Source of the DNA: a virus
Strand: one strand, 5' to 3'
Virus record (IMG/VR): IMGVR_UViG_3300033148_005363
Location: 22,605 to 86,604 of that record
DNA length: 64,000 nt
Shown here: piece after piece, positions 1-64,000 of the stretch
Layout: each line of letters opens with the position of its first letter
How positions within the stretch are numbered: the first letter of the stretch is position 1
Translations under genes and position numbers: made by a program
Notes under the pieces: generated by a model
Seen by the model: the letters and a program-made list of their open reading frames with translations, nothing else
Database searches by the model: none
What the model was told of the DNA's origin: nothing

Positions 1-276
1 CAATTTCAGGAGCATCGGCTTGCTGAGCCCCAATTTTCCACCGCCGGGGATCTTGTAGACCCAGCCATCTTTCACGCCCAACGACGGCACGGATACGGTG
101 GTCACCGCGGGGGCAAACATCGGAGGGCATCGCTGCAACATCGCTGGGGTCACCAGGATATTGTGATTCGCCTCCATGCTCTTCCGCACCCGCGTCAACG
201 CCTCGCGTACCGGGTCGGCGAGTACCAACTCCATCCCCTCCATCTCCCGCTCTGGCCCCTTGGTCTGATCGTTCAC
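1..276 (-). CDS. hypothetical protein running off the window edge; possibly recombination-related
   Basis: GTG at 276 overlaps the TGA of the upstream gene (GTGA) with SD GGAGG; frame is open to base 1 (MNDQTKGPEREMEGMELVLADPVREAL...KIPGGGKLGLSKPMLLKL). Confidence 0.6.
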   Translation of the reverse strand, partial: MNDQTKGPEREMEGMELVLADPVREALTRVRKSMEANHNILVTPAMLQRCPPMFAPAVTTVSVPSLGVKDGWVYKIPGGGKLGLSKPMLLKL

Positions 277-1145
277 TTGGATCCCTCCCGCTTGATAAGT
301 TTCGTGGCCGGCAGACGCTCCGTCACCTGCTCGTGCAAACGACAGACGCTCTGGAACTCGCACTTCCCGAGAAGGGTCATGCACTGGAATCCGCGGATCT
401 TCCGCTCGATCGCGTCCTCGTAGAACGCCGCAGCCTTGATCGCTTCCGAATGCTCTTCAGCCGTGACCGTCCGATCTGCCTCCGTCACGCCGCCGCCCAT
501 GGTCCGCAGGATCCCGATCCCGTGGATACTCCAGCACCCGAGGAAACCCGCAGTCAGGACCGGCCCGAAGCCCTCAATGAGGAGCGCCTCACTTCCCGTC
601 CGGTTGATCGGGCCGATGATGTAGATGTCCTTCGTGTCGTCGGTGAAGGCTGCCACCCGCGCCTGGATCTTCTGCGTCCGTCCGCCCGCGCAGGCAAACT
701 CCCAATCGCTCTTCCAGCCGAAGTGAACATCGCCGGGGTGACGACTGGCAATGGTGACCACCTGCTGAGCGAGGGTGTCCACCATGCCCGCAAGGCAATC
801 GTATACCGCTTCCACGCTCTTCTCCACGCCCCGGCCCGAAAGGTTGCGGAGCGCGCGGCCCTTCTCTGCGATCATCACGTGCGCTCCGTGGCCAAGGTCA
901 CAGAAGTGCCCCCTGATCGTTTTGTCGCCGACGTGGCTGAGAAATTCCAAATCCTCGTCGGGGTCATCGAGGTCGCCGCCTTCGCGGTTTTCCTCGTACG
1001 CGTCCAGCATGGCCCACGTCGCCTGTTCGAAGACCCGGTTCATCCATGCCCCGACCGTCTCCTCCGCGCGCTGGTACTCGCTCATGAACGCCGCCGCACG
1101 CGGGCACTCCGCCGCCCGATCCAAGACTCCAAACGTCAACCTCAT
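273..1145 (-). CDS. Cas4/RecB-like PD-(D/E)XK-fold protein, catalytic motif apparently degenerate
   Basis: N-terminal ECPR and C-terminal C-x6-C-x5-C (CMTLLGKCEFQSVC), similar to the Cas4/AddB Fe-S cysteine layout; SD GAGGAGG. Confidence 0.5.
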   Translation of the reverse strand: MRLTFGVLDRAAECPRAAAFMSEYQRAEETVGAWMNRVFEQATWAMLDAYEENREGGDLDDPDEDLEFLSHVGDKTIRGHFCDLGHGAHVMIAEKGRALRNLSGRGVEKSVEAVYDCLAGMVDTLAQQVVTIASRHPGDVHFGWKSDWEFACAGGRTQKIQARVAAFTDDTKDIYIIGPINRTGSEALLIEGFGPVLTAGFLGCWSIHGIGILRTMGGGVTEADRTVTAEEHSEAIKAAAFYEDAIERKIRGFQCMTLLGKCEFQSVCRLHEQVTERLPATKLIKREGSK

Positions 1146-1286
1146 CGGTCCCTCCTCTTGACAGTTCTGTTGGTGATGCGATACAAGAAGTACATCGAAG
1201 ACGATCCCCTGTCGTCTACGAAGCCCAAGCGCCTCGGGTGCCCTCCAGCCCCGGGGCGCTTACGCGTCTGGCCTCTTCACGGGGAC

Positions 1287-1346
1287 CACCGTAGACCCAG
1301 CAGCGAACCCATGTCAAGGGAAATTCGTCGATCCGTTCGTCGAATT
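1287..1346 (-). promoter_or_regulatory. putative sigma70-type promoter (TTGACA...TACGGT) with TTCGTCGA repeats upstream
   Basis: Minus strand reads aaattcgacgaacggatcgacgaatttccc-TTGACA-tgggttcgctgctgggtc-TACGGT in the gap after the structural module. Confidence 0.5.
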
Positions 1347-1359
1347 TTGAGGAGGGGGA

Positions 1360-2055
1360 TTACTTGGCGAGGTAGAAGATCAGGACGGACAGGCCAGCGC
1401 CGGCAGCGACGCCCACGCCCGTTTCCAGCCAGCCCCAGCGGAATCCCCCAACGAGCGGGGACGGCGGGGGCTCTATATCCAAGCACTCGTCCAGGTTCTT
1501 CCGGCAGGACTTCAGCCGCTCCTGGCCAGCGTAAATCTTCTCCACATCGCGCCGGTGGAATCCGAAGACCTCCGCGGGCGTCACCAGTTCCCCGGCCCGC
1601 AACAGGTACGGTGCAAAGTAGTCCGCGGGGGTGGGCACCTCGTCCAGAACCACCACCGGGTCCGCAGGAGCCTCCGTAACGGCCTCCGGGGTTGGCGGGT
1701 CCATCGGATCAGCCACGGCCGGAACGGACGACAGGACCACCGAAGCGGCAACCAAGGCACCCAAGATGAAGGCGATCGCACCAGCGGGGCCGTCCAGGTT
1801 GCCCTTCACCGCGTTCAGCAATTCCTCCGAACTCATCCGCCCGGCGGCCGCTTCTGCCTGCGCACCAGCCGCCTCGTGCTCCGCTGCCACACGCCCCTTC
1901 TCCGCTACGTTGACGCGGGCCGCTGCGCGTCGAGCACGGACCGTCATAACGATCACCAGCACCACCAAGCCCACAGCGAACAGGGACAACACCACGATCG
2001 CCGCGATGGTCCCTGCGCTGCCAGCGGACGCGGCCAAGCTCACCAGATCACCCAT
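1360..2055 (-). CDS. multi-TM membrane protein, possible lysis accessory (spanin-like)
   Basis: N-terminal TM, Ala-rich coiled segment, second TM, Cys pair and C-terminal TM; last gene of the late operon. Confidence 0.45.
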   Translation of the reverse strand: MGDLVSLAASAGSAGTIAAIVVLSLFAVGLVVLVIVMTVRARRAAARVNVAEKGRVAAEHEAAGAQAEAAAGRMSSEELLNAVKGNLDGPAGAIAFILGALVAASVVLSSVPAVADPMDPPTPEAVTEAPADPVVVLDEVPTPADYFAPYLLRAGELVTPAEVFGFHRRDVEKIYAGQERLKSCRKNLDECLDIEPPPSPLVGGFRWGWLETGVGVAAGAGLSVLIFYLAK

Positions 2056-2971
2056 CGTCCGCGGCCTCGTCCTTCTTCGCGCTGGCCTTCGTGATCGCCG
2101 CGTAGACCACAGCGATCCCGCCGCCCCCAGCCAAGCCCTTCACCAGGGATCCCACCACGTCACCGCCCACGGCGATCGCTACCAGGATCCCCAGGACCAC
2201 AGCTAGGCCGATCGGGATCACGCGGTACCACCCCGGCGAAATCCATTTTCCAAGGCCGTCACGCACCGGGCGCAGACGGAACACAGCGAACAGCACGAAG
2301 AAGGCCCCCAGCGTGATCGCCAGCGCGTCCTTGTCCTTGATCGCCTGCAACAGCGTCCCCGTCGCGCTCATGACCTCTTCCGCTGTAGCGTCTGACTCGG
2401 GGTCCGGTATGGCGGGGGGGAGTTCGTCTTCGGGGGCCGCGTCTTCCAGGATCGTAATCGTCGCTGGCCCGCCTTCTGGCATCGGGAGCGGGGGCTCTGC
2501 TTCCGCTTCGACCGCGGGGACTGGCTCCCCGATTGGCAGGGCCTCCCTTACTTCGCCGTCCGGAGCCTCGTCTTCCAGCACCGCGGCCTCCATCGCCGCC
2601 GCCTCTTCCGCCCGCTCGCTGGCCTCCGCCGTGCTCAGGAGGAGCGCGCCCACGGGGACCTCCTCTTCCTCGTACGCCGCAGCCGTCTGAACGTCGTCAC
2701 CGCGCACAGGCGGCACCACGTACGCGTACCACAGCACCAGCGCGGCCAGAATCGTCATCGTCATTCCGAATCGTCGCATGATCTCCCTCCGTTGTTCTCT
2801 ACCTTTACCAACGGGCACCGACTTCGGCACCCATGCCTCGATCTCCATTGACTCCGCGCGCCCAAGCGCTTTCGTCAGCGCCTCCCACGTGGACCGCATC
2901 CGAAAATGCCGGGACTCCACCACGATCACCAAGGCCCCGAAGGCGATGCAGTACAGAATTGTCCAGAGCAT
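2048..2971 (-). CDS. membrane protein, holin-like C-terminal TMs (possible internal start at 2779)
   Basis: Several hydrophobic helices and an acidic linker; strong SD GGAGGGAG before the ATG at 2779. Confidence 0.5.
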   Translation of the reverse strand: MLWTILYCIAFGALVIVVESRHFRMRSTWEALTKALGRAESMEIEAWVPKSVPVGKGREQRREIMRRFGMTMTILAALVLWYAYVVPPVRGDDVQTAAAYEEEEVPVGALLLSTAEASERAEEAAAMEAAVLEDEAPDGEVREALPIGEPVPAVEAEAEPPLPMPEGGPATITILEDAAPEDELPPAIPDPESDATAEEVMSATGTLLQAIKDKDALAITLGAFFVLFAVFRLRPVRDGLGKWISPGWYRVIPIGLAVVLGILVAIAVGGDVVGSLVKGLAGGGGIAVVYAAITKASAKKDEAADDG

Positions 2972-3270
2972 CAGGGATCCTCCTTCTCACCAGCGGCGAT
3001 CCGCCGGATTCGTTCCAGCGCCACAGGGTCGTTCTTCGCGCATTTCAGCGCAGCCATGATTTCCACCACGGCCAAAGTGCGCTGGCTCACGTCGATCAGT
3101 TGTTGAAGCAGGGGTTGCACTCGCCACAGAAGGTAGACCGCTACCGCTGCCGGAAACCCCACCGTTTGAAAGAATTGCCCGATCTCCTGAAGGTCCACGT
3201 CCGCTTCTCCCGCTGCTGCTGCTGCGCTGTTGTCCCGTCCGTGAATGCACAGGGCACCTTCCTTGGTCAC
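2971..3270 (-). CDS. small holin-like / YvrJ-like membrane protein
   Basis: IGQFFQTVGFPAAVAVYLLWRV motif followed by a coiled segment; lies directly after the tail fibre. Confidence 0.5.
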   Translation of the reverse strand: MTKEGALCIHGRDNSAAAAAGEADVDLQEIGQFFQTVGFPAAVAVYLLWRVQPLLQQLIDVSQRTLAVVEIMAALKCAKNDPVALERIRRIAAGEKEDP

Positions 3271-3273
3271 CGA

Positions 3274-5691
3274 TTACTGATCCTGGAACACCACGAAGCT
3301 GAAATCCTCGTCAACGTACGAGATGTCCACAGCCCCGGCTGTGTCGTTGATCTTCCGCAGTTTCACCACGATCGGGTTCGTCAGAGGGTCAGTCACGCAG
3401 GCCATGATCGCGTCCTTCTCCGTCCCGCGGTCGCTGCATGTCACCACCACGGCGCGTCCTGTCATCGCCGCGCCCGCGTCTATGTCCAGCACGATAGAGT
3501 AGGTCCCGACTGCCGTGTTTGTCACGCTCAACACGTTGAAGTGCCCGCCGGTAATTCCTCCGGCGGCAGCGCACTGAGCCCAGGCCGTGGCGATCCGGCG
3601 CTTGCTTACGTGGTTGCGTTGAGTTACATTGAGAGGCACTTCCAGATCCCGATCCAGTTGCACATAGTCGCAGGCCAGCCCAGTCCACGCCCCGGCCAAC
3701 TTCGCCTGCCACTGCATCCCGCTCCACGATGCCACGTCGTCCTGCGTTCCCAGGGTGAATACATCCGCGTCCATGGTGGACTTCGCAGCAAACAGCCCTT
3801 TCTCCGCGTAGAAGGCATAACCAGCGTCCGTCCGCGTCTTGCCCCAGAACGGCACTGGATCGTTTGAGGTAGCCGCCGAATGGTCAACTTTGATTCCGGC
3901 CTTCGTAGAATCGCCAGCAGCGACGCGGCTGGTCAGCACGATCGAATCCTGTGCCGGATCCATCTCGCCAGACAGGAGTAGCCCGTTCCCGTTCTGCGCC
4001 AGCCGCACCAGAGCGGTAAACGTGTCCGCCGAATCGCTGGCGTACATGCTCAGGCCGTACGTGGTGGAATCGTCCACCTCGATAGCCAGACCGCCAATCC
4101 CGGCTGTCCCGGCCCGGAGAGTTCCAAGGTTGCCAGTCCCGCCGACCACGTCGAAGAACTGTCCGCCGACCACGTTAGCGTAGATCCCCGTCCCGTCCTT
4201 CGGAAGCAGGTGCAGGGCCTCGTAGCCGTTCGCCCCAGCGTCGTTGTTCTCCAGCCACGCCCCATAGGACGCTGTAGCGTACTGAGCGCTTCTGGTGAGG
4301 GCATGGAACGCGTAACCCTTGTCCGGATCCTCCGCAAAGGGGGACTCGTCCGCAACTGACACGCCCCAACTGGAACTGGCCGAATCCGCCCCCCGGTTCA
4401 CCACCTTCACGCCGAACGGATTATCAGCATTCAACCCACCGAAGAAGGCATTGACCGCCGTGCCCTTCGCTGTGGATGCCAGCAACGCCACGGACAGATC
4501 CGAAGGTGTGCCCACGTAGCAGGATAGCGCCGACGGGTCTCCGCCGTCGTCGAACAGATTGTAGACCAGTCCGGCATACGCGTCCGAGTTCCCCTGGACA
4601 CTGAAAAAGCTACCGACGTTCGCCGCGTTGTCCGCCTGCGTCAGCAGCAGCCCGCCGTCCGCCGCCGGGGAGAACGCCAAGGTAGAGAACGTGCCAGCGC
4701 CAGCCCCGTCGTCGCCGCGCACGTACAACTGCCCAGCCGTCTTCCACAATTGGATATCGCCAGCCACCGGGGCCTGGTTCGTGCTGGGGTCCACCATCAG
4801 GCCGGAGAACCGCACGTCCGTGTCCCACATCGCAGCCCCGGCCACCAAGCCGTCCACCACCCCGTCGATCTCGTCCAGCGCTCCCTGCACCTCCGTCGCC
4901 GCCAAGCCCGAAGCCGCGTTGTCGAAATCAATGTCGTCCGCGTCGTGGTGGTCCCCCGTGCCGTCGAGGTGCCCCGTCATCCAGTCATCGATCTCGGCAA
5001 GTGCGTCGCTCACGCTCGGCCCCGTCGCGTCGCTGAACCCCGTCGTCGGGAAGTTGGTGAAAACCCCGTTGTCCTTCAGGGTAATCGCGCTGTCGTACCC
5101 CAGACGAAGGAGTTGTGTCCGATCGAATTCGATGTCGCCAGCCGCGATGGTCAGGTCGTTCCAATGCAGGAGAACATCGCACAGGACCACCCGATCCGTC
5201 GGCACGCTGGGTTTCACCGCAAAACCGATCAGTGCCTCAGCGCCCTGGTACACCTCGTACACGACCCCGGGGTCACGCTGGTAGTAGACCGTGTCCCCGT
5301 TGCCGTCCACGCGCGGATCCGAGAGGACCCAATCGAACGCCGCGCAAACAGCAATGTACTTTTCGTTTACGTTCAGGAGGACCGCCGTGGGAGTCCCCTG
5401 GTAGTCCTCCGAACAGTCAATGTTGATCACGAGAGACGGATCGTAGAGGAAGTTCCCGTCCACGTCCCACGCCCGCAGCGGACCCGGAACATCGATGGTC
5501 ATGTCCTCCGGCGCGTTGGGACCCGGAACCTCGGGGGCAGCAAGGGGAGGCTCGCCAAACCAATCGCCCAGCCAAACGCCCTTAGCCTGCGTCGCCCGCA
5601 AGGTCATCAGAGCGGTCTGAGCCGCCCCGAACGCCGCATCCATCTCACCCTCAGTGACCCGCTGCCGGTAGAACCAATCGTAAAGTCGCAT
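3274..5691 (-). CDS. tail fibre / receptor-binding protein
   Basis: 805 aa, Gly/Ala/Asp-rich with beta-repeat character; HxAxxIxFDNxxSGLAATxVQxALDE motif; follows the baseplate genes. Confidence 0.75.
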   Translation of the reverse strand: MRLYDWFYRQRVTEGEMDAAFGAAQTALMTLRATQAKGVWLGDWFGEPPLAAPEVPGPNAPEDMTIDVPGPLRAWDVDGNFLYDPSLVINIDCSEDYQGTPTAVLLNVNEKYIAVCAAFDWVLSDPRVDGNGDTVYYQRDPGVVYEVYQGAEALIGFAVKPSVPTDRVVLCDVLLHWNDLTIAAGDIEFDRTQLLRLGYDSAITLKDNGVFTNFPTTGFSDATGPSVSDALAEIDDWMTGHLDGTGDHHDADDIDFDNAASGLAATEVQGALDEIDGVVDGLVAGAAMWDTDVRFSGLMVDPSTNQAPVAGDIQLWKTAGQLYVRGDDGAGAGTFSTLAFSPAADGGLLLTQADNAANVGSFFSVQGNSDAYAGLVYNLFDDGGDPSALSCYVGTPSDLSVALLASTAKGTAVNAFFGGLNADNPFGVKVVNRGADSASSSWGVSVADESPFAEDPDKGYAFHALTRSAQYATASYGAWLENNDAGANGYEALHLLPKDGTGIYANVVGGQFFDVVGGTGNLGTLRAGTAGIGGLAIEVDDSTTYGLSMYASDSADTFTALVRLAQNGNGLLLSGEMDPAQDSIVLTSRVAAGDSTKAGIKVDHSAATSNDPVPFWGKTRTDAGYAFYAEKGLFAAKSTMDADVFTLGTQDDVASWSGMQWQAKLAGAWTGLACDYVQLDRDLEVPLNVTQRNHVSKRRIATAWAQCAAAGGITGGHFNVLSVTNTAVGTYSIVLDIDAGAAMTGRAVVVTCSDRGTEKDAIMACVTDPLTNPIVVKLRKINDTAGAVDISYVDEDFSFVVFQDQ

Positions 5692-5713
5692 GGCTATCCT
5701 CCCCAGTCCGATC

Positions 5714-7537
5714 TTAGTGGAGATCGGTATTCACGTCCAGATCCGACATTCCGAGTTCCCAGTGATCCACGTCCTCCGGGACAGCGGGCTCAATGAAGTT
5801 CACGAAGTGCTCCTCCGCCCGCTTCATCCAATTCACTACCCATCGGACTTTCTTCTTCGTCTCCGCGTCCAGTACCACCGGCACCTCGAGGCCGAAGGAG
5901 AACTTCCCCTTCAGCCCGCTTGGTCCCAGAATCCACTCGTCTGTCCCCAACTCCGAACCGTCCCCCACCCCAGCGTCACCGCCCCAGGATCCGAGGGTCA
6001 TTGTCGTCGTCAGTGACGGCACCACGGTTACCGGATCGAGGTCGAACAGGAACCGCACCGCCGCCTCGATCCCCGCAGCGACCCCCTTCATGGAGTAGAA
6101 ATACCAGAGGTTCACGGCCAGGATCCGCTTCTTCGCCACGTCGAGGCCCAGCCAATGGAACGGATTTCCCATGTCAGCCAAGATCAGATCCAGCCACTCC
6201 TCCGGCGCCGTATCGGGATCCTCAAGGACAGCAGGGTACGAATCGGCCAGCATCATCCCGATGTCAAACTGATCCTGAAGGACGCCGAAGATCCGCCGCA
6301 AGTCACCCGAGATGTCGTCACCGCGCCGGTCCTCTTCGTTCGCTGCCCGCAGGTACAGGTTGTAATGCGGTCGCCGACCCAGCACCGTGAACTGCATCTG
6401 CCCCGCGTCGAGCCCCGAAAGCACCGCCTCGTCCGACACCAGAAGGTCCGGGATCGAAGCGGGGTCACCAGACAAAACGGTGTTCGGCACCGGATACGCG
6501 AGGTCCACGATGTTCTCGCAATTGAGCACGTAGAGGCCGTCAGGTGAAAGGTACGCGTCAAGCGTGAGCAGGAAGCCCGTGGCGCTCGTCGCCAACACGC
6601 TCGCCACCGTCGGCTCATTGGCGGGGATATACCGATCGGTCTGGAGTTGCGGCACCCCCGTGATCACCCAGTTAGCAGGGTTCAGCGCGTCGGTTGCTCC
6701 CCCCGCGTCCTCAGCTAGCACCGCCTCAGACATCTCGACCCGGATCATCGTGAGCCCGTCGGACGCCACGGATGTCGGAACGGGCGCCGTTTCCTCCGCA
6801 GTGCTGAATCGCCACGTGTACGACGTGAGCGCGCCCACCACGGGGAGGATCTCCAGCACCACCTCCACGTCCTCATCGGGGTCGAACGCCACGACGCGCC
6901 GGAACGTGAACCGGACACCGCTCCCGGGCAGGGTATCCTCGTACCCCTCCCAGCCCGCTTCCCAGGCCAGCCCGTTGCGAACGATCACCCCGTTCACCGT
7001 CACCACCGTGTCGGCAAGCGAGATCCCTGTGCTGTGGAATGCCTCAAAAGAAATCCAAGTCGCCTTGTCCGCGAATGGGGAATTCGACTCAGGGGTCTCG
7101 TTCAGGATCACAGGGGTCGCAGCCCCCGGGTTGGATTCGGTTACGCGCCCCAAGAAGAGAGACGGGAGGAAGTGGTCCTCAGCAGCGTCCAATTCCACGC
7201 CCAAGAAGTTCGCAGTGTCACCCGCCCCGCCTGCCACGGGATCACCCGCCGCGCTCCAGATGGTACCGCTCGCCTCAGCCTGGTACCCCACCCCGTCAGC
7301 AAGCGCCCCGTCAAACGTGATCCTGAAGTGCTGCCCGTCCCCGAAGTCCGGGTCCTCACCCACTGCCAGGATAGTCAGCCCGGCAACAGGGAGCCCCGTC
7401 GCCAGCACCAAAACCCGCCAACTCGACACGGCCAACGCCGAATGATCCCCCTGTGTCTCCATCGCCTGATCGAATGCCACGAGCACCAAGTCGGTGGGCG
7501 TGCCGTGAACAGCCGATGTAAGTAGGGGGTTCGCCAT
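5714..7537 (-). CDS. baseplate wedge protein (P2 gpI-like C-terminus, Ig-like N-terminal domains)
   Basis: DPDTAPEEWLDLILADMG...YSMKGVAAGIEAAVRFLF motif typical of tail protein I. Confidence 0.7.
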   Translation of the reverse strand: MANPLLTSAVHGTPTDLVLVAFDQAMETQGDHSALAVSSWRVLVLATGLPVAGLTILAVGEDPDFGDGQHFRITFDGALADGVGYQAEASGTIWSAAGDPVAGGAGDTANFLGVELDAAEDHFLPSLFLGRVTESNPGAATPVILNETPESNSPFADKATWISFEAFHSTGISLADTVVTVNGVIVRNGLAWEAGWEGYEDTLPGSGVRFTFRRVVAFDPDEDVEVVLEILPVVGALTSYTWRFSTAEETAPVPTSVASDGLTMIRVEMSEAVLAEDAGGATDALNPANWVITGVPQLQTDRYIPANEPTVASVLATSATGFLLTLDAYLSPDGLYVLNCENIVDLAYPVPNTVLSGDPASIPDLLVSDEAVLSGLDAGQMQFTVLGRRPHYNLYLRAANEEDRRGDDISGDLRRIFGVLQDQFDIGMMLADSYPAVLEDPDTAPEEWLDLILADMGNPFHWLGLDVAKKRILAVNLWYFYSMKGVAAGIEAAVRFLFDLDPVTVVPSLTTTMTLGSWGGDAGVGDGSELGTDEWILGPSGLKGKFSFGLEVPVVLDAETKKKVRWVVNWMKRAEEHFVNFIEPAVPEDVDHWELGMSDLDVNTDLH

Positions 7538-7539
7538 GT

Positions 7540-7980
7540 CTAGCCCTCAAGTTGCAGGCGCATCGTCAGATCGTGATCGCCAGCCAAGTCCTCAACGAAG
7601 ATCCCGCGCCGGGTGTAGAACCCCTCGGTCCCCGCCGCCGGCCTATGCCGGTACCGCTCTTCCCCGTCAACCAACACCACCACCGACCAAAGAAGCCCGT
7701 CCGCGTTCGCCGGGACCTGCGTGAGGTGGTACCCGAAAGAAATGGTCTCCGCGTCGGTGAGGTCCACGGTCTGTTGCACCTGGACCAACTCCCCAGCCCG
7801 GGCGGCGATCTGATCCACCGCTACCCGCCGACTTCCCATGACCATCACAAACTCGGTCTCCGGTGAACTCTCGAATGCACCGTCAGGCCCCGTACCCGCC
7901 CGCGTAGGCCATCCCGACGCGGACGCACCCATGCGCCCATGCAAAAACCCTTTCGCGTGCAGAGTGCCGGGCTGGGACAC
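7540..7980 (-). CDS. virion-associated hypothetical protein
   Basis: Tightly packed ORF with SD in the baseplate operon. Confidence 0.55.
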   Translation of the reverse strand: MSQPGTLHAKGFLHGRMGASASGWPTRAGTGPDGAFESSPETEFVMVMGSRRVAVDQIAARAGELVQVQQTVDLTDAETISFGYHLTQVPANADGLLWSVVVLVDGEERYRHRPAAGTEGFYTRRGIFVEDLAGDHDLTMRLQLEG

Positions 7981-7989
7981 GGAGGCCTC

Positions 7990-8682
7990 CTAGAGTTGAC
8001 GCGCCAGGGTGAAGTGATCGACAGCGCCGCGCCTGGTCACGTCCGTCGCCGCGAAGCCGAACCCCGATCGGCCAGTGGTGTACGGCTGGCTCCCCGTGGC
8101 GATCCCGAGCTGGTCATCCGTGAAATCAGCCATGCCATCCACGGCTGCCCATACGGGCGCGGTGACAGGATTCGCACCGAGGTCGTTCCTCCAGACCTTC
8201 AGCACCACGTCGTCGTTCGGCTGCCGGATCACGTCCAGTCGGAGGTGCGCCCATTCGTCGATGTCCACCGCGTCGTCGGACACGCGCAACACCTGCACGT
8301 CCACGGGCTCAGGGACCCCCGTGATAATGGCCCCCTTCGCCAGCACGATCTTGCTCGGGTTGCTGTCGCTCAGCCCCAGCAGATACGCGTTGTCCGACAC
8401 GTCCGGCCCCTGCGCGCAAGCGATCAAAAACGTCGAGAACCCGATAGGCCCCCCCGACGTGATCCGTTGCACGGCCCCCGTGATCTTGCAGCCCTTCGCG
8501 TGGGGCACGAAGTTCACCAAATCAGTGAAGAGTGCCACCGCCCCGGAGACAATCTCCAGACTGTTGAAGCCGTAGCAGTAGCTCCCCCCCCCGTTGGGTG
8601 GCGTGATGCCCGCCGTTGCCCCGCGGTCCAGAACGGACTGATCGAGGCTGTTGGTGAAAAATGTCCAGTCCGCTGCGCCCAT
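7990..8682 (-). CDS. virion-associated beta-sandwich protein
   Basis: Beta-rich 230 aa ORF with SD in the baseplate operon. Confidence 0.6.
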   Translation of the reverse strand: MGAADWTFFTNSLDQSVLDRGATAGITPPNGGGSYCYGFNSLEIVSGAVALFTDLVNFVPHAKGCKITGAVQRITSGGPIGFSTFLIACAQGPDVSDNAYLLGLSDSNPSKIVLAKGAIITGVPEPVDVQVLRVSDDAVDIDEWAHLRLDVIRQPNDDVVLKVWRNDLGANPVTAPVWAAVDGMADFTDDQLGIATGSQPYTTGRSGFGFAATDVTRRGAVDHFTLARQL

Positions 8683-8692
8683 GGCGTCCCCC

Positions 8693-9265
8693 TTACATCG
8701 TCGTCATTTGATCGTCCGGGTTGCCCCAGAACGTGTCGATACTGAAACTCTCCCAGAGCGAAGCGCCCTCGAAGATCGCCGCCGTCGCAGGCAGGACGCT
8801 GCCGTCCGGGGTCCGCTCAAAGTCCTCAAACACCTGCGATCCACCGTTCACGTCGTCCACGTAGAGGGCTCCGGCGATGGCAAACACCGGCTCGTCGCGC
8901 TCAAAGTCGTCGACCGGCTGGGTCCCGCCGCCTACCTCGTCCACAAACTCCGCACCCACGATGTTCACCAGGTCATCAATGAACACCGATCCCGCCGGCC
9001 ACTCAGCCTCGAAATCCTCGACCCGATCATCTGGATCGTCTGCCTCGTTCTGCGTGTACTCAGCGACGCCAGCCAGCATTGGATCGACCCAGTCCGGCAC
9101 CGAGAATGTGTCGCTGCATGTGACTACCAGATCGCCAGCGCCCGGGGGATCCGTCTCCACGTACTCAGCGCTAACCTCACCCTTCGGAATCCCCGTAAGA
9201 TCCCAGGACTCTGCGTCCCCGGGGCCGGGTCCACCGATTGACCAGTCGCCGTTTCCAACAGGCAT
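8693..9265 (-). CDS. acidic virion-associated hypothetical protein
   Basis: TGATG coupling to baseplate J; repeated (V/F)EDFE motifs. Confidence 0.6.
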   Translation of the reverse strand: MPVGNGDWSIGGPGPGDAESWDLTGIPKGEVSAEYVETDPPGAGDLVVTCSDTFSVPDWVDPMLAGVAEYTQNEADDPDDRVEDFEAEWPAGSVFIDDLVNIVGAEFVDEVGGGTQPVDDFERDEPVFAIAGALYVDDVNGGSQVFEDFERTPDGSVLPATAAIFEGASLWESFSIDTFWGNPDDQMTTM

Positions 9266-10782
9266 CAGAACTCCAATCCGGTGTCGCCGTTGATGAGGGT
9301 CAGCGTCCCGAGCTTCGGGAACTCCCGCAGAGCCAGGACCACGTCATCCACAGGAATGAAATCATCCTCTTCCACCTTCCGAACGCCCCCCGCCTGCTTC
9401 ACGGTCACGAACAGATCGCCCCAAGTCATCATCGGCTCAGGCTCGCCATTCTCGTCGAACCGATAATACCCGAAGTCGACCCCGTCGTTAGCCGTACCGT
9501 CCGCGTTGTTGGGCCGGAACTGCGCCTGCAACGCTGCCAGGATATTGGCACGCACCTGGGACTCCGTGTACCCCTGCTGTGGCCACACCCGGGCCGAGAT
9601 ATCAATGGTATTGAAGACCGCTGCCTGCACCTGGAAATCAAAGGTCGCGGGCCAGGGGTAGTTGTCCTCAAGGTAATCGTAGACCTGCTCAAGCAATTCA
9701 GGAGGCGCGGTGTCCGCGGTCACCGAGTTCGGCATGACGTAGAGGATCCCCGAATTCTCGTCCACCGTAGGATCGATGTCAGCAACGGCCATGAACACGC
9801 GGCCCACGGAGGTCAGCCGCAAGGCATTCACCTCGTAGTCCTCGCGGCCCACGCACCTGGTCAGCGCCGTAGCGTAGAGCGGGATCAGGGCCTTGCCCAT
9901 TTCCTTGCTCATCATGTTCCCGCCGCCGTCCGCGTCCGTGGTGTTGGTCACCGCCAAGAGCACCGGCGCTCCGTCCGCATCCGAAATCGGATCCAGCACC
10001 CGGGTCAGCATCCCGGCCGTGACCTGGTTGCCGTCACTGCCGCCCCCCGTCCTGTACGCCACGGCGATGTTGCTCACGGGAACGCTCCCCGTGATCCCGT
10101 TCCCGAATTGGAACCGGGCCTTCCCGTTCGCGTCCGTCTTCCGCGCGTAGTGGCGATCCGTGCTCGTCGACAAGGACAGCGCTGCGACCTTGACATAAAG
10201 CCCGTCCCCCGCCTGCACCGTCTCTGAATCGTCCAGGTAGGGCGTAGAGGGCAACTCGATCTGTTGCCAGGCCCGCTCCGTCGATGTGAAGTTCGCCGCG
10301 TGCAAGGTGCTGTGCGATGCGTCCACCGCCACCGAGGCCACCCCCGCCGGGAGCACGGTGACCACCGAGGTCGAGAAAATCAGCGGATCGGCAAGGCCCT
10401 GGGTGCGGACTTGGGTACCAGCAGGAATCGGGATGTCCTTGTCGTGTGTCCCCCCGCCGCTGATCGTGAACAGCAGCGCCGTCTCCGCGGCGATGGCACC
10501 CGGCAGATCGAACCCGATCAGCCCCGCCTTCGCCACGATCGATCGCCGCAACCGCGCCGTCCCGTACTTGCTCTCCAGGCTCTCGTTGTCCACCCGGCAC
10601 ACCACGATCTCGCCTACATGAAACATCGTCTCCATCAGGAGGGTCTCAATACCAGGCACCATGACCAGGGACGGGAACGCCTGCTGAATGAGTTGCAGGA
10701 CCCGGGCGCGCATGGAGTCGTAATCCATGGCCGTGAAATCAGGATGCGGGTCAGGGACATAGTAGGGGCTCGGCTGCGGCAT
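9265..10782 (-). CDS. baseplate J-like / T4 gp6-like wedge protein
   Basis: DFTAMDYDSMRARVLQLIQQ, IPAGTQVRT, FGNGITGSVP, YRTGGGSDGN, RCVGREDYE motifs. Confidence 0.85.
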   Translation of the reverse strand: MPQPSPYYVPDPHPDFTAMDYDSMRARVLQLIQQAFPSLVMVPGIETLLMETMFHVGEIVVCRVDNESLESKYGTARLRRSIVAKAGLIGFDLPGAIAAETALLFTISGGGTHDKDIPIPAGTQVRTQGLADPLIFSTSVVTVLPAGVASVAVDASHSTLHAANFTSTERAWQQIELPSTPYLDDSETVQAGDGLYVKVAALSLSTSTDRHYARKTDANGKARFQFGNGITGSVPVSNIAVAYRTGGGSDGNQVTAGMLTRVLDPISDADGAPVLLAVTNTTDADGGGNMMSKEMGKALIPLYATALTRCVGREDYEVNALRLTSVGRVFMAVADIDPTVDENSGILYVMPNSVTADTAPPELLEQVYDYLEDNYPWPATFDFQVQAAVFNTIDISARVWPQQGYTESQVRANILAALQAQFRPNNADGTANDGVDFGYYRFDENGEPEPMMTWGDLFVTVKQAGGVRKVEEDDFIPVDDVVLALREFPKLGTLTLINGDTGLEF

Positions 10783-10783
10783 T

Positions 10784-11203
10784 CTACACCTCCACCTCAA
10801 ACTCACCGGACATCGTCCGCTCGATCGGGGCACCCGTCATCGCCCGCGCAAGCGCCTGACCAATCGCCCACTTCACCGTGATGTAAAACGCCGCACCGTC
10901 CACCCGGTACGAGGTCCGAACCCGGACGCCCGGGAGGTCGCGCTCAAAGGCGTCGAGGATAAAATGCTGCGCGAGCTCCGCAGTGGCGATCGAACGTCCC
11001 CGCCGATGCTTCAGGAGATGGACGGCTGTCCCCCGCCCTGGATCCCAGGGGGTTTCCCCGACGCTACGTGTTGTGGTGCATCTCGTCCCGGTCACGCGCT
11101 GAACGGCTTGCTGGATGATCACCGCGGGGGTCCGGGTCTGCGCGAACCCTTTCCCGCTCGCCACGAACGGCGTTCGCAGTGCTACGATATCGCCGGTCAC
11201 CAT
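10784..11203 (-). CDS. gp25/GPW-like baseplate wedge subunit
   Basis: GETPWDPGRGT motif (GE.P..P.FG-like) and position just before baseplate J. Confidence 0.65.
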   Translation of the reverse strand: MVTGDIVALRTPFVASGKGFAQTRTPAVIIQQAVQRVTGTRCTTTRSVGETPWDPGRGTAVHLLKHRRGRSIATAELAQHFILDAFERDLPGVRVRTSYRVDGAAFYITVKWAIGQALARAMTGAPIERTMSGEFEVEV

Positions 11204-11258
11204 CCCGCCACCTCCACCGCAATGATCCTACATGAACACAGGCGCACCCTACAACCCC

Positions 11259-11795
11259 CTAGATCGGATCGATCCCCGTCGCTACCGGGCGTCCCCTAAT
11301 GGTCACCAGGGGCGCGTCAATATCGATCTGGCCCACTGACTCCAACAGCAACTTTGTGATCCCCGACAACCGGACAGTCCCGGCCTTGCCGTCCATGTCC
11401 AGAATCTCCGTCCCCCCCGTAGACCGCAGCGTCCACCGCGGGGACTCCTCGCGCTCGTCTATGATCATGACAAAGGGATCCCATTTGAAAACCTGTACAT
11501 CGGGGTACCCGTCCCGGGCCTCCTCGGGGAGATCATCCTCCCCGAACCCAGCGGGCATGTACCACGCATGTTCCGGGTTGTTGCCCGCGAACCACACGGC
11601 AACCGCGTCCTCCTTCTTGAGGCTCCACACCTGCCCCCGCTTCTGGCCCCCGAGCCCGAGCGGACGCGCCCACCCCGTCGGCTCTGCGATCCCAGGGAGG
11701 TACACCTGGACCCGGCCCTGCTCATCGGGATCGTCCACGCTCCAGACTTCGCCTACGTGCATACCCGCCAGGTGCTTATTGAATCCGGCTGTCAT
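11259..11795 (-). CDS. baseplate spike protein (gpV/Gp5 OB-fold)
   Basis: GEVWSVDDPDEQGRVQVYLP...WARP...VAVWFAGNNPEH motif. Confidence 0.85.
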   Translation of the reverse strand: MTAGFNKHLAGMHVGEVWSVDDPDEQGRVQVYLPGIAEPTGWARPLGLGGQKRGQVWSLKKEDAVAVWFAGNNPEHAWYMPAGFGEDDLPEEARDGYPDVQVFKWDPFVMIIDEREESPRWTLRSTGGTEILDMDGKAGTVRLSGITKLLLESVGQIDIDAPLVTIRGRPVATGIDPI

Positions 11796-13267
11796 TTCTT
11801 GCCCTGGAATTCCAGCACTGTTTCGCCGCTCTCCAGATCCACCATCTCCACCACCTCCACCGCGGGGTCGCTCTGCGTGGACTCATCAAGGAGGTTGTAC
11901 TTGGCCCCCTCTGGCGTCGCGGGCCCCATGGCCTCGTCGGGGGTGCTCGCCTCCTTGCCCTTGGTCTTGACCTTCGCGGGGCCAGCAGCTTTCTTCAGCC
12001 CGTCAGAATCCAGTTTCAGGATCGTCTTGTACCCGCCCCCCGCCTTCCGATCATGGACGCAGCTGGTAACGTAGTATTTCCCCTCGAACATCGGCGCCCC
12101 GGGGACCTTGAACCCGACCACCTGCCGGGCCTCGCGCTGCGGATCCCCGATGATCACCAGCGTCCCCTTCACGACGGCCTGCCTTGCCCGCTGGTACGCC
12201 GCACGGGCAACCCTGCGTGCGTCTGCCCTCGTACCCATGGGAAGCGCTATCACGCGCTCGTGCGTGGCTCTGTCCACCTCCTCGGTGAGTTGGACGCTGG
12301 TCTTCAGCACGTCCTCAGTGAAGCCGCTCTCCATGTCCACCACTTCAATCGTCTCGGGCGCGATGGTGCTCCGCGGAGGGGCTGGCTGGTTCAGGGTCAC
12401 GCCGTAGCTCTGATGGAGAACGTCGACCATCGCCGCGGGCATACCCTGCAGCGCCAGTTCGTTCTCCGTAGCGAACTCGTCCCCGTCCACGTCCCCCTCG
12501 TAGCCCACCGGGGAGTAGCCGCCCGTCGTCGGGAGGTCCGTGGTGTTCTCGTTGTCAGCCACCTCTTCGATCGTCTCCCGCGTGTTCGGATCATAGGTCC
12601 GCACCCGCACCCGCGCTGGCACGATCGCCACGTCGGTGTCCGGTGTGAACGAAAGCACCCGCGCGTTGCCCCCTCCCAGGTGGTACACGTACACGTCCGC
12701 TGGCTCCTGATCCGCGGGCCGCTGCTTCCAGTGCAGCCCGTCCGGATCAATCCAGAACTCGAACCCCTCCCGCCGTGCCAGCCACGTGAGAAACTGAGCG
12801 TCGGTCATCTGGCTTTGGATGATATGCGGGAAAACCTCGTCGGTCTCCTGGACGTACTGCATCGCCGGAGGGTATCCGAGATCCAGCGCTATCCCTTCCG
12901 CCACCTCGGACCGTCGCAGGCCCTCCCAGGTCCGCGTCCGCGTGTCCCCGTGGGCCAGGATCTTCTTGCCGAACAGTTCAAGGGTGAGTTTGCGAAACCC
13001 CTTCACGTGCTTCAACTCGAAGTGCCACTCCCGGCTCAGGTTCCCGGGGTACCCCCAGCGACAACCCAGGATGGTACCTGGCACCAGCCACTTTGAAAGG
13101 GGCGGGGAGAAGCACTGAAGGCTCCCGTTGTCGACCTGGAAAGTTGCCTTGGCCACCTTCCGCTCGTCATCCTCCACCCGGAACGACAGGAGCCGGAGCG
13201 GGAAAGGCTCGAAGTCGCCCGACTTGCGGATCGCACGAATGAGCAGGATGGGAGCATCGGGGTCCAT
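11792..13267 (-). CDS. baseplate hub / late control D-like protein
   Basis: QSQMTDAQFLTWLARREGFEFWI and FEGKYYVTSCVH..GGYKT motifs. Confidence 0.8.
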   Translation of the reverse strand: MDPDAPILLIRAIRKSGDFEPFPLRLLSFRVEDDERKVAKATFQVDNGSLQCFSPPLSKWLVPGTILGCRWGYPGNLSREWHFELKHVKGFRKLTLELFGKKILAHGDTRTRTWEGLRRSEVAEGIALDLGYPPAMQYVQETDEVFPHIIQSQMTDAQFLTWLARREGFEFWIDPDGLHWKQRPADQEPADVYVYHLGGGNARVLSFTPDTDVAIVPARVRVRTYDPNTRETIEEVADNENTTDLPTTGGYSPVGYEGDVDGDEFATENELALQGMPAAMVDVLHQSYGVTLNQPAPPRSTIAPETIEVVDMESGFTEDVLKTSVQLTEEVDRATHERVIALPMGTRADARRVARAAYQRARQAVVKGTLVIIGDPQREARQVVGFKVPGAPMFEGKYYVTSCVHDRKAGGGYKTILKLDSDGLKKAAGPAKVKTKGKEASTPDEAMGPATPEGAKYNLLDESTQSDPAVEVVEMVDLESGETVLEFQGKK

Positions 13268-13626
13268 CAGATCCCCGCGACACCGAGGCTCAGCCGCCAA
13301 CGCATCAGATCAGGTACGATGTCCTCAGACGGCGCGTAGACCGTCCGGCTGCCGTCCATGAGCTCGGTAGGGTCCACCGCGGGCACGGGCTGAAACTCCA
13401 TCAGCAGCCAGACCAAGCACGTCCCCCCACGCGGGTAGTTGGGGAATGCACGCGCCGCCAGTTGGTACCAGGTCTCACCACCGCGGACGTCCAAAACCCT
13501 GTTGCCTGACAGGTCCCGGAACCCCACTGGATCGGGGAGATCGAGGTAGAGGATGGTCCCCCGCTTCGGATCCTCGATATGCCGAGCCCGGTACCCGATA
13601 AATCTGCTCCATGCCCGGGGACCCAT
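13267..13626 (-). CDS. LysM-like / tail X baseplate protein
   Basis: VRGGETWYQLAARAF...VWLLMEF...DP motif; position before the hub gene. Confidence 0.6.
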   Translation of the reverse strand: MGPRAWSRFIGYRARHIEDPKRGTILYLDLPDPVGFRDLSGNRVLDVRGGETWYQLAARAFPNYPRGGTCLVWLLMEFQPVPAVDPTELMDGSRTVYAPSEDIVPDLMRWRLSLGVAGI

Positions 13627-14231
13627 TAGAAAGCAATCTCCCCCGGCCACTGAAGGCCGGTCTCGCGCATCTCCTCAGAGGACACCCTGCTACCACGAAT
13701 GGGCGTAATGCTCATCGTCGCCTCCGACAGTATCGACCGCAGATCCGTGTTGCGGAACTGCCGGCGGGTCAGCGTCAGCTTCTCCACGCGGGCCACCACG
13801 CTGATCTCGTTCGGCCAGATCACCAGAACCCGGGGGGGAGCGCTGGACGCCACGGTGCTCGCCATTTCCACCGGGTACATCAGGCTCATGAGGAACCGCT
13901 GGATCTCCTGAATGTCCTGCAAGAACCCGCTGCCAGCTACGCCGTCCAGGGCCTTCCTGAAGATCATCAATTCCAGCGGGATAGCGGGGCTGTGGGTCCC
14001 GTCGTAGTGCATCGTATCGCTAGTGTCCCCCGCGGGCAGGAACTTCGTATACTTGGCAGTGAAGGTCGTGACGAGGTTCGTCGGGTTGTACGGGACCTCG
14101 AACTCATCGCCGTTCGCCATGTCTGCCAGAATGAGCTTCGGCTTCACGCTCGCTGTGGCACCGAAGGACAGCCCCAACTGCTCACGGAGTTCTTGCTGGA
14201 TCGCGGTTTCCTGTTCTTCGATGGTCGCCAT
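13626..14231 (-). CDS. tail tube initiator (contractile injection system tube-like protein)
   Basis: FEVPYNPTNL and APPRVLVIWP motifs; follows the tape measure gene. Confidence 0.7.
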   Translation of the reverse strand: MATIEEQETAIQQELREQLGLSFGATASVKPKLILADMANGDEFEVPYNPTNLVTTFTAKYTKFLPAGDTSDTMHYDGTHSPAIPLELMIFRKALDGVAGSGFLQDIQEIQRFLMSLMYPVEMASTVASSAPPRVLVIWPNEISVVARVEKLTLTRRQFRNTDLRSILSEATMSITPIRGSRVSSEEMRETGLQWPGEIAF

Positions 14232-14233
14232 TA

Positions 14234-16975
14234 CTACCTCGACCAGTCTATGTCGAACAGGTCATACTCTTCCTGCTCAAGCTGGCGAATCCGCCGATCT
14301 CTTCCCCTGCTCGCTACGATTTCAGCAATTTTGTCGTCACCGATCTGGATAATAATCCGCTCCTCAACTACCCCGCCCTCGGTGACCCCCGTTTCCACGG
14401 CGGGGAATATGGGCGTCTCGGGAGTTGCGCGCCCTGTGTAGATCGGAACATCGTGGGCAGCGCTCACGCTCTCCTCGATATGGGGGGCGACCCAGTTCTC
14501 CGGTGTCCCGGACACGCCCATTCCAGATTTGTCCGACCCGGTGACCGTCTTTGCCCAACTCACCAATTCGTCAGGAAGGTATCTGGCAGGCAAAAACAAC
14601 ACGATGTCAGCCAGGATAGACGATATCTGGTCAATGGCATCCTTGAGCGCATCGCCTATCGCTTTTCCGAGCCCGAGAACAGGCTGAACAACCCATTCAT
14701 CTATTGCGTCACTGAAATCCATAAACGCGGCAGGAAGCGTCTCATCGAAGAACGTGGCGATGCCTGGGAAGTCCTCCCATATGACGTCTTTGAGTTTGCC
14801 GAAATAGTTGATCGCCATCTGAATGAAATCAACCACGCCCTCAATGGCAACGCCAATGCCCTCGAATACAAGAGCGACCCCCTTGATCGCCAGGCCAAAG
14901 GCCCCGCCCAGGAACTCAGCGAAGTCACCGAAAAACGATCTCAGGTCCCCAGTGCCGCCCATCAGATCCGAGAAAATACCCCCCACCTTTTTCACCGCGC
15001 TCCAGATATGGTCGAACCCGCTCACGAGATTATCGATCGGGCTGCCGAGATTCTCGAAGACCGACGCCACGCCACCCGTGAAACGCTCTACGAGTCCCAG
15101 GGCAACCTCCACACCAGCGGCGATGAATTCGAAGACCTTCCCGATGGACAAAGCGACCGTGGTCCCGAAGGCCTTCCAGGTTGCGGAACTCTCACCAACG
15201 ACGCTCTTGCCGCCCAAAAGAGCACCGAACAACCTCTCCACCGCGCTGAAGACCCCGCCCACCGCCTTGCCGACCGCGATGAGCGCGGGCTGCGCAGACT
15301 CCCAGGCCTGAGCGAACCCTTCCATTACCCCAGCCCACAACGCCTTGAAACGGTGCAACAGCATCCCCACGCCGATCACGAACTGCTTGATCCCCTGGTT
15401 CTCTGCCTTCCCGAACTCCTCGCGCACGGCCCCCGAGAACCCGCCCTGGGTGAAGATCTGCGTCAGCCCGTTCCAAGCAAGCCGGATCCTGTCCACCCAC
15501 CCGTCTACCCAGTCGGCGAACCCGCCCAGGTTCTCCATGTACGCCTGCCGGATCAGGAGCGCGGCACCCACCACCACCCCGATAGGAACGGACAAAGCGA
15601 GGAACGACCGGCCCACGGCAAGCGCCGCCACGCGGACCGCACCGAGCGCCCTGCCCAGCAGTGGAAGCGCACCGGCCAAGAGGGTGGCCGCGCCGCCCAT
15701 CATCAGGATGACCCCCGCCAGACTGATGTACCGACCTATCGAGTCCCGCGTGTCCTGTGACAGCGCCTGCCACCGCACGATCAGGGTGTTCAGCACGGCG
15801 ATGATCTTCTCCACCGCCGGCCGGATCGCCGTGGCCATGTCCTTGCCCACCACGGTAATGAACGTCTGCACCGAACCCCGGGCCAGCGTCAACTGCCCCT
15901 GGAAGGTATCAAGCAACCGCTCCTTGAACTCCTTCGCCGTGCCCCCCGCCTTCCCCAGCTCGCCGCGCAGGTGCGCGATCGCGTCCGCGCCCTTCAGCGT
16001 TTGCTTCGTGCCATCGGGGAGGATTCGGGTAGCGGTCGCCTTCATCACCGCGTTGAAGGCCAGCAAACCACGGGCACCGAACGCCCTGGCGATCGTGGCG
16101 TTCCGTTCCTTCTCCGTCACGTCACCCATCGCCAGACCCATGTCCTGAATGACATTGATCATGGGACGAATCGCGCCCGTCTGCTTGTCGTAGATGTCCA
16201 CCCCGAGTTTGGTGACAGCGGCCTGCGCGTTCTGGTCCGCGGCCAGCCGGCGCGTCGCCTCCCTGTACGCGGTGGCTGAACTGCTCGCTTCGATGTTCAT
16301 ATTCCTGAGCTGTCCCACCACGATCAGCGTGTCCTCAAGGCTCTGCCCGAATGTTGCCCCCGCCGCCGCTGCCTTCGCCAGCCCGATAGAAAAATCCTTC
16401 GCCTGGAAGTTCGTAAGTTGCGTCGTGCGCAGCAGTTTGTCCGTCACCGCCCCCGCATTCTCCGCCGCTATCCCGTACGCGTTGAGGGTACCGACCACGG
16501 CCTCCGCGGACCCTGCGACCCCCAGTTGACCCAGGGACCCCGCCGCCAAGTCAAGCACGGGGATCAAGGTCGCCGTCGCCTGTTGCGCGGACTGCCCCGC
16601 CGTGGCCAAACTCGTCAGCCCCTCCACCGCTTCCTTCGGGCTGAACTGCGTGGCGATGCCCGCCTGGATCGCCGCGTTCTCCAGCCCCTTCAGTTCTGCG
16701 CTGGTTGCCCGCGTCACCGCCCCCACCGCGGCAAGGCCCTGCTCAAACTCACCCGCTGCCTTGGCGAGCTTGAACTGCCCTGCCAGGAGCAACCCCCCCG
16801 CGGCCAGGCCAGCGATGCCAGCCCCCATTGTTGCGATGTTGCGAGTGAATGAAGCGCGGGTCTTATCTACGTCCGTGCGGAGGCCCGTGAAGTCGTTGCG
16901 GAGGCCCCTGACCTTGCCTGACGCCAGATTCTTTGCAGTGAAGAGGAAGCCAAGCCCCATGTTGTTGAGCGCCAT
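14234..16975 (-). CDS. tail tape measure protein (TP901-type core)
   Basis: 913 aa helical Ala/Gly-rich; [29 protein letters not shown] motifs. Confidence 0.92.
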
Positions 16976-16985
16976 ACGACCCCCC

Positions 16986-17360
16986 TCATTTTCCCTCCAG
17001 CGCCTTCTTCTCCGCAGCCCTGCGATCCTGGATCATGTCCATGTAGGCACCCGCCTCATCCGAGGCCAAGCCCTTGACCCATTCCGGCGTAGCGCCCAAG
17101 CCCTGCCCGCCGTGCGACTGCCACAGGAGTCCAAAGAACGTCCGGCGAACCGCCTCGCCGGTAATCGGGAAGAGCTGCTCCGCGGGGTACGGAGTGCCTC
17201 CCTCCTCATCGTCTACTCCGCGTCCACCGGGTCCGGGAGAGCCGGAGGAGCCGCCTCCTCGACCACCGGAACTTCCTGGAGTTGGGCCTCGCCCTCCTCC
17301 ACGTCGTCTTTCACCCTCCTCTTCCCAGAGCGCGGAGAGAAGAAAGTCCGATCGAAAGGG
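16986..17360 (-). CDS. tail assembly chaperone -1 frameshift extension (gpT-like)
   Basis: -1 frame opens at the slippery heptamer C CCT TTC and runs to the TGA just before the TMP SD (...[27 protein letters not shown]...EKKALEGK). Confidence 0.65.
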
Positions 17361-18091
17361 AGTTCACGCTCGATCATGGTATCGCACCGGCGACACACAA
17401 CCTCGATCGTCGTCTCCACCCCGCAGTCGTGCTTCTCCATCTCGGCACGGAGCCAGTCAGCCTCGTCGCTGTCCAGTTCCTGGATCCAGTTGACAACCTG
17501 CGAAGGCTTCAACCCCCCCACCTCGACGATCCGCATCATCAGGTTGAGGGTCGACTGCCGAGCAGAGAACCGCTCCTGCTTCTCAAGCATGTCCCGCTCG
17601 ATCTGGCCAATCGGCAGGCTGTAGACGATCTTTGTGCCCTCCCCGGGGAGCTCGCACTCGAAGCGGTTTCCACCCGAGAACCGAGCCCTGTCCGCCGCCG
17701 CCAGCTTCTGCACCGGACGCTTCAGCAGATCCAGCGTCCAAGGCACCATGGCCTTACAAGTCGGGCTGGTGCATCGGACATCGAAGTCGTAGTCCTTACC
17801 GTAGGTGGCCACCCGAAGCATCATCAGCGCGTAGTACCGATCCCCTTGCAGTATCTTCGCCCAATCAACCTGGACGCCGCTCCCTGCCTCAAGGTGCCCG
17901 TAGGGACCGGGATCAACCACCTGGACGGTGCAGGCACGAAGGACATCGTCCAACGCCACACCCAGGCGATGCGCCTCAACATCGGCAAGGACATCCTCGT
18001 CACGGACCTTCATCTTGCGTACGACGATCACCAGCCCCGAAGGGCACTCGATTTTCCTGGTCTTGGGTCGGATGGTGGGTTGATGGCTCAT
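17213..18091 (-). CDS. tail assembly chaperone / T4 gp26-like hub assembly protein
   Basis: [19 protein letters not shown], CxxxxC and CxxC motifs; lies between tube and tape measure. Confidence 0.75.
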
Positions 18092-18186
18092 GCTCTACCT
18101 CTCACGCCGTGGTGTACTCTACCTGGAGCCTCCGCGCCCCATGCGCGAGGGTTCTTTACCTGGGTGGCCGGACGGCCACGGGGGGG

Positions 18187-18636
18187 CTACTCAGCCCAGT
18201 CGGGGTAGCGGAACTTGAGGGTCAGCGACTCCATGCGGACCTCGCCCGACTTGTTGTCCCATTTGCCCGAAGACCAGTCAGCGACCTGGCATTCCTTGAG
18301 GATGAACTCCTCCTCCCGCTCGTCGTCGTATCCGAGTTGCACGATCGTAGCGGTGAAGGTCTCAGTCGATCCCTTGTTGGACGAGGAATTGGCAGACGCC
18401 TTGAAGAGGTTCCACATGTCCTTGTTCTCGGACGCGCCCTTGGAGAGGGTGATGTCCGCAAACTTGACATGCATCGGAATCTCTTCCGGGGTTATCGTTC
18501 CCCCCTCGAAGTACTCGGAGAAATCCTTGGTCCCCTTGATCTCTCCGCAATCGGTGAACTTCGCGGACTCAACCCCGTCGATCTCGACGAGGAACTTCAT
18601 CTCCTGATAACGATTGCGCGGCTTTCCAGTCCCCAT
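18187..18636 (-). CDS. tail tube protein (T4 gp19-like)
   Basis: KFLVEIDG..AKFTDC, YFEGG, KFADITLSKG, ESLTL motifs. Confidence 0.9.
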   Translation of the reverse strand: MGTGKPRNRYQEMKFLVEIDGVESAKFTDCGEIKGTKDFSEYFEGGTITPEEIPMHVKFADITLSKGASENKDMWNLFKASANSSSNKGSTETFTATIVQLGYDDEREEEFILKECQVADWSSGKWDNKSGEVRMESLTLKFRYPDWAE

Positions 18637-18656
18637 GCGATTCTCCTCCGCGGGCC

Positions 18657-20918
18657 TTAGCCCACGAGCATCTGCTCGTATTCGTTGACGACCCAGTCGA
18701 TAGCGCTGGCAGCGTTGAAGCCAACGCGGACCAGGAGCTTGCCTGCCTTCTTCACCGCCGCGGTGTTCAGCGCCGTGCCCACGTCCACGTAGAACGCATC
18801 CTCGGGGACCTCCGAATCGAAGGCGCCCAGCTTCATCTGCTCCAGCAGGTACTTGTCGACAGCGTTATGGGCGTCCGACCGAACCCGATCCGAAGGGCGC
18901 TCGTGCCGGAACACGTCCAGGCCCGCGTCGATGATCTTCTCCATCCGGGCCGTGCCGCGCCGCTGCGCGATGGTGGTCCAGTTGCCGTCACCCTTCAGGT
19001 TGCGATGACCGTCCATGAAGACCTGGCCACCCTCGGGCTGCCAGATCGGATTGATCCGACGCGGGTAGACGATATCCCGCTTCTTGACGTCGTTGCTCTC
19101 CGGGGTCTCGCGGCCAGCGATGATCTCCAGACCGGTGGCACCCTTCAGGTACCCGCGGGTCTCACCCGCCGGCTCGTCGTAGATCCCGCCCTCGCGGCCA
19201 GCATCCGTCCGCGCCATCATCCCAGCGACTGACGCTGCCGGATCCACGAGGATGTTCTCCGTGTCACCGAAGACCGCCTTGTCCGGGTTGCCGATCTTGA
19301 TCCGGGGCCAGGCGATCGAACCCTCCTCACGGTAGTTCTCGATCCCAGCCGACACCACGTGCGACACCATGGCCGCTGCGGTCATGCCCGCGGGGGTCCC
19401 CAGCACGGGGAACACCTTCCAGTCACGGTCATCATGGCAGTAGTCCACCATGCCCTTCTGCATGGTCTCGGAGGTCTGGTTCGGGATCACGAGGAGGTCG
19501 AAGTCCGTCACCGTGCCGAGCGCGTAGAGCCCGACCTCCGACACAGCGGACCCGAGGAAATCGTTGTCCACGATCCCCGCTATCGCATCCGCTCCGCCCG
19601 TGAACGGCCCGAAAGTCCCGTTGGCAGGCCGGTCCAGGAGGGGGGTCCCCAGGCCAGCGACGAGATCCGTCGGCACCACCAGATCAGACCCAGTGGTCTC
19701 CTGCGTGATCTTCGTCACGACGTGGTCCGTGCTCGTAGTGTCCACGATGCAATTCGGGAACGTCTCCAGCACCACCCCGTCCACGAGGAACGAAATGTTG
19801 AAGTACGCCGCCTCACCGCTGCTAGCGTCGGCGACTACCGTGGTCATGTCGTCCGAGTCGATCCCGAACCAGTTGGCCGTCAGGAGCACGGTGTCCGACT
19901 GCGCGACATCCGATCCCTCATGGAGAACGGTATCGAACCCGAAGCGATCCAGGGCCGTGCTTGTCGCGTCGAACTTGAAGGACGCTGCGGCGCCCGTGTC
20001 GATGGTCGAGATCCGGGCGGTGAGGTTCGCGTTCTGCGTCACCGTAACACCGACGGGGACGGCATCCTCGAAGGTTGCCTCAGCCAGCGCCTTGAATTCC
20101 GCAAAGGTCACCGCGCTCAGGTCAGCCACGTTCCCCGTCCCGCTGCCATCGGCGCCCGTCAGGCCCAAGGTCGCTGCGGCGGTCCCGCCGGTCACACGGA
20201 AGCGGGCGCCAGAGCCCTGCTGTCCCGTCTCGAAGGTCAGGTCAGGGCCAGCAACCCCCTCGTACGCGTAGGCATCCTGAAGCTGTGCCTGGACCGCGTC
20301 TGCAACATCCTGAGCACTCGCGTAAGCGATCATCCCGTCGCCGGGGATCGTGAGGATCTGGGTATGCGTGAGATCCGCGCCCACCACCACGATCAGGGTC
20401 GTATCCCCAGCGGGGGTCCACGGGTACGGGTTAGGGGCTGGGGCCGCCAACACAGAGGCGGACGTCCCGGCAAAGGTGAGGGTGTTGTCGGGATCCACAT
20501 TGACCGACCCAACCAGGGTCTCGCCGTTCTGGACCAGCCAGGGAGCGGCCACCGTGCCGTCGATGACGGCTGCGGACGGGGCCACCGCCTCGGTCTGGAG
20601 GGTGAGTTCCCCCTTCGCCGCGCTGTGGGTTCCCGCGTTGAGGTCGTCGTAGTGGACGGTCCGGAGGCAGTAAACCTTCGTCCCCTCATCCACCTCCTCG
20701 TAGAACTGCCAGGCAGCCAGGATCAGGCTGTAGTCCGCTCCGTACCCGCCGAACTTGGCGAGCACCTCTGCGAAACTGTAGCACGCGAAGGCCACCCCGA
20801 TCGGACCGCGGCCGGCCAAACCCACCAGGGTCGTCACGCCGGTCTGGCCGCGGTTGCCCAGTTTCTTGGCCGCGGCCTTCTCAAACGAAATCACCTTACT
20901 CGCGAGAAGTTGATTCAT
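18657..20918 (-). CDS. tail sheath protein with a large internal insertion
   Basis: VGLAGRGPIG, WPRIKI, AGMMARTD..GIYDEPAG, RINPI motifs; precedes the tube gene. Confidence 0.92.
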   Translation of the reverse strand: MNQLLASKVISFEKAAAKKLGNRGQTGVTTLVGLAGRGPIGVAFACYSFAEVLAKFGGYGADYSLILAAWQFYEEVDEGTKVYCLRTVHYDDLNAGTHSAAKGELTLQTEAVAPSAAVIDGTVAAPWLVQNGETLVGSVNVDPDNTLTFAGTSASVLAAPAPNPYPWTPAGDTTLIVVVGADLTHTQILTIPGDGMIAYASAQDVADAVQAQLQDAYAYEGVAGPDLTFETGQQGSGARFRVTGGTAAATLGLTGADGSGTGNVADLSAVTFAEFKALAEATFEDAVPVGVTVTQNANLTARISTIDTGAAASFKFDATSTALDRFGFDTVLHEGSDVAQSDTVLLTANWFGIDSDDMTTVVADASSGEAAYFNISFLVDGVVLETFPNCIVDTTSTDHVVTKITQETTGSDLVVPTDLVAGLGTPLLDRPANGTFGPFTGGADAIAGIVDNDFLGSAVSEVGLYALGTVTDFDLLVIPNQTSETMQKGMVDYCHDDRDWKVFPVLGTPAGMTAAAMVSHVVSAGIENYREEGSIAWPRIKIGNPDKAVFGDTENILVDPAASVAGMMARTDAGREGGIYDEPAGETRGYLKGATGLEIIAGRETPESNDVKKRDIVYPRRINPIWQPEGGQVFMDGHRNLKGDGNWTTIAQRRGTARMEKIIDAGLDVFRHERPSDRVRSDAHNAVDKYLLEQMKLGAFDSEVPEDAFYVDVGTALNTAAVKKAGKLLVRVGFNAASAIDWVVNEYEQMLVG

Positions 20919-20993
20919 GACTTCCTCCGTCAGATCTGACGCTGATACCGTATCACGCCAGATTCACAATCCACAAGACCCAATTTCCAGATC

Positions 20994-22004
20994 CTAATCG
21001 TCGCTCAAAACCTGGGCATCCAACTCGGACACCTCGCCGTCCACTCCGCTACCGAGGATACCGCTGATCACCTGTGGCAGGAAGGACTCGATATCGATCT
21101 CCTTCACCACCCACGTCTGCCGAAAATACTGGACGTTGCTGTTGCCCTTCGCCGCACCGAAAGCCATCTCCGTGTCAGGCAGGATCGGGTATATCTTGTC
21201 GCCGCGATCAGCATCGTCCGGGTCAGCCGCAACGGTCAGCGTCCGATTCATCTTGAAAAACCGCGTCACAGCGGAGGACAGATTCATCAGATGCTTGTCG
21301 TTGTTCACCACCCCGATCACTTGGAACCGAAGATCCACCGTCTCCGGGGTCTCGATCTCTACCGTCCCCAGCGCACTATCCAACGTCTCCGCGCCCCGCT
21401 CCAGTGTCATGCCCATCCGGTCGAACGGGATCCCCTGGATACTGAGGCTGATCGCCGGGAGCTCCGAGAGTTGCGTAACCGCCGATCCGTCCACCGTGTC
21501 GTCGTAGTCCGTGTGGACCGTGGTCACCACGTTCCGCATCACCTGCCTGCGCATCAACTGAATGAGTTGGCGAATCACCCGCATGGCCATGCTGTCGCGC
21601 TTCAGGTCCGGGTACTCGTAGGAGAAGGCCTCCTCAAGCGTGGCCTCCTCGTCGGGAATCGGGTCGCCATCTTCGTCGATGTTCCGAACGGTGATGTCCA
21701 CCGCGCCCTTCACCGCCCCGGTTTTCCTGTCCGTCACGTACGTCGCTGGGGTCCCCCCTGGGACACGGCAGAAGAGGATGCGGTCCCCGGGATCACCATC
21801 GGGATCATCGATCACCCCCGTGTGTTTCCAGTTGCATTCAACGCCGTCGAAGAGGACAGCCACGTGCTTCTTCAGGTCTCCAGCGGGGCCTGTCGCCGGT
21901 GGTGCGTGCGGAAAGGCGATGTTCGCCCCCCGGATCGTCACCAGGTAGTTCCCGTGGCTCAGGCCAACGACGGGGGTCACGGATGTAATCGTGGGCACTG
22001 CCAT
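20994..22004 (-). CDS. IPT/TIG-domain tail terminator-like protein
   Basis: PTITSVTPVVG..GNYLVTIRGANI N-terminus; position between neck genes and sheath. Confidence 0.65.
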   Translation of the reverse strand: MAVPTITSVTPVVGLSHGNYLVTIRGANIAFPHAPPATGPAGDLKKHVAVLFDGVECNWKHTGVIDDPDGDPGDRILFCRVPGGTPATYVTDRKTGAVKGAVDITVRNIDEDGDPIPDEEATLEEAFSYEYPDLKRDSMAMRVIRQLIQLMRRQVMRNVVTTVHTDYDDTVDGSAVTQLSELPAISLSIQGIPFDRMGMTLERGAETLDSALGTVEIETPETVDLRFQVIGVVNNDKHLMNLSSAVTRFFKMNRTLTVAADPDDADRGDKIYPILPDTEMAFGAAKGNSNVQYFRQTWVVKEIDIESFLPQVISGILGSGVDGEVSELDAQVLSDD

Positions 22005-22619
22005 CTATGGCCTCCCTGCCACGCCGTTCAGCAGGACAGCGACCCGAGCAGCATACCGGCGCTTGAGCCCGATACGCCACTTCTTGAACGCGGGCTCCAT
22101 GAACGGATAGGGGGGGATGCTATAGGTCAGGACCGTAGTACTCGCCTTCAGCGGGGCCTTGATCGTGCCCTGAATGAACAACGCGAGGAAGAGCCGCCGC
22201 ACCGCCGGGGTCACTGGCACCACCACCACCGGGACCCCGTACTCAAGGGCCTTGGCTACATTCACCAGCCCCTGCCCGTCCCTACCCACTGCCGACCTCT
22301 TGACACCCACGAAATACGCAGCGCGGCCACCCATGTACATATGCGTAACGCTAACGTTGTTCCGCAGGTCCCCGTGCCGCATCAACGCCTTCGTCCCGCT
22401 GAACCCCTGCAACTTTCGGATACCCAACGTGATCGGAGACAGGGACGAGAACGCCCGCCCGCCCGGGGCTTGGTTCGTAATCCCCTGGACGATCTCGCGC
22501 CGGAGTGCGTGGGCCTCCAGCGCGGCCGCCCGCGTCTGCGCTCGCTCCATTTTCTCAGGGAGGGTACGCAGGATACGCCCGGTCTTCCGCCAGTCGCCTG
22601 TGAGTTGGATCTCTGACAT
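22005..22619 (-). CDS. neck / virion morphogenesis protein (HK97 gp10-like)
   Basis: VAKALEYG and IPPYPFMEPAF motifs. Confidence 0.7.
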   Translation of the reverse strand: MSEIQLTGDWRKTGRILRTLPEKMERAQTRAAALEAHALRREIVQGITNQAPGGRAFSSLSPITLGIRKLQGFSGTKALMRHGDLRNNVSVTHMYMGGRAAYFVGVKRSAVGRDGQGLVNVAKALEYGVPVVVVPVTPAVRRLFLALFIQGTIKAPLKASTTVLTYSIPPYPFMEPAFKKWRIGLKRRYAARVAVLLNGVAGRP

Positions 22620-23101
22620 CAGACCCGTGCCCCCTGCTCCCGGACATCGAGGGCCACCTGCCAGAAATTCATGCCCCCCTCGAGCACCGCGGGCCGCACC
22701 TCAGTGACGTAGACCGGCACGCGGTCGAAGGACACCGCCGGGCGCTTGAATCGATCCAGCAACCTGCTCACCCTGTCATTGACCCGGATGCTGATCCCGC
22801 CCGTGCCATCGAGGAGGCCAGCCCGTTGCAGGTCGCGTTTGTGGGCAAAAAACTTCAGATTGGTGGACGGGACATTCCCCGTCGCCACCTGGGCCAAACC
22901 CTCGAAATCCTGCATGTCGATGGTCGCCTTCAGCAGGATCGCATCCGCCTCCGGACGCTTGAGGGTGCCGACCTTGTCGTCGTCATCGGCGACGAAGAGG
23001 GCCTCGCTCAGGTCGTCGTCGTAGATGTCCACGTCCTCGATCTCGGTGACGAGTTGCCGCAGCTCCACGTAGAACGGATGGATGGCTCGTCCCGATGCCA
23101 T
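22619..23101 (-). CDS. head closure / head-tail joining protein
   Basis: Size and position in the neck module; translationally coupled. Confidence 0.55.
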   Translation of the reverse strand: MASGRAIHPFYVELRQLVTEIEDVDIYDDDLSEALFVADDDDKVGTLKRPEADAILLKATIDMQDFEGLAQVATGNVPSTNLKFFAHKRDLQRAGLLDGTGGISIRVNDRVSRLLDRFKRPAVSFDRVPVYVTEVRPAVLEGGMNFWQVALDVREQGARV

Positions 23102-23103
23102 GA

Positions 23104-24126
23104 CTACACGACCACCACACGCGGGGGCCGGACGTACTCAAGAAGGAGGTCATCGATCTCCGCGTCCCCGGTAATGGCACCGGCGCGCCCCCGGAAAAAC
23201 GCGGTGCCGTGGCTGCCCATGCGATCGCTCTGGACAAGGTGCCGCGTCGTCCGATCCTCAACGTCGTCGTAGAACTTCTGCGGCGAAGACTGCCGAACCG
23301 CGAGCAATACCGCGGCCCGCCGCAACGGAAGCGGGAGGTGACCCGGCCCCGGCACTCCGACATCAGGATCCGTGTAGCCGAACACTCCGCTCAACCAGTA
23401 AAGGTACCCTGTCGACCACGTGCCGCCATGAATCAGAAGCCCGGGGAGTACCCGGTCGTCGCGCTGCCCAGCCCCCTGGGTTCGGAGATGACGATTCAGG
23501 ACCTCGACCTCGTCCAGGTCGTAGTCATCGGAATCCCGGACTCCACTGGCGATCATCCCCTCCTGTACCGACTCCAGACCGATGATCGGGTCGGGCAGTA
23601 CCAAAAGATCATTACCGGTGCCGCGCGCCTCCACCTCGGTCCCCACGGGGCCGAACCACTGCCGTCCAGTCACGCCCCGGATATGCTGCGCAACCCGCGA
23701 AAGGACGCCCTGCAGCCGCTCGTCCGAGATGTCATCGGAATCGAACCCCTCGGCCCTCACCTCGTACGGGAGGCAAAGCCAAGTAGTGGGGTCCTCCCAA
23801 AGCACGGAGGCCACCTCAAAGTCGCGCCGGACGCTGTACTGTGCCCCGCCATCCACCACGGTCCACTGCCAGCGGACCTGCCATCTCCCGGCAGTCGCGT
23901 CCTCAGCGATCTCCTCGTCCACGCAATACCGCCCGGTGGACACCTTCACGGCGTCCGTCCAGCCCGCGGTAATGTGCGCCGGGGCATCGCCAGCCATGTC
24001 CCAGAGTTGATACTGAATTGAATAGGGGTCGATCAATCGACCGGTTTCTGGATCGATGACCCAAAGATCGAGGAGAAATTCGGCTGCCCCGGATCCGAGG
24101 CTACTTCCCTGCACCACCGTCAGCAT
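23104..24126 (-). CDS. head-tail adaptor with N-terminal Ig-like domain
   Basis: HIRGVTGRQWF, GVFGY, PLPLRRAAVLLA, TGDAEIDDLL motifs. Confidence 0.7.
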   Translation of the reverse strand: MLTVVQGSSLGSGAAEFLLDLWVIDPETGRLIDPYSIQYQLWDMAGDAPAHITAGWTDAVKVSTGRYCVDEEIAEDATAGRWQVRWQWTVVDGGAQYSVRRDFEVASVLWEDPTTWLCLPYEVRAEGFDSDDISDERLQGVLSRVAQHIRGVTGRQWFGPVGTEVEARGTGNDLLVLPDPIIGLESVQEGMIASGVRDSDDYDLDEVEVLNRHLRTQGAGQRDDRVLPGLLIHGGTWSTGYLYWLSGVFGYTDPDVGVPGPGHLPLPLRRAAVLLAVRQSSPQKFYDDVEDRTTRHLVQSDRMGSHGTAFFRGRAGAITGDAEIDDLLLEYVRPPRVVVV

Positions 24127-24559
24127 CGGCCTTCCCCTCTGCCCCGCCTGCGTCAGCGCCGGGGGGCTTCTCCTCCGACTCCGCCGCCTGTTCGATCATG
24201 GTCTGGAGTTGCTTCGCCGTCATCGCCGCCTCGCGAGCCTGGCCCGTCCTCTCGTCGGAGAGTTTCATCTGCGCGCCAGCCTCGGCAAACAGCTCCTGCC
24301 CGACACCGTCGACCAAGTCGAGACACATCTTCCGCAGAGCCGCCTGGGTGTCCCCATCCTTCTCGTTGAGCACCTTGTCCCAGGCAATCCGCAGTTCGTC
24401 CTGCGCCGCCTCGCCCTCCATCCGTGCCCGCATCTTCGCTGGCAACGCTTGCGAGAGTTTGGCCAGCACCGTGGACGCGCCCCTATGCTGCGTCGACACC
24501 TGCATGTACTGCGCCGCAGCCGCTTTCTTGGTCTTCACGAATTCATCAGTCCCTTGCAC
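24101..24559 (-). CDS. hypothetical helical protein
   Basis: Overlapping, operon-like ORF. Confidence 0.55.
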   Translation of the reverse strand: MQGTDEFVKTKKAAAAQYMQVSTQHRGASTVLAKLSQALPAKMRARMEGEAAQDELRIAWDKVLNEKDGDTQAALRKMCLDLVDGVGQELFAEAGAQMKLSDERTGQAREAAMTAKQLQTMIEQAAESEEKPPGADAGGAEGKADADGGAGK

Positions 24560-24803
24560 GATCTTTCTCCCCCGGACCCAGCGGCCGCGTCAACTTCTTC
24601 ATCGCCCGCTGGCTCGAATCGAACCGCGCAGACTCCGAATTGGCAAACTCGATCCTGAGTCCTTCTGCTTTACCTTGGGGATCTGCGAATGCGAAGCGGT
24701 ACCGGCGACGATCGAGCTTGACGGCGCTGAGCACCTCCAACCCCCGCATGTGCCAGAACGCAGCGATCGACAGATCCGGGGTCGTTGCGACCCTGTCACT
24801 CAC
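24546..24803 (-). CDS. DUF5659-like small protein
   Basis: TTPDLSIAAFW..RG...RYRFAF motif. Confidence 0.55.
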   Translation of the reverse strand: MSDRVATTPDLSIAAFWHMRGLEVLSAVKLDRRRYRFAFADPQGKAEGLRIEFANSESARFDSSQRAMKKLTRPLGPGEKDRARD

Positions 24804-25456
24804 TTCGAACCGCCCTGGCCGCCCTTCTTCCGGGGCTGCCGCTTCTTGGGCGCCTTCTTCGCCGGGGCCTTCTTCTTCGCCGGGGCAGGCTTGGGCGCGG
24901 GCTTCGGACCGGACGAGAACGATGTCCTGAGAACAGGGACAGGATCGGAGGCAGACAGCGGATCGACCACGGGGGCCGCGTCCGCCTTCTCGCTCTCCGC
25001 ACCGTCCGGCTCGTCCCCGCCGTCACCGTCCAGGCGCTCAGCCAGCCGCGCGTTCTGCCGGCGCTCCTCGCGCAATTCGGTGCCCTGCGCCTCGACCTGA
25101 GCCCGCAGTTTCCGAAGTTCATCCATGACCACGGGATCGCCGCCCATCAGTTCTGACGGGTGCTGAATCTCCATATCGGTAGCGCCGACCACGGGAAACG
25201 CGTCCTCGTTCTTCCGCCGCTGCTCCACCTCCCACTGCCGCGCCTGGGATTCGGACATCACCAGGAACGCAAGCGGGCTGGACGGGTCTTCGGGGCTGGA
25301 CCGAACCTTGCGCAGCTCAGCCGCCAACTCCGGGGCGACCGAACGCCAGTTCCCATCGTTGAGGAATATGGTCCCGCGGTAGTTGAGCCGCCGCAGCATG
25401 TGCCGAGTTGCCCGATTGTACGGGACCATCTTGACCAGGATTTTCTCGCTCATCAT
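24800..25456 (-). CDS. hypothetical protein with basic KKAPAKK tail
   Basis: SD GAGGAG; histone H1-like C-terminus. Confidence 0.65.
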   Translation of the reverse strand: MMSEKILVKMVPYNRATRHMLRRLNYRGTIFLNDGNWRSVAPELAAELRKVRSSPEDPSSPLAFLVMSESQARQWEVEQRRKNEDAFPVVGATDMEIQHPSELMGGDPVVMDELRKLRAQVEAQGTELREERRQNARLAERLDGDGGDEPDGAESEKADAAPVVDPLSASDPVPVLRTSFSSGPKPAPKPAPAKKKAPAKKAPKKRQPRKKGGQGGSK

Positions 25457-25518
25457 CGTCTCCTCTACCTGTGAGCGCGCCCCCGGTTGCCCGGGGGAAC
25501 GCTGGTTCGATCAGCCTA

Positions 25519-27189
25519 TCAGGCGCTGCCGATCTCGTGGTTGTGGTCCGCCTCACCGGTGATAACGTGCGTGTGCGCGCTCTCCGCGTCGGTGGTCGCA
25601 GGCAGGCCGTGCGTGTGCGTGGACTCCGCGTCGGCGGTGACGCCCGTAGCACCAGCCGCGATTGCATGGGTGTGCGTGGATTCGGCCGCGTTGGTGCCCG
25701 CAGCCACCATCCCGTACTGCGCCCGCTCGTCGTCGGTCGCGCTGTACTTGTCGCCAGCATCGCCAGCGCCGGTGAAGTCCGCGTTGAGGCGGTTGGTGTC
25801 CGCCACCGCACCGTCGTCGAAACTCACAGCGATCCCGCTGGGGGCGGCCTCATGAACAATCTTCACCAGCAGACCAGTGGTGGTCGGGATGTAGATGTCC
25901 TTGCCGTCCCGGGTGTTGTTGCACCGGAACCGCTCACCGTCGGCCAGGTCCTTGTCGAAATTCACAGCGAAACCAGCAGGCACACCCTGATGATCGACTT
26001 CGATCAGGCTGCCGTCAGCCAGCTCGTAGTCCATGGGGGTACCGGCAACAGCGTTGTTGGCGTTCATGACCCCGAACATGCCCATTACGCTCACAACGTG
26101 CAACGCGTTGCCTGCCACCACACCGGCGTTGTCCTCCACTTTCGCGTTCGTGGTCGGCAGAGCCGTACCGGTGAACGCGTGGTTGTGGGCCGCGCCTGCG
26201 GCAGTCGCCGCGCCGTGATCGTGGTTCGGATCCGTCACCGCGTGGGTGTGCGCCGCACCAGCGTCGGACGGCCCCGTGATCGGGTGGCTGTGTGCTCCAC
26301 CCGCCCCGGTTGCCGCGCCGTGATCATGCGCGCCTGCGTCCTTGGCCTGAGCCAGTGCCCACGCCGCGCCGGTATAGACGTAGATCCGATCCTCGTCCGC
26401 CACCCACACGGTCAGCCCCTCGGTGGAGACGACCTCGATCCAGGCCGAGCCGTCGTAGACGTAGCAATTGCCGTCCGTCCAGCCGTTCGCCGTCGCCGTA
26501 GCGATGTAGGCATCCCAGTCCGCGGGGCCGGCCGGAGTTGCCGCAGTGGGATCGAACCGATCCAGGACCCCTTCCAACGCCAGGATGGTCAGGGCCGCGT
26601 GCTGCGCCTCCGTCAGGTGGTAGTACTCACCAGCGGTACCGCCCTGGAGCGACGCCAGGATCCCATGCACCAGGCCCTTCTCCAAGTAGTCCCAGGCCGC
26701 ACCGTCGAAGGTGTACCAGCGATCCTCGTCCTCCACCCGCATGGCCGCACCCTCGTCGGGGACAAACTCATCCCACGCGCCGGTGCTGTTGCAGGTGTAG
26801 ATGTAGTTCTCGGTCCAGGTGTTGGCCGTCGCCGTCGCCAGGTACCGGTCTCCCTCGGTGGGAGTCACCGGCAGGTTGGGGGTCGGATCATACCGATCCA
26901 GGACGCTTTCCTGGGGATCCTTGTCCCCCATCAGCCCGGATTCCAGACTGCCACGATCCACGCCCAGCACCACGAGCTGCGTGGCGCCCGTCGCCGTGAC
27001 GAACGTCAGGTATGTGGTCTTCAGCGCGTTGAGGTACAGGGTTATGTCCCCCGTCACCGCATCGACGTCGACCGTCAGATTCTGCCGGGCGATGGACGCT
27101 CGCAGGGCCGCCACAGCATCGGGCGCATGGCGCACCGACAGATGGGTCCCGGGGACGCCTCGCTCGGGAAGGTTGGTCAAGTTAGCCAT
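25519..27189 (-). CDS. putative head fibre: two DUF2793-like repeats plus HxH-repeat needle
   Basis: Duplicated VLDRxDP...W...EG..V.DEDR.Y..GAAW units and nine H-x-H motifs; directly follows the capsid gene. Confidence 0.7.
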   Translation of the reverse strand: MANLTNLPERGVPGTHLSVRHAPDAVAALRASIARQNLTVDVDAVTGDITLYLNALKTTYLTFVTATGATQLVVLGVDRGSLESGLMGDKDPQESVLDRYDPTPNLPVTPTEGDRYLATATANTWTENYIYTCNSTGAWDEFVPDEGAAMRVEDEDRWYTFDGAAWDYLEKGLVHGILASLQGGTAGEYYHLTEAQHAALTILALEGVLDRFDPTAATPAGPADWDAYIATATANGWTDGNCYVYDGSAWIEVVSTEGLTVWVADEDRIYVYTGAAWALAQAKDAGAHDHGAATGAGGAHSHPITGPSDAGAAHTHAVTDPNHDHGAATAAGAAHNHAFTGTALPTTNAKVEDNAGVVAGNALHVVSVMGMFGVMNANNAVAGTPMDYELADGSLIEVDHQGVPAGFAVNFDKDLADGERFRCNNTRDGKDIYIPTTTGLLVKIVHEAAPSGIAVSFDDGAVADTNRLNADFTGAGDAGDKYSATDDERAQYGMVAAGTNAAESTHTHAIAAGATGVTADAESTHTHGLPATTDAESAHTHVITGEADHNHEIGSA

Positions 27190-27233
27190 TGGTCTCTCCT
27201 TCCTCCATGGGGATTTCTACGCAGCCCAAGGGC

Positions 27234-28169
27234 TTACGCGTAGGTGATCCCGGTCCCCTTCACGATCCCTTCCTCTTCGCCGAACGTGCAATCCGCACGC
27301 ACGGAGATCAGGATGTAGACCACGCCGTCCCGCTTGGACACCTCGTGCTCCACGTCGATCTTCCGCTGGAAGCCGACGATGAAGTTCTTGCCCGCACCCA
27401 TCAGCGCCGTGGAATCGGCGCCGGTGCCCTGGGTGTCAGGCATGACCGGCACGCCCACGACAGGCATACCCTGCCAGCGCGGGGTCATCCCCTCGATCGC
27501 TGCCCGGTCACCCGCGGGGGTGCCGCGCTCACCGATCTGGTCCGCGTACTCGGACTCGGCATCGGAGCCCGTGTAGCAGGTCATCGTCTTCTTGCCGCGA
27601 CGCTGGGCCTTGGGCATGGTTGCCCACATGGCCTTGAAGACATCCTTGGAAACGATGTCCCCGCCCGCGGCGTAGACATTCGAGGTCGCCTTCTTGATCC
27701 AGCCGTTGAGGACGGCCAGGAAGGTGTCCACAGACGCGTCGTCCCCGTTGAGGAAGAGCTCGTCGAGGTCCAGCCCCGCGCGCTCCACCATCAGGGAGGT
27801 GATGAGGGCCTGGAACTTCTTGCCCTCGATGTTGTCCTCGAAGACCTCACGGGGGATGTCGCACTCCCCCTTCAGGAGCTTCGCGGTCAGGGTGTCCCGA
27901 CCGAGATCCGGCTTGACCCGGCTGCCCGAACCCACGGCCGCCCCGGAGGTACCCGCAGCCAGCACGCGGGAGCTGGTGAAGCCCACGTTCTCGACCCGGC
28001 GCTCGTTGCTCTTCATCGTGAGCACTCGGGCCCGCGGGAGGATGGTTGACGAAGCGATCAGCTTCTTGAGGAATTGCTTGGCCTGCTCGGGGACCAACAC
28101 ACCACCATCGGTGGTCAGGTCAGCGAGGGCCATGTCGGCTTTCTGAACCCAGGTGCGCGCGTCTTTCAT
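27234..28169 (-). CDS. major capsid protein (HK97 fold)
   Basis: GGVLVPEQAKQF, EDNIEG..F, DLDELFLNGD, NGWIK motifs. Confidence 0.92.
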   Translation of the reverse strand: MKDARTWVQKADMALADLTTDGGVLVPEQAKQFLKKLIASSTILPRARVLTMKSNERRVENVGFTSSRVLAAGTSGAAVGSGSRVKPDLGRDTLTAKLLKGECDIPREVFEDNIEGKKFQALITSLMVERAGLDLDELFLNGDDASVDTFLAVLNGWIKKATSNVYAAGGDIVSKDVFKAMWATMPKAQRRGKKTMTCYTGSDAESEYADQIGERGTPAGDRAAIEGMTPRWQGMPVVGVPVMPDTQGTGADSTALMGAGKNFIVGFQRKIDVEHEVSKRDGVVYILISVRADCTFGEEEGIVKGTGITYA

Positions 28170-28242
28170 CGGTCTCTCCTAGAGATTGAAGTTGTCATCT
28201 GCGCCTACCCGATCCCCCCTGACTACATCAGCCCACCGAGGC

Positions 28243-29121
28243 TCAACTGCCCGAAGCAGCCCCACCCCCCTCTTCATCGCTGGCCAGATCAGCCGGCCAA
28301 TCCGTATCCCCGTCTCCGTTTTCGTCCTTTCGGACATGGGAGGCATTGAATCCGTCATCTGGATCCAGCGCTCCCGGGCTGAAGACTCGCGCCTTCAGAG
28401 CACGCACCTGGCGATTTGCGTCTGCAACTTGACCCGCCAGTCGGTCGCTGCGGCCCTCCAGAGCCTTGCAGACTGTCTGGTAACCCTCGACGAGGCCCGT
28501 GGCCTTCGTGAGGTCGTCACGGAGATCGGCGCCCTGCACTGCCTTGCTCAACAGGCCTTGCAGAACCGCACGGAGTTCACTCATGTCCTTCTTCTCGTCG
28601 GTGCCCGCAGGGGCCGCTGCCTTGCCGTGGATCAGCCCGGGGTGCTCACCCTTGTGGATATCCAGCACGATCCCGAAGGCCTTCCCGATGGTGGCCAGGC
28701 TCTCGCTCACCTCAGTCGGGAACACCACGTCGTCGGGGAAAAGCCCCGCGTCCTTCTGGACCTTCCCGAGTGCGTCGTCGAACTTCACGAAGAACTCACC
28801 GATATGCTTCAGCATCATCTGCAAATTCTCGGCCACGACGGGATGGCACTTCATCGTCGAGAGGTCAGGGACCACCAGATCCGACAGCCCCCAGAGCGGC
28901 ATGAGGGGCATCCGCTCCCAGCCGCCCTTCTCCACATCCACGCCCTTGGCCAGGGCGCTGGAATAGGCCACGCTCTTCTCGACCATGTCCACCACGTCAT
29001 CGCCCGGGAGATCGGACTTGATGACCACGAACTTCTCGCCGTTCGCTGCCCGCCCAACGATGGAGACCTCTTCGATGTCCATGTCGGTCAGTCGCGTCCG
29101 TTTGACTACACTTCGCAGCAT
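28243..29121 (-). CDS. capsid scaffold with N-terminal prohead-protease fragment
   Basis: N-terminal RLTDMDIEEVSIVGRAAN..F...KS, coiled-coil C-terminus; lies just before the MCP. Confidence 0.7.
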   Translation of the reverse strand: MLRSVVKRTRLTDMDIEEVSIVGRAANGEKFVVIKSDLPGDDVVDMVEKSVAYSSALAKGVDVEKGGWERMPLMPLWGLSDLVVPDLSTMKCHPVVAENLQMMLKHIGEFFVKFDDALGKVQKDAGLFPDDVVFPTEVSESLATIGKAFGIVLDIHKGEHPGLIHGKAAAPAGTDEKKDMSELRAVLQGLLSKAVQGADLRDDLTKATGLVEGYQTVCKALEGRSDRLAGQVADANRQVRALKARVFSPGALDPDDGFNASHVRKDENGDGDTDWPADLASDEEGGGAASGS

Positions 29122-29125
29122 CGTC

Positions 29126-31306
29126 TCACCCCTCCGGCGTCCGGTTGGCCCGCCCACCGATTGAGAACCCTGTCAATTTACCGACCTGCACATCGGCCCA
29201 CATCTTGTCGTCGAGGATCTTCCAGCCCTGGAGCCAGTCACCCTTCTTGATCGCCTCGGCCTTGCCGTCCGCTGTCTCTGACCCCGGGATCTCAAAGTCT
29301 GCCAGCGCCTGGAAATTCTCGATCAGGACGACGCGGTTCCCCGCCGCCTCGCGGTGCAGGAACCCTTCCTTGTGGCCCTTCTCCATCCAAGAGAACATCG
29401 CCTCTCGGACCGCTGCCTCGTCGTAGATATCGCCCTGCTTGTCCTCGACATTCGCCCGCAGAACGAAGCCCAGGACATACCGCTCCTCTTTGGATGGATC
29501 GGCCTTGAGGAGGGTGACGTCCCACGCCTTGGTGGTATCGCCCGGTGCATCCTTCCCCGTCATGGCCGCGCCGCACTTGGGGCACTTCGTTTCGTTGCAT
29601 GGCGCGCCGCGATCATGGGGCGTTTCATGCCCGCACGCTGGGCATACACAGCGATCAGCGCCCCCGGTGCCTTCGGGAAGGCCGCCCTGACCCAGCCCCT
29701 TCTCCATCCGTCCCCGGAGGGCCTCGGGGAGCAGGAGATCCAGCGCGTCCTTCTCGTCGAAGGCGGGCTTGATCCCGAGCTTCAACTCTGCCTCGACAAT
29801 CCGGGTGTGTACGGTCTTGCGGTCGCCGTCGTTCGGGTACCCATCTGCGAACTGCTTGAACCGCACCCGCGCGTTGCGGGCTCGCTCCACCGTGTCGCAA
29901 GGGTACATAAGGTTCACGGGATCCCCGTAGTCCTCAAGGGTGGTCGACCACTTGGGCGGGAACGTCAGGCGTTCGCCCTGACCGTCGAGCGCGGTGATCC
30001 CCCACTTCTTCGACCGGAGGGCCTGGGACTCCCGCTTCTCTTCGGTGGTCATCCCCGCCGCGGGCTCAAGAGCCACGGCCTTCTCAATGTGCTCAGCCAG
30101 GGACTTCACCGCCGCGGCGTCCATGCCCAGCAGTTCAGCCAGACCGACAATGCCCTTCTGGACCCCGGCGAGCTCTTCGTCCGGCACCTGCCCCTTCAGG
30201 ACCTGATGCGCCGCCAACGCGGACTGCAAGATCACTTCCAGCGACACAGCGTCGTCGGACACCTCGGAGGGCTGGAGCCTGCCGATCCCCGTGTTCAGAT
30301 CCTTCAGGACACGGAGGAGGTCGCCGACCATCGGGACCCCGGAGGCCAGCACTTCGGCCTGCGCCTCGGTGATCTGGACCCGCTGATCCTTCCGCATCAT
30401 GGACACGGTCTTCGCATCGAAGTTGGTGATAACCAGCATGGTCCCGGTCTTCGAGTGAGCGCCAGTCTTCGCCCACGGGACCGGCACCTTGTGGGACTTC
30501 ACGTTCAGCCCCTTCCAGATCCCGGGATCTCCCTTCTCTCCACACGTCACCAGCACGCGGCTCTTCAAGCCCTTGACCACGTCGGCGTGCTTCGCCTCAT
30601 CCCATTTCTCCTCACCCACGAACTGCCGGAACCCGTGATAGGGAGGATCGTGGAACTGGAAGGTATCCGGCCCGTCGAACTCCTTGCAGACCTTCTCGAA
30701 ATCCTCGTTGCGAATCACCACGCCAGCCAGGCGCTCCCGGGCCACTGCCATCCGCTTCACGGACATCGGAACACTGGTACGCGCAGATCCGATCCGCTCC
30801 ATCGCAGGCGACGGGGTGCGACCGATCCCCATGAACGAGGCCAGTTTCAGAAGCAGGAACTTGTGGAACCGCGCTACGTCACCCTTCGGAGACGAGTCAC
30901 GCAGCTTCTGGAAATCCGCTACGGTGTCCAACCACCACTGCATCCCCTCAAGTTTCTTGATCTGCGCATCGGTGACCTTCTGGACGAACCCGAACGCGAA
31001 GGCGATCTCCGCGTCCAGGTCGTTCAGGACTTCCTTCTCCGCCGGTTCCTTGGCGAAGAACATCGCCCCGCTGCCAGCGAAGGGCTCGACGTAGGTCTTG
31101 TGCTCGGGGAACATCTTCAGCAGTGGCTTAGCGATCGCGCTCTTGCCCGCGGGGGACTGCCACATCACGGCCATTTTCTGGACGTGTTCCAGCCCGAACA
31201 TCTGAACCAGAGCGCGCTCGTCCTCAAGGAAATCCTTGCACAGGAATTCCACCAAGCCGCCGCTGCCAGTGTAGTCGAACTGTGGATCCATCGGAGGAGC
31301 CTCCAT
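29126..31306 (-). CDS. polyprotein: Dam/D12-class adenine MTase + DUF6582-like + Zn ribbon + XkdF-like prohead serine protease
   Basis: YVEPFAGSG and DPPY MTase motifs; GDPVNLMYPCDT.ERARNA; CVCPACG...CPKCG; ERYVLGFV...DKQGD...H...GKLTGFSIGG. Confidence 0.85.
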   Translation of the reverse strand: MEAPPMDPQFDYTGSGGLVEFLCKDFLEDERALVQMFGLEHVQKMAVMWQSPAGKSAIAKPLLKMFPEHKTYVEPFAGSGAMFFAKEPAEKEVLNDLDAEIAFAFGFVQKVTDAQIKKLEGMQWWLDTVADFQKLRDSSPKGDVARFHKFLLLKLASFMGIGRTPSPAMERIGSARTSVPMSVKRMAVARERLAGVVIRNEDFEKVCKEFDGPDTFQFHDPPYHGFRQFVGEEKWDEAKHADVVKGLKSRVLVTCGEKGDPGIWKGLNVKSHKVPVPWAKTGAHSKTGTMLVITNFDAKTVSMMRKDQRVQITEAQAEVLASGVPMVGDLLRVLKDLNTGIGRLQPSEVSDDAVSLEVILQSALAAHQVLKGQVPDEELAGVQKGIVGLAELLGMDAAAVKSLAEHIEKAVALEPAAGMTTEEKRESQALRSKKWGITALDGQGERLTFPPKWSTTLEDYGDPVNLMYPCDTVERARNARVRFKQFADGYPNDGDRKTVHTRIVEAELKLGIKPAFDEKDALDLLLPEALRGRMEKGLGQGGLPEGTGGADRCVCPACGHETPHDRGAPCNETKCPKCGAAMTGKDAPGDTTKAWDVTLLKADPSKEERYVLGFVLRANVEDKQGDIYDEAAVREAMFSWMEKGHKEGFLHREAAGNRVVLIENFQALADFEIPGSETADGKAEAIKKGDWLQGWKILDDKMWADVQVGKLTGFSIGGRANRTPEG

Positions 31307-31352
31307 GCGGGCTAGAGCAATCGATCAACCAAGGAAGCCAGGGAGGAGGCCG

Positions 31353-32063
31353 CTAGTCGTCGTCGCCAGCCTCGGCCATGTCGTAGTCCCACGCCTCGTC
31401 GCCGCCGCCGCCGAAACCCTTGGTGATGGCCTCGAGGTCCTCGCCCGCCTTCTTCAGGCCCGCGTCGTCCTTGCCCTTGTCGGTGCCGTTGAGCTGACCG
31501 AGCCGTTCCTGGAGCTTCGCCTTCTCGTCGTCGGTCAGGGTCTTGCCCTTGGCCTTGGCCTTCTCGAGGTCAGCCTGGAAGTCGGAGACGGCCTTCTCGA
31601 AGCCCTTCTTCTCGTCGCCGCCAGCGGCAGCGATCTTCGCGCCGCACTCAGGACAGGCACCGTTCTTGAGCATGTCGGTCGTGCCCTTCCAGCCGCAAGC
31701 CTTGCACGCCGCGTCTTCCTTGGCGAGCCCTGCCTGCATGGCCTTGAGGATCTTGGCCGCCTTCTCCAGGTTGTCGTTGCCCGCGCCGTCGCCGTCGGAC
31801 TTCGCCACCTTGAAGGTGATCGAGTCCGTCTCTGCCTTGCCGTCCTCGATGGCCTTCAGGATCGCCTCGATCTTCGGGGCCATCTCCTTGGCGACCGTCT
31901 GGACCTTCGCAGCGTCGCCACCCGTGGCTGCCACCGCGGTGGTGACCTCTTCGATGGCCTTGCCCAGGGTCGTCTTGGTCTCGTCGCCCGCACCGCCGCC
32001 GCTGGCCGCCATGCCGAGCAGTTTCTTGAGCAGGTCCGCGCTCGTCTTCAGTTCGTCGCTCAT
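31353..32063 (-). CDS. Lys/Ala-rich head-associated protein with Zn ribbon
   Basis: CKACG...CPECG; many xxKA motifs; acidic Trp-containing C-terminus like the scaffold's. Confidence 0.65.
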   Translation of the reverse strand: MSDELKTSADLLKKLLGMAASGGGAGDETKTTLGKAIEEVTTAVAATGGDAAKVQTVAKEMAPKIEAILKAIEDGKAETDSITFKVAKSDGDGAGNDNLEKAAKILKAMQAGLAKEDAACKACGWKGTTDMLKNGACPECGAKIAAAGGDEKKGFEKAVSDFQADLEKAKAKGKTLTDDEKAKLQERLGQLNGTDKGKDDAGLKKAGEDLEAITKGFGGGGDEAWDYDMAEAGDDD

Positions 32064-32085
32064 AGTTCCTCCACGGCTTCCAGCC

Positions 32086-32457
32086 TCACAAAGGTCTTCC
32101 GTCCGCGCCGACAACAACGTCGTGCCGCGGTCTCAAAACAACAGGAGCATACGCCTTACGACGCAGATCCGGTTCCCACTCGTTCCCATCGATCGACAGC
32201 AACAGCCAATGCAACAGGTGGTCAGCGATTCGGTACGGACTCATTTTGCAGTCGAACCGAGCCACCTTCACCATCTCCTTGACTACCCCGAACCGATGAT
32301 TCAACTCCGCCCTGGTCATCGCCGCAGCCATCGGACGCTCAGCAAAACTGGTGAGGATCGCCTCCTCCACTGCGCGGTCAAGATACCTCTTGGCCTTCGC
32401 AGATTCAGCGACCTCGTCGTTGCCTATGAGCGTCAGTGAGGGGACGGTTCGTTGCAT
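32086..32457 (-). CDS. hypothetical protein
   Basis: SD GAGG; downstream of the promoter at about 32.5 kb. Confidence 0.6.
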   Translation of the reverse strand: MQRTVPSLTLIGNDEVAESAKAKRYLDRAVEEAILTSFAERPMAAAMTRAELNHRFGVVKEMVKVARFDCKMSPYRIADHLLHWLLLSIDGNEWEPDLRRKAYAPVVLRPRHDVVVGADGRPL

Positions 32458-32473
32458 GCTTGACCTCGCTCCC

Positions 32474-32515
32474 TATTCTCAGGAACGAAACGCTACGTTG
32501 TCAAGACCCAATTTC
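32474..32515 (-). promoter_or_regulatory. promoter TTGACA-17-GAGAAT carrying a GAAATTGGGTCTTG motif shared with 20974-20987
   Basis: Read directly from the sequence; an identical 14-mer lies upstream of the sheath gene. Confidence 0.5.
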
Positions 32516-32540
32516 AGAAGTCGCGATACGATAAATATTA

Positions 32541-33932
32541 TCAGATCTCCGGCACCGTCGTCGTACGACAATATCCGTGGTACGGCGGGGGACCGATGCC
32601 CTGTCCCTGCAGCGCCTTGTCGGAGAGCAAAAACTTGAACGCCCCGTCCTTTCCCCTGGTGGCGATGGGTGTCACCTTCCCGCTGGGTGGCTTGAGGAAC
32701 ATCTCCCCGCCGCTCAGCCTGATCCACGGTGCCGCCTGCTTGATCTCCCGGGGGTCGGACATACCAGCCCGGTCCCCGAAAGCCTTCATCGCCGTCCCGA
32801 CCTCGAAGACCTTCCCGTGCAGCCCCACGCAGATAGGCGTCGTCGCCTCGTCCAGTACCGCCTCGATCCGGTACCGCTGGATCCCCGCCTCCGAGTACCC
32901 GGCGATCTGCGCGTAGCTTCTGGCGTCCTGTACCCAAGCCTGCGCGCAGAGTTCCGCGTAGGCCCGATTCCGCCCGAAGGTTTCGTCCGACAGCCACGTC
33001 CCCTCCAGTCGCCGCGCTATCTCCTTCGCGCCCAAACCGTCGGCAACCGCGGACTCCACCACCCGCATCCCATCGCGGGTCAACCGATCCCGCAGGTTCC
33101 CCCGCCTGTCGGTGAGGTAGTGCCCTGTCCGTCCCTTGATCCCGTCCACGATCCGCTGATCCATGTGGTTCAGCGAGGTCCGCAGCCGAATACTCAGCGC
33201 CGTCCCCACGCTCTTCGTGGTCCCGCTCACCACGGAGGTAGACGTAGTCGCCACCACGGCACCCACTGCCACCGCTGCCCGGCGATGCGTCGCCTGTACC
33301 CCCACCGCAGCCACAGCAGCGCTGATAACCTTCTCCCTGTCAGCAACGCTCAGCCCCGTCCAGTCGACGCCCTCAAGCCCCTTCAGCGACAGCCTAATCG
33401 CTGCCCGCTCCTCGCGCTCCGGCAGATCGCCGATGTCCTTCGTCAGTTGCCGCACGATCTTCGCGAAGTCTCCCGTCTTGTTGGGATCCAGCGCCTTCTT
33501 CGCCTTCTCCACCTCCACCGGGACACCGAAGGCCCCCAGTATCTCGTCAGCGGCCGCGATGCCCGCCTCAATGAGGTCCGCCTCCCAGCACGGGACCATT
33601 CGGCCCACCGTCTCGCCCACGGCCCCCAGCGAGCTGCTCGCCCGCACCCGCACCAAGTCAACAGGGTTCAGGGTCCTGCGCACGATGCGCTCCGCCGCCA
33701 CCTTCGCCCCGCTCTGCACCACGTGAACGACCGGCCCCTCAAGGGCGTGCTCCACCAACACGAACCGCCGTCCCTGGGTGACGACCCGCTCCCCGCCCAA
33801 GAGGAGGATGCCCTCCCCCGCGGTGGCGAGTTTCCGCACCCCAGCCGCTCCCCAGATCCAATGCCCTGCGCCCTTCGTGATCATGGTCGTTCGATCCCGC
33901 GGCCGGACCTCAATGCTGATACCGTCGATCAC
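32541..33932 (-). CDS. minor head protein (MuF / SPP1 gp7-like)
   Basis: AVLDEATTPICVGLHGKVF and PPYHGYCRTT motifs. Confidence 0.88.
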   Translation of the reverse strand: MIDGISIEVRPRDRTTMITKGAGHWIWGAAGVRKLATAGEGILLLGGERVVTQGRRFVLVEHALEGPVVHVVQSGAKVAAERIVRRTLNPVDLVRVRASSSLGAVGETVGRMVPCWEADLIEAGIAAADEILGAFGVPVEVEKAKKALDPNKTGDFAKIVRQLTKDIGDLPEREERAAIRLSLKGLEGVDWTGLSVADREKVISAAVAAVGVQATHRRAAVAVGAVVATTSTSVVSGTTKSVGTALSIRLRTSLNHMDQRIVDGIKGRTGHYLTDRRGNLRDRLTRDGMRVVESAVADGLGAKEIARRLEGTWLSDETFGRNRAYAELCAQAWVQDARSYAQIAGYSEAGIQRYRIEAVLDEATTPICVGLHGKVFEVGTAMKAFGDRAGMSDPREIKQAAPWIRLSGGEMFLKPPSGKVTPIATRGKDGAFKFLLSDKALQGQGIGPPPYHGYCRTTTVPEI

Positions 33933-35896
33933 CAGTCCCCTCCCCCGGCGACGGTCACGCCAACGTCTGCCCCGTCGTCGTCCTCCCAGTCAAGCCACAT
34001 CCCGTCCTCCTCCGAATACTCGGACATCATATCAGCGAGGAGGCCCTGGCTGTACACGTCGATCAGGCAAATCAGGCCCTCGACAAATGCGTCCATCACG
34101 TCGTCGGTCACGTACAGCGGGAACTCCGTGAGCTCTGAAACCAGGTCCCCACGCTCCTGTGTCGCCTGGTCCCGCTCCGGATCCAGGTGGTCGGCGAAGA
34201 TCACGTTCCCGGTCTCAATGTACGGCGACACCTCAAGCAACCGCGTCCCCTTGTCCGCGCTCGGCTTGAATCCGTACACGGGCAACATCGTCACCCGATC
34301 CAGTTCCTGAGCCAGGGCAGCCTGGTACCCGATGGTCTCGATGATAATCCGCCGCGCTCGCCACTTCAGCCAGTCAGCCACCACGCGCTTGAATTGCTGG
34401 AAGAAAGACAGTTTCGCGTGCCCAGCCGACAGCACGAACATCTTCTTCTCGCTGGGTGACCAGCCCTCCACGCACCACGCAAAGTAGTCGCTGCTCTTCT
34501 TCCCCGAAATCGCCAGGTCGTATGCAACGACCAAGTGCAGGTCATCGGGGAACTGCCTGAGCGGTCGGTACTTGATCCAGTGAGGCTGAATGACGATCAC
34601 GTCCCCGCTCAGCGCGATGTTCCTGAACCCGCGGTCGAACTCCACCTTCCCGATCTTCTTCCGCTGCCGGGACAGCGCAGCCCGCGGCCACATCGCCTCC
34701 CAGATCGGATCGAGGTTCTCGTTGATCGCGTACTCGCGAATAGCGTAGATCCTGTCCTTGTTCCGCAGGAGATCGTGGGTCAGGTCGTCTTTGTGCCACT
34801 TCGTCGCGATGTACCACGTCCGCCCCCCGGGGAGGAGGAGGTTAGAGAAATCGCCCTTGAACGACATCTTCACGTTCTCGCGCTGCTTCGGTTGCAGGAT
34901 CGCGTTCCGCCGGTCCACCACGTCGTCGCAGATGTTCAGGTCAGACCGTCCGCCCGTCGCAGTCGACAGGATCCCCAGCGCGTGCACCGACGCATCGCGG
35001 GCCACGATGGTACGGCGCACGTACATCTTGTGCTTCGACCACTCGCCCTTTCCCGCCGGCAGCAAGTTCGGGAACACGAACTTCAGCCGCGGGTTTTCCT
35101 CAATATGCCTCTGGACCTCGTACAGACGCTCTTTCGCCTTGTCATCCGATTGGCAGACGATCTTGATACGCAGGTTCTGATTGTTGCCCAACTCCCAGAG
35201 CACCCGGCCCACGAGGATCGTCGTGTTGTGGGTGACGATCCCGCCGGTCACATGCGAGTGCAACCCCGGGACCTCGATCCCGAACGTCTGCCGCAGACCA
35301 ACAGGCGTCACGGACACCAGTTCATCCCACCCATGCCGCCCGTCGTCTTCCAGGACGCACACCGGATTCCCGGGGCAAAGTCTTCCAGCGTACACCCATT
35401 CGGCCCGCGTCCACACAGGGTGGTCCGTCGTCACCGTCAGCCGCCGGCCAGCGCCGGTCTCCAGTTCCACGCACTCCTGCACTCCCGAGTCGAATACAGC
35501 GGAGCACGCCGCCGGCTTGAACTTCAACCCCCCATCGTCCCAGGCCAGCACCTCGTCCGGCTCCGTGATCTCCTCCACTGGCAAGCGGCGACCATCCGCC
35601 ATCTGCACAGGCGTCCCGGCGACCATGCATTTTCCATGACCCCTTGGCGCTATGATTATGCAGTCCAGATGCTCACTCAGCAGGTCCAACCACTCCCGGT
35701 GGAACCACGCCAGCTTCAGCGGTTCACCGGTCTCGGTCTCGATCACGTATTCGATGAAAAGTTGAGGGTCCCGCCGCAATCGCCGCCTGAACAACTCGCG
35801 CCTGGCCAGGAACCGAAGGAACGCCAGCCGCACCATCTTCTGCCGGGGCGTCAGTGGCTCGTAGCGGGCCTCCGCAGTGGGGTCCGGGGTAGGCAC
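33929..35896 (-). CDS. terL: terminase large subunit containing a mini-intein
   Basis: APRGHGK|T Walker A, TGGRSDLNICDD Walker B, YDLA and DDVMDA nuclease motifs. Confidence 0.92.
   Translation of the reverse strand: MPTPDPTAEARYEPLTPRQKMVRLAFLRFLARRELFRRRLRRDPQLFIEYVIETETGEPLKLAWFHREWLDLLSEHLDCIIIAPRGHGKCMVAGTPVQMADGRRLPVEEITEPDEVLAWDDGGLKFKPAACSAVFDSGVQECVELETGAGRRLTVTTDHPVWTRAEWVYAGRLCPGNPVCVLEDDGRHGWDELVSVTPVGLRQTFGIEVPGLHSHVTGGIVTHNTTILVGRVLWELGNNQNLRIKIVCQSDDKAKERLYEVQRHIEENPRLKFVFPNLLPAGKGEWSKHKMYVRRTIVARDASVHALGILSTATGGRSDLNICDDVVDRRNAILQPKQRENVKMSFKGDFSNLLLPGGRTWYIATKWHKDDLTHDLLRNKDRIYAIREYAINENLDPIWEAMWPRAALSRQRKKIGKVEFDRGFRNIALSGDVIVIQPHWIKYRPLRQFPDDLHLVVAYDLAISGKKSSDYFAWCVEGWSPSEKKMFVLSAGHAKLSFFQQFKRVVADWLKWRARRIIIETIGYQAALAQELDRVTMLPVYGFKPSADKGTRLLEVSPYIETGNVIFADHLDPERDQATQERGDLVSELTEFPLYVTDDVMDAFVEGLICLIDVYSQGLLADMMSEYSEEDGMWLDWEDDDGADVGVTVAGGGDW
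35225..35629 (-). mobile_element. mini-intein (135 aa, no homing endonuclease) in the TerL Walker A motif
   Basis: Begins CMVAGTPVQMADG, has TTDHPVWT (block B), ends GIVTHN followed by +1 Thr. Confidence 0.92.
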
Positions 35897-35897
35897 A

Positions 35898-37835
35898 TCA
35901 GTCCTCGGCCCCGTCGTCGTCGTCGGGTGTGGCCACCATGCGCACCATCTCAGCCCACGGGATCTCTAGCCGAACGACATCCTCACCGCCCGCCGCGTTC
36001 CGAAGGGCCTCAGCGCCGTCCAGCCCGTCTGCCAGCGCATTCCGCAGTGCCACCACGCGGTTCACCGCCTCGTTCAGCCGCCCTGGATCGACTCCCCGCG
36101 TCGCCTGGGTGCCCTGGACGCCCGCGCCCTCAGCGGCCCCGTCGCCGTCCGGCGCAATGCCTGCCAACGTGAAGAGCATGGGCTGCTTCGTCCACGCCTT
36201 GTGGATCTCCGGCAACTCAGCATTCAGGATGTCCGCCGCCTGCTCCCGCACCTCCCCAGGTACCAGGCCACCGGCCTTCGCCAGGATGTCAACGATCTTC
36301 GCCTGGGTCTCGGGGTCCCTGGTAATGGGTGACCTGCTCCGCGTCCGAACCAGCCGGTACCCGCGGTCACGGCAGAAGGTATCGAACTCATCGTCCCACG
36401 CCTCACGCAGCGGGCCAGCCACCATGTTCTCAAACATCGTCAAGGCGGACATCGCGGTCGCGCGATTGTAGTCCCCGCCCGCTGCCCGCAGGATGCGCGG
36501 CACCCGCATGGTCTCCGCCGCCTTGTCCCGGTTCTCCTGATCGTACTTGATGAACGCCGCCTCGTCCGGCTGGAACAACCGCTCCAGTACGATCTCCACC
36601 TTCCCCGTGCTCCCGGCGTTCACACCCCCCTTGCTCTTGGGCGGCAGGGCCTCGATGACCAGCATCTTATGCCGGCCCTTCCGGCCCTTGAGCCCCTTGA
36701 AGTGCTCGGCGATGACATCCGCCGCCCCGCTCTTCAGTTTCCCGCCGTTCACCAGCACCACATACGGCGGGATCCCCGACTCCGAGAAGTGCAGGAGGTT
36801 CGTGTCCTCCATCGCCGTGCTACCCATCACGGACCGCAGCCCGCCGAACCAGAGCGGGAACCCCCACACGCTCCGCGAATCCGGGATCACAAAGTGGTAG
36901 ATCTCCGTTGCCTCATGATCCGTCTCCTCGTCCCTGCCCAACTCCCGAAGGTGCGACTCCCACGCCTCCCTGTCCTCGAAGTACTTCCCCGTCGCCCTCG
37001 ACATGATCCGCGGGTCACCGTACTCCCTGAACCAGATCTCCCGACCGCTCTCCAGCACCTGCGCCCACCGACGGAACCGACGCCACACCCCACGCGTCTC
37101 GATCCGCAGGCCCACCCGGATCTTCTCCTGGACCTCCACCGCCTGCTCATCCTGCTTCGTGGGCCGCAAACGCAGCATCGATACCCACTGGAACCGCGCC
37201 GGCCCCCCCGCACCTTCCTCATCACCAGCGTCGCGCATGACCTCCACAGCCGCATTGCCCAGACCCACCCACTCGTCACGGATCCGGCTCCGCAGGTAAA
37301 CGAGGGACCGCCCCTTGTCCACGCAGTTCCGCATCCACACCCGGCAGCTCGCTGTCTCAAACCGCAGGCGCGCCATGTAAGCGGTCTTCGCCGTCTCCAG
37401 GTCATCGCCCTCCGGGTACACCGGCGCATCCTTGAGCTCGCCCTGCTCGTACAGCCACACCCGATCCTCGAAAACGAGATCCGCCAGCTTCTCCTCGAAA
37501 TCCTCGGCATCCGGCGACAGGACCGGCACCACCGCCGCACCGAACGCGTCCACCGTTGAGAAGTAGGCGGCCATGCACTGACGAAGCACATTCGAATTCA
37601 CGTACACGACCCACAGGCCGTCCATGGGCATCGGAGGCGCGACGAACCCACGCTCCGCCCACGTATCCTCCCCCAGGGCCTCGGCGCCCCACATCTGCGT
37701 GTCCTCCACGCCCACGCTCAGCGCCTTCATCACCTGCAACGGGGTGCCGCCATCCAGCCAGCTATCGCCGGTCTCAACGGTCTCAACGTCGCTCCCGCCC
37801 CGCATCGACTCCGCCTTCGACTTCCGCTCACTCAT
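35898..37835 (-). CDS. portal protein (PBSX/XkdE-like)
   Basis: GNAAVEVMRD, ATEIYHF..WGFPLW, DYNRATA motifs. Confidence 0.88.
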   Translation of the reverse strand: MSERKSKAESMRGGSDVETVETGDSWLDGGTPLQVMKALSVGVEDTQMWGAEALGEDTWAERGFVAPPMPMDGLWVVYVNSNVLRQCMAAYFSTVDAFGAAVVPVLSPDAEDFEEKLADLVFEDRVWLYEQGELKDAPVYPEGDDLETAKTAYMARLRFETASCRVWMRNCVDKGRSLVYLRSRIRDEWVGLGNAAVEVMRDAGDEEGAGGPARFQWVSMLRLRPTKQDEQAVEVQEKIRVGLRIETRGVWRRFRRWAQVLESGREIWFREYGDPRIMSRATGKYFEDREAWESHLRELGRDEETDHEATEIYHFVIPDSRSVWGFPLWFGGLRSVMGSTAMEDTNLLHFSESGIPPYVVLVNGGKLKSGAADVIAEHFKGLKGRKGRHKMLVIEALPPKSKGGVNAGSTGKVEIVLERLFQPDEAAFIKYDQENRDKAAETMRVPRILRAAGGDYNRATAMSALTMFENMVAGPLREAWDDEFDTFCRDRGYRLVRTRSRSPITRDPETQAKIVDILAKAGGLVPGEVREQAADILNAELPEIHKAWTKQPMLFTLAGIAPDGDGAAEGAGVQGTQATRGVDPGRLNEAVNRVVALRNALADGLDGAEALRNAAGGEDVVRLEIPWAEMVRMVATPDDDDGAED

Positions 37836-37976
37836 CGCAACCCCCGCGCTCAGCGTCCGCGCACCGTCCCGACAATACCAGGGCGCACCACCCCAACACC
37901 GCCAGCACGCCGCCGCCCACCAAGACCATCGCTACTTCGATTGGAATGCTCACCGCTCAACCTCGAGACCGACCAA

Positions 37977-38309
37977 CTACCGTGCCACCATCCACCCGTA
38001 CAGCGTCACCGTACACGGGTTCGTCACCGGATCAGCCGGCACGCCGCCCGCATTCGTCACCACCCGGACGTGCGTACACACCAAAGGCCACCCGTTGCCG
38101 TCCGCCAGCAACGTCTCCCCCGCAGCAGTCACACCCGCAGCGAAGTCCACCCACGTCACGCCCTCGTCATAAGACACCTGCAAATCGATGTCCCAGTCCG
38201 CACCCGTCGGACGGGTCACCAACTGCTTCTCGCGCAGATGCTTCACGCTCTTGCTCGCACCCTCGGTACCAGCCACCACCGGAACGTCCAACACGTGGTC
38301 CCTCAACAT
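37977..38309 (-). CDS. hypothetical beta-rich protein
   Basis: SD GGAGG; LQVSYDEGVTW motif. Confidence 0.6.
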   Translation of the reverse strand: MLRDHVLDVPVVAGTEGASKSVKHLREKQLVTRPTGADWDIDLQVSYDEGVTWVDFAAGVTAAGETLLADGNGWPLVCTHVRVVTNAGGVPADPVTNPCTVTLYGWMVAR

Positions 38310-38436
38310 TGCACACCTCCATCATTCATTCACTACCGCGCACTACACTACCACCGCCAGGGAGGCACGCGCAAGAGACGAGCGTGGAGAGGACGCGGAG
38401 GGACTGCGACGACGGACGATCATGCACGGGGAAAAG

Positions 38437-38510
38437 TCGGGGTGGCCGGATTCGAACCGACGACGTCCTGGCCCCGAACCAGGCGCGCTACCAGACTGCG
38501 CTACACCCCG
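38437..38510 (-). tRNA. tRNA-Pro(CGG)
   Basis: CGGGGTGTAGCGCAGTCTGGTAGCGCG-CCTGG-TTCGGGG-CCAGG...GGTTCGAATCC..CACCCCGA cloverleaf; no encoded CCA. Confidence 0.95.
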
Positions 38511-38514
38511 AAAG

Positions 38515-38586
38515 CAAGCCGACCGGGAATCGAACCCAGGATCTGCGGTTTTGGAGACCGCTGTTCTACCACTGAACTATCGGCCC
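38515..38586 (-). tRNA. tRNA-Trp(CCA)
   Basis: GGGCCGATAGTTCAGTGGTAGAAC-GCGGT-CTCCAAA-ACCGC...GGTTCGATTCCC cloverleaf. Confidence 0.95.
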
Positions 38587-38602
38587 AGACAAACACACCC
38601 AG

Positions 38603-38675
38603 AGCACCGGGAGGGGATCGAACCCACTGCCTGCTGATTACGAAACAGCCGCTCTGCCAAGTGAGCTACCGGTGC
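38603..38675 (-). tRNA. tRNA-Thr(CGT)
   Basis: GCACCGGTAGCTCACTTGGCAGAGC-GCTG..TTCGTAA..CAGC...GGTTCGATCCC cloverleaf. Confidence 0.9.
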
Positions 38676-38797
38676 CTAATTTTCCGATTGAGTCGAAATC
38701 AGGTTGTCACAGAACAGACCGAACGCCAGGCCATGTGCCTGGCACCATCGGTGTCGTGTGACGGGGGGGAGTGTGGTTTGTGACCTTCATGGCCCGC

Positions 38798-38827
38798 AGT
38801 GTAGACCGGGGAGAGGGACGGTGTCAA
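38798..38827 (-). promoter_or_regulatory. promoter for the tRNA cluster (TTGACA...TACACT); a second promoter TTGACA...TAGATT lies at about 38922-38950
   Basis: Near-consensus hexamers upstream of the tRNAs. Confidence 0.6.
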
Positions 38828-39402
38828 GGGGGAAAGGGGGGGTAGTGCCCCTCCAGACGTAGCGAAGCCCGGGACAAATCTTGGCAGATCCCCGGACTCG
38901 CTAAAGGATTCTCACATGCGCAATCTAGCGTGGTCCGCGTGGTGTGTCAACCCTCAGTTGCGAGAGGACGCGGACGGGGTTCACGGACGGGAGGTCTACA
39001 CGAAGAAAAGGGAGAGGCGCAGGAAAGAGGAAGGTCGGAGAGGAGAGGGGGCGCGGGACGAAGAGGGGGGCCGGAGGACGGGGAGAGGGACACAGACGGC
39101 TGGGAGGGGCGCGCAGGAGGTGGGCGCAGACGGGGTGCGCGAGGTTTGCGATTTTTTCGGGAGGCTCGGAGGTGGGGGGGCTATGCCTGTCCGGCCCCCC
39201 ATTTGCCCGGTTTTTTGACCCCCCGGCCCCCTCCCGGGCTGCCCCGATGTATCACTATTCGTACCCTTGAACCGGCCCCTCCCTGTCCCCATTGAGAGGG
39301 GTGGGGACACTTCAAAACGCTGAAGTCTGCGACGGAGCCAGCGCCGGGGACAGCGGGGGTACACTGGTTGACGCGGCGGGTAGGACCACCCCCCGGACAA
39401 AT

Positions 39403-40233
39403 TCAAGCAGACCCCCCGGGTGCATCGTTAAGGACGCCCGCTGCGAGCCGGTCCAGGTCCAGGGGATCACCGCTGCCCACAGGGGCCGCCTGTGTCACAG
39501 GGGCCGAACTGGGCTGCGACGGCAGGGGTTCCGAGGTAGAGGCAAGGAGGTCCGGCAGGTCCGGCATGGGGGGCGGCGCAACACCCTTCGGTGCATCGTC
39601 GCCAGACGGAGGCACGTATCCCCCGCTGTCAGGGTCGGTCTCGGGGCGGTATCCGGGGGCGAAGTACGAGAACAGCTCAGCGGGGATCTCCCCCTCTGTG
39701 GCCAGGGCCTCAAGGTCCGCATCATCCAGGCCAGCGATCTGATCCTCGAGGGATCCACCGCCTGCCACCCCCGCGTCAATCGCCGACTGGAGTAGGGCGT
39801 GCTCCCGGGTCAGCACCCTGTCGAGCTCGTTGGAGATCCGCATGAGCTCCGCATTGGAGATGTCGGGATCCATCGCAGCATCCCGGAGCCTGCCCTTGAT
39901 CTTGCGGACGAGGCCCAGGTTCTCTCCCAGGACCGTGGCAGGGTCATTGCTCTCCCGTCGCTGGGCTTCCTGGACCACCCGCGCAAAGCGGTCACGGATC
40001 GCCTCGAAGCCCCGCTCAGGCCATCCCTCGTCTACCGCCTTTTTCGCAGTACTATAAGCTATCCCAAGTGTCTCAGAAAGCCGAGAGATAGACGGATTTC
40101 GGACGTAAGCTTTAAACATCCTCTCATAGAGTTCCCTTGTTATAGACTTCCCCTTTCGCGCGGGCGATCCTGGAAATCGAGCCTTCCTCCCCCTCGCGCG
40201 CTCCTGCGCTGTAGTCTTATCTTCAGGCTTCAT
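39403..40233 (-). CDS. HTH protein, candidate terminase small subunit
   Basis: SISRLSETLGIAYSTAKKAV HTH, helical middle, acidic Pro-rich tail; upstream of portal/TerL. Confidence 0.5.
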   Translation of the reverse strand: MKPEDKTTAQERARGRKARFPGSPARKGKSITRELYERMFKAYVRNPSISRLSETLGIAYSTAKKAVDEGWPERGFEAIRDRFARVVQEAQRRESNDPATVLGENLGLVRKIKGRLRDAAMDPDISNAELMRISNELDRVLTREHALLQSAIDAGVAGGGSLEDQIAGLDDADLEALATEGEIPAELFSYFAPGYRPETDPDSGGYVPPSGDDAPKGVAPPPMPDLPDLLASTSEPLPSQPSSAPVTQAAPVGSGDPLDLDRLAAGVLNDAPGGSA

Positions 40234-41021
40234 GGGTGTTGCCCTCCCCTTGTTCCGTGGTGTTCTTCCCGCGCGTTCCCGTCGCTCCGCTCCGCTCTAC
40301 CCCTTGCTTCTTCGCTGTCCTCTCCGCGCGTTGCCCTCGCTCCGCTCTTCACGTTCCTCGCGCTGCCCTCCCCTTGCTCCTCGCTGCCCTTCGTTCTCCT
40401 TCCCATCGCTCCGCTCTTCAACCCTTTGCTCCTCGCTGTCCTCCATCGGTTCCTCTTGCCGCTCCCTGTGTCCGTCTCCTCCGGGGTCCTACACCTCCGC
40501 AGTTGACCTGTCCCGCGCGTTCCTCCCCGTACCCCATGCAGTGGGACGGGGTTTCGCGTCCGGTTGATCGGAAGTCCGCAGTAGTCGTTCGTTCCCAGCG
40601 CCTTGCTTCCTTGCCGCCTGGCTCCCTTGCTTCTGGTTCGCGGGGCCTCACCCATCGCTTCGGTCCCCGGTCGTCTGTGGTCGCTTCGTTGCAGGTCGCT
40701 CACTGCTTAGCCTCTTGCCTTTGCTCTTCCCGTCGTAGTCCCTTCGTTCCGCTGTGCTCCACTTGGGCCGTCCTCCGTAAGTCTGTCCTTTAACCGCTAC
40801 TTAGTCAAGCCGCGGGCGGGCGGGGCTGCGCGCGTGTTTTACGGCGCGTGCGTGGGCGCGTTGGCGCTCAGTAACGCGCGTGCGTGCGGGGGTGGATTCG
40901 CGGTGCGTCATGGGTGCGTCATTTTGGGTGGGGTCCGCGCGGGATGGGTGGTCCACTATGTCTGTGTCCGCGCGGGATGCAGTGGGGTTTCGCGCGCTGG
41001 TTGGGAGGTGGGGTCCGCGCG

Positions 41022-41203
41022 GTTCTGTGTCTTGTGTTCTGTGTCCTGTAGCCGTTCACCTAGAATGTGTTCTGTGTGGGGTGGGGTTCTCCGGGGGTCC
41101 TCGCGTACGCGTATGGCGCGCGCCCTCGCGTGCACAGGCGCGTTTGTGTTTAAGTTTACTTAACCACAGGACACAGAAGTTAACTACAGGACTTAACCAC
41201 AAG
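41022..41203. repeat. iteron-like direct and inverted repeats (TTAACYACARG / CACAGGACACAGAA)
   Basis: TTAACCACAGGAC at 41160, TTAACTACAGGAC at 41180, TTAACCACAAG at 41193; reverse-complement copies at about 41022 and 41037. Confidence 0.6.
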
Positions 41204-41356
41204 TTTAGAGTCTACGCGTCGGCGCGACGCGTGCAGGGCTGCGCGCGGAACATGCGCCGACGGATGCGCGGGGGCATGTCACGCGTACGCGAGGGCCGGG
41301 GCGTGGATTGGGAGGGGTAGACGTGGTGGGCGGTGGCTGAGCAGTGCGGGTGGGGA

Positions 41357-41415
41357 CTCGTCGAATGGCTCGACGAATAAAAGGGCTTGACAGGGGGTGG
41401 GCGGTAAGGTAGACG
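41357..41415 (+). promoter_or_regulatory. promoter TTGACA-17-TAGACG with upstream TCGTCGA-N5-TCGACGA inverted repeat
   Basis: Read directly from the sequence. Confidence 0.55.
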
Positions 41416-41456
41416 TTGGGGGAGGTTGGGCGGTGATGAACAACAGGAGGGCGGGA

Positions 41457-42045
41457 TGACTACCGATAAATCAGAAGACCCGACGTTGTTCCCGCCCACC
41501 CACGATCGGCTTGTGGAGTTGGCCGCGCAGTGGCTCTTGAAGGGCGCTGTGGTGCCGTGCTCGTACACCAAGACGGGGACGCGGCGCGTGTCGTGCTCCG
41601 TGGTTGCCGCGGACGTGACCAGTTCCGCCGGGGAAACACCGGACGCTATCGGGTGGGCTGGCTGGGGATCCGTGCTGGTAGAGTGCAAGACCAGTCGGTC
41701 AGACTTCCTGGCAGACCGGAAGAAGCCCTACCGCCGACTACTGGAGTCAGGCATGGGACGGGCGCGGTACTTCCTCGTCCCGAAGGGGCTGGTAACCACT
41801 GCGGAACTCCCATGGGCTGGGGGCTCCTGGAGTACAACGGGAAGACCGTGCGGGTGGCAAAGCTGGCGACCCGGCTCGATCAGTACGCGCCTGAAGACGA
41901 GACGCGCCTACTGGTCTCGCTACTGCGTCGGCTGCCAGCCGGGATCGACGGGGTGCGGGTGCGGTACTACACCGACGACGACAAGACGAAGCGGCCCAGG
42001 GGGGCCGTGCATGTTCAGACGGCGGACACCGCGGACCCCAAATAA
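41457..42045 (+). pseudogene. MmcB-like PD-(D/E)XK nuclease split by a 1-nt frameshift near 41810
   Basis: PDAIGW..VECKTSRSDFLAD..GMG..RYF..ELP continues as GWGLLEY in another frame. Confidence 0.7.
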
Positions 42046-42270
42046 AACCCCTCCCCGCTACAGCCCCTCACTCGAACAAATAGCAGACACCCATCCCCGG
42101 CAGGGCATTGACGCCCACGGTCGCCAGCGCAGGGGGCAGGTGGCCGCGTAGGAGGGTGGCCGGTGGGGTCGGAGGGGGTCAGGGGTTGCGGGCGGTAGAG
42201 GGGCTCGTGGGGACTCGGTTATCGTTTCGGTTATATCGCGCTGTCGGATTTGCAAACGGGGGGGGGTGGG

Positions 42271-42798
42271 TCAGGAGCTGGGCACCTTCTTCGGGCGCCG
42301 CGTCCTGCGCGCGTGGCTCATCCGCTCACGACGGCGGGCGCTCTCCGGCGGGGCCTCGGTGCCGGGGGTATGATCGGGGTGCATGGCGCAGTCCTGGTCG
42401 GGGCAGTTGGCGCAGTCGTGGACATCACCATCCGTCCATGCGTCTAGTCTCGGCACGTAGTGGTATCTGGTCCTGGGATCATCGGGCTCATCATCGCAGT
42501 CCGCTACCTCGCATGGCGACACGGCCTCGTTGTCGCAGGACCCCACGTCGGGGCAGCCGGTGCAGCGGTCGGGGTCCTCGCGGGTGCCTGCCGTGGCCGA
42601 CGCGGGCCGTTCGTCGTTGTCGCTGTTCCACGATGGTCCCCAGGACTCGAAGGCGATGGACCCAGCGCCCCAGCCCGCGGGGGCCACCGTGAAGTGTCCA
42701 AGGGGTTCGTCCAGTGGCTCAATGCTGTCTGCCAAGTCGTTGAAGTCCTCAGCGATCGCCAAGAGATCCTCGCTGGTAGGCGTGCATTCGTCTTTCAT
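42271..42798 (-). CDS. acidic Cys-rich hypothetical protein
   Basis: SD GAGGAG; CTGC..C..C and CANC..C..H clusters. Confidence 0.55.
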   Translation of the reverse strand: MKDECTPTSEDLLAIAEDFNDLADSIEPLDEPLGHFTVAPAGWGAGSIAFESWGPSWNSDNDERPASATAGTREDPDRCTGCPDVGSCDNEAVSPCEVADCDDEPDDPRTRYHYVPRLDAWTDGDVHDCANCPDQDCAMHPDHTPGTEAPPESARRRERMSHARRTRRPKKVPSS

Positions 42799-42845
42799 CC
42801 GTGTCTCCTCGTAGCGCCCCGGAGGGCGGTGGTTCATCCTGCGTG

Positions 42846-42935
42846 CAGAGTACCGGGGCACCTGAGCGCCCGTCAAGAGAATTCGACGATGCGGCGAAAA
42901 TAAGTGTTGACAGCCCGACAAGGGGACGGTAGAAG
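42846..42935. promoter_or_regulatory. divergent promoters flanking a TCGACG-ATG-CGGCGA operator-like site
   Basis: Minus: TTGACG...TACTCT; plus: TTGACA-17-TAGAAG; imperfect palindrome at 42883-42897. Confidence 0.6.
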
Positions 42936-42993
42936 TGGATCAGGATGAACGAACGACGCGCCGCCCGGCGGTCAAACTGAGGAGGAGACGACC

Positions 42994-43344
42994 ATGAAGA
43001 TCACACGCACAGAAGGCCAGCACATCGGACTCCCGGGAGATCGCGTCGACTACTACCCGCAGGCCGAAGCCAGGGGCGAGGAATTCAACGTCGTGGTCCT
43101 CCCCGCTGAGGATGAGGCAGCACCCGCGTGGACGGGGGAGAAGGCGGCTGCGCGGGCGCTGGATTACGCATTGCGAATCGTCGCCAGCGCGCGGAGATAT
43201 GGTCTCGATGTCCCATGCGTAGAGATGCTGGCTGAGATAGTACGCGACAGGGCCAGGGTGGGCGCAGAGACAGCGATCTCTGCCGCCCGAAGAGCACTGA
43301 CCACGGAGGGCGGCGGTGAATCAACGGAGGTGCCACGTGGCTAA
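42994..43344 (+). CDS. hypothetical protein
   Basis: SD GAGGAGG; first gene of a coupled operon. Confidence 0.65.
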   Translation: MKITRTEGQHIGLPGDRVDYYPQAEARGEEFNVVVLPAEDEAAPAWTGEKAAARALDYALRIVASARRYGLDVPCVEMLAEIVRDRARVGAETAISAARRALTTEGGGESTEVPRG

Positions 43345-43927
43345 CTGCTACGAAACCAGCAAAATCAAGTTCCGCACCGGCCCGGTGAACCCGTACTATC
43401 TACGACTGCGGCCGCGGTTGTCCTTCTGGCAGCGCGTCAGGCTCCTCTTCGGCGCGCAGGTCACGGCCTACGTGGAGATGGACTCGGACGGCGCAGGGCC
43501 GTACCGCGCCCGCTGCTACATGGACGGCGACACGCGGATTCCCGCGGACCTCGACCACGGCGACGACTGGGAAGCCCTAGCGCCCGGGGGACTGCTCTCC
43601 CCGTCGCAGGCCGATCGGTTCTGCGGGCTGCTGATCCTCGACGCGATGAAGAGGCGGACACGTGAGGACATCGAAGAGGCGCATCGGGCACTGGTGCAGC
43701 CGTGGGGTGGGCCGGAGAAGTGCCCGGACTGCGGGGGGCAGTTGCTTCACAGTAAGACGGACCTCGGAGCCGCCGGATTGGTTCGGTGCAAAGAGTGCGG
43801 GAAGGTAGGGGCTGTTCAGACTGGCCTGGACGAGAGAGGGCTACCTTACTGCCCTGGGATCTCGTGGGGGAACGACGAAGAGCGATCAGTGCGGGAAATC
43901 GTTGAGGAGATGGACCATGACGACTGA
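43337..43927 (+). CDS. hypothetical Zn-ribbon protein
   Basis: CPDCG...CKECG; SD GGAGG. Confidence 0.6.
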   Translation: MANCYETSKIKFRTGPVNPYYLRLRPRLSFWQRVRLLFGAQVTAYVEMDSDGAGPYRARCYMDGDTRIPADLDHGDDWEALAPGGLLSPSQADRFCGLLILDAMKRRTREDIEEAHRALVQPWGGPEKCPDCGGQLLHSKTDLGAAGLVRCKECGKVGAVQTGLDERGLPYCPGISWGNDEERSVREIVEEMDHDD

Positions 43928-44114
43928 GCCCAGCACAGACGATCGCATCCCAAGCAGCGAGGAAGTGCAGCACATGATCAGGGACGCTGACGTTGCGGCA
44001 GACGAGCACCACGCGGACGGCAACGGCGCCCTGTCTGTCTGGTATCGCAAGGTGGCCCTGGCCTTGGTGGAGTTGAATCACCGGAGACGGTGCGAGGACG
44101 GGGAGATCCCATGA
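43917..44114 (+). CDS. hypothetical protein
   Basis: SD GAGGAG; overlaps its neighbours. Confidence 0.55.
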   Translation: MTTEPSTDDRIPSSEEVQHMIRDADVAADEHHADGNGALSVWYRKVALALVELNHRRRCEDGEIP

Positions 44115-44521
44115 AGACCATCATCGCAGGCAGCCGCGGACTCAAGAACATCGCGCTTGTGCGTGCAGCGGTGGACCTCGCAGGATTCGAGATCACGGAG
44201 GTCTTCTCCGGCGGTGCCCAGGGCGTGGACCAGCTCGGGGAGTCGGTGGCTCACAGCCGTCACCTCCCCGTCCGCAAGTTCCCCGCTGACTGGACCAAGC
44301 ACGGCCGCTCTGCGGGGCCGATCCGCAACCTCGAGATGGCAGCCGCGGCCGACGCGCTGATCGCCGTGTGGGACGGACAGAGCCGGGGGACGCGGCACAT
44401 GATCGAGACAGCCGTGAGGGTCGGGATCCCCGTGTTCCTGCTTGGCCCTGGCGAGGGGGTGTTGCCTGCGAACGATCGGCGGTATCGGTGGTTGGAAGCG
44501 GTGGGGAAGGGCTCCTCATGA
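44111..44521 (+). CDS. SLOG / YspA-like (DUF2493) protein
   Basis: IIAGSR..SGGAQGVD..FPADW..GRSAGPIRN.EMA..ADALIAVWDGQSRGT motifs. Confidence 0.85.
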   Translation: MKTIIAGSRGLKNIALVRAAVDLAGFEITEVFSGGAQGVDQLGESVAHSRHLPVRKFPADWTKHGRSAGPIRNLEMAAAADALIAVWDGQSRGTRHMIETAVRVGIPVFLLGPGEGVLPANDRRYRWLEAVGKGSS

Positions 44522-44712
44522 CTTGGCCCGAGGGCTGCGCCCACGCCTTCGTGTGGGCCTCGTGCTGTGCGCTGGGGGTGACGGAGATGCTGCCCGGGTG
44601 GGGTGCCCTGCTCGGTGCGCTGGTAGGGTCCGTGATGATGATCAGTGGTCGAAACGTGGGGCCTGGGAAAGGCTCTGGCTCGAATACAAAACGGCAACTT
44701 CCCAAAGCCTAA
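44518..44712 (+). CDS. small membrane protein
   Basis: ATGA coupling; two hydrophobic segments. Confidence 0.4.
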   Translation: MTWPEGCAHAFVWASCCALGVTEMLPGWGALLGALVGSVMMISGRNVGPGKGSGSNTKRQLPKA

Positions 44713-44798
44713 CTCCCACCCACCACACGCGCCCACGCGGCCCCTACGGCATTCCGGTCCTCTCGCTGGCAGGTGGGGGGCTGGGGTCTCAGGGGCGG

Positions 44799-45011
44799 TC
44801 ACCCGGACGCGGTCGCCACCGGGAAACACTCCGGGCAGCGGTTGTCATCGTCCAGGAACACCTTGCTCAGGCCATGCCGCCAGCGCGGGCCGAAGTGCGC
44901 CTTGCTGCACGCGAGCCGGTACGGATACCGCTTGTCGCCGGTCTCGCAGATGCGGTGCGCCGTCGAGTGTCCGCGGATCTTCCAGGCCATAGGTTTTGCT
45001 TTCATACTCAC
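44799..45011 (-). CDS. small Cys/His protein
   Basis: H..C, C and CPEC motifs; SD GGAGG. Confidence 0.45.
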   Translation of the reverse strand: MSMKAKPMAWKIRGHSTAHRICETGDKRYPYRLACSKAHFGPRWRHGLSKVFLDDDNRCPECFPVATASG

Positions 45012-45135
45012 CTCCCCTCTGTTGCTTCAATCAACATCGTCCATGCAGCCGCCGCGCAGGCCGGGACCTGCCCGGCCCCCTGCGCTGCCAGTGCTCTTTT
45101 CAGTCGTGCGTTCATCATCGCCTCCCTGCGCTGTT

Positions 45136-45708
45136 TCACGCCGCCACTTCCTTTCCCCCAATCGCCACCAGCGTAGCAACGCGTCGCTCGTAGTGGATGG
45201 TCTCAATTTGGGCAGTGGCCACGGCCAGGTCCGCTGCGTCTCGTCCGACGAGCCCGAAGTCGTCGAACGAATCGAGGCTGACGACCCCGGGAAGGGACAG
45301 CATGTCTGCCCCTCCCATCGCCATGGCTCCGTCGAGCGTGAAGCACAGCGTGGCGTCTTCGATGTTTTTCCCTGGGGGGACCATTGCCCACTCCGGGACA
45401 GCCAAGTTCGCCTGCCAGCCGTCGTTCAGCTCGTCCAGGCTGGTCGTGTACCAGCCGTCAGAAGGAAGCGCTAAATTCGGGGAGAAACGCTGGTCCTTGC
45501 CCATGAGAAGGCAGGGACGACCGGGGCGATCCTCGCCCAGCCGCTTGGCCCGCGCTGCCGCAATGAGCAGAGCGACCTGCTCAGGCGGGAAGATGATCTG
45601 GTCAGCGCTGGCCGGGATGTCTGTGGAGATCTCGACGATCTCCGTGTCGGGGTTGGCCCATTTCTGGGCGAAATTGATTGAGATTACGGCCGCTGTCCTG
45701 TTGCTCAT
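45136..45708 (-). CDS. hypothetical early protein (first gene after promoter repeat copy 1)
   Basis: SD GGGGGG inside the repeat; in-frame upstream leaderless ATG. Confidence 0.65.
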   Translation of the reverse strand: MSNRTAAVISINFAQKWANPDTEIVEISTDIPASADQIIFPPEQVALLIAAARAKRLGEDRPGRPCLLMGKDQRFSPNLALPSDGWYTTSLDELNDGWQANLAVPEWAMVPPGKNIEDATLCFTLDGAMAMGGADMLSLPGVVSLDSFDDFGLVGRDAADLAVATAQIETIHYERRVATLVAIGGKEVAA

Positions 45709-45834
45709 CCCGTCCCCCCGGTTGGTCTTGCTGGTTTGTGTTTCCCTCTTCATGCCCACACTTTACCGCGTGGACACAGGGAGTCAACAACTTTATTCGA
45801 CGATACGTTGATTTATTTATTCGGGGAGGGGAGC
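45706..45834 (-). repeat. 129-bp promoter/operator/leader repeat, copy 1
   Basis: Near-identical to 49991-50119; TTGACT-16-TAAAGT; TCGACGATACGTTGA. Confidence 0.9.
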
Positions 45835-45848
45835 AGACCGGAGAACGG

Positions 45849-46084
45849 TCAGTTCATCGTGTGAGCGCCGATGACGCACCTGAACGCGCCCGTGTCGGAG
45901 TCGACCACGATATCCCCGTTGGTCGGAGCGAGGTGTTCCGCCATGCAGTCTTCGCAGTACCACGCGTCCTCGCTGGGACCGAACCAGCCGCCGCCCGCCT
46001 CGTGCCAGGTCTTACCGCAGCCTCCGAAGCACGGGCGCTCCATCGCCTGGGCCTTGGTAAGTCCGGTGCGATCGTCCACGTCAA
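45849..46084 (-). CDS. small Zn-finger protein
   Basis: CFGGC...WYCEDC; GTGA coupling. Confidence 0.45.
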
Positions 46085-46377
46085 TCCCCGTCGCAGACAG
46101 GGGGCCGGGTAGGCAGCGTCCCCCGATCCGTGCCAGCCTGCGACTCCCTGATCGCCCCGCCGATGTCACCGCGGGTGATGATGCTCGACCCCTCCGGGAC
46201 GAGGTGGGTGCCGCAACTGGTGCAGTAGCCGTGGACCACGCCCATGGAGGCCATAACGACGATGTCCGTGCTCCGGCACTGGGGGCAGGCGGGCATGGGG
46301 GCCTGGTCAGCGATCACCCACTTGAAACCGTCGTCGAAGGTGAAGAGCCGCCGCTTCTGCGCTTGCGCTATGTCCAT
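46081..46377 (-). CDS. Zn-ribbon protein
   Basis: CPQC...CTSC; SD AGGAGG. Confidence 0.6.
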   Translation of the reverse strand: MDIAQAQKRRLFTFDDGFKWVIADQAPMPACPQCRSTDIVVMASMGVVHGYCTSCGTHLVPEGSSIITRGDIGGAIRESQAGTDRGTLPTRPPVCDGD

Positions 46378-46492
46378 GGTTGCGTCCTCCTGTGCTCACC
46401 GCCTGGACGATACGTTGAATCGCGCAGCCTGTCAACCGCTTGCATTGCGTCGCCGGATCGATTACAAGGGAAACAGAGGATGGAGGTTGACC

Positions 46493-46858
46493 ATGAGACG
46501 ACGATCGATTCAGATTCTGGTGCTCGCTGCCCTGGCCCTGGCCCTGAGCGGATGCGGGACCACGGTGGACATGAGCTACGTCATGGACTCAATGGACGCG
46601 GCGAACCCCGTAGTTCAGGACTACGCGGCGCGCGGATGCAAGCAGATCACGGTTGCACCGGCCTTCACCGTGAACTGGGAGGGCGAGGGGAATACCACCT
46701 TCGGGGGCGGCGTCTTCGTCGGCTGCGCGCAGGAGGGACGCCTCGTCGAGTTCCAGTGTCACAGGGCAGCGACCCCAGAGGACAAGGCGTGGTGTCAGAA
46801 GCTCCGCTTGTGGGTCCTGAAGATACAAGGCGAGGAGCCGCCCCGAACGCCCCGGTAA
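46493..46858 (+). CDS. lipoprotein
   Basis: MRRRSIQILVLAALALALSG|C lipobox; SD GGAGG; on the opposite strand to its neighbours. Confidence 0.75.
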   Translation: MRRRSIQILVLAALALALSGCGTTVDMSYVMDSMDAANPVVQDYAARGCKQITVAPAFTVNWEGEGNTTFGGGVFVGCAQEGRLVEFQCHRAATPEDKAWCQKLRLWVLKIQGEEPPRTPR

Positions 46859-46868
46859 CCGCCCCGCC

Positions 46869-47099
46869 TCAGACTTCCCCGCGCACCACAGCGATCGCCA
46901 CGTCGAGGCCCACGCGCTCCGCCGTCCGGCAGACGTAGACCGGTACGCAGACCACGGAAATGGCGAGGGGCAACCACTGCCACGTCGAGGCCCCGATCGC
47001 CCGCTGAACATTCGGATTCAGGAGGTGCCGCAGTGCCCGCCGATCGTGGTCGACTTGCTCCCAGCGCCATTCGAGCAAGGCGAGAGTTCGTTGTCTCAT
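46869..47099 (-). CDS. hypothetical protein
   Basis: SD AAGGA; follows 47113-47448. Confidence 0.4.
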   Translation of the reverse strand: MRQRTLALLEWRWEQVDHDRRALRHLLNPNVQRAIGASTWQWLPLAISVVCVPVYVCRTAERVGLDVAIAVVRGEV

Positions 47100-47112
47100 G
47101 GCGTAGTCCTTG

Positions 47113-47448
47113 TCATGGATGGAGCGCGGCCAGTTCGTCGATTGCCTCTTGTACCGTCGTCGCTGCCAGCCCGGAAACCGAGTTGTCGTATGAAATCGCC
47201 GATGCCGGATGCTGATCCAAAGCATCCCGATCGGTCAGGGAGGTGTGCGACAGGACTTCAAATTCCAGTTTGTCGCCGCGGGCCACCGGCACCTTTCCCT
47301 CCCCGAAATCTGTATCGTCGAATACATGCCCGAGGATCGCCTCCCAGAGCATTCGGCCCGCCTCAGCCATCTGCTCATCTTCCGGCAGATCGTCTATGGC
47401 GTCTTTGAATGCCTGGATTGCTGCCGGGATGCCGTCGAATAGGGCCAT
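47113..47448 (-). CDS. small protein carrying a tail-fibre-type SGLAATxVQxAIDE motif
   Basis: HPASAISYDNSVSGLAATTVQEAIDEL matches HDADDIDFDNAASGLAATEVQGALDEI of the tail fibre. Confidence 0.7.
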   Translation of the reverse strand: MALFDGIPAAIQAFKDAIDDLPEDEQMAEAGRMLWEAILGHVFDDTDFGEGKVPVARGDKLEFEVLSHTSLTDRDALDQHPASAISYDNSVSGLAATTVQEAIDELAALHP

Positions 47449-47498
47449 GGTGGTGTCTCCCTCAGTGCCTAATTGGTATCACGGGGCCGGAGAGCGCG

Positions 47499-47810
47499 TC
47501 AACCGCGCTCGTCTTCCGCGAACCTGGTACCGTCTGCAAGCGTCACCGCCGTCCCCGGCAGGTCGTCGGGGTTTGACCCGTCGTGTACTGCCCCCGTCAC
47601 GTACGGCGAATCCAAGAGGCTCGGGCGCGGGCACTTCTGCGCGGGGAGCCGGTCTACGCCCGGTGGCATCCCCGGAGGCCGGTACGCGCTACCAGGCCCT
47701 TTCTTGGGAGGGAGGACCCGCGTGCCCCTGTCGCCACAGCCGGGGCAGACCGATCGCCGCGGGCGTTCCTGGTACTCGAATCCGAACAGGCATTGTCGGC
47801 AGAGGAACAA
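47499..47810 (-). CDS. Zn-ribbon hypothetical protein
   Basis: CRQC...CPGC. Confidence 0.45.
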   Translation of the reverse strand: MFLCRQCLFGFEYQERPRRSVCPGCGDRGTRVLPPKKGPGSAYRPPGMPPGVDRLPAQKCPRPSLLDSPYVTGAVHDGSNPDDLPGTAVTLADGTRFAEDERG

Positions 47811-47811
47811 C

Positions 47812-48189
47812 TCAGTTCGTCCCGGACCGCCTGCGCCCCAGCCTGGTGCTCAAGGCCTTGGATGCCCAGGAAACGATCCACGGGCTCCCCAGCGCCCCCG
47901 CAGCGGCCACCGTAGCGCCAAGCCAGGGATCCCAGACCCGCCAGCCAGCGATGCCCCCGCCCGCCGCACAGAGGACCACGGCGACGATCGTGGTTGCCAG
48001 CTCAAGCCAGGCGTGCCCCTCAAGTTGGTCCACCACCCACCGAAGCCGCCGCTGGATCCCGAAGGCAGCTACCGCGGCACCCACCCAGATCACAGCGGCG
48101 ATGGTCGTCCAGGGGACATCGTTGGGGACAGGTGCTAGATGCTGGACAGCGTCGGCGCCGGGTGCCACCTGCGCGAGTAGATCGAACAT
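47812..48189 (-). CDS. three-TM holin-like membrane protein
   Basis: SD GAGGAGG; three hydrophobic helices and a basic C-terminus. Confidence 0.55.
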   Translation of the reverse strand: MFDLLAQVAPGADAVQHLAPVPNDVPWTTIAAVIWVGAAVAAFGIQRRLRWVVDQLEGHAWLELATTIVAVVLCAAGGGIAGWRVWDPWLGATVAAAGALGSPWIVSWASKALSTRLGRRRSGTN

Positions 48190-48506
48190 GCGGGTCCTCC
48201 TCGGTTGCAGGCATTGTATCGGGGCTGAATGGGAGGGGCAAGGAGCAGGGGACGCCCCAGGGCACAAGAGGCAAGCGAGTTCCAAACCACAAGGAGGCTC
48301 GAGTTCTGAGCCCCGGGGTTCCCCCGTTGAGTCGAATGTGCCAGGGCGAGGGAGGCGATGCAAGCACTTCTCAAGAGGCTGGACAAAGAGAAGCCCCGGC
48401 GGGGGGGGCACCCGGCCGGGGCAGGGGGTCAGTGGTCGGGGACCCCCGGGGTGAGTAGAAGACTACCACCAATCAGCGTTCCGTCAAGGAAACCGAACTG
48501 GAATTC

Positions 48507-48821
48507 TCACGCGTCGATGCAGTCAGCGCAGACGCCACCCATGAGTTCGTCCCGCGGGAAGACCAGCCCGCAGTCGTTGCAGACCCCGTGGAGTTCCCAG
48601 ACCGCACGAGCGGCCGCAGCCACGGCGTTGCAGCCCGGCGCCGTCGCCCCCGCCAAGACGCTGGCTGTCTCGATCGGCAACTCGGGGCACGCCTGATAAG
48701 CCAACGTGAGCGCCTCTACGAGCGTTTGAGCGCGGACCTGGACAACGAGGTCCACCGATAGCACGTCGGGGTGATCGGGCTCCCTGAGCGGTCCTGTGAC
48801 TCTGTAGATCTCTCTTCCCAT
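48507..48821 (-). CDS. hypothetical protein
   Basis: SD GGGAG; CNDC...CADC. Confidence 0.55.
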   Translation of the reverse strand: MGREIYRVTGPLREPDHPDVLSVDLVVQVRAQTLVEALTLAYQACPELPIETASVLAGATAPGCNAVAAAARAVWELHGVCNDCGLVFPRDELMGGVCADCIDA

Positions 48822-48832
48822 CTTGTTCTCCC

Positions 48833-49102
48833 CTACCGTCTCGGGTCGTTGAGGTCGTGGTCAGGGTCAACCGGCTTGCGGACGGTGAACTTCCACAACG
48901 TGTGCGGCCCCTGGATCGTGAGGGTAGTCCCGTCGCGCTTGAGGCTCTTGACGTGCCACGTGAGCGGCGAACTGCCGACCGCCGGTGTCAGCGTTGCCCA
49001 GTCCGCGCCCTGCATGCGGTAGAGATCCAGCGTTGCCCGCTCGCCTTTGAGGTCGTACTTGCCGCACTCCAGGATATCGACTTCAACAACGATCGGGGTC
49101 AT
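48833..49102 (-). CDS. hypothetical protein
   Basis: SD GGGAGG. Confidence 0.6.
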   Translation of the reverse strand: MTPIVVEVDILECGKYDLKGERATLDLYRMQGADWATLTPAVGSSPLTWHVKSLKRDGTTLTIQGPHTLWKFTVRKPVDPDHDLNDPRR

Positions 49103-49207
49103 GGCGTCCTCCCTTGCTGTTTCGTTTGCAGGCCCATATCTGCGCGATGATGGTGCCCAACAGAAAGGCCACCGCCCACGCTACGCCTGTCCAGTAGTCA
49201 GTCATGG

Positions 49208-49438
49208 CTACACCCCCCCGCAGTCGACCCAGCGCGAGCCGGGCCGGTTGCTCTTCGTCGCGATCTTGACGATCTCCCCGCTGTCGTAGCGGATCCCCAC
49301 GGCCAACACGTCGTCAGCAAAACCACCGACGCCAAACTCGCGCGTTGCGTAGCGCTTGGCGTCGGTGATCGTGTCGGCCTTGGCGTCTTCCCAGTATAGA
49401 GCACTCGTTGACGTAATCATCAGTATTGATGGGTTCAT
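49208..49438 (-). CDS. small protein, AcrIF9-like candidate (paralog of 62128-62355)
   Basis: ADTITDAKRYATRE...VLAVG...GEIVKIATK...RWVDC. Confidence 0.55.
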   Translation of the reverse strand: MNPSILMITSTSALYWEDAKADTITDAKRYATREFGVGGFADDVLAVGIRYDSGEIVKIATKSNRPGSRWVDCGGV

Positions 49439-49439
49439 T

Positions 49440-49670
49440 TCAGCCCTCCCCGTCGTCATTGATGAACCGAGCCGCTTCAGCCAGCAGCTCGTTGAGCGCC
49501 TGGATATCGCCCACGTCCCCCCAATCGGGCTGGCGGTCGTACATGCCCGCTGGCGTGATCACCGTCTTGACGATGTGGGCACCGAGCCCCTCAGTGATCC
49601 GCTTCAGGTGCTGACGGGCCTGCTCGGTATTCTCGTTGTAGGCTCGGGCCGCTGTGCGCTTGGTGGTCAT
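49440..49670 (-). CDS. hypothetical early protein
   Basis: ATGA coupling; PDWGDVGDI motif. Confidence 0.65.
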   Translation of the reverse strand: MTTKRTAARAYNENTEQARQHLKRITEGLGAHIVKTVITPAGMYDRQPDWGDVGDIQALNELLAEAARFINDDGEG

Positions 49671-49834
49671 TGGCTGTCTCCCAGCGCCTCATTGACCGCC
49701 GTCCTCCACTCCTCATGCGTCAGGCCCCATTCCTGGCAGTCGCCGTCGTCGGGGCCGTCTGCGAGGGCGTCCCTGAGTTCCTGCGCCGTGTTCATGTCCA
49801 TGCACGCTTCTGCGAATTCCGTTGTTTTGCTCAT
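49667..49834 (-). CDS. small acidic protein (MSKTTEFAEAC...DCQEWGLTHEEWRTAV...)
   Basis: 55 aa, below the ORF-track cutoff; SD GAGGA; coupled to the next gene. Confidence 0.6.
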   Translation of the reverse strand: MSKTTEFAEACMDMNTAQELRDALADGPDDGDCQEWGLTHEEWRTAVNEALGDSQ

Positions 49835-49849
49835 ATCGTCCTCTCCTGG

Positions 49850-49993
49850 TCAGCCGTACATTTCCTCGTCATCGTCGCAGTCGTAGAGCCTCCGGTTGCG
49901 TCGCTCCGACTCTGCCACCGCCGCCTCGAATTTGCGGTCCTGCTCGTTGATGATTTTGTCGTCTTTCGTCCAGGTCTCGTCATAGTTCTTCAT
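49850..49993 (-). CDS. small acidic protein (first gene after promoter repeat copy 2)
   Basis: Start codon lies inside the repeat; DDDEEM C-terminus. Confidence 0.55.
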   Translation of the reverse strand: MKNYDETWTKDDKIINEQDRKFEAAVAESERRNRRLYDCDDDEEMYG

Positions 49994-50119
49994 CCCGTCC
50001 CCCCGGTTGGTCTTGCTGGTTTGTGTTTCCCTCTTCATGCCCACATAATACCGCGTGGGCAGGGGGAGTCAATAGTTATTTTCGACGATACGTCGATTTA
50101 TTTATTCGGGGAGGGGAGC
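49991..50119 (-). repeat. 129-bp promoter/operator/leader repeat, copy 2
   Basis: TTGACT-16-TATTAT; perfect TCGACG-ATA-CGTCGA at 50082-50096. Confidence 0.9.
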
Positions 50120-50862
50120 GGGGGTCCGGTGGTCGGGGTGGCCTCAGCCTCCCGCGCTGGCTGCTTGGCCAGCCACGCCTTGAATTCGCGGTCATGGCGA
50201 TCGAAGTCGATCCGCAGCCGACGCTCTGCCTCCTGCGCGTCCTTGGTCAGATACCGCTTCGCTGCCACCCCGAACACCCGCGATTGCAGGAGGGTCCAGA
50301 GGACGCGGACCACGCGGATGCAGTCGGCAGACCCCTTCACGGGAGCACCGTCACCCGCTACGTCCGGGATGTCTGAGCAGTCGATCCCCAGCCGTTCGCA
50401 GATCGCAGGCAGTTTGTGCCGCCCGCTACCACGCCAGTACCGCCCGATGTCGTCGTGCTTCACCAGGGGCCAGGTATCGAGGATCGGGCGCATGGCCACG
50501 AGCCGCTGCCACCCCTCCCCCAGCTCCCGGTCCAGGATAGGCACGTCGAAGCCGTAGACGTTCTGACCCACGAGGATGTCCGCACCCTCAAGGAACGAGA
50601 TGAACCGCGGCGCTACCTCCACAAGGGGCGGCTTGCCGCGTACCATCTCATCAGTGATCCCGTTGTGTGCGGACGCCTCTTCCTCGATCGGGATCCCGGG
50701 GTCCACCAACATCGAGGCGCGGTAGAGGACCTCCCCGCGCCGGAACTTCACCGCGGCGATCTGGCAGATCCGAGACTTCTCCAGGTCAAGCCCCGTAGTC
50801 TCCAGATCGAAGGCGCACCACGTCTCATCCCACCAGGGGGATCCGTCGAAGAGGTCAGCCAT
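50098..50862 (-). CDS. DEDD 3'-5' exonuclease (DNA Pol III epsilon-like)
   Basis: FDLETTG, HNGITDEMV, VGQNVYGFD, LDT motifs. Confidence 0.88.
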   Translation of the reverse strand: MADLFDGSPWWDETWCAFDLETTGLDLEKSRICQIAAVKFRRGEVLYRASMLVDPGIPIEEEASAHNGITDEMVRGKPPLVEVAPRFISFLEGADILVGQNVYGFDVPILDRELGEGWQRLVAMRPILDTWPLVKHDDIGRYWRGSGRHKLPAICERLGIDCSDIPDVAGDGAPVKGSADCIRVVRVLWTLLQSRVFGVAAKRYLTKDAQEAERRLRIDFDRHDREFKAWLAKQPAREAEATPTTGPPLPSPNK

Positions 50863-51184
50863 CGCTGGCCTCCCCCCGCGCTGGCCGGCGGAACTTCACC
50901 CCCGCGTCCGTCGGCTCGTAGTAGCAGAGCAGCTCCACCCCCATGAACACCGAGAACGTATCCCGGTACTCCTTGGCCAGCGCCCGGGCCATGGCCTTCG
51001 CCCTCGGGATCGGGGTGGGCTTCGTCGTCGCCTGCTGATCGGGGGCTCGCACCGTGCCGTGGAAGACGTGCCCCCTGGGCTTCGCTATGCTGGTTCGCTT
51101 GACGGGCCTCTTCACGCGCCGCTTGCGGACCACGGGGGTCCCTGCACGGACAGGCTGCGGAGTATCTCGTTGTCGTTCATCCAT
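50855..51184 (-). CDS. basic hypothetical protein
   Basis: SD GAGGAG. Confidence 0.55.
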   Translation of the reverse strand: MDERQRDTPQPVRAGTPVVRKRRVKRPVKRTSIAKPRGHVFHGTVRAPDQQATTKPTPIPRAKAMARALAKEYRDTFSVFMGVELLCYYEPTDAGVKFRRPARGEASDG

Positions 51185-51201
51185 CGTCGTCTCCTCTTCA
51201 G

Positions 51202-51642
51202 TTAGAACGGGTTGTCTCCGCCGTTGTTGGCGCTGTCGTCGTCGTCTTTCTTCGCCGCGTGCCCCGTGGCCGCGTTGCCTGACAGGAGGTCCTTGGACGC
51301 CGGTGCCGGCTTGGGCTTCGGTTTGGGTGCGACCTTGGCCGCGGGCTTCGGCTCAGGGGCCTTGGCGGTCTCCGGCTCGGGCTCCGGCTCGGGATCGTCC
51401 TCCCCGTTGCCGTCCCCCCCGATGGACTCCACAGTCGCAGTGTTGGTCATCGCGCTGGTGACCGTCACGCGGGCCATGTCCCGGGTGACCACGTACGCGA
51501 AGCCCTGGATCTCCGGCTGATCCCGCGCCCACCGCACAGCGTCCTGGGTGTTGCCTCCCAGGTCCGGGTGTTCCACCGGCACGCGGATCTTGCTCGTCTT
51601 GTGCTCCAACATCACCACCAACTTTCCGTAATTCTTGGCCAC
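51202..51642 (-). CDS. hypothetical protein with PE/PK-rich tail ending in NPF
   Basis: SD AAGGAGG; SSB-like acidic tail. Confidence 0.6.
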   Translation of the reverse strand: MAKNYGKLVVMLEHKTSKIRVPVEHPDLGGNTQDAVRWARDQPEIQGFAYVVTRDMARVTVTSAMTNTATVESIGGDGNGEDDPEPEPEPETAKAPEPKPAAKVAPKPKPKPAPASKDLLSGNAATGHAAKKDDDDSANNGGDNPF

Positions 51643-51662
51643 CTTTGCACCTCCTTGGTTGC

Positions 51663-52625
51663 TTATTCGGCCATCAATACAGCGAAATCCTCCGGGACCT
51701 CGCGGATACGCTCACCGTCAAGGGTGCCATTCACGTCGCCAGCGGGGGCCTTCCCCCGTCCCCACTGCTTGAACCACATTGGGACGCCAGCCGCCTTGCA
51801 GACGTCCCGGATGCTACGCACCCAGCCGGGTTCAATGGGCCGCAGGCTCCCCGTCTCGCCTCCCACCAGCACCCAATCAATGGACGGGGCCTGCCGAAAT
51901 TCGCTGTCCCCTGGGCGCCCAACCGTCCTGACACCGCGGACGGCGATCTTCGGGAACAACGCGTGGGCCAGGATCACCGGCTCGATCTCCCTGAGCAGGG
52001 GCTCCAGTGACAGGACGCGGTGTGCCACCTCAGTATCATTCAGGAACCGCGCCCGTTCGTTGAGGGTCGCCGCGTTCTCCGCCGATGTCCCGAGCCAGAG
52101 GTTCGGGAGCGGGAACGATATCCGGCGCATCAGGCCGCCGCAGCCGTGCGAGCAAGGCTGCTCATCGCTGAGCCCCGCCGACCACGAGTCGAGCCCGCCG
52201 CAGTCCCGGCAGATCCCCAGGACATCGCCGTGCTGATCCCGCATCTCCCGCTCCTGATCCACCAACGCGTTCAGGAAGTCCCGCGCCCGCTGGATCCGCT
52301 TCGTGAGGACAATGAACGTATGCTGCGGGCAAACAGCGATCACCGCAAGGACCCGGCGAAGCACCGCATCAGGCACGTCCACGTGGAAAGGGTCCCCCAT
52401 GCTCGGCGCGAAGTACACCGTGGGCTTCTTGCGTTCGAGCGGCGCGGCGATCTTCGCTTCCTCGATCACCACAGAGAACTGATCGGGCTTGGGCGGATAC
52501 CCTGCGCGGCCTTGCAACCGATGAGCCATCTTCTTGGCGAAACAGAATTTACAGCCGTCCGAGACCTGGGTGCAGCCGTGCATCCAATTCCAGCTCGTTT
52601 TCCACCACTCGCTACCGTTAGACAT
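51663..52625 (-). CDS. DUF5131 / phage Gp37-Gp68 radical SAM protein with Zn-ribbon insert
   Basis: GCTQVSDGCKFCFA, SMGDPFH, LTKR, NLWLGTS, SLEPLL, IDWVLVGGETG, FKQWG. Confidence 0.9.
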   Translation of the reverse strand: MSNGSEWWKTSWNWMHGCTQVSDGCKFCFAKKMAHRLQGRAGYPPKPDQFSVVIEEAKIAAPLERKKPTVYFAPSMGDPFHVDVPDAVLRRVLAVIAVCPQHTFIVLTKRIQRARDFLNALVDQEREMRDQHGDVLGICRDCGGLDSWSAGLSDEQPCSHGCGGLMRRISFPLPNLWLGTSAENAATLNERARFLNDTEVAHRVLSLEPLLREIEPVILAHALFPKIAVRGVRTVGRPGDSEFRQAPSIDWVLVGGETGSLRPIEPGWVRSIRDVCKAAGVPMWFKQWGRGKAPAGDVNGTLDGERIREVPEDFAVLMAE

Positions 52626-52986
52626 CGGGGTCCTCCTGTTGTTGTTTCGTGACTGCGAAACTAGACTCACAATGTCCGCAGATTGCTACACCGTCCTCTT
52701 CATCGTCCTCTGTGACAGCAACAGGTTTGCCGCAGTCAGGACACGCAACCGCCCTCCCCGACAAGGTGAGCCATCTCGCAATCGCACCTGGCTTGTAATC
52801 CGGGTTCACGCTCTCATAATACGCGTCCACTGCAGCCTTGATAATTGCGGAATCGCCACCGCTTAGGTGCCGTATTACGAAGACACACTCCTCCAGTGAC
52901 TCATATGCGTCCCCTAGGTGGTCAAGCAATCCGCACCCCGTGAACTGACCATCCGCCGTTGCAACGTGTAAATAACTTCCTGACAT
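52618..52986 (-). CDS. hypothetical Zn-ribbon protein
   Basis: CPDC...CGHC. Confidence 0.55.
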   Translation of the reverse strand: MSGSYLHVATADGQFTGCGLLDHLGDAYESLEECVFVIRHLSGGDSAIIKAAVDAYYESVNPDYKPGAIARWLTLSGRAVACPDCGKPVAVTEDDEEDGVAICGHCESSFAVTKQQQEDPDV

Positions 52987-53001
52987 CGTCTCCCCCTGTC
53001 G

Positions 53002-53325
53002 TCAATCCTCGTCCAGGTTCACAAGGCTCGTACGCCCCGCCTCCCGGTCGAGGGTCCTATCCACTTCCGCCTGTACCGTCGAGGCCACAATGAGCCCCAG
53101 CCACTGCGGGATCACCACGTCGCGCCCCTCCAGGTGCGCGGTCACCATCTCCAGTACGGCATTGCGTCGCTTCCCACGGGTCTCGTCATCGACGAACGCG
53201 CCCACCTCGTCGGCCTGGTACGCACCGGCCTTGTAGAGCGCTGTGTCCAACTGAGCGGAGAACGAGGTCACCCACGATCGAGCGCGGGCGCGGGCCACGT
53301 CTTCCACCGTGCGAGGGTCAGTCAT
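53002..53325 (-). CDS. hypothetical protein
   Basis: Coupled ORF in the early operon. Confidence 0.5.
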   Translation of the reverse strand: MTDPRTVEDVARARARSWVTSFSAQLDTALYKAGAYQADEVGAFVDDETRGKRRNAVLEMVTAHLEGRDVVIPQWLGLIVASTVQAEVDRTLDREAGRTSLVNLDED

Positions 53326-53590
53326 CGGACACGTCGCAACGCGGGACGGGCCACCTGAAACTGACGAAATCCCACTCTTTCGCTTGAAGCGCGGCCAGTC
53401 GGGCACGCTCAGCCTTGACCACCCGCTTCGCCGCCGCCATGGCCTCGGGGGTACTGGCGACCATCTCGAACATGATCTCCAGCGCCTCCATCATGGACAT
53501 TCCCTCAGCGGTTTTCCGAGTCCACCCGAAGCGATCAATGCATTCTTGGGGCGGGGGCCACGGGAGCCCGCTGGGACCGGGGACTTTCAT
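53318..53590 (-). CDS. hypothetical protein
   Basis: ATGA coupling. Confidence 0.45.
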   Translation of the reverse strand: MKVPGPSGLPWPPPQECIDRFGWTRKTAEGMSMMEALEIMFEMVASTPEAMAAAKRVVKAERARLAALQAKEWDFVSFRWPVPRCDVSDD

Positions 53591-53798
53591 GGTTCCACCC
53601 GCACGCAGCGGACCTTGATCCGTGGGCCAGGCCATGGGCCAGTCCTGGGCATGGCGTCCCAGCACTTCCGCCACTCAGAGCAGAACTCAGGCCCGCCCTG
53701 CCAACGGTTCCCGAACTCCTCCCGCTCGTGGGGCTCCGCGTGGTGGCAGGTCTTGCATTGCTCTAGATCTCCAGCTCGTTTGCATTGGACGAGGTCAG

Positions 53799-54035
53799 TC
53801 ATCGTGGTCTCCACGTCGTCGGCTCATGCCCGAGAAACTCCACCAACTCGTCCCATCCGAACCCGCCGCGCTCTGCGATCCGGGATGCAGATTGTCCGCA
53901 GTGCCACTTTTCGTCGTATGCTCTCCACGCGTCCTCGTGCTCCCACCAGTCGATGAGACCTGGCGAACGATAGTCTGGAGAATGCGGCGGAACCCCCTGG
54001 TCTCCCTGGACTGGCGCAGTACGCTCGGGCATCAC
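53799..54035 (-). CDS. hypothetical phage protein
   Basis: AWRAY...GQSASRIAERGGFG motif seen in phage small proteins. Confidence 0.6.
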   Translation of the reverse strand: MMPERTAPVQGDQGVPPHSPDYRSPGLIDWWEHEDAWRAYDEKWHCGQSASRIAERGGFGWDELVEFLGHEPTTWRPR

Positions 54036-54406
54036 TCCACCTCGCAGCCCTCAAGCCGCTCCTCACAAACCGCCCATCTCCAGTTGTCCCGGTAGTCGTC
54101 AGCGCTGTACCTCCCCGGCCTGAACGACGCCGCGCCCACGCATGCCGTAAGCACAGCGGTCATGTCGTCGAAAAGCGCCTGCGCCTTGGCCCTGGTGCCC
54201 TTGGGCCAATGTTTCTCGCCGTCGTCATCTTCCAGTTGCTCCCACCCGAGGATTTTGGCCACGTCCCGCCATGCTCCATCCGAGTTGCCAAGCGGGCGTT
54301 TGCTGTCCACTGTCGGGACCGGATCATATAAGGCGTCCTCGTCCAACATGAAGTTCAACCGCCGCAGAATCTTGAGGTGCTCCTCTGTGACCACTACCGT
54401 TCTCAT
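54032..54406 (-). CDS. hypothetical phage protein
   Basis: TEEHLKILR...VDSKRPLGNSD...DVAKILG motif. Confidence 0.65.
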   Translation of the reverse strand: MRTVVVTEEHLKILRRLNFMLDEDALYDPVPTVDSKRPLGNSDGAWRDVAKILGWEQLEDDDGEKHWPKGTRAKAQALFDDMTAVLTACVGAASFRPGRYSADDYRDNWRWAVCEERLEGCEVE

Positions 54407-54984
54407 CACTCCCCCTCCTTGCAATCATCAAGAGCAGCCTCACAGGCCAACGCTCCTAAATCAATGCGCCACCGCTGTTTTGATGTCGGCTCTAGTTTGC
54501 CCGACTTCCTCCCCCCTCGCGAATTCCACCCGCCCGCGGGGGAGGACACTTTGCCGTCTTTTCGCATGCCTGCCTTGCGGTATATTGTGCCGCTGTGGAG
54601 AGTGCGGTCATGCTTCGCAATGCCCGTCACTGCCCCGCGTCTCGCAGCTTCCGCCCACCCGGCCCGGAGCACCGCGGACGCAGTGCCGTACGGCAGGCCG
54701 TCGTCGAGCACGAGCCGCGTGTTTTCTACCACCGCGCCGCCCTGGGGGAGTTTGCGGCAAACGGGACGCCCGAATAGCCCTGCGCCAACGGGCTCCAACG
54801 GGGCCGCACCGAAAAGACCGGCACCCATCCTGCGAACCACCACGGCGAAGAACGCACCCGGGGGTGGGTTGTCGAGGTAGTGCCCCGACTGCGCCATGTA
54901 CCCGCGAACGTCCTTTGCATACGGCTCCACGCGGATTTCAATCGGCATGTCTCCGAATCTGGCAGTGGGTGCAGGGTGCATCAT
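54406..54984 (-). CDS. Mom-like / XF1762-like GNAT-fold DNA modification protein
   Basis: HYL, FGRPVCRKL, VENTRLVL, SGTIYRKAG, KQRW motifs. Confidence 0.7.
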   Translation of the reverse strand: MMHPAPTARFGDMPIEIRVEPYAKDVRGYMAQSGHYLDNPPPGAFFAVVVRRMGAGLFGAAPLEPVGAGLFGRPVCRKLPQGGAVVENTRLVLDDGLPYGTASAVLRAGWAEAARRGAVTGIAKHDRTLHSGTIYRKAGMRKDGKVSSPAGGWNSRGGRKSGKLEPTSKQRWRIDLGALACEAALDDCKEGE

Positions 54985-55262
54985 TTTGCCTCTTCGTAAG
55001 CATCCAGTTGTTCCTCGCAGGCCGCCCACTTCGTCGTCCACCAGGCTAGCGCCTCGACGCTCATCACGACGCAACCGCCCGTCGTCAACCGCTGGCACTC
55101 CTCCAGGGGGTCAGGCTGGCCCGGCGCGTCCGTCCAGAGCTGGACGCTTACGGGGTCCTGGATGTGGATCGGGGTTGAGCAGGAGAGCAGACCAACCAGC
55201 AACGCCACAACCATCATTCCCGTCCCCAGTCCTGCCAGGAATCCGTATCGGTACTCGCTCAT
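54981..55262 (-). CDS. small lipoprotein
   Basis: VALLVGLLS|C lipobox. Confidence 0.55.
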   Translation of the reverse strand: MSEYRYGFLAGLGTGMMVVALLVGLLSCSTPIHIQDPVSVQLWTDAPGQPDPLEECQRLTTGGCVVMSVEALAWWTTKWAACEEQLDAYEEAK

Positions 55263-55263
55263 C

Positions 55264-55548
55264 TCAGAACTCCGATGATGCAAAGAGAAGAGGGAACTCG
55301 ACCCCGCTCTTGACCAACGCATCCAATTCGTCCCTGAACGACCGCGGATACGGGGGCTCCTCGACGCCCTCGCCCACGTGGATCATGCGCTCCATGGCCG
55401 CGGCTGTCAGTTCTGCGGGCTCGTTCTCTACCTCGCTGGGATCCATGCCGCAATCCACGATGCAGTAGTGACGGTACCATTTTTGAGCCTCGCTCGCTGT
55501 CCCCGCTGCAACGTACTCCGTCACCTCGTTCATCCTGTAAACCTTCAC
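55264..55548 (-). CDS. hypothetical phage protein
   Basis: MKVYRMNE..YVAA...LFASSEF. Confidence 0.65.
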   Translation of the reverse strand: MKVYRMNEVTEYVAAGTASEAQKWYRHYCIVDCGMDPSEVENEPAELTAAAMERMIHVGEGVEEPPYPRSFRDELDALVKSGVEFPLLFASSEF

Positions 55549-56012
55549 CTCGGCCCCTCCTCGTAGTCTGACAGCGCGGAAGCGGGGACGAACTCGACGA
55601 CGGTGCCGCCGTGCTTCTTGGCGATCAGGGCAGCGTGGGCCTGGACACCAGTCACGCAGCGGGATCCAATCAGCGTAGGAATGAAGACTCCGGCGTCAAA
55701 AGCGTACCATCTCGCTCTGTCGTCATGTTTTTTCTTCACCGCGTACAGCCTTGTCTCCTCACCTCCAGCCAAAAGAGCGCCGAACTCCAGAGCGTCTTCT
55801 TTGGTCCAGAACAGCCCTCTCCGGACGGTATCTCCCTCCAGCGTCCCGTCGCCCATTACAGCCACACAGTAGCCGTCTGGTCCGACAGCACTGGTCTCCT
55901 GTCCCGTGGCCCTGCTGACGTAGATCTCACCTGCGCAAGGCCAATCGCTCTTGGCGATCTCGTTCCATGGCGTGTCGTAGATTCTCACTCTCCACCTCCA
56001 ATCAAAATCCAA
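55545..56012 (-). CDS. hypothetical protein
   Basis: Coupled ORF. Confidence 0.45.
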   Translation of the reverse strand: MDFDWRWRVRIYDTPWNEIAKSDWPCAGEIYVSRATGQETSAVGPDGYCVAVMGDGTLEGDTVRRGLFWTKEDALEFGALLAGGEETRLYAVKKKHDDRARWYAFDAGVFIPTLIGSRCVTGVQAHAALIAKKHGGTVVEFVPASALSDYEEGPR

Positions 56013-56024
56013 TCAAAAAACCAA

Positions 56025-56267
56025 TCAGCACCAGTCCACCGTGGCCCTCGGGAAGAGGAGCTTGTACAGCGGCTCAATGTCCGCCCACCCGTGCGCCTCT
56101 TCGACCCCGATCCTGTCCTCGTCCTCTCCGAACGGGTCATCTTCGGCCCCTGGCTCCCTGATGCAGAATGACGTCCAGTCGTTATCCAAGACGATGACGA
56201 GTTTCTCTTCGTCGATCTCGCCTGACTTTACTTTTTCGTACAGCTCTTTGAGCGTGTTCAGCTTCAC
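56025..56267 (-). CDS. acidic hypothetical protein
   Basis: SD GAGGAGG; VLDND motif. Confidence 0.6.
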   Translation of the reverse strand: MKLNTLKELYEKVKSGEIDEEKLVIVLDNDWTSFCIREPGAEDDPFGEDEDRIGVEEAHGWADIEPLYKLLFPRATVDWC

Positions 56268-56297
56268 TTCCCAACCTCCTCAATCAAAAAGCCCGCC

Positions 56298-56947
56298 TCA
56301 GCCAACATCGGTTCGCTCAAATAGCGGGACGCCAGAGCGACGAAACTGCTCCAGTATGTGCCATGATTTGTTTCGCACGAAACTCGTCGAGTCAACGCTA
56401 TCTGCTCCCCACTTCTCAGCAAGGCGCAGTCTGTCGAGCGTGCCGCACCGTCCTATGTGCGCTTTCATGCCGACGCCGTGTGCATACTTGATCCACTCCT
56501 CCGCGGTGCTCCACTTCCAGTCTTCGGTGCCTCCGATAAAGAGATGCGAAAACCGGCGAGGAGCCCGCGTGTTGGATATGTCCCTCGGAGTCATTCCGTC
56601 CTGCACAGCCAGCGCCAGGTTTTGTGCGGTGAGTAGTTCGCCAAACGCCCACGAAAGCGAGAAGTCTAGGGACTGCTTGCCCCTTGTCACAATGTCCGGG
56701 GCAACTATGAAATCAAGCGAGAGGCCGACTGCGTATGCTTTGGCTATCGTGGCCATGAACACGTCAGCCATAAACGGAAACCGCGTTGCCAACACTGGAA
56801 CGCTCCGTTGTCGAGGGCGCAGGAAAACTGCTTATGCGTCTTATCTGGGCCGAACTGCGACGAGGACGACGCCAACATGATCCCGAGATCGTACTTGCGG
56901 TACATCTCCAAATCCTTGCCGTAGGCGTTGCCTGAGTAAATCTTCAT
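56298..56947 (-). pseudogene. TGT/DpdA-like (7-deazaguanine DNA transglycosylase-like) gene with a 1-nt frameshift near 56778
   Basis: ALDNGAF in one frame; PDIV, AVQDG, LFIGG, HIGR, DSVDST in the other. Confidence 0.65.
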
Positions 56948-57168
56948 CTCCCGGCCTCCTCAAGAGCAACCCCGCTCTCAGCCAACATCACCCGAACCTC
57001 CACCGTCGACATCCCGCCCCGAGCCGCAGCCCGCGCGAACCTCGCAGCCGCCGCATTCGCCTCAGCCCTGGCCCGCTTGCGACGGTGATGCCTGACCGCT
57101 ACCAGGATCCGGGCGGTCACGTCTACCGCGGTGGAGAGGAGGGCTAGGGCTGTTGCTGCGGTTGTCAT
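56944..57168 (-). CDS. hypothetical protein
   Basis: ATGA coupling at both ends. Confidence 0.5.
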   Translation of the reverse strand: MTTAATALALLSTAVDVTARILVAVRHHRRKRARAEANAAAARFARAAARGGMSTVEVRVMLAESGVALEEAGR

Positions 57169-57356
57169 GGGCGTTTCTCGACGTCGGGCACATCCATCGC
57201 CGCACGTAGACTCGCCTGCTCAGCCTTGATTCTCGTTGTCTCATGTTCATTGAGCAACCGCAACACCGCGTCAAGGGTCAGACTTTCGCCGCTCAGATGG
57301 TCGTAGAAGTACGCCCCGAATTTGCCGATGTATATCTCGTATCTTGGATCGTTCAC
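57165..57356 (-). CDS. hypothetical protein
   Basis: GKFGAYFYD motif; coupled ORF. Confidence 0.55.
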   Translation of the reverse strand: MNDPRYEIYIGKFGAYFYDHLSGESLTLDAVLRLLNEHETTRIKAEQASLRAAMDVPDVEKRP

Positions 57357-57536
57357 TCCTCACCTCCCGATCCCGAGACTACGAAGACGCGCGACCAGCG
57401 CGACTGTTTCCCGAAGTCAATCTCCACCACGAGGGCGGGGTCAATCTCCCCCAGGTCGAGGCGGGGGCGGTTGTGGAGCCGCAGACAGCCCCAGTCGATA
57501 TCAAAGCGGACGCTAGGCCAGAGAGCGCAGAGGAGC

Positions 57537-58550
57537 TTATTCATCAGGGCCTCCTTCCGCCTTGCGCTTGGGGCAGAAGTCAGGCGGAGGGCCAATGTCA
57601 ACGGCGGCCGTATAAAGAAATGCCCCTTTGCTTCCCCTTGCCGCAGCACAAACAGGGGTACCCAGGACGGCGCTGATCATGAATTCCCCGCACAGCCCGC
57701 ACCGCTCAGGCACGGGCTCAGGCGCTTCGGCGGGGGTGGGTACCGGGGGCGGGGCCTGCGAACACCCGTCAGCGTGCGTCGGGGCGTCGGTCCCGCCTAT
57801 GTAGCCCATGCCGCATTCGTCACAGCAGACGCCGTCGCAAACAGCGGGGTCGGGTGCGGTGGGGGTGGGTGCCGGGGGCGGGGTCAAGACGCGGGACATA
57901 AAGTCTTTCTCGATTGCCACAATGGACATCGTCGCTTCTTCTTCCGGTACACCGAGACTGATGACTTCTGCGATGTGATGGCACGCCAGATCCAACGCCC
58001 GCCGAAGCCGCACCACAACTCTCTGCGCGGTCAGGGCCTCGGCCTCTGCGTCGCGCGTGATGTCGGTTTGCTTTGCCAGGAGACCCCGCAGGTCCTTGAC
58101 TTCCCAGAACGAGGCCCTGTCCTCTCTTCGCAGGCGTTGGTTTTGGCGGGACAAGAGGTGGTACATGCGCGCCACCTCTTCCGCTGTCTGCACGATTTGT
58201 GAACCGTCCGGCGCGTCATCGATCCCGCAGGTGCCTCGCATGTGGCACGATGCCTGCCTGATCTTCACCAGGAGCGACGAGGCCCGGCTCCGCTCCTTCG
58301 CCAGCAGCGCCTCTAGCACCTCGACCTCCTCGTGGGCAGCGTACCCAGCCACGACGGCATCGTCTGAGCGCTTTTCGAGGTAGGCGTTGACGCGCTTTTC
58401 GTCCTCGAGGTCGGCCTTGAGGCGGTCGATTTCGTCGCGCAACACACCATGAGCCGCCTGTAGCTCGTCCGGCCCCTCCGTAGTCCTACCGACCCGCCGC
58501 GTCCGACTCAGCACCACGCCCAGGGCCTCTTCGACGGTCATGCGCTTCAT
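57537..58550 (-). CDS. coiled-coil protein with Cys-rich C-terminus
   Basis: SD GGAGG; ATGA coupling; heptad repeats. Confidence 0.6.
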   Translation of the reverse strand: MKRMTVEEALGVVLSRTRRVGRTTEGPDELQAAHGVLRDEIDRLKADLEDEKRVNAYLEKRSDDAVVAGYAAHEEVEVLEALLAKERSRASSLLVKIRQASCHMRGTCGIDDAPDGSQIVQTAEEVARMYHLLSRQNQRLRREDRASFWEVKDLRGLLAKQTDITRDAEAEALTAQRVVVRLRRALDLACHHIAEVISLGVPEEEATMSIVAIEKDFMSRVLTPPPAPTPTAPDPAVCDGVCCDECGMGYIGGTDAPTHADGCSQAPPPVPTPAEAPEPVPERCGLCGEFMISAVLGTPVCAAARGSKGAFLYTAAVDIGPPPDFCPKRKAEGGPDE

Positions 58551-58798
58551 GGTGCCTCCGGGGGGTCGGGCATCGGGAGCCAGTGGGTCGGGTCCACCCG
58601 AAACCCAGCCCTCCACCACGTCCTGCTTGCGGCATTCCACGTCACTAGCCGCCAGCCGACCCCCCGTAACCAGCCCAAGAAATCTCCGCTTATCTTCGGC
58701 GGTGCGGTCAGAGCCTTGGGGCGGGCGATCCCGTCGCGCCTGTCCTTGCCGGCGTGACGGTCCCACGCCCGCAGATTGCATTCAAAATTGCTTCCCAT
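58547..58798 (-). CDS. DUF551-like protein
   Basis: PTHWLPMPDPP C-terminus. Confidence 0.65.
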   Translation of the reverse strand: MGSNFECNLRAWDRHAGKDRRDGIARPKALTAPPKISGDFLGWLRGVGWRLVTWNAASRTWWRAGFRVDPTHWLPMPDPPEAP

Positions 58799-58868
58799 CG
58801 TCCACCTCCAGTCAGAGCCCCGGCAGGGTCCGATCCCTGCTTACGCCTTGCGGCCGGGGCGGTTGTGG

Positions 58869-59135
58869 CTACGTCGCCAGCGATACGATGCCAACAACAA
58901 GCCCCCCGATCCCAGCGAGCCCGGTCAGAACTCCCGCGAATACCGACTTCGTACCCGCCGCTACCAGCACGCCGACGGCAATCGAAATACCGATGCCTGC
59001 GGAGACCCACAAAGGAGCCGAGACCCACCACCACGACCAGTCGATCGTGTCTGTCAGTTTGAGGACCATGAAGACAATGAAAAGCACCATGGGAACTCCG
59101 ATACCGTTGCTGGAACTGCTGTTGCTTGATGACAT
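58869..59135 (-). CDS. small phage membrane protein
   Basis: SSSGIG..LFIVFMVLKLT..IDWSWWWVSAPLW, a common phage motif. Confidence 0.8.
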   Translation of the reverse strand: MSSSNSSSSNGIGVPMVLFIVFMVLKLTDTIDWSWWWVSAPLWVSAGIGISIAVGVLVAAGTKSVFAGVLTGLAGIGGLVVGIVSLAT

Positions 59136-59195
59136 CCTGTCCCTCCAATCGCGGACCATCCGCGTAAGCGCCCCTGCCGGGGCAGATGTGTCGCC

Positions 59196-59726
59196 TCATG
59201 GCGTTTTCAGCCATCCCCAAATGCTGCCATTCCTGATGAGATAGAACGTCGAATGGTGCATGTTGAAGTCTCTGGATATCGCCAGCGGAGACTCTCCGTT
59301 AGCGATTCGCTTTTTTATGTCAACCACTTGTTCCGTGGATAGTTTGGATATATTTCCTGCTACGTTGCCGGACATGCGAGCGTGTGTGTGCCTGTCCTTC
59401 AGGTTCTCCGACCGAGTACACCATTTCAGATTTTGCAGCCTGTTGTCGGCACGGACACCGTTTCTGTGTCCGCATTCATGCTTGGCGGTAGGCGGAACCC
59501 CCACGAAAGACAGCAGTACCATTCGGTGAACACGGCTTCTTTTGCTGTTGGTTTTGGCCACATAGAGATCGACGTAACAATACCCCTTCATGTCCACTCG
59601 TAACTTCAGCAGTCTTGCAGGCCTACGCAGCAGGGACCGAACACGCCCGGCAGACGACACCTCGTATCGGTCTTCGCCGCCAACAACCGGACGCCACTCT
59701 TCTTGTTCGGTGAATAGGTCTTTCAT
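59196..59726 (-). CDS. NUMOD4-HNH homing endonuclease
   Basis: EEWRPV..YEVSSAGRVRS, VHRMV, HRNGVRADNRLQNLKWCT.SEN; lower GC than the surroundings. Confidence 0.9.
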   Translation of the reverse strand: MKDLFTEQEEWRPVVGGEDRYEVSSAGRVRSLLRRPARLLKLRVDMKGYCYVDLYVAKTNSKRSRVHRMVLLSFVGVPPTAKHECGHRNGVRADNRLQNLKWCTRSENLKDRHTHARMSGNVAGNISKLSTEQVVDIKKRIANGESPLAISRDFNMHHSTFYLIRNGSIWGWLKTP

Positions 59727-59920
59727 GGAGCACCTCTTGGTAACGGAAGGTCCGAGAGGGGGACTACCAAGTACCCCCGACCCGGAACCTTCCAGGTAGT
59801 TGCGATAGCAAGTCGCAACACCCATGCTGGCAGACTCTGTCCTCAAAGTCAAGTCCTCCAATCAGTCTCGCCAGGTCCGGGACTCGAACCCGGCTTGCCC
59901 ACCTGGGCGCGGCTGCCTCG

Positions 59921-60595
59921 CTACACCTTCCTCATCCTCTCCCCTGCCAACTCCACCGCGTCCCCCTTCACGTCTACCCCATGAAACCGCCGTCCCTGCC
60001 TTACCACGGCCTCCCCGAACGCGCCCGACCCCATGAAGGGATCCAGGATCAACTCGCCATCCTGCGTACTCTGACGCACCAGGAGCTCGCCGAAAGCGAC
60101 GGGCTTCTCCGTGGGGTAGCCGCCGCGTACGCGCTTGAACGCCTGGACGTTGGGTTCACCGAGGTCTGCCAGTTTGCGCTTTCCCTTCTCAAGGAACATC
60201 ACCAGCTCGTACCGGGACCGGTAGTGGTACCCCATGCCCATGGCGACCTTGTCCCACACGATCGGAGTCCAGACCTTGAACCCCACCGCCGAAGCTGTGC
60301 CCGCTACGCACCGCCAGGCCGTCTCCCAATCGCAAAAGACGTAGCAGTGCCGGTCAGGCTTGAGGATCCGGTAGAGGCCAGCGATCACCGCGGCGAGAGC
60401 CTCGTTGGAGATCACCGGGAACCAGTCGGCAGTCAACCGCGTGGTGGTGCCAACGCGCCGGTGCTTCTCCAGACTCTCATACGGGGGATCGGTCAGGATC
60501 AGATCGTAGTGCTCGTCGGGTGCCCACTGCAACCAGTCGAAAACATCCTGGCAGTAGAGCCGGAATCCGTCACCGGTTGCAGTGGGAATGTTCAT
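59921..60595 (-). CDS. N4/N6 DNA methyltransferase (beta class)
   Basis: LTDPPY, YPTEKP, ILDPFMGSG motifs. Confidence 0.9.
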   Translation of the reverse strand: MNIPTATGDGFRLYCQDVFDWLQWAPDEHYDLILTDPPYESLEKHRRVGTTTRLTADWFPVISNEALAAVIAGLYRILKPDRHCYVFCDWETAWRCVAGTASAVGFKVWTPIVWDKVAMGMGYHYRSRYELVMFLEKGKRKLADLGEPNVQAFKRVRGGYPTEKPVAFGELLVRQSTQDGELILDPFMGSGAFGEAVVRQGRRFHGVDVKGDAVELAGERMRKV

Positions 60596-60599
60596 CGGT

Positions 60600-61154
60600 C
60601 TAAGTGCAAGGACTGAAAGGGAAATCATCGTCGTCGGCGCTGCTCGGACGCGTCACCGGCTCGTTCCCCCCGCCCTCGTTCCCCTGGCCAGCGGGTGGCT
60701 GCTGGGGCTGCTGGGGTTGCCGCTGCTGGGGCTCGTTGCGGCCATCGTCGCGTCCCCCTCCCTGATCCCCGCGTCCACCGCCGCCGCCGCCGTAGTTGCG
60801 ATCCCCGCCGCCGCCGCCGCCGCCAGCCGCACCCAAGAACTGGACGGTGAAGGCCACGATCTCCGTGGTGTACCGATCCATCCCGTCCTTGTCCTGCCAC
60901 TTCCGGGTCTGGAGCCGCCCTTCCAGGTAGACCGAGCTGCCCTTGCGGAGATACTCGCTACAGCGCTCCGCGAGTTTGGTCCACACCGTGATTCTGTGCC
61001 ACTCGACGCGGTCCTTCCAGCCGTCTCCGTCCTTCTCGCTGTCGTTGGTGGCGAGACTGAAGTTGGCCACCGCGGTTCCCGATTGGGTGTACCGCAGTTC
61101 GGGGTCACTGCCGAGGTTCCCCAACAGGATGACCTTGTTCACTGATCCGCTCAT
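60600..61154 (-). CDS. ssb: single-stranded DNA-binding protein
   Basis: [20 protein letters not shown]...EWHRI...EGRLQTRKW; Gly-rich linker; DDDDFPF tail. Confidence 0.97.
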
Positions 61155-61227
61155 GTTCTCCTCCGATGTAGTGGTGTGTTTTCCATGGCCCTGGGTCCTC
61201 CGGTTTCTCCGCCGCTCAACCTGGGAT

Positions 61228-61259
61228 CACTTATACGATGCGTCGATAAACGAGTCAAG
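61228..61259 (-). promoter_or_regulatory. ssb promoter TTGACT...TATAAG with an operator-like site in the spacer
   Basis: TATACG-ATG-CGTCGA at 61232-61246 overlaps the -10 and spacer. Confidence 0.6.
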
Positions 61260-61386
61260 GGAAAAATCGTTGGGCAGATACACCGCTGCCCTGGGGTTGA
61301 ATCCGGGGCAGTGGCGAGGTTGAACGAAGATGACCCGAGGAGGCCACTCCGAGACTCCCTGACCGTAGTCGAGGTCTGGGAGGTTG

Positions 61387-62124
61387 TCAAGATCGATCTC
61401 CCTGCCTCGCGACGATCCCCCGCACGGTCTCAGGGTGCCAGCGTACGCCGGTCTTCGTGGGGACCGCGTCCTCGTCGAGTTGACGAGCGACCTTTGCCAG
61501 CGAAACCCCCTCCCTGCGCAGCCTGACCATCCGGTTGATCACCGCCTGCTCCGCGGCATTCTCGACCAACCCGATCACCCCGTCAGCAGCGGGTACAGCG
61601 TCGAACCCGTAGGGCACCGTCCCGCCCGTTTTCTCCCCGCGCTGGCGCTTCTCCGCAAGTGCCGCGGTGGTGCGCTCCCGCCCGAGGTTCCTCTCCATCT
61701 CAGCGACCCCCGCAAGGACCGTGAGCATGAATTTTCCCATTGCTGAGCTGGTGTCCATCGCTGACCCGCCCTGGTCAACGAGGTGGAGGGCCACGCCGCG
61801 CCGGTCCCAGTCCTCGACGACCTGGAGGGCGTCCCCGGCGTTGCGGAAGAGCCGGTCCAGTTTGAGTGCGATGACGTTGCCGCCCTTGCCGCTGGTCCCC
61901 GGTCCCTGGATCGAGTAGAGCAGATCAGCGCCCCCCGGGCGATCTCCCAGGGCCTTCCCCGCGCTCACGCCCTCGTCGCGGATCAGATCCACAAGATCGA
62001 AGCCCTTCATCTCGCAGTAGAGCCGGATCGCCCGCTCCTGCGCGTCGAGGCCCAGCCCCGACTCCGCCTGCTCTTGGGTCGATACGCGGACGTAGCCGAT
62101 GGCGCGCTGGGTTGCTTCAATCAT
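61387..62124 (-). CDS. serine recombinase (resolvase domain plus short recombinase DNA-binding domain)
   Basis: IGYVRVSTQEQ, DEGVS..RPG, KLDRLFR, AEMER..ERT, VPYGF, WHPETV. Confidence 0.92.
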   Translation of the reverse strand: MIEATQRAIGYVRVSTQEQAESGLGLDAQERAIRLYCEMKGFDLVDLIRDEGVSAGKALGDRPGGADLLYSIQGPGTSGKGGNVIALKLDRLFRNAGDALQVVEDWDRRGVALHLVDQGGSAMDTSSAMGKFMLTVLAGVAEMERNLGRERTTAALAEKRQRGEKTGGTVPYGFDAVPAADGVIGLVENAAEQAVINRMVRLRREGVSLAKVARQLDEDAVPTKTGVRWHPETVRGIVARQGDRS

Positions 62125-62127
62125 GGG

Positions 62128-62355
62128 TCAGCCCTCCCACCCGTTCACCGACTCCCACTGACCGCCCCAGTAGTTGGCCTTCTTCGCTACTGGCTCGATC
62201 TCGCCGTCGTCGTGCTTGATGCCGACCATGAGCGTCGAATCCCTGTAGCCAGCGCCGCACTCGCGGGTCGCCGCCCGCTTGGCCGCGGCGAGCGTCTTGG
62301 CGTCGGTGGTTTCCCAGGCCCTCTGTGTGGAGTTGCTGATCATGTACTGGCTCAT
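62128..62355 (-). CDS. small protein, AcrIF9-like candidate (paralog of 49208-49438)
   Basis: AKTLAAAKRAATRE...TLMVG...GEIEPVAKK...QWES. Confidence 0.55.
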   Translation of the reverse strand: MSQYMISNSTQRAWETTDAKTLAAAKRAATRECGAGYRDSTLMVGIKHDDGEIEPVAKKANYWGGQWESVNGWEG

Positions 62356-62365
62356 CTAGTCCCCC

Positions 62366-62785
62366 TCAGTCAATCGTCATGTAGGCGTGCAATTTCTCCT
62401 GCTCACGCTCAAACCTGTCCATCTCGTCAGCGTGCAGACGGGTTGCCTCGTCCTGCACCGCCTGCGCCTGCATCTCGGGGGTCTCGTTGGCGGCGATGAC
62501 CATCGCCTGCACCTGAGCGTAGCGGTCAGCGTCGAGGCCAACGCGCCCGATGTGGCCAGCCACGCCCTCGGGGAGGCGGCGCATCGTGTACTTGCGGGAG
62601 AGAAGGCCGCCCTGCTCGGCTACCGTCGAGCCGCCCACGTAGGCCCGGCACTCTACCGAGTGCTTGCCGTTGCCCTTGGTCTGGCCCCATCCGATGCTGG
62701 TGGTACCCTCGGTGACACTGACGACGACCTTGACATCGTGCCCGGTTGCCGTCGTCCACTCCATGCTGTCCGTGTAAATCATCAT
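62366..62785 (-). CDS. hypothetical early protein (first gene after promoter repeat copy 3)
   Basis: SD GGAGG; in-frame leaderless ATG upstream. Confidence 0.65.
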   Translation of the reverse strand: MMIYTDSMEWTTATGHDVKVVVSVTEGTTSIGWGQTKGNGKHSVECRAYVGGSTVAEQGGLLSRKYTMRRLPEGVAGHIGRVGLDADRYAQVQAMVIAANETPEMQAQAVQDEATRLHADEMDRFEREQEKLHAYMTID

Positions 62786-62828
62786 GTCAGCCTCCCGGGC
62801 TGCGTTGGTCTGGTTTGTGGTTGCGTCC

Positions 62829-62898
62829 TTCATGCCCACATCATACCGCGCCAGGGACGGGTGTCAATAGTTATTTTCGACGAATCGTCGATTTATTT
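62829..62898 (-). promoter_or_regulatory. diverged promoter/operator repeat, copy 3
   Basis: AATAAATCGACGATTCGTCGAAAATAACTATTGACA-16-TATGAT-GTGGGC-ATGAAG. Confidence 0.85.
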
Positions 62899-62952
62899 TG
62901 AGCGGTCCCCCCGCCGCTTGCGCCTCCCGCCCACCCCTGATATCCTCTCCCC

Positions 62953-63297
62953 ATGATCAGGAGCCAACGCAAGGACCTCGTGAAGCGCATCGAAGAAACC
63001 CCGGGGGCCGATGACCTCGTGCGGGACCTCTTCGCCGCCTTCGACCGCTTCCAGCGCGGCCCCGCCTTCACCAGCCTCTCCCGCTGCACTCCCATCGGGC
63101 TCCGGCAGATGGCTAACCGCGTGAGGCTCGGGGTTGACATCCTTCAGCACGTGACCCTCTGCGCTACCCGCCGCCGCCTGATCTCCCTCGAATACCTGAT
63201 TCCCATTCGCGCCCACGCGAAGCGCGAGCCCATAGGCGATCTCGCTGACCAGGTAGAAACCGATATCTTCCGCACCACGATCCCGGAGGGACCATGA
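62953..63297 (+). CDS. hypothetical protein
   Basis: Divergent from copy 3; ATGA coupling to the next gene. Confidence 0.55.
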   Translation: MIRSQRKDLVKRIEETPGADDLVRDLFAAFDRFQRGPAFTSLSRCTPIGLRQMANRVRLGVDILQHVTLCATRRRLISLEYLIPIRAHAKREPIGDLADQVETDIFRTTIPEGP

Positions 63298-63569
63298 ACA
63301 GCGTACTGATCCATCTGGAAGACAACGTGGAACCCGGCGAATTCAAGGAGATCGCAGACCAGATCGCAGGCTTCATGTCACAGGGCCACCACGTGCTCGT
63401 TGCCCACGCGCCGGAGGACATCCCCGAACCCATCGTCCGCGCAGCCATGAACGAACTCGCCCGCGCAGTACGCCGCGGCCGGCCCGTGGTAGTCGCCGAG
63501 GTTCCCGGGGGGATGGAGATCGAGGTTGCCCGCGCACGCGTCAGCGCGACCCTCACAGCCCGGAGGTAG
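63294..63569 (+). CDS. hypothetical protein
   Basis: SD GGAGG. Confidence 0.55.
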   Translation: MNSVLIHLEDNVEPGEFKEIADQIAGFMSQGHHVLVAHAPEDIPEPIVRAAMNELARAVRRGRPVVVAEVPGGMEIEVARARVSATLTARR

Positions 63570-63572
63570 GCC

Positions 63573-64000
63573 ATGGCGTTCATTTGCATCGAGATCCGCA
63601 GTATCGATCTCTCGGACCTCACGATCCCGCTACCCGGGGGGATCGAGGTAGGCCCCGTGATAGGGAACCGCACGGCAAGCGTCACCGAACTCATCATGTC
63701 CACGATCTCGCAGGCCAGCCCCGCCCTGGCCGCGTTCGTGCCGTTCATGAAGATGCTCGCCACGATGGAGGCCGCCGCCGCGGTCCTGACGGTCATCCCA
63801 AAGGCAATCATCACCCTGAGCCCTAGCAAAGTCGTCGCCGCGCTGGTAGAAATGACAAAGGCGCTGGCTGAACTCCTCAAGCTCCTCCCCCCCCTGGTGC
63901 TCCCCCTGTCGATCATGCGGTTCATCGCCCTCGTGATCATGCTCCTCCAAGAGCTAATCGACAATCTCCACTCACTTGACCAGGCGATCACTGACGCAGA
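63573..64000 (+). CDS. hydrophobic helical protein running off the window edge
   Basis: SD GGAGG; MAFICIEIRSIDLSDLTIPLPGGIEV...LLKLLPPLVLPLSIMRFIALVI; open to the end of the window. Confidence 0.7.
   Translation, partial: MAFICIEIRSIDLSDLTIPLPGGIEVGPVIGNRTASVTELIMSTISQASPALAAFVPFMKMLATMEAAAAVLTVIPKAIITLSPSKVVAALVEMTKALAELLKLLPPLVLPLSIMRFIALVIMLLQELIDNLHSLDQAITDA

Follow-up and report, generated by a model that had tools for sequence, protein, structure and literature searches.

Two diverged AcrIF9-like paralogs in short, putatively early operons of an uncultured phage

AcrIF9 is among the best-understood anti-CRISPR proteins and is unusual in that it makes Cascade bind any DNA. Does this family extend to proteins that have diverged from the known examples, and would such proteins still act in the same way? 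The question is raised by two small genes, referred to here as ORF A and ORF B, in a window of 64,000 nt that covers positions 22,605 to 86,604 of the IMG/VR virus record IMGVR_UViG_3300033148_005363. A sequence-only reading of this window had singled out their products as AcrIF9-like paralogs, each under its own repeat promoter and possibly diverged to target different Cascade variants.

Two paralogous genes and their operons

Both genes were confirmed at the positions originally assigned to them, on the minus strand (Table 1), and the view that they are clear paralogs holds, with 31 of 72 residues identical (43%; BLASTP E = 7e-18). The ATG of ORF A at position 49438 follows the ribosome-binding site GGGGAGGG by 5 nt, and ORF B is preceded by the ribosome-binding site GAGGGGGA. 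The open reading frame listing also allows a longer, 83-aa form of ORF A that begins at position 49459. We set the start at the Met of the 76-aa form, which is where the alignment with ORF B and their relatives begins; this form is also present as an exact entry (P0002) in the protein library. GC3 is 0.81 in ORF A and 0.89 in ORF B and is similar in the adjacent genes. A search of the entire 86,604-bp genome with the family HMM in all six frames returned ORF A and ORF B only (2 matches at E ≤ 10) and no third copy of the family. The two genes are old, diverged copies within one uncultured 86.6-kb phage, for which no close cultured relative was found.

The proposal that each gene lies under a repeat promoter stands with one qualification. 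The three repeats are real: family D2 consists of three 71-nt copies that are 83 to 85% identical, and copies 2 and 3 carry predicted strong, sigma70-like promoters with an ATG (at positions 50038 and 62833, respectively) 7 nt past the -10 box. No terminator-like site was found on the minus strand between either promoter and ORF A or ORF B. However, neither gene comes first in its operon: ORF A is in fourth place, ~610 nt downstream of promoter copy 2; ORF B is in second place, ~485 nt downstream of promoter copy 3.

Table 1. Positions of ORF A, ORF B, and associated features in the window
Feature	Position	Strand	Details
Repeat family D2, three copies	45748-45818; 50033-50103; 62828-62898
Terminator-like GC hairpin and T-rich tail, end of ORF A operon	48393..48409	minus
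Three genes past ORF A, same operon	48507..49205	minus	40-aa hydrophobic, 89 aa, 104 aa; no known family
ORF A, AcrIF9-family protein (paralog 1)	49208..49438	minus	76 aa; RBS, alignments, profile match
Three small genes, promoter copy 2 to ORF A	49440..50038	minus	62, 55, 76 aa; no known family
Promoter copy 2 (predicted)	50045..50072	minus	TTGACT, 16-nt spacer, TATTAT; 10/12 consensus matches
15-bp palindrome TCGACG-N3-CGTCGA, just upstream of copy 2 -35 box	50082..50096		0 mismatches
Terminator-like hairpin and T-run, end of ORF B operon	61272..61291	minus
Short serine recombinase, third gene of ORF B operon	61387..62124	minus	245 aa; Pfam Resolvase 2e-34, Recombinase 8.9e-7
ORF B, AcrIF9-family protein (paralog 2)	62128..62355	minus	75 aa; RBS, alignments, profile match
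First gene of ORF B operon	62366..62833	minus	155 aa; no known family
Promoter copy 3 (predicted)	62840..62867	minus	TTGACA, 16-nt spacer, TATGAT; 11/12 consensus matches
15-bp palindrome upstream of copy 3 -35 box	62877..62891

Canonical acr-aca operons combine a strong promoter with inverted repeats and are repressed by a downstream-encoded helix-turn-helix (HTH) protein, Aca. The two phage operons resemble them in having a consensus-like strong promoter with an adjoining 15-bp palindrome and small genes of no known family. They differ in that Pfam and PHROGs searches detected no HTH or aca-like gene in either operon or beside either copy, and in that the palindrome also accompanies non-acr promoters. 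Palindrome sites number 4, against 0.55 expected, and the same palindrome is present at no fewer than 7 promoters genome-wide, including those of non-acr operons, so that it resembles a site for an early-gene regulator used across the phage more than an operator reserved for Aca. A neighboring Aca is not a required feature of the family; it accompanies just 20% of the AcrIF9 homologues in RefSeq (PMC6739104). The serine recombinase downstream of ORF B also matches the integrase family phrog_95 (positions 86 to 308 of 651). The same phage encodes an array-less type IV-B Cas7-based complex.

Similarity to AcrIF9 and the surrounding clade

The AcrIF9 proteins used for comparison were Aa1-AcrIF9 (7BB5), Pa/Pd AcrIF9 (6VQV and 7CHR), and Proteus penneri AcrIF9 in the Csy complex (6W1X). 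When ORF A alone was searched against PDB, its single match was AcrIF9 7bb5 at E = 0.42; the matches of ORF B alone did not include AcrIF9 at E ≤ 10. The E value of 7bb5 improved from 0.42 to 0.0084 with a profile of the two paralogs, to 6.3e-4 with a 9-sequence profile, and to 9.1e-9 with a 55-sequence profile made of ORF A, ORF B, and 53 metagenomic relatives. The five best PDB matches of this last profile were all five distinct AcrIF9 sequences in PDB, with 6vqv, 7c78, 7chr, and 6w1x at E = 0.0028 to 0.029, and the first unrelated match followed at E = 0.66. The short profiles also matched PRDM9 zinc-finger arrays, a spurious result of summed repeats that was gone with the deeper profile. 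The similarity to AcrIF9, significant in both profile and pairwise comparisons, spans the entire domain and leaves the motif order unchanged. The lengths agree as well, as the AcrIF9 chains in PDB have 68 to 76 aa, except for the 91-aa chain of 7bb5, whose extra length is presumably a tag.

A second set of comparisons involved a natural Aa1-type AcrIF9 encoded on an IMG/VR contig (locus L003; E = 5.7e-28 to 7bb5). In BLASTP it aligned with ORF A (34% identity across 58 aa; E = 5e-6), and hhalign matched it to the two-paralog profile with a probability of 89% and E = 2.3e-6. Of the 77 other sequences in the alignment, 28 matched it at BLASTP E < 1e-3. Judged by these alignments, the distance between ORF A and the L003 protein is about that found among validated AcrIF9s, which are 33 to 40% identical to one another with function kept (PMC8034650, PMC9478129). 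The AcrIF9 resemblance was thus borne out both by the five top-ranking PDB sequences and by the pairwise match, and the motif pattern given for AcrIF9 in the sequence-only reading agrees with the 6vqv chain. On this evidence, ORF A and ORF B are true distant relatives of AcrIF9 and divergent members of a known anti-CRISPR family.

With E ≤ 1e-3 as the cutoff, an exhaustive HMMER search based on the two-paralog profile retrieved 64 representatives, and almost all are 66 to 90 aa long. The clade comprises ~60 representative clusters at 50% identity and, in these searches, is seen only in metagenomic and viral contigs, whose GC content ranges from 47 to 65%. A pattern scan of 185,579 species genomes found no relatives, and none of the relatives is a characterized or named protein. 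These searches place both proteins in a large, unnamed clade of metagenome-only sequences, sister to the characterized AcrIF9 proteins. Among 13 related loci that were fetched, two on near-identical contigs (L014 and L015) encode a homolog two genes upstream of a gene for an ArdA anti-restriction protein (E = 8.2e-8 to 2w82). Indirect evidence on the fold comes from the ESM Atlas, whose models for ORF A (pTM 0.73) and the natural AcrIF9 (pTM 0.65) have some listed structural neighbors in common, namely, the DUF6894 family, a 136-aa HTH_59 cluster (93 members), and a 70-aa cluster (160 members).

The basic patch and the Cas7f-contact loop

Like AcrIF9, ORF A and ORF B are phage-borne, single-domain proteins of ~70 to 75 aa with the same motif order over their full length. 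In AcrIF9, residues K31, R32, K36, K58, and R63 are described as a basic patch that tethers non-specific DNA (PMC7264359, PMC8034650). Mapped through the HMM alignments of the 55-sequence profile to the PDB AcrIF9s, the patch is basic at all five positions in ORF A (K28, R29, R33, K62, and R69) and at four of five in ORF B (K26, R27, R31, K59, and Q66); in the order given for AcrIF9, basic residues occupy these positions in 77, 62, 51, 72, and 56 of the 78 aligned sequences. The first three lie in a helix, T-L-x-x-A-K-R-x-A-[TS]-[RK], that ORF A and ORF B have in common with AcrIF9. Of the 78 sequences, 65 have Ala at the position of the buried A34 of AcrIF9, and all 78 have the C-terminal Trp.

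The residues that contact Cas7f differ from those of AcrIF9. Both Q38 and W54 are reported to be buried in the Cas7f interface, and substitution of Q38 to abolish function (PMC8034650). Their equivalents are G/F and K in ORF A and A/C and P in ORF B, with the alignment of the W54 region being uncertain and the validated Aa1-AcrIF9 likewise having no Trp there in the same alignment. The "aromatic clamp" segment F39-F40-H41 is extended in ORF A, ORF B, and their clade by 2 to 3 residues, inserted after the helix as a G-x-G loop, and the F40 equivalent alone stays aromatic (F40 in ORF A, Y37 in ORF B, and Tyr or Phe in 64/78). Residue Y5, a Cas8f contact, corresponds to Y4 in ORF B, to Tyr in 67 of the 78 clade sequences, and to Leu in ORF A. 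A Trp, W16 (68/78), is specific to the clade. Further differences from AcrIF9 are the presence of two paralogs in this one genome and the lack of an aca neighbor in the Pfam and PHROGs searches.

Candidate functions

The kinship with AcrIF9 and the location in short, presumably early operons make it probable that the two proteins inhibit a host CRISPR complex. With somewhat better than even confidence, we favor a fuller reading in which they are a diverged AcrIF9-family pair of early-transcribed, Cas7-binding, DNA-tethering type I inhibitors that would share the AcrIF9 fold, a helix with a five-stranded sheet. Early transcription of each paralog would start at a strong sigma70-like promoter, within a short operon made up of small genes that lack a known family. 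In analogy to AcrIF9, the product would most likely bind the Cas7 backbone of a host type I surveillance complex and block crRNA-guided target binding, and its basic patch (K28, R29, R33, K62, and R69 in ORF A) would tether non-specific DNA to the complex. If so, the two proteins would resemble AcrIF1, also described as a small protein that blocks the crRNA guide from the Cas7 backbone; AcrIF1 and AcrIF9 are reported to bind the same Cas7f thumb sites with unrelated folds (PMC7264359, PMC8034650). No sequence similarity was found between AcrIF1 and ORF A or ORF B.

Because the contact loop is remodeled and the mutual identity of the paralogs is only 43%, they probably recognize Cas7 surfaces unlike that of Pseudomonas Cas7f and perhaps unlike one another. 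The suggested divergence toward different Cascade variants fits the replacement of the Cas7f-contact residues.

It is possible, if doubtful, that ancestry and fold are common with AcrIF9 and the job is another one, namely, inhibition of another defense system or host complex, or that of a nucleic-acid-binding early protein, with the patch serving another partner. Such a change would be in keeping with the replacement of Q38 and W54, the longer contact loop, the lack of an adjacent aca gene (Pfam, PHROGs) or of any characterized clade member, and the GC content of the clade contigs (47 to 65%), which may exceed the known type I-F range. However, the best-kept positions of the clade, the equivalents of K31, R32, and K58, belong to the functional exposed surface of AcrIF9, and validated AcrIF9s are functional despite being just 33 to 40% identical (PMC8034650, PMC9478129). 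Moreover, AcrIF9 by itself is described as not binding DNA (PMC9478129), so a conserved patch would make sense mainly on a Cascade-like scaffold. We think it unlikely that in the sister clade the remodeled loop has retargeted the fold to non-Cas7f backbones (those of type I-E, type I-C, or further class 1 complexes) and that the two copies disarm two different complexes. On that reading, because this phage has a type IV-B complex of its own, the copies might have to discriminate between it and the host Cascade. Very improbable is a chance or compositional match of short proteins, with the ORFs forming an unrelated small phage family without known relatives: the poor scores of the single-sequence searches and the PRDM9 match would suit it, but the five distinct AcrIF9s exclusively top the list (E = 9e-9 to 0.029), the deeper profile strengthens AcrIF9 and removes the artifact, an independent pairwise test (E = 5e-6) and a profile test (E = 2.3e-6) against a natural AcrIF9 agree, and the matches span the entire domain with motif order kept.

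If the favored reading of ORF A and ORF B as early type I inhibitors of the AcrIF9 family is true, this family reaches into a broad unnamed clade in which the DNA-tethering patch has been kept and the Cas7-contact loop rebuilt, and the clade would therefore offer a natural series on the retargeting of a small fold between Cascade variants. Its members would also supply new candidates for switching off type I CRISPR tools, and the combination of two old paralogs and a type IV-B complex in one phage would provide a compact test case.

Homology of two small phage proteins to AcrIF9

ORF A and ORF B share 31 of 72 residues (43% identity; BLASTP E = 7e-18), and an HMM of the family, run over the entire genome in six frames, recovers these two frames and nothing else, so that the paralogy and the coordinates proposed in the sequence-only reading hold. 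Their third-position GC (0.81 in ORF A and 0.89 in ORF B) is similar to that of the neighboring genes. Judging from match scores, the copies are not recent duplicates, since each of them scores metagenomic proteins about as high as the other copy: the best nonself match of ORF A is a metagenomic protein (60.5 bits), with ORF B slightly behind (57.4 bits), and ORF B scores ORF A (57.4 bits) and another metagenomic protein (57.0 bits) nearly alike. Pfam, PHROGs, and NCBIfam offer no family for ORF A, ORF B, or the 55 aligned relatives; a match of ORF B to DUF4189 (E = 0.012; 16.6 bits against a cutoff of 25) was set aside.

The resemblance to AcrIF9, originally suggested by length and motif order, finds support as far as homology is concerned. 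With ORF A alone, the single PDB match at E ≤ 10 is AcrIF9 (entry 7bb5; E = 0.42). The E value for this entry is 0.0084 with a profile of the two paralogs, 6.3e-4 with nine sequences, and 9.1e-9 with the 55-sequence alignment of ORF A, ORF B, and their relatives. The last profile also finds the other four distinct AcrIF9 proteins in the PDB (6vqv, 7c78, 7chr, and 6w1x) at E values of 0.0028 to 0.029, and its first unrelated chain appears at 0.66. Matches to PRDM9 zinc fingers, seen with ORF B alone and with shallow profiles, are sums of six weak repeats (i-Evalue of at least 3.8 each) and were rejected as an artifact because they are gone with the deeper profile.

A natural Aa1-type AcrIF9 (E = 5.7e-28 to 7bb5) is encoded in L003, a related IMG/VR locus with a GC content of 47%. 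ORF A is 34% identical to it over 58 residues (E = 5e-6), the two-paralog profile aligns with it in hhalign at a probability of 89% (E = 2.3e-6), and 28 of the 77 other members of a 78-sequence set match it at E < 1e-3. Validated AcrIF9 proteins are 33 to 40% identical to one another (PMC8034650, PMC9478129), so the distance of ORF A and ORF B from AcrIF9 is about that between its proven members. On these alignments, they are classed as new and divergent within a known anti-CRISPR family, where they stand for a whole clade.

Relatives of the clade and the phage genome

A word-indexed search returned only the query protein itself. Run exhaustively with the two-paralog profile, HMMER recovered 64 representatives at E ≤ 1e-3, almost all of 66 to 90 aa; 6 of these reach 1e-10, including the window's own two proteins. 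The ten best representatives each form an unnamed singleton cluster of metagenomic origin, and 17 further relatives, all unnamed or “hypothetical,” came from a second, profile-based search. The 55-sequence alignment combines ORF A and ORF B with 53 of the 62 nonself matches. It excludes seven longer forms (P0003, P0019, P0026, P0028, P0034, P0054, and P0055) and two proteins dropped from the relatives as repeat-driven, namely, P0047 (561 aa, with BNR repeats according to Pfam) and P0048 (2864 aa). At E ≤ 0.1, neither an HTH nor any other domain shows up in the extensions of the seven longer forms, and a search for fused versions of greater length came up empty, a null result of little weight. 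No relative was found in the phage collection by tblastn with ORF A and ORF B or in the species-genome collection by a pattern scan, and the literature searches turned up no description of this clade or of AcrIF9 relatives outside Proteobacteria.

In 13 related loci (2 in IMG/VR, 11 in metagenomes; GC content from 47% to 65%), most neighboring genes belong to no family, with the exception of DUF1064 (Pfam) and weak RHH and zinc-ribbon matches. The recognizable neighbors are phage early-region genes, among which, by eye, there seem to be a cI/Cro-like pair and a Mor-like protein. In locus L014, an ArdA anti-restriction gene (positions 5431 to 5955; E = 8.2e-8 to PDB 2w82) occurs two genes downstream of a clade member (4439 to 4678), an arrangement that suggests an anti-defense gene cluster in that element. 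Its near-identical twin, L015, carries the same homolog, and the contig ends ahead of the ArdA gene.

The source IMG/VR virus record (86,604 bp, with direct terminal repeats), of which the window covers bases 22605 to 86604, is estimated to be complete; GC content is about 64%. By its gene content, this is a tailed phage, and the structural genes recognized by Pfam include those for an HK97-type capsid, portal, Mu F-like, tape-measure-like, baseplate J, and gpD-like hub proteins. It lacks close relatives among cultured phages: 15 kb queried by megablast against the phage collection gave no match, and the capsid, portal, sheath-region, DUF5131, primase, and helicase proteins are at most 39% identical to those of cultured phages, spread over many phyla. 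The first 22 kb of the genome contain a weak, below-cutoff Csf2 signal (TIGR03115; E = 2e-6). A cluster of three tRNA genes, Pro-CGG, Trp-CCA, and Thr-CGT, occupies window positions 38436 to 38675 on the minus strand. A 655-aa ORF adjoining the portal gene (33929 to 35896, minus strand) is probably the large terminase; it shows a weak Hint/intein-like match (Pfam Vint; E = 1.9e-4) and includes, at 35220 to 35306, an odd tRNA-like element with a four-base anticodon (ARAGORN). Two overlapping ORFs of 67 and 165 aa (56298 to 56947, minus strand) look like a single frameshift-split gene, and the 165-aa ORF has no Pfam match at E ≤ 0.01. There are two SSB-family genes, both on the minus strand, at window positions 60600 to 61154 (Pfam SSB; E = 4.6e-41) and genome positions C1:5603-5896 (E = 1.6e-18); the C terminus of the larger protein extends four residues past the usual acidic D-D-D-x-P-F tail.

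Promoters, operons, and a recurrent palindrome

The initial proposal placed each of the two genes under a repeat promoter. The repeats and promoters are real, but ORF A and ORF B are the fourth and second genes, respectively, of short promoter-proximal operons and so do not lie directly under them. The 71-nt repeat, D2, is present in three copies that are 83 to 85% identical. On the minus strand, it runs from an A/T-rich stretch through a palindrome, TTGAC(A/T), a 16-nt spacer, TAT(G/T)AT, and six bases to an ATG. Copy 3 matches the sigma70 consensus at 11 of 12 positions and copy 2 at 10 of 12, and the region contains 9 promoter-like sites versus 2.7 expected. No terminator-like sites are found on the minus strand between the promoter and either ORF. 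Recombinase aside, the other operon neighbors have no Pfam or annotated PHROG family.

Positions of the operons, the two ORFs, and the palindromes (window coordinates unless marked C1)
Feature	Position	Strand	Description
ORF A operon, from promoter copy 2		minus	62-, 55-, and 76-aa genes, ORF A, 40-aa hydrophobic peptide, 89- and 104-aa genes
ORF A	49208-49438	minus	76 aa; ATG 5 nt past GGGGAGGG, directly 3' of the preceding gene's stop codon
ORF A operon end	48409-48393	minus	GC hairpin
ORF B operon, from promoter copy 3		minus	155-aa gene without known family, ORF B, 245-aa serine recombinase
ORF B	62128-62355	minus	75 aa; preceded by GAGGGGGA
ORF B operon end	61291-61272	minus	Hairpin and T-run
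Palindromes, three cassettes	45797-45811, 50082-50096, 62877-62891		Upstream of -35 box
Palindrome ahead of SSB gene	61232-61246		Overlaps spacer or -10 box
Palindrome ahead of a gene	46404-46418		Overlaps spacer or -10 box
Palindrome ahead of an operon	C1:7212-7226		Overlaps spacer or -10 box
Palindrome	42883-42897		At promoter-like site

As the cassette ATG is only 7 nt past the -10 box, transcription may yield a leaderless mRNA. All three cassettes also have, 16 codons further on (codon 16-17), another in-frame ATG that carries its own Shine-Dalgarno sequence, so that translation may begin at either the near-promoter or the downstream start codon. In copies 1 and 2, the repeat extends over 135 nt at 90% identity (45700 to 45834 versus 49985 to 50119) and covers the first 16 codons, so that the genes behind them share the start peptide MKRETQTSKTNRGDGM and then diverge.

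The 15-bp palindrome TCGACG-N3-CGTCGA (0 to 2 mismatches) is found at or in at least 7 promoter-like sites genome-wide, including sites beyond the ORF A and ORF B operons, and looks like the site of a putative phage-wide regulator. Its location either upstream of the -35 box or overlapping the spacer or the -10 box suggests that one such regulator would have opposite effects at different promoters. The serine recombinase gene directly 3' of ORF B (61387 to 62124, minus strand) encodes only 245 aa, covering positions 86 to 308 of the 651 in the phrog_95 phage integrase profile, with the Pfam Resolvase and partial Recombinase domains. Its product may represent a large serine recombinase in truncated form or else a small invertase-like protein, and it is a conceivable candidate for a DNA-binding regulator at the palindromes.

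Predicted function and specificity

Residues were mapped from HMM alignments to the PDB AcrIF9 chains and from the alignment of the L003 AcrIF9 with 7bb5; columns were counted over the 78-sequence set, which includes some near-duplicates. According to two structural reports (PMC7264359, PMC8034650), the basic patch of AcrIF9 (K31, R32, K36, K58, and R63) tethers nonspecific DNA, A34 belongs to the protein core, Q38 and W54 are buried against Cas7f, F39-F40-H41 form an aromatic clamp, and Y5 faces Cas8f. All five basic-patch equivalents are basic in ORF A (K28, R29, R33, K62, and R69) and four of five in ORF B (K26, R27, R31, K59, and Q66); the respective columns are basic in 77, 62, 51, 72, and 56 of the 78 sequences. 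Ala occupies the A34 column in 65 of the 78 sequences, and every one of them has the C-terminal Trp; at the Y5 column, 67 have Tyr, as does ORF B, but ORF A has Leu. In contrast, no Gln or Trp is found at the positions of Q38 and W54, the segment after the helix is 2 to 3 residues longer than in AcrIF9 and reads [FY]-G-x-G-[YF], and, of the aromatic clamp, only the F40 equivalent is still aromatic (64 of 78). From these residues, the clade appears to keep the DNA-facing surface and the core of AcrIF9 and to have remodeled the face with which AcrIF9 sits on the thumb of Cas7f.

In the ESM Atlas, the models for ORF A (pTM 0.73) and the L003 AcrIF9 (pTM 0.65) have in common two structural-neighbor clusters and the DUF6894 family, an indirect link; the Atlas feature search gave scores of 0.82 to 0.84, under the meaningful level. 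The predicted complex of ORF A, modeled with the 55-sequence alignment, and the Swiss-Prot entry CSY3_PSEAB scored 0.00 without controls, which speaks neither for nor against binding. The best structural neighbor of the L003 AcrIF9 model (L003:5992-6213) is a 136-aa cluster (TM 0.84 by query; 93 members, 57% viral), with Pfam HTH_59 in all members. This cluster, also a neighbor of ORF A (TM 0.71), may represent a fusion of an AcrIF9-like domain with an HTH, similar to Acr-Aca fusions.

The main rival explanation, that ORF A and ORF B have the fold of AcrIF9 and a different target, would fit the replaced Q38 and W54 and the longer loop; with the basic patch retained, we regard it as less likely. 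A chance resemblance to AcrIF9, for which the E value of ORF A alone might be cited, is highly improbable next to the match of the 55-sequence profile. Neither ORF A nor ORF B has an aca-like neighbor gene, and this, together with the changed interface residues, makes the functional assignment less confident; one survey puts a neighboring Aca at only 20% of AcrIF9 homologues (PMC6739104). Most likely, ORF A and ORF B are expressed early and act as AcrIF9-type anti-CRISPRs by binding a Cas7 backbone, with a specificity that would differ from that of canonical AcrIF9 and perhaps also between the two proteins.
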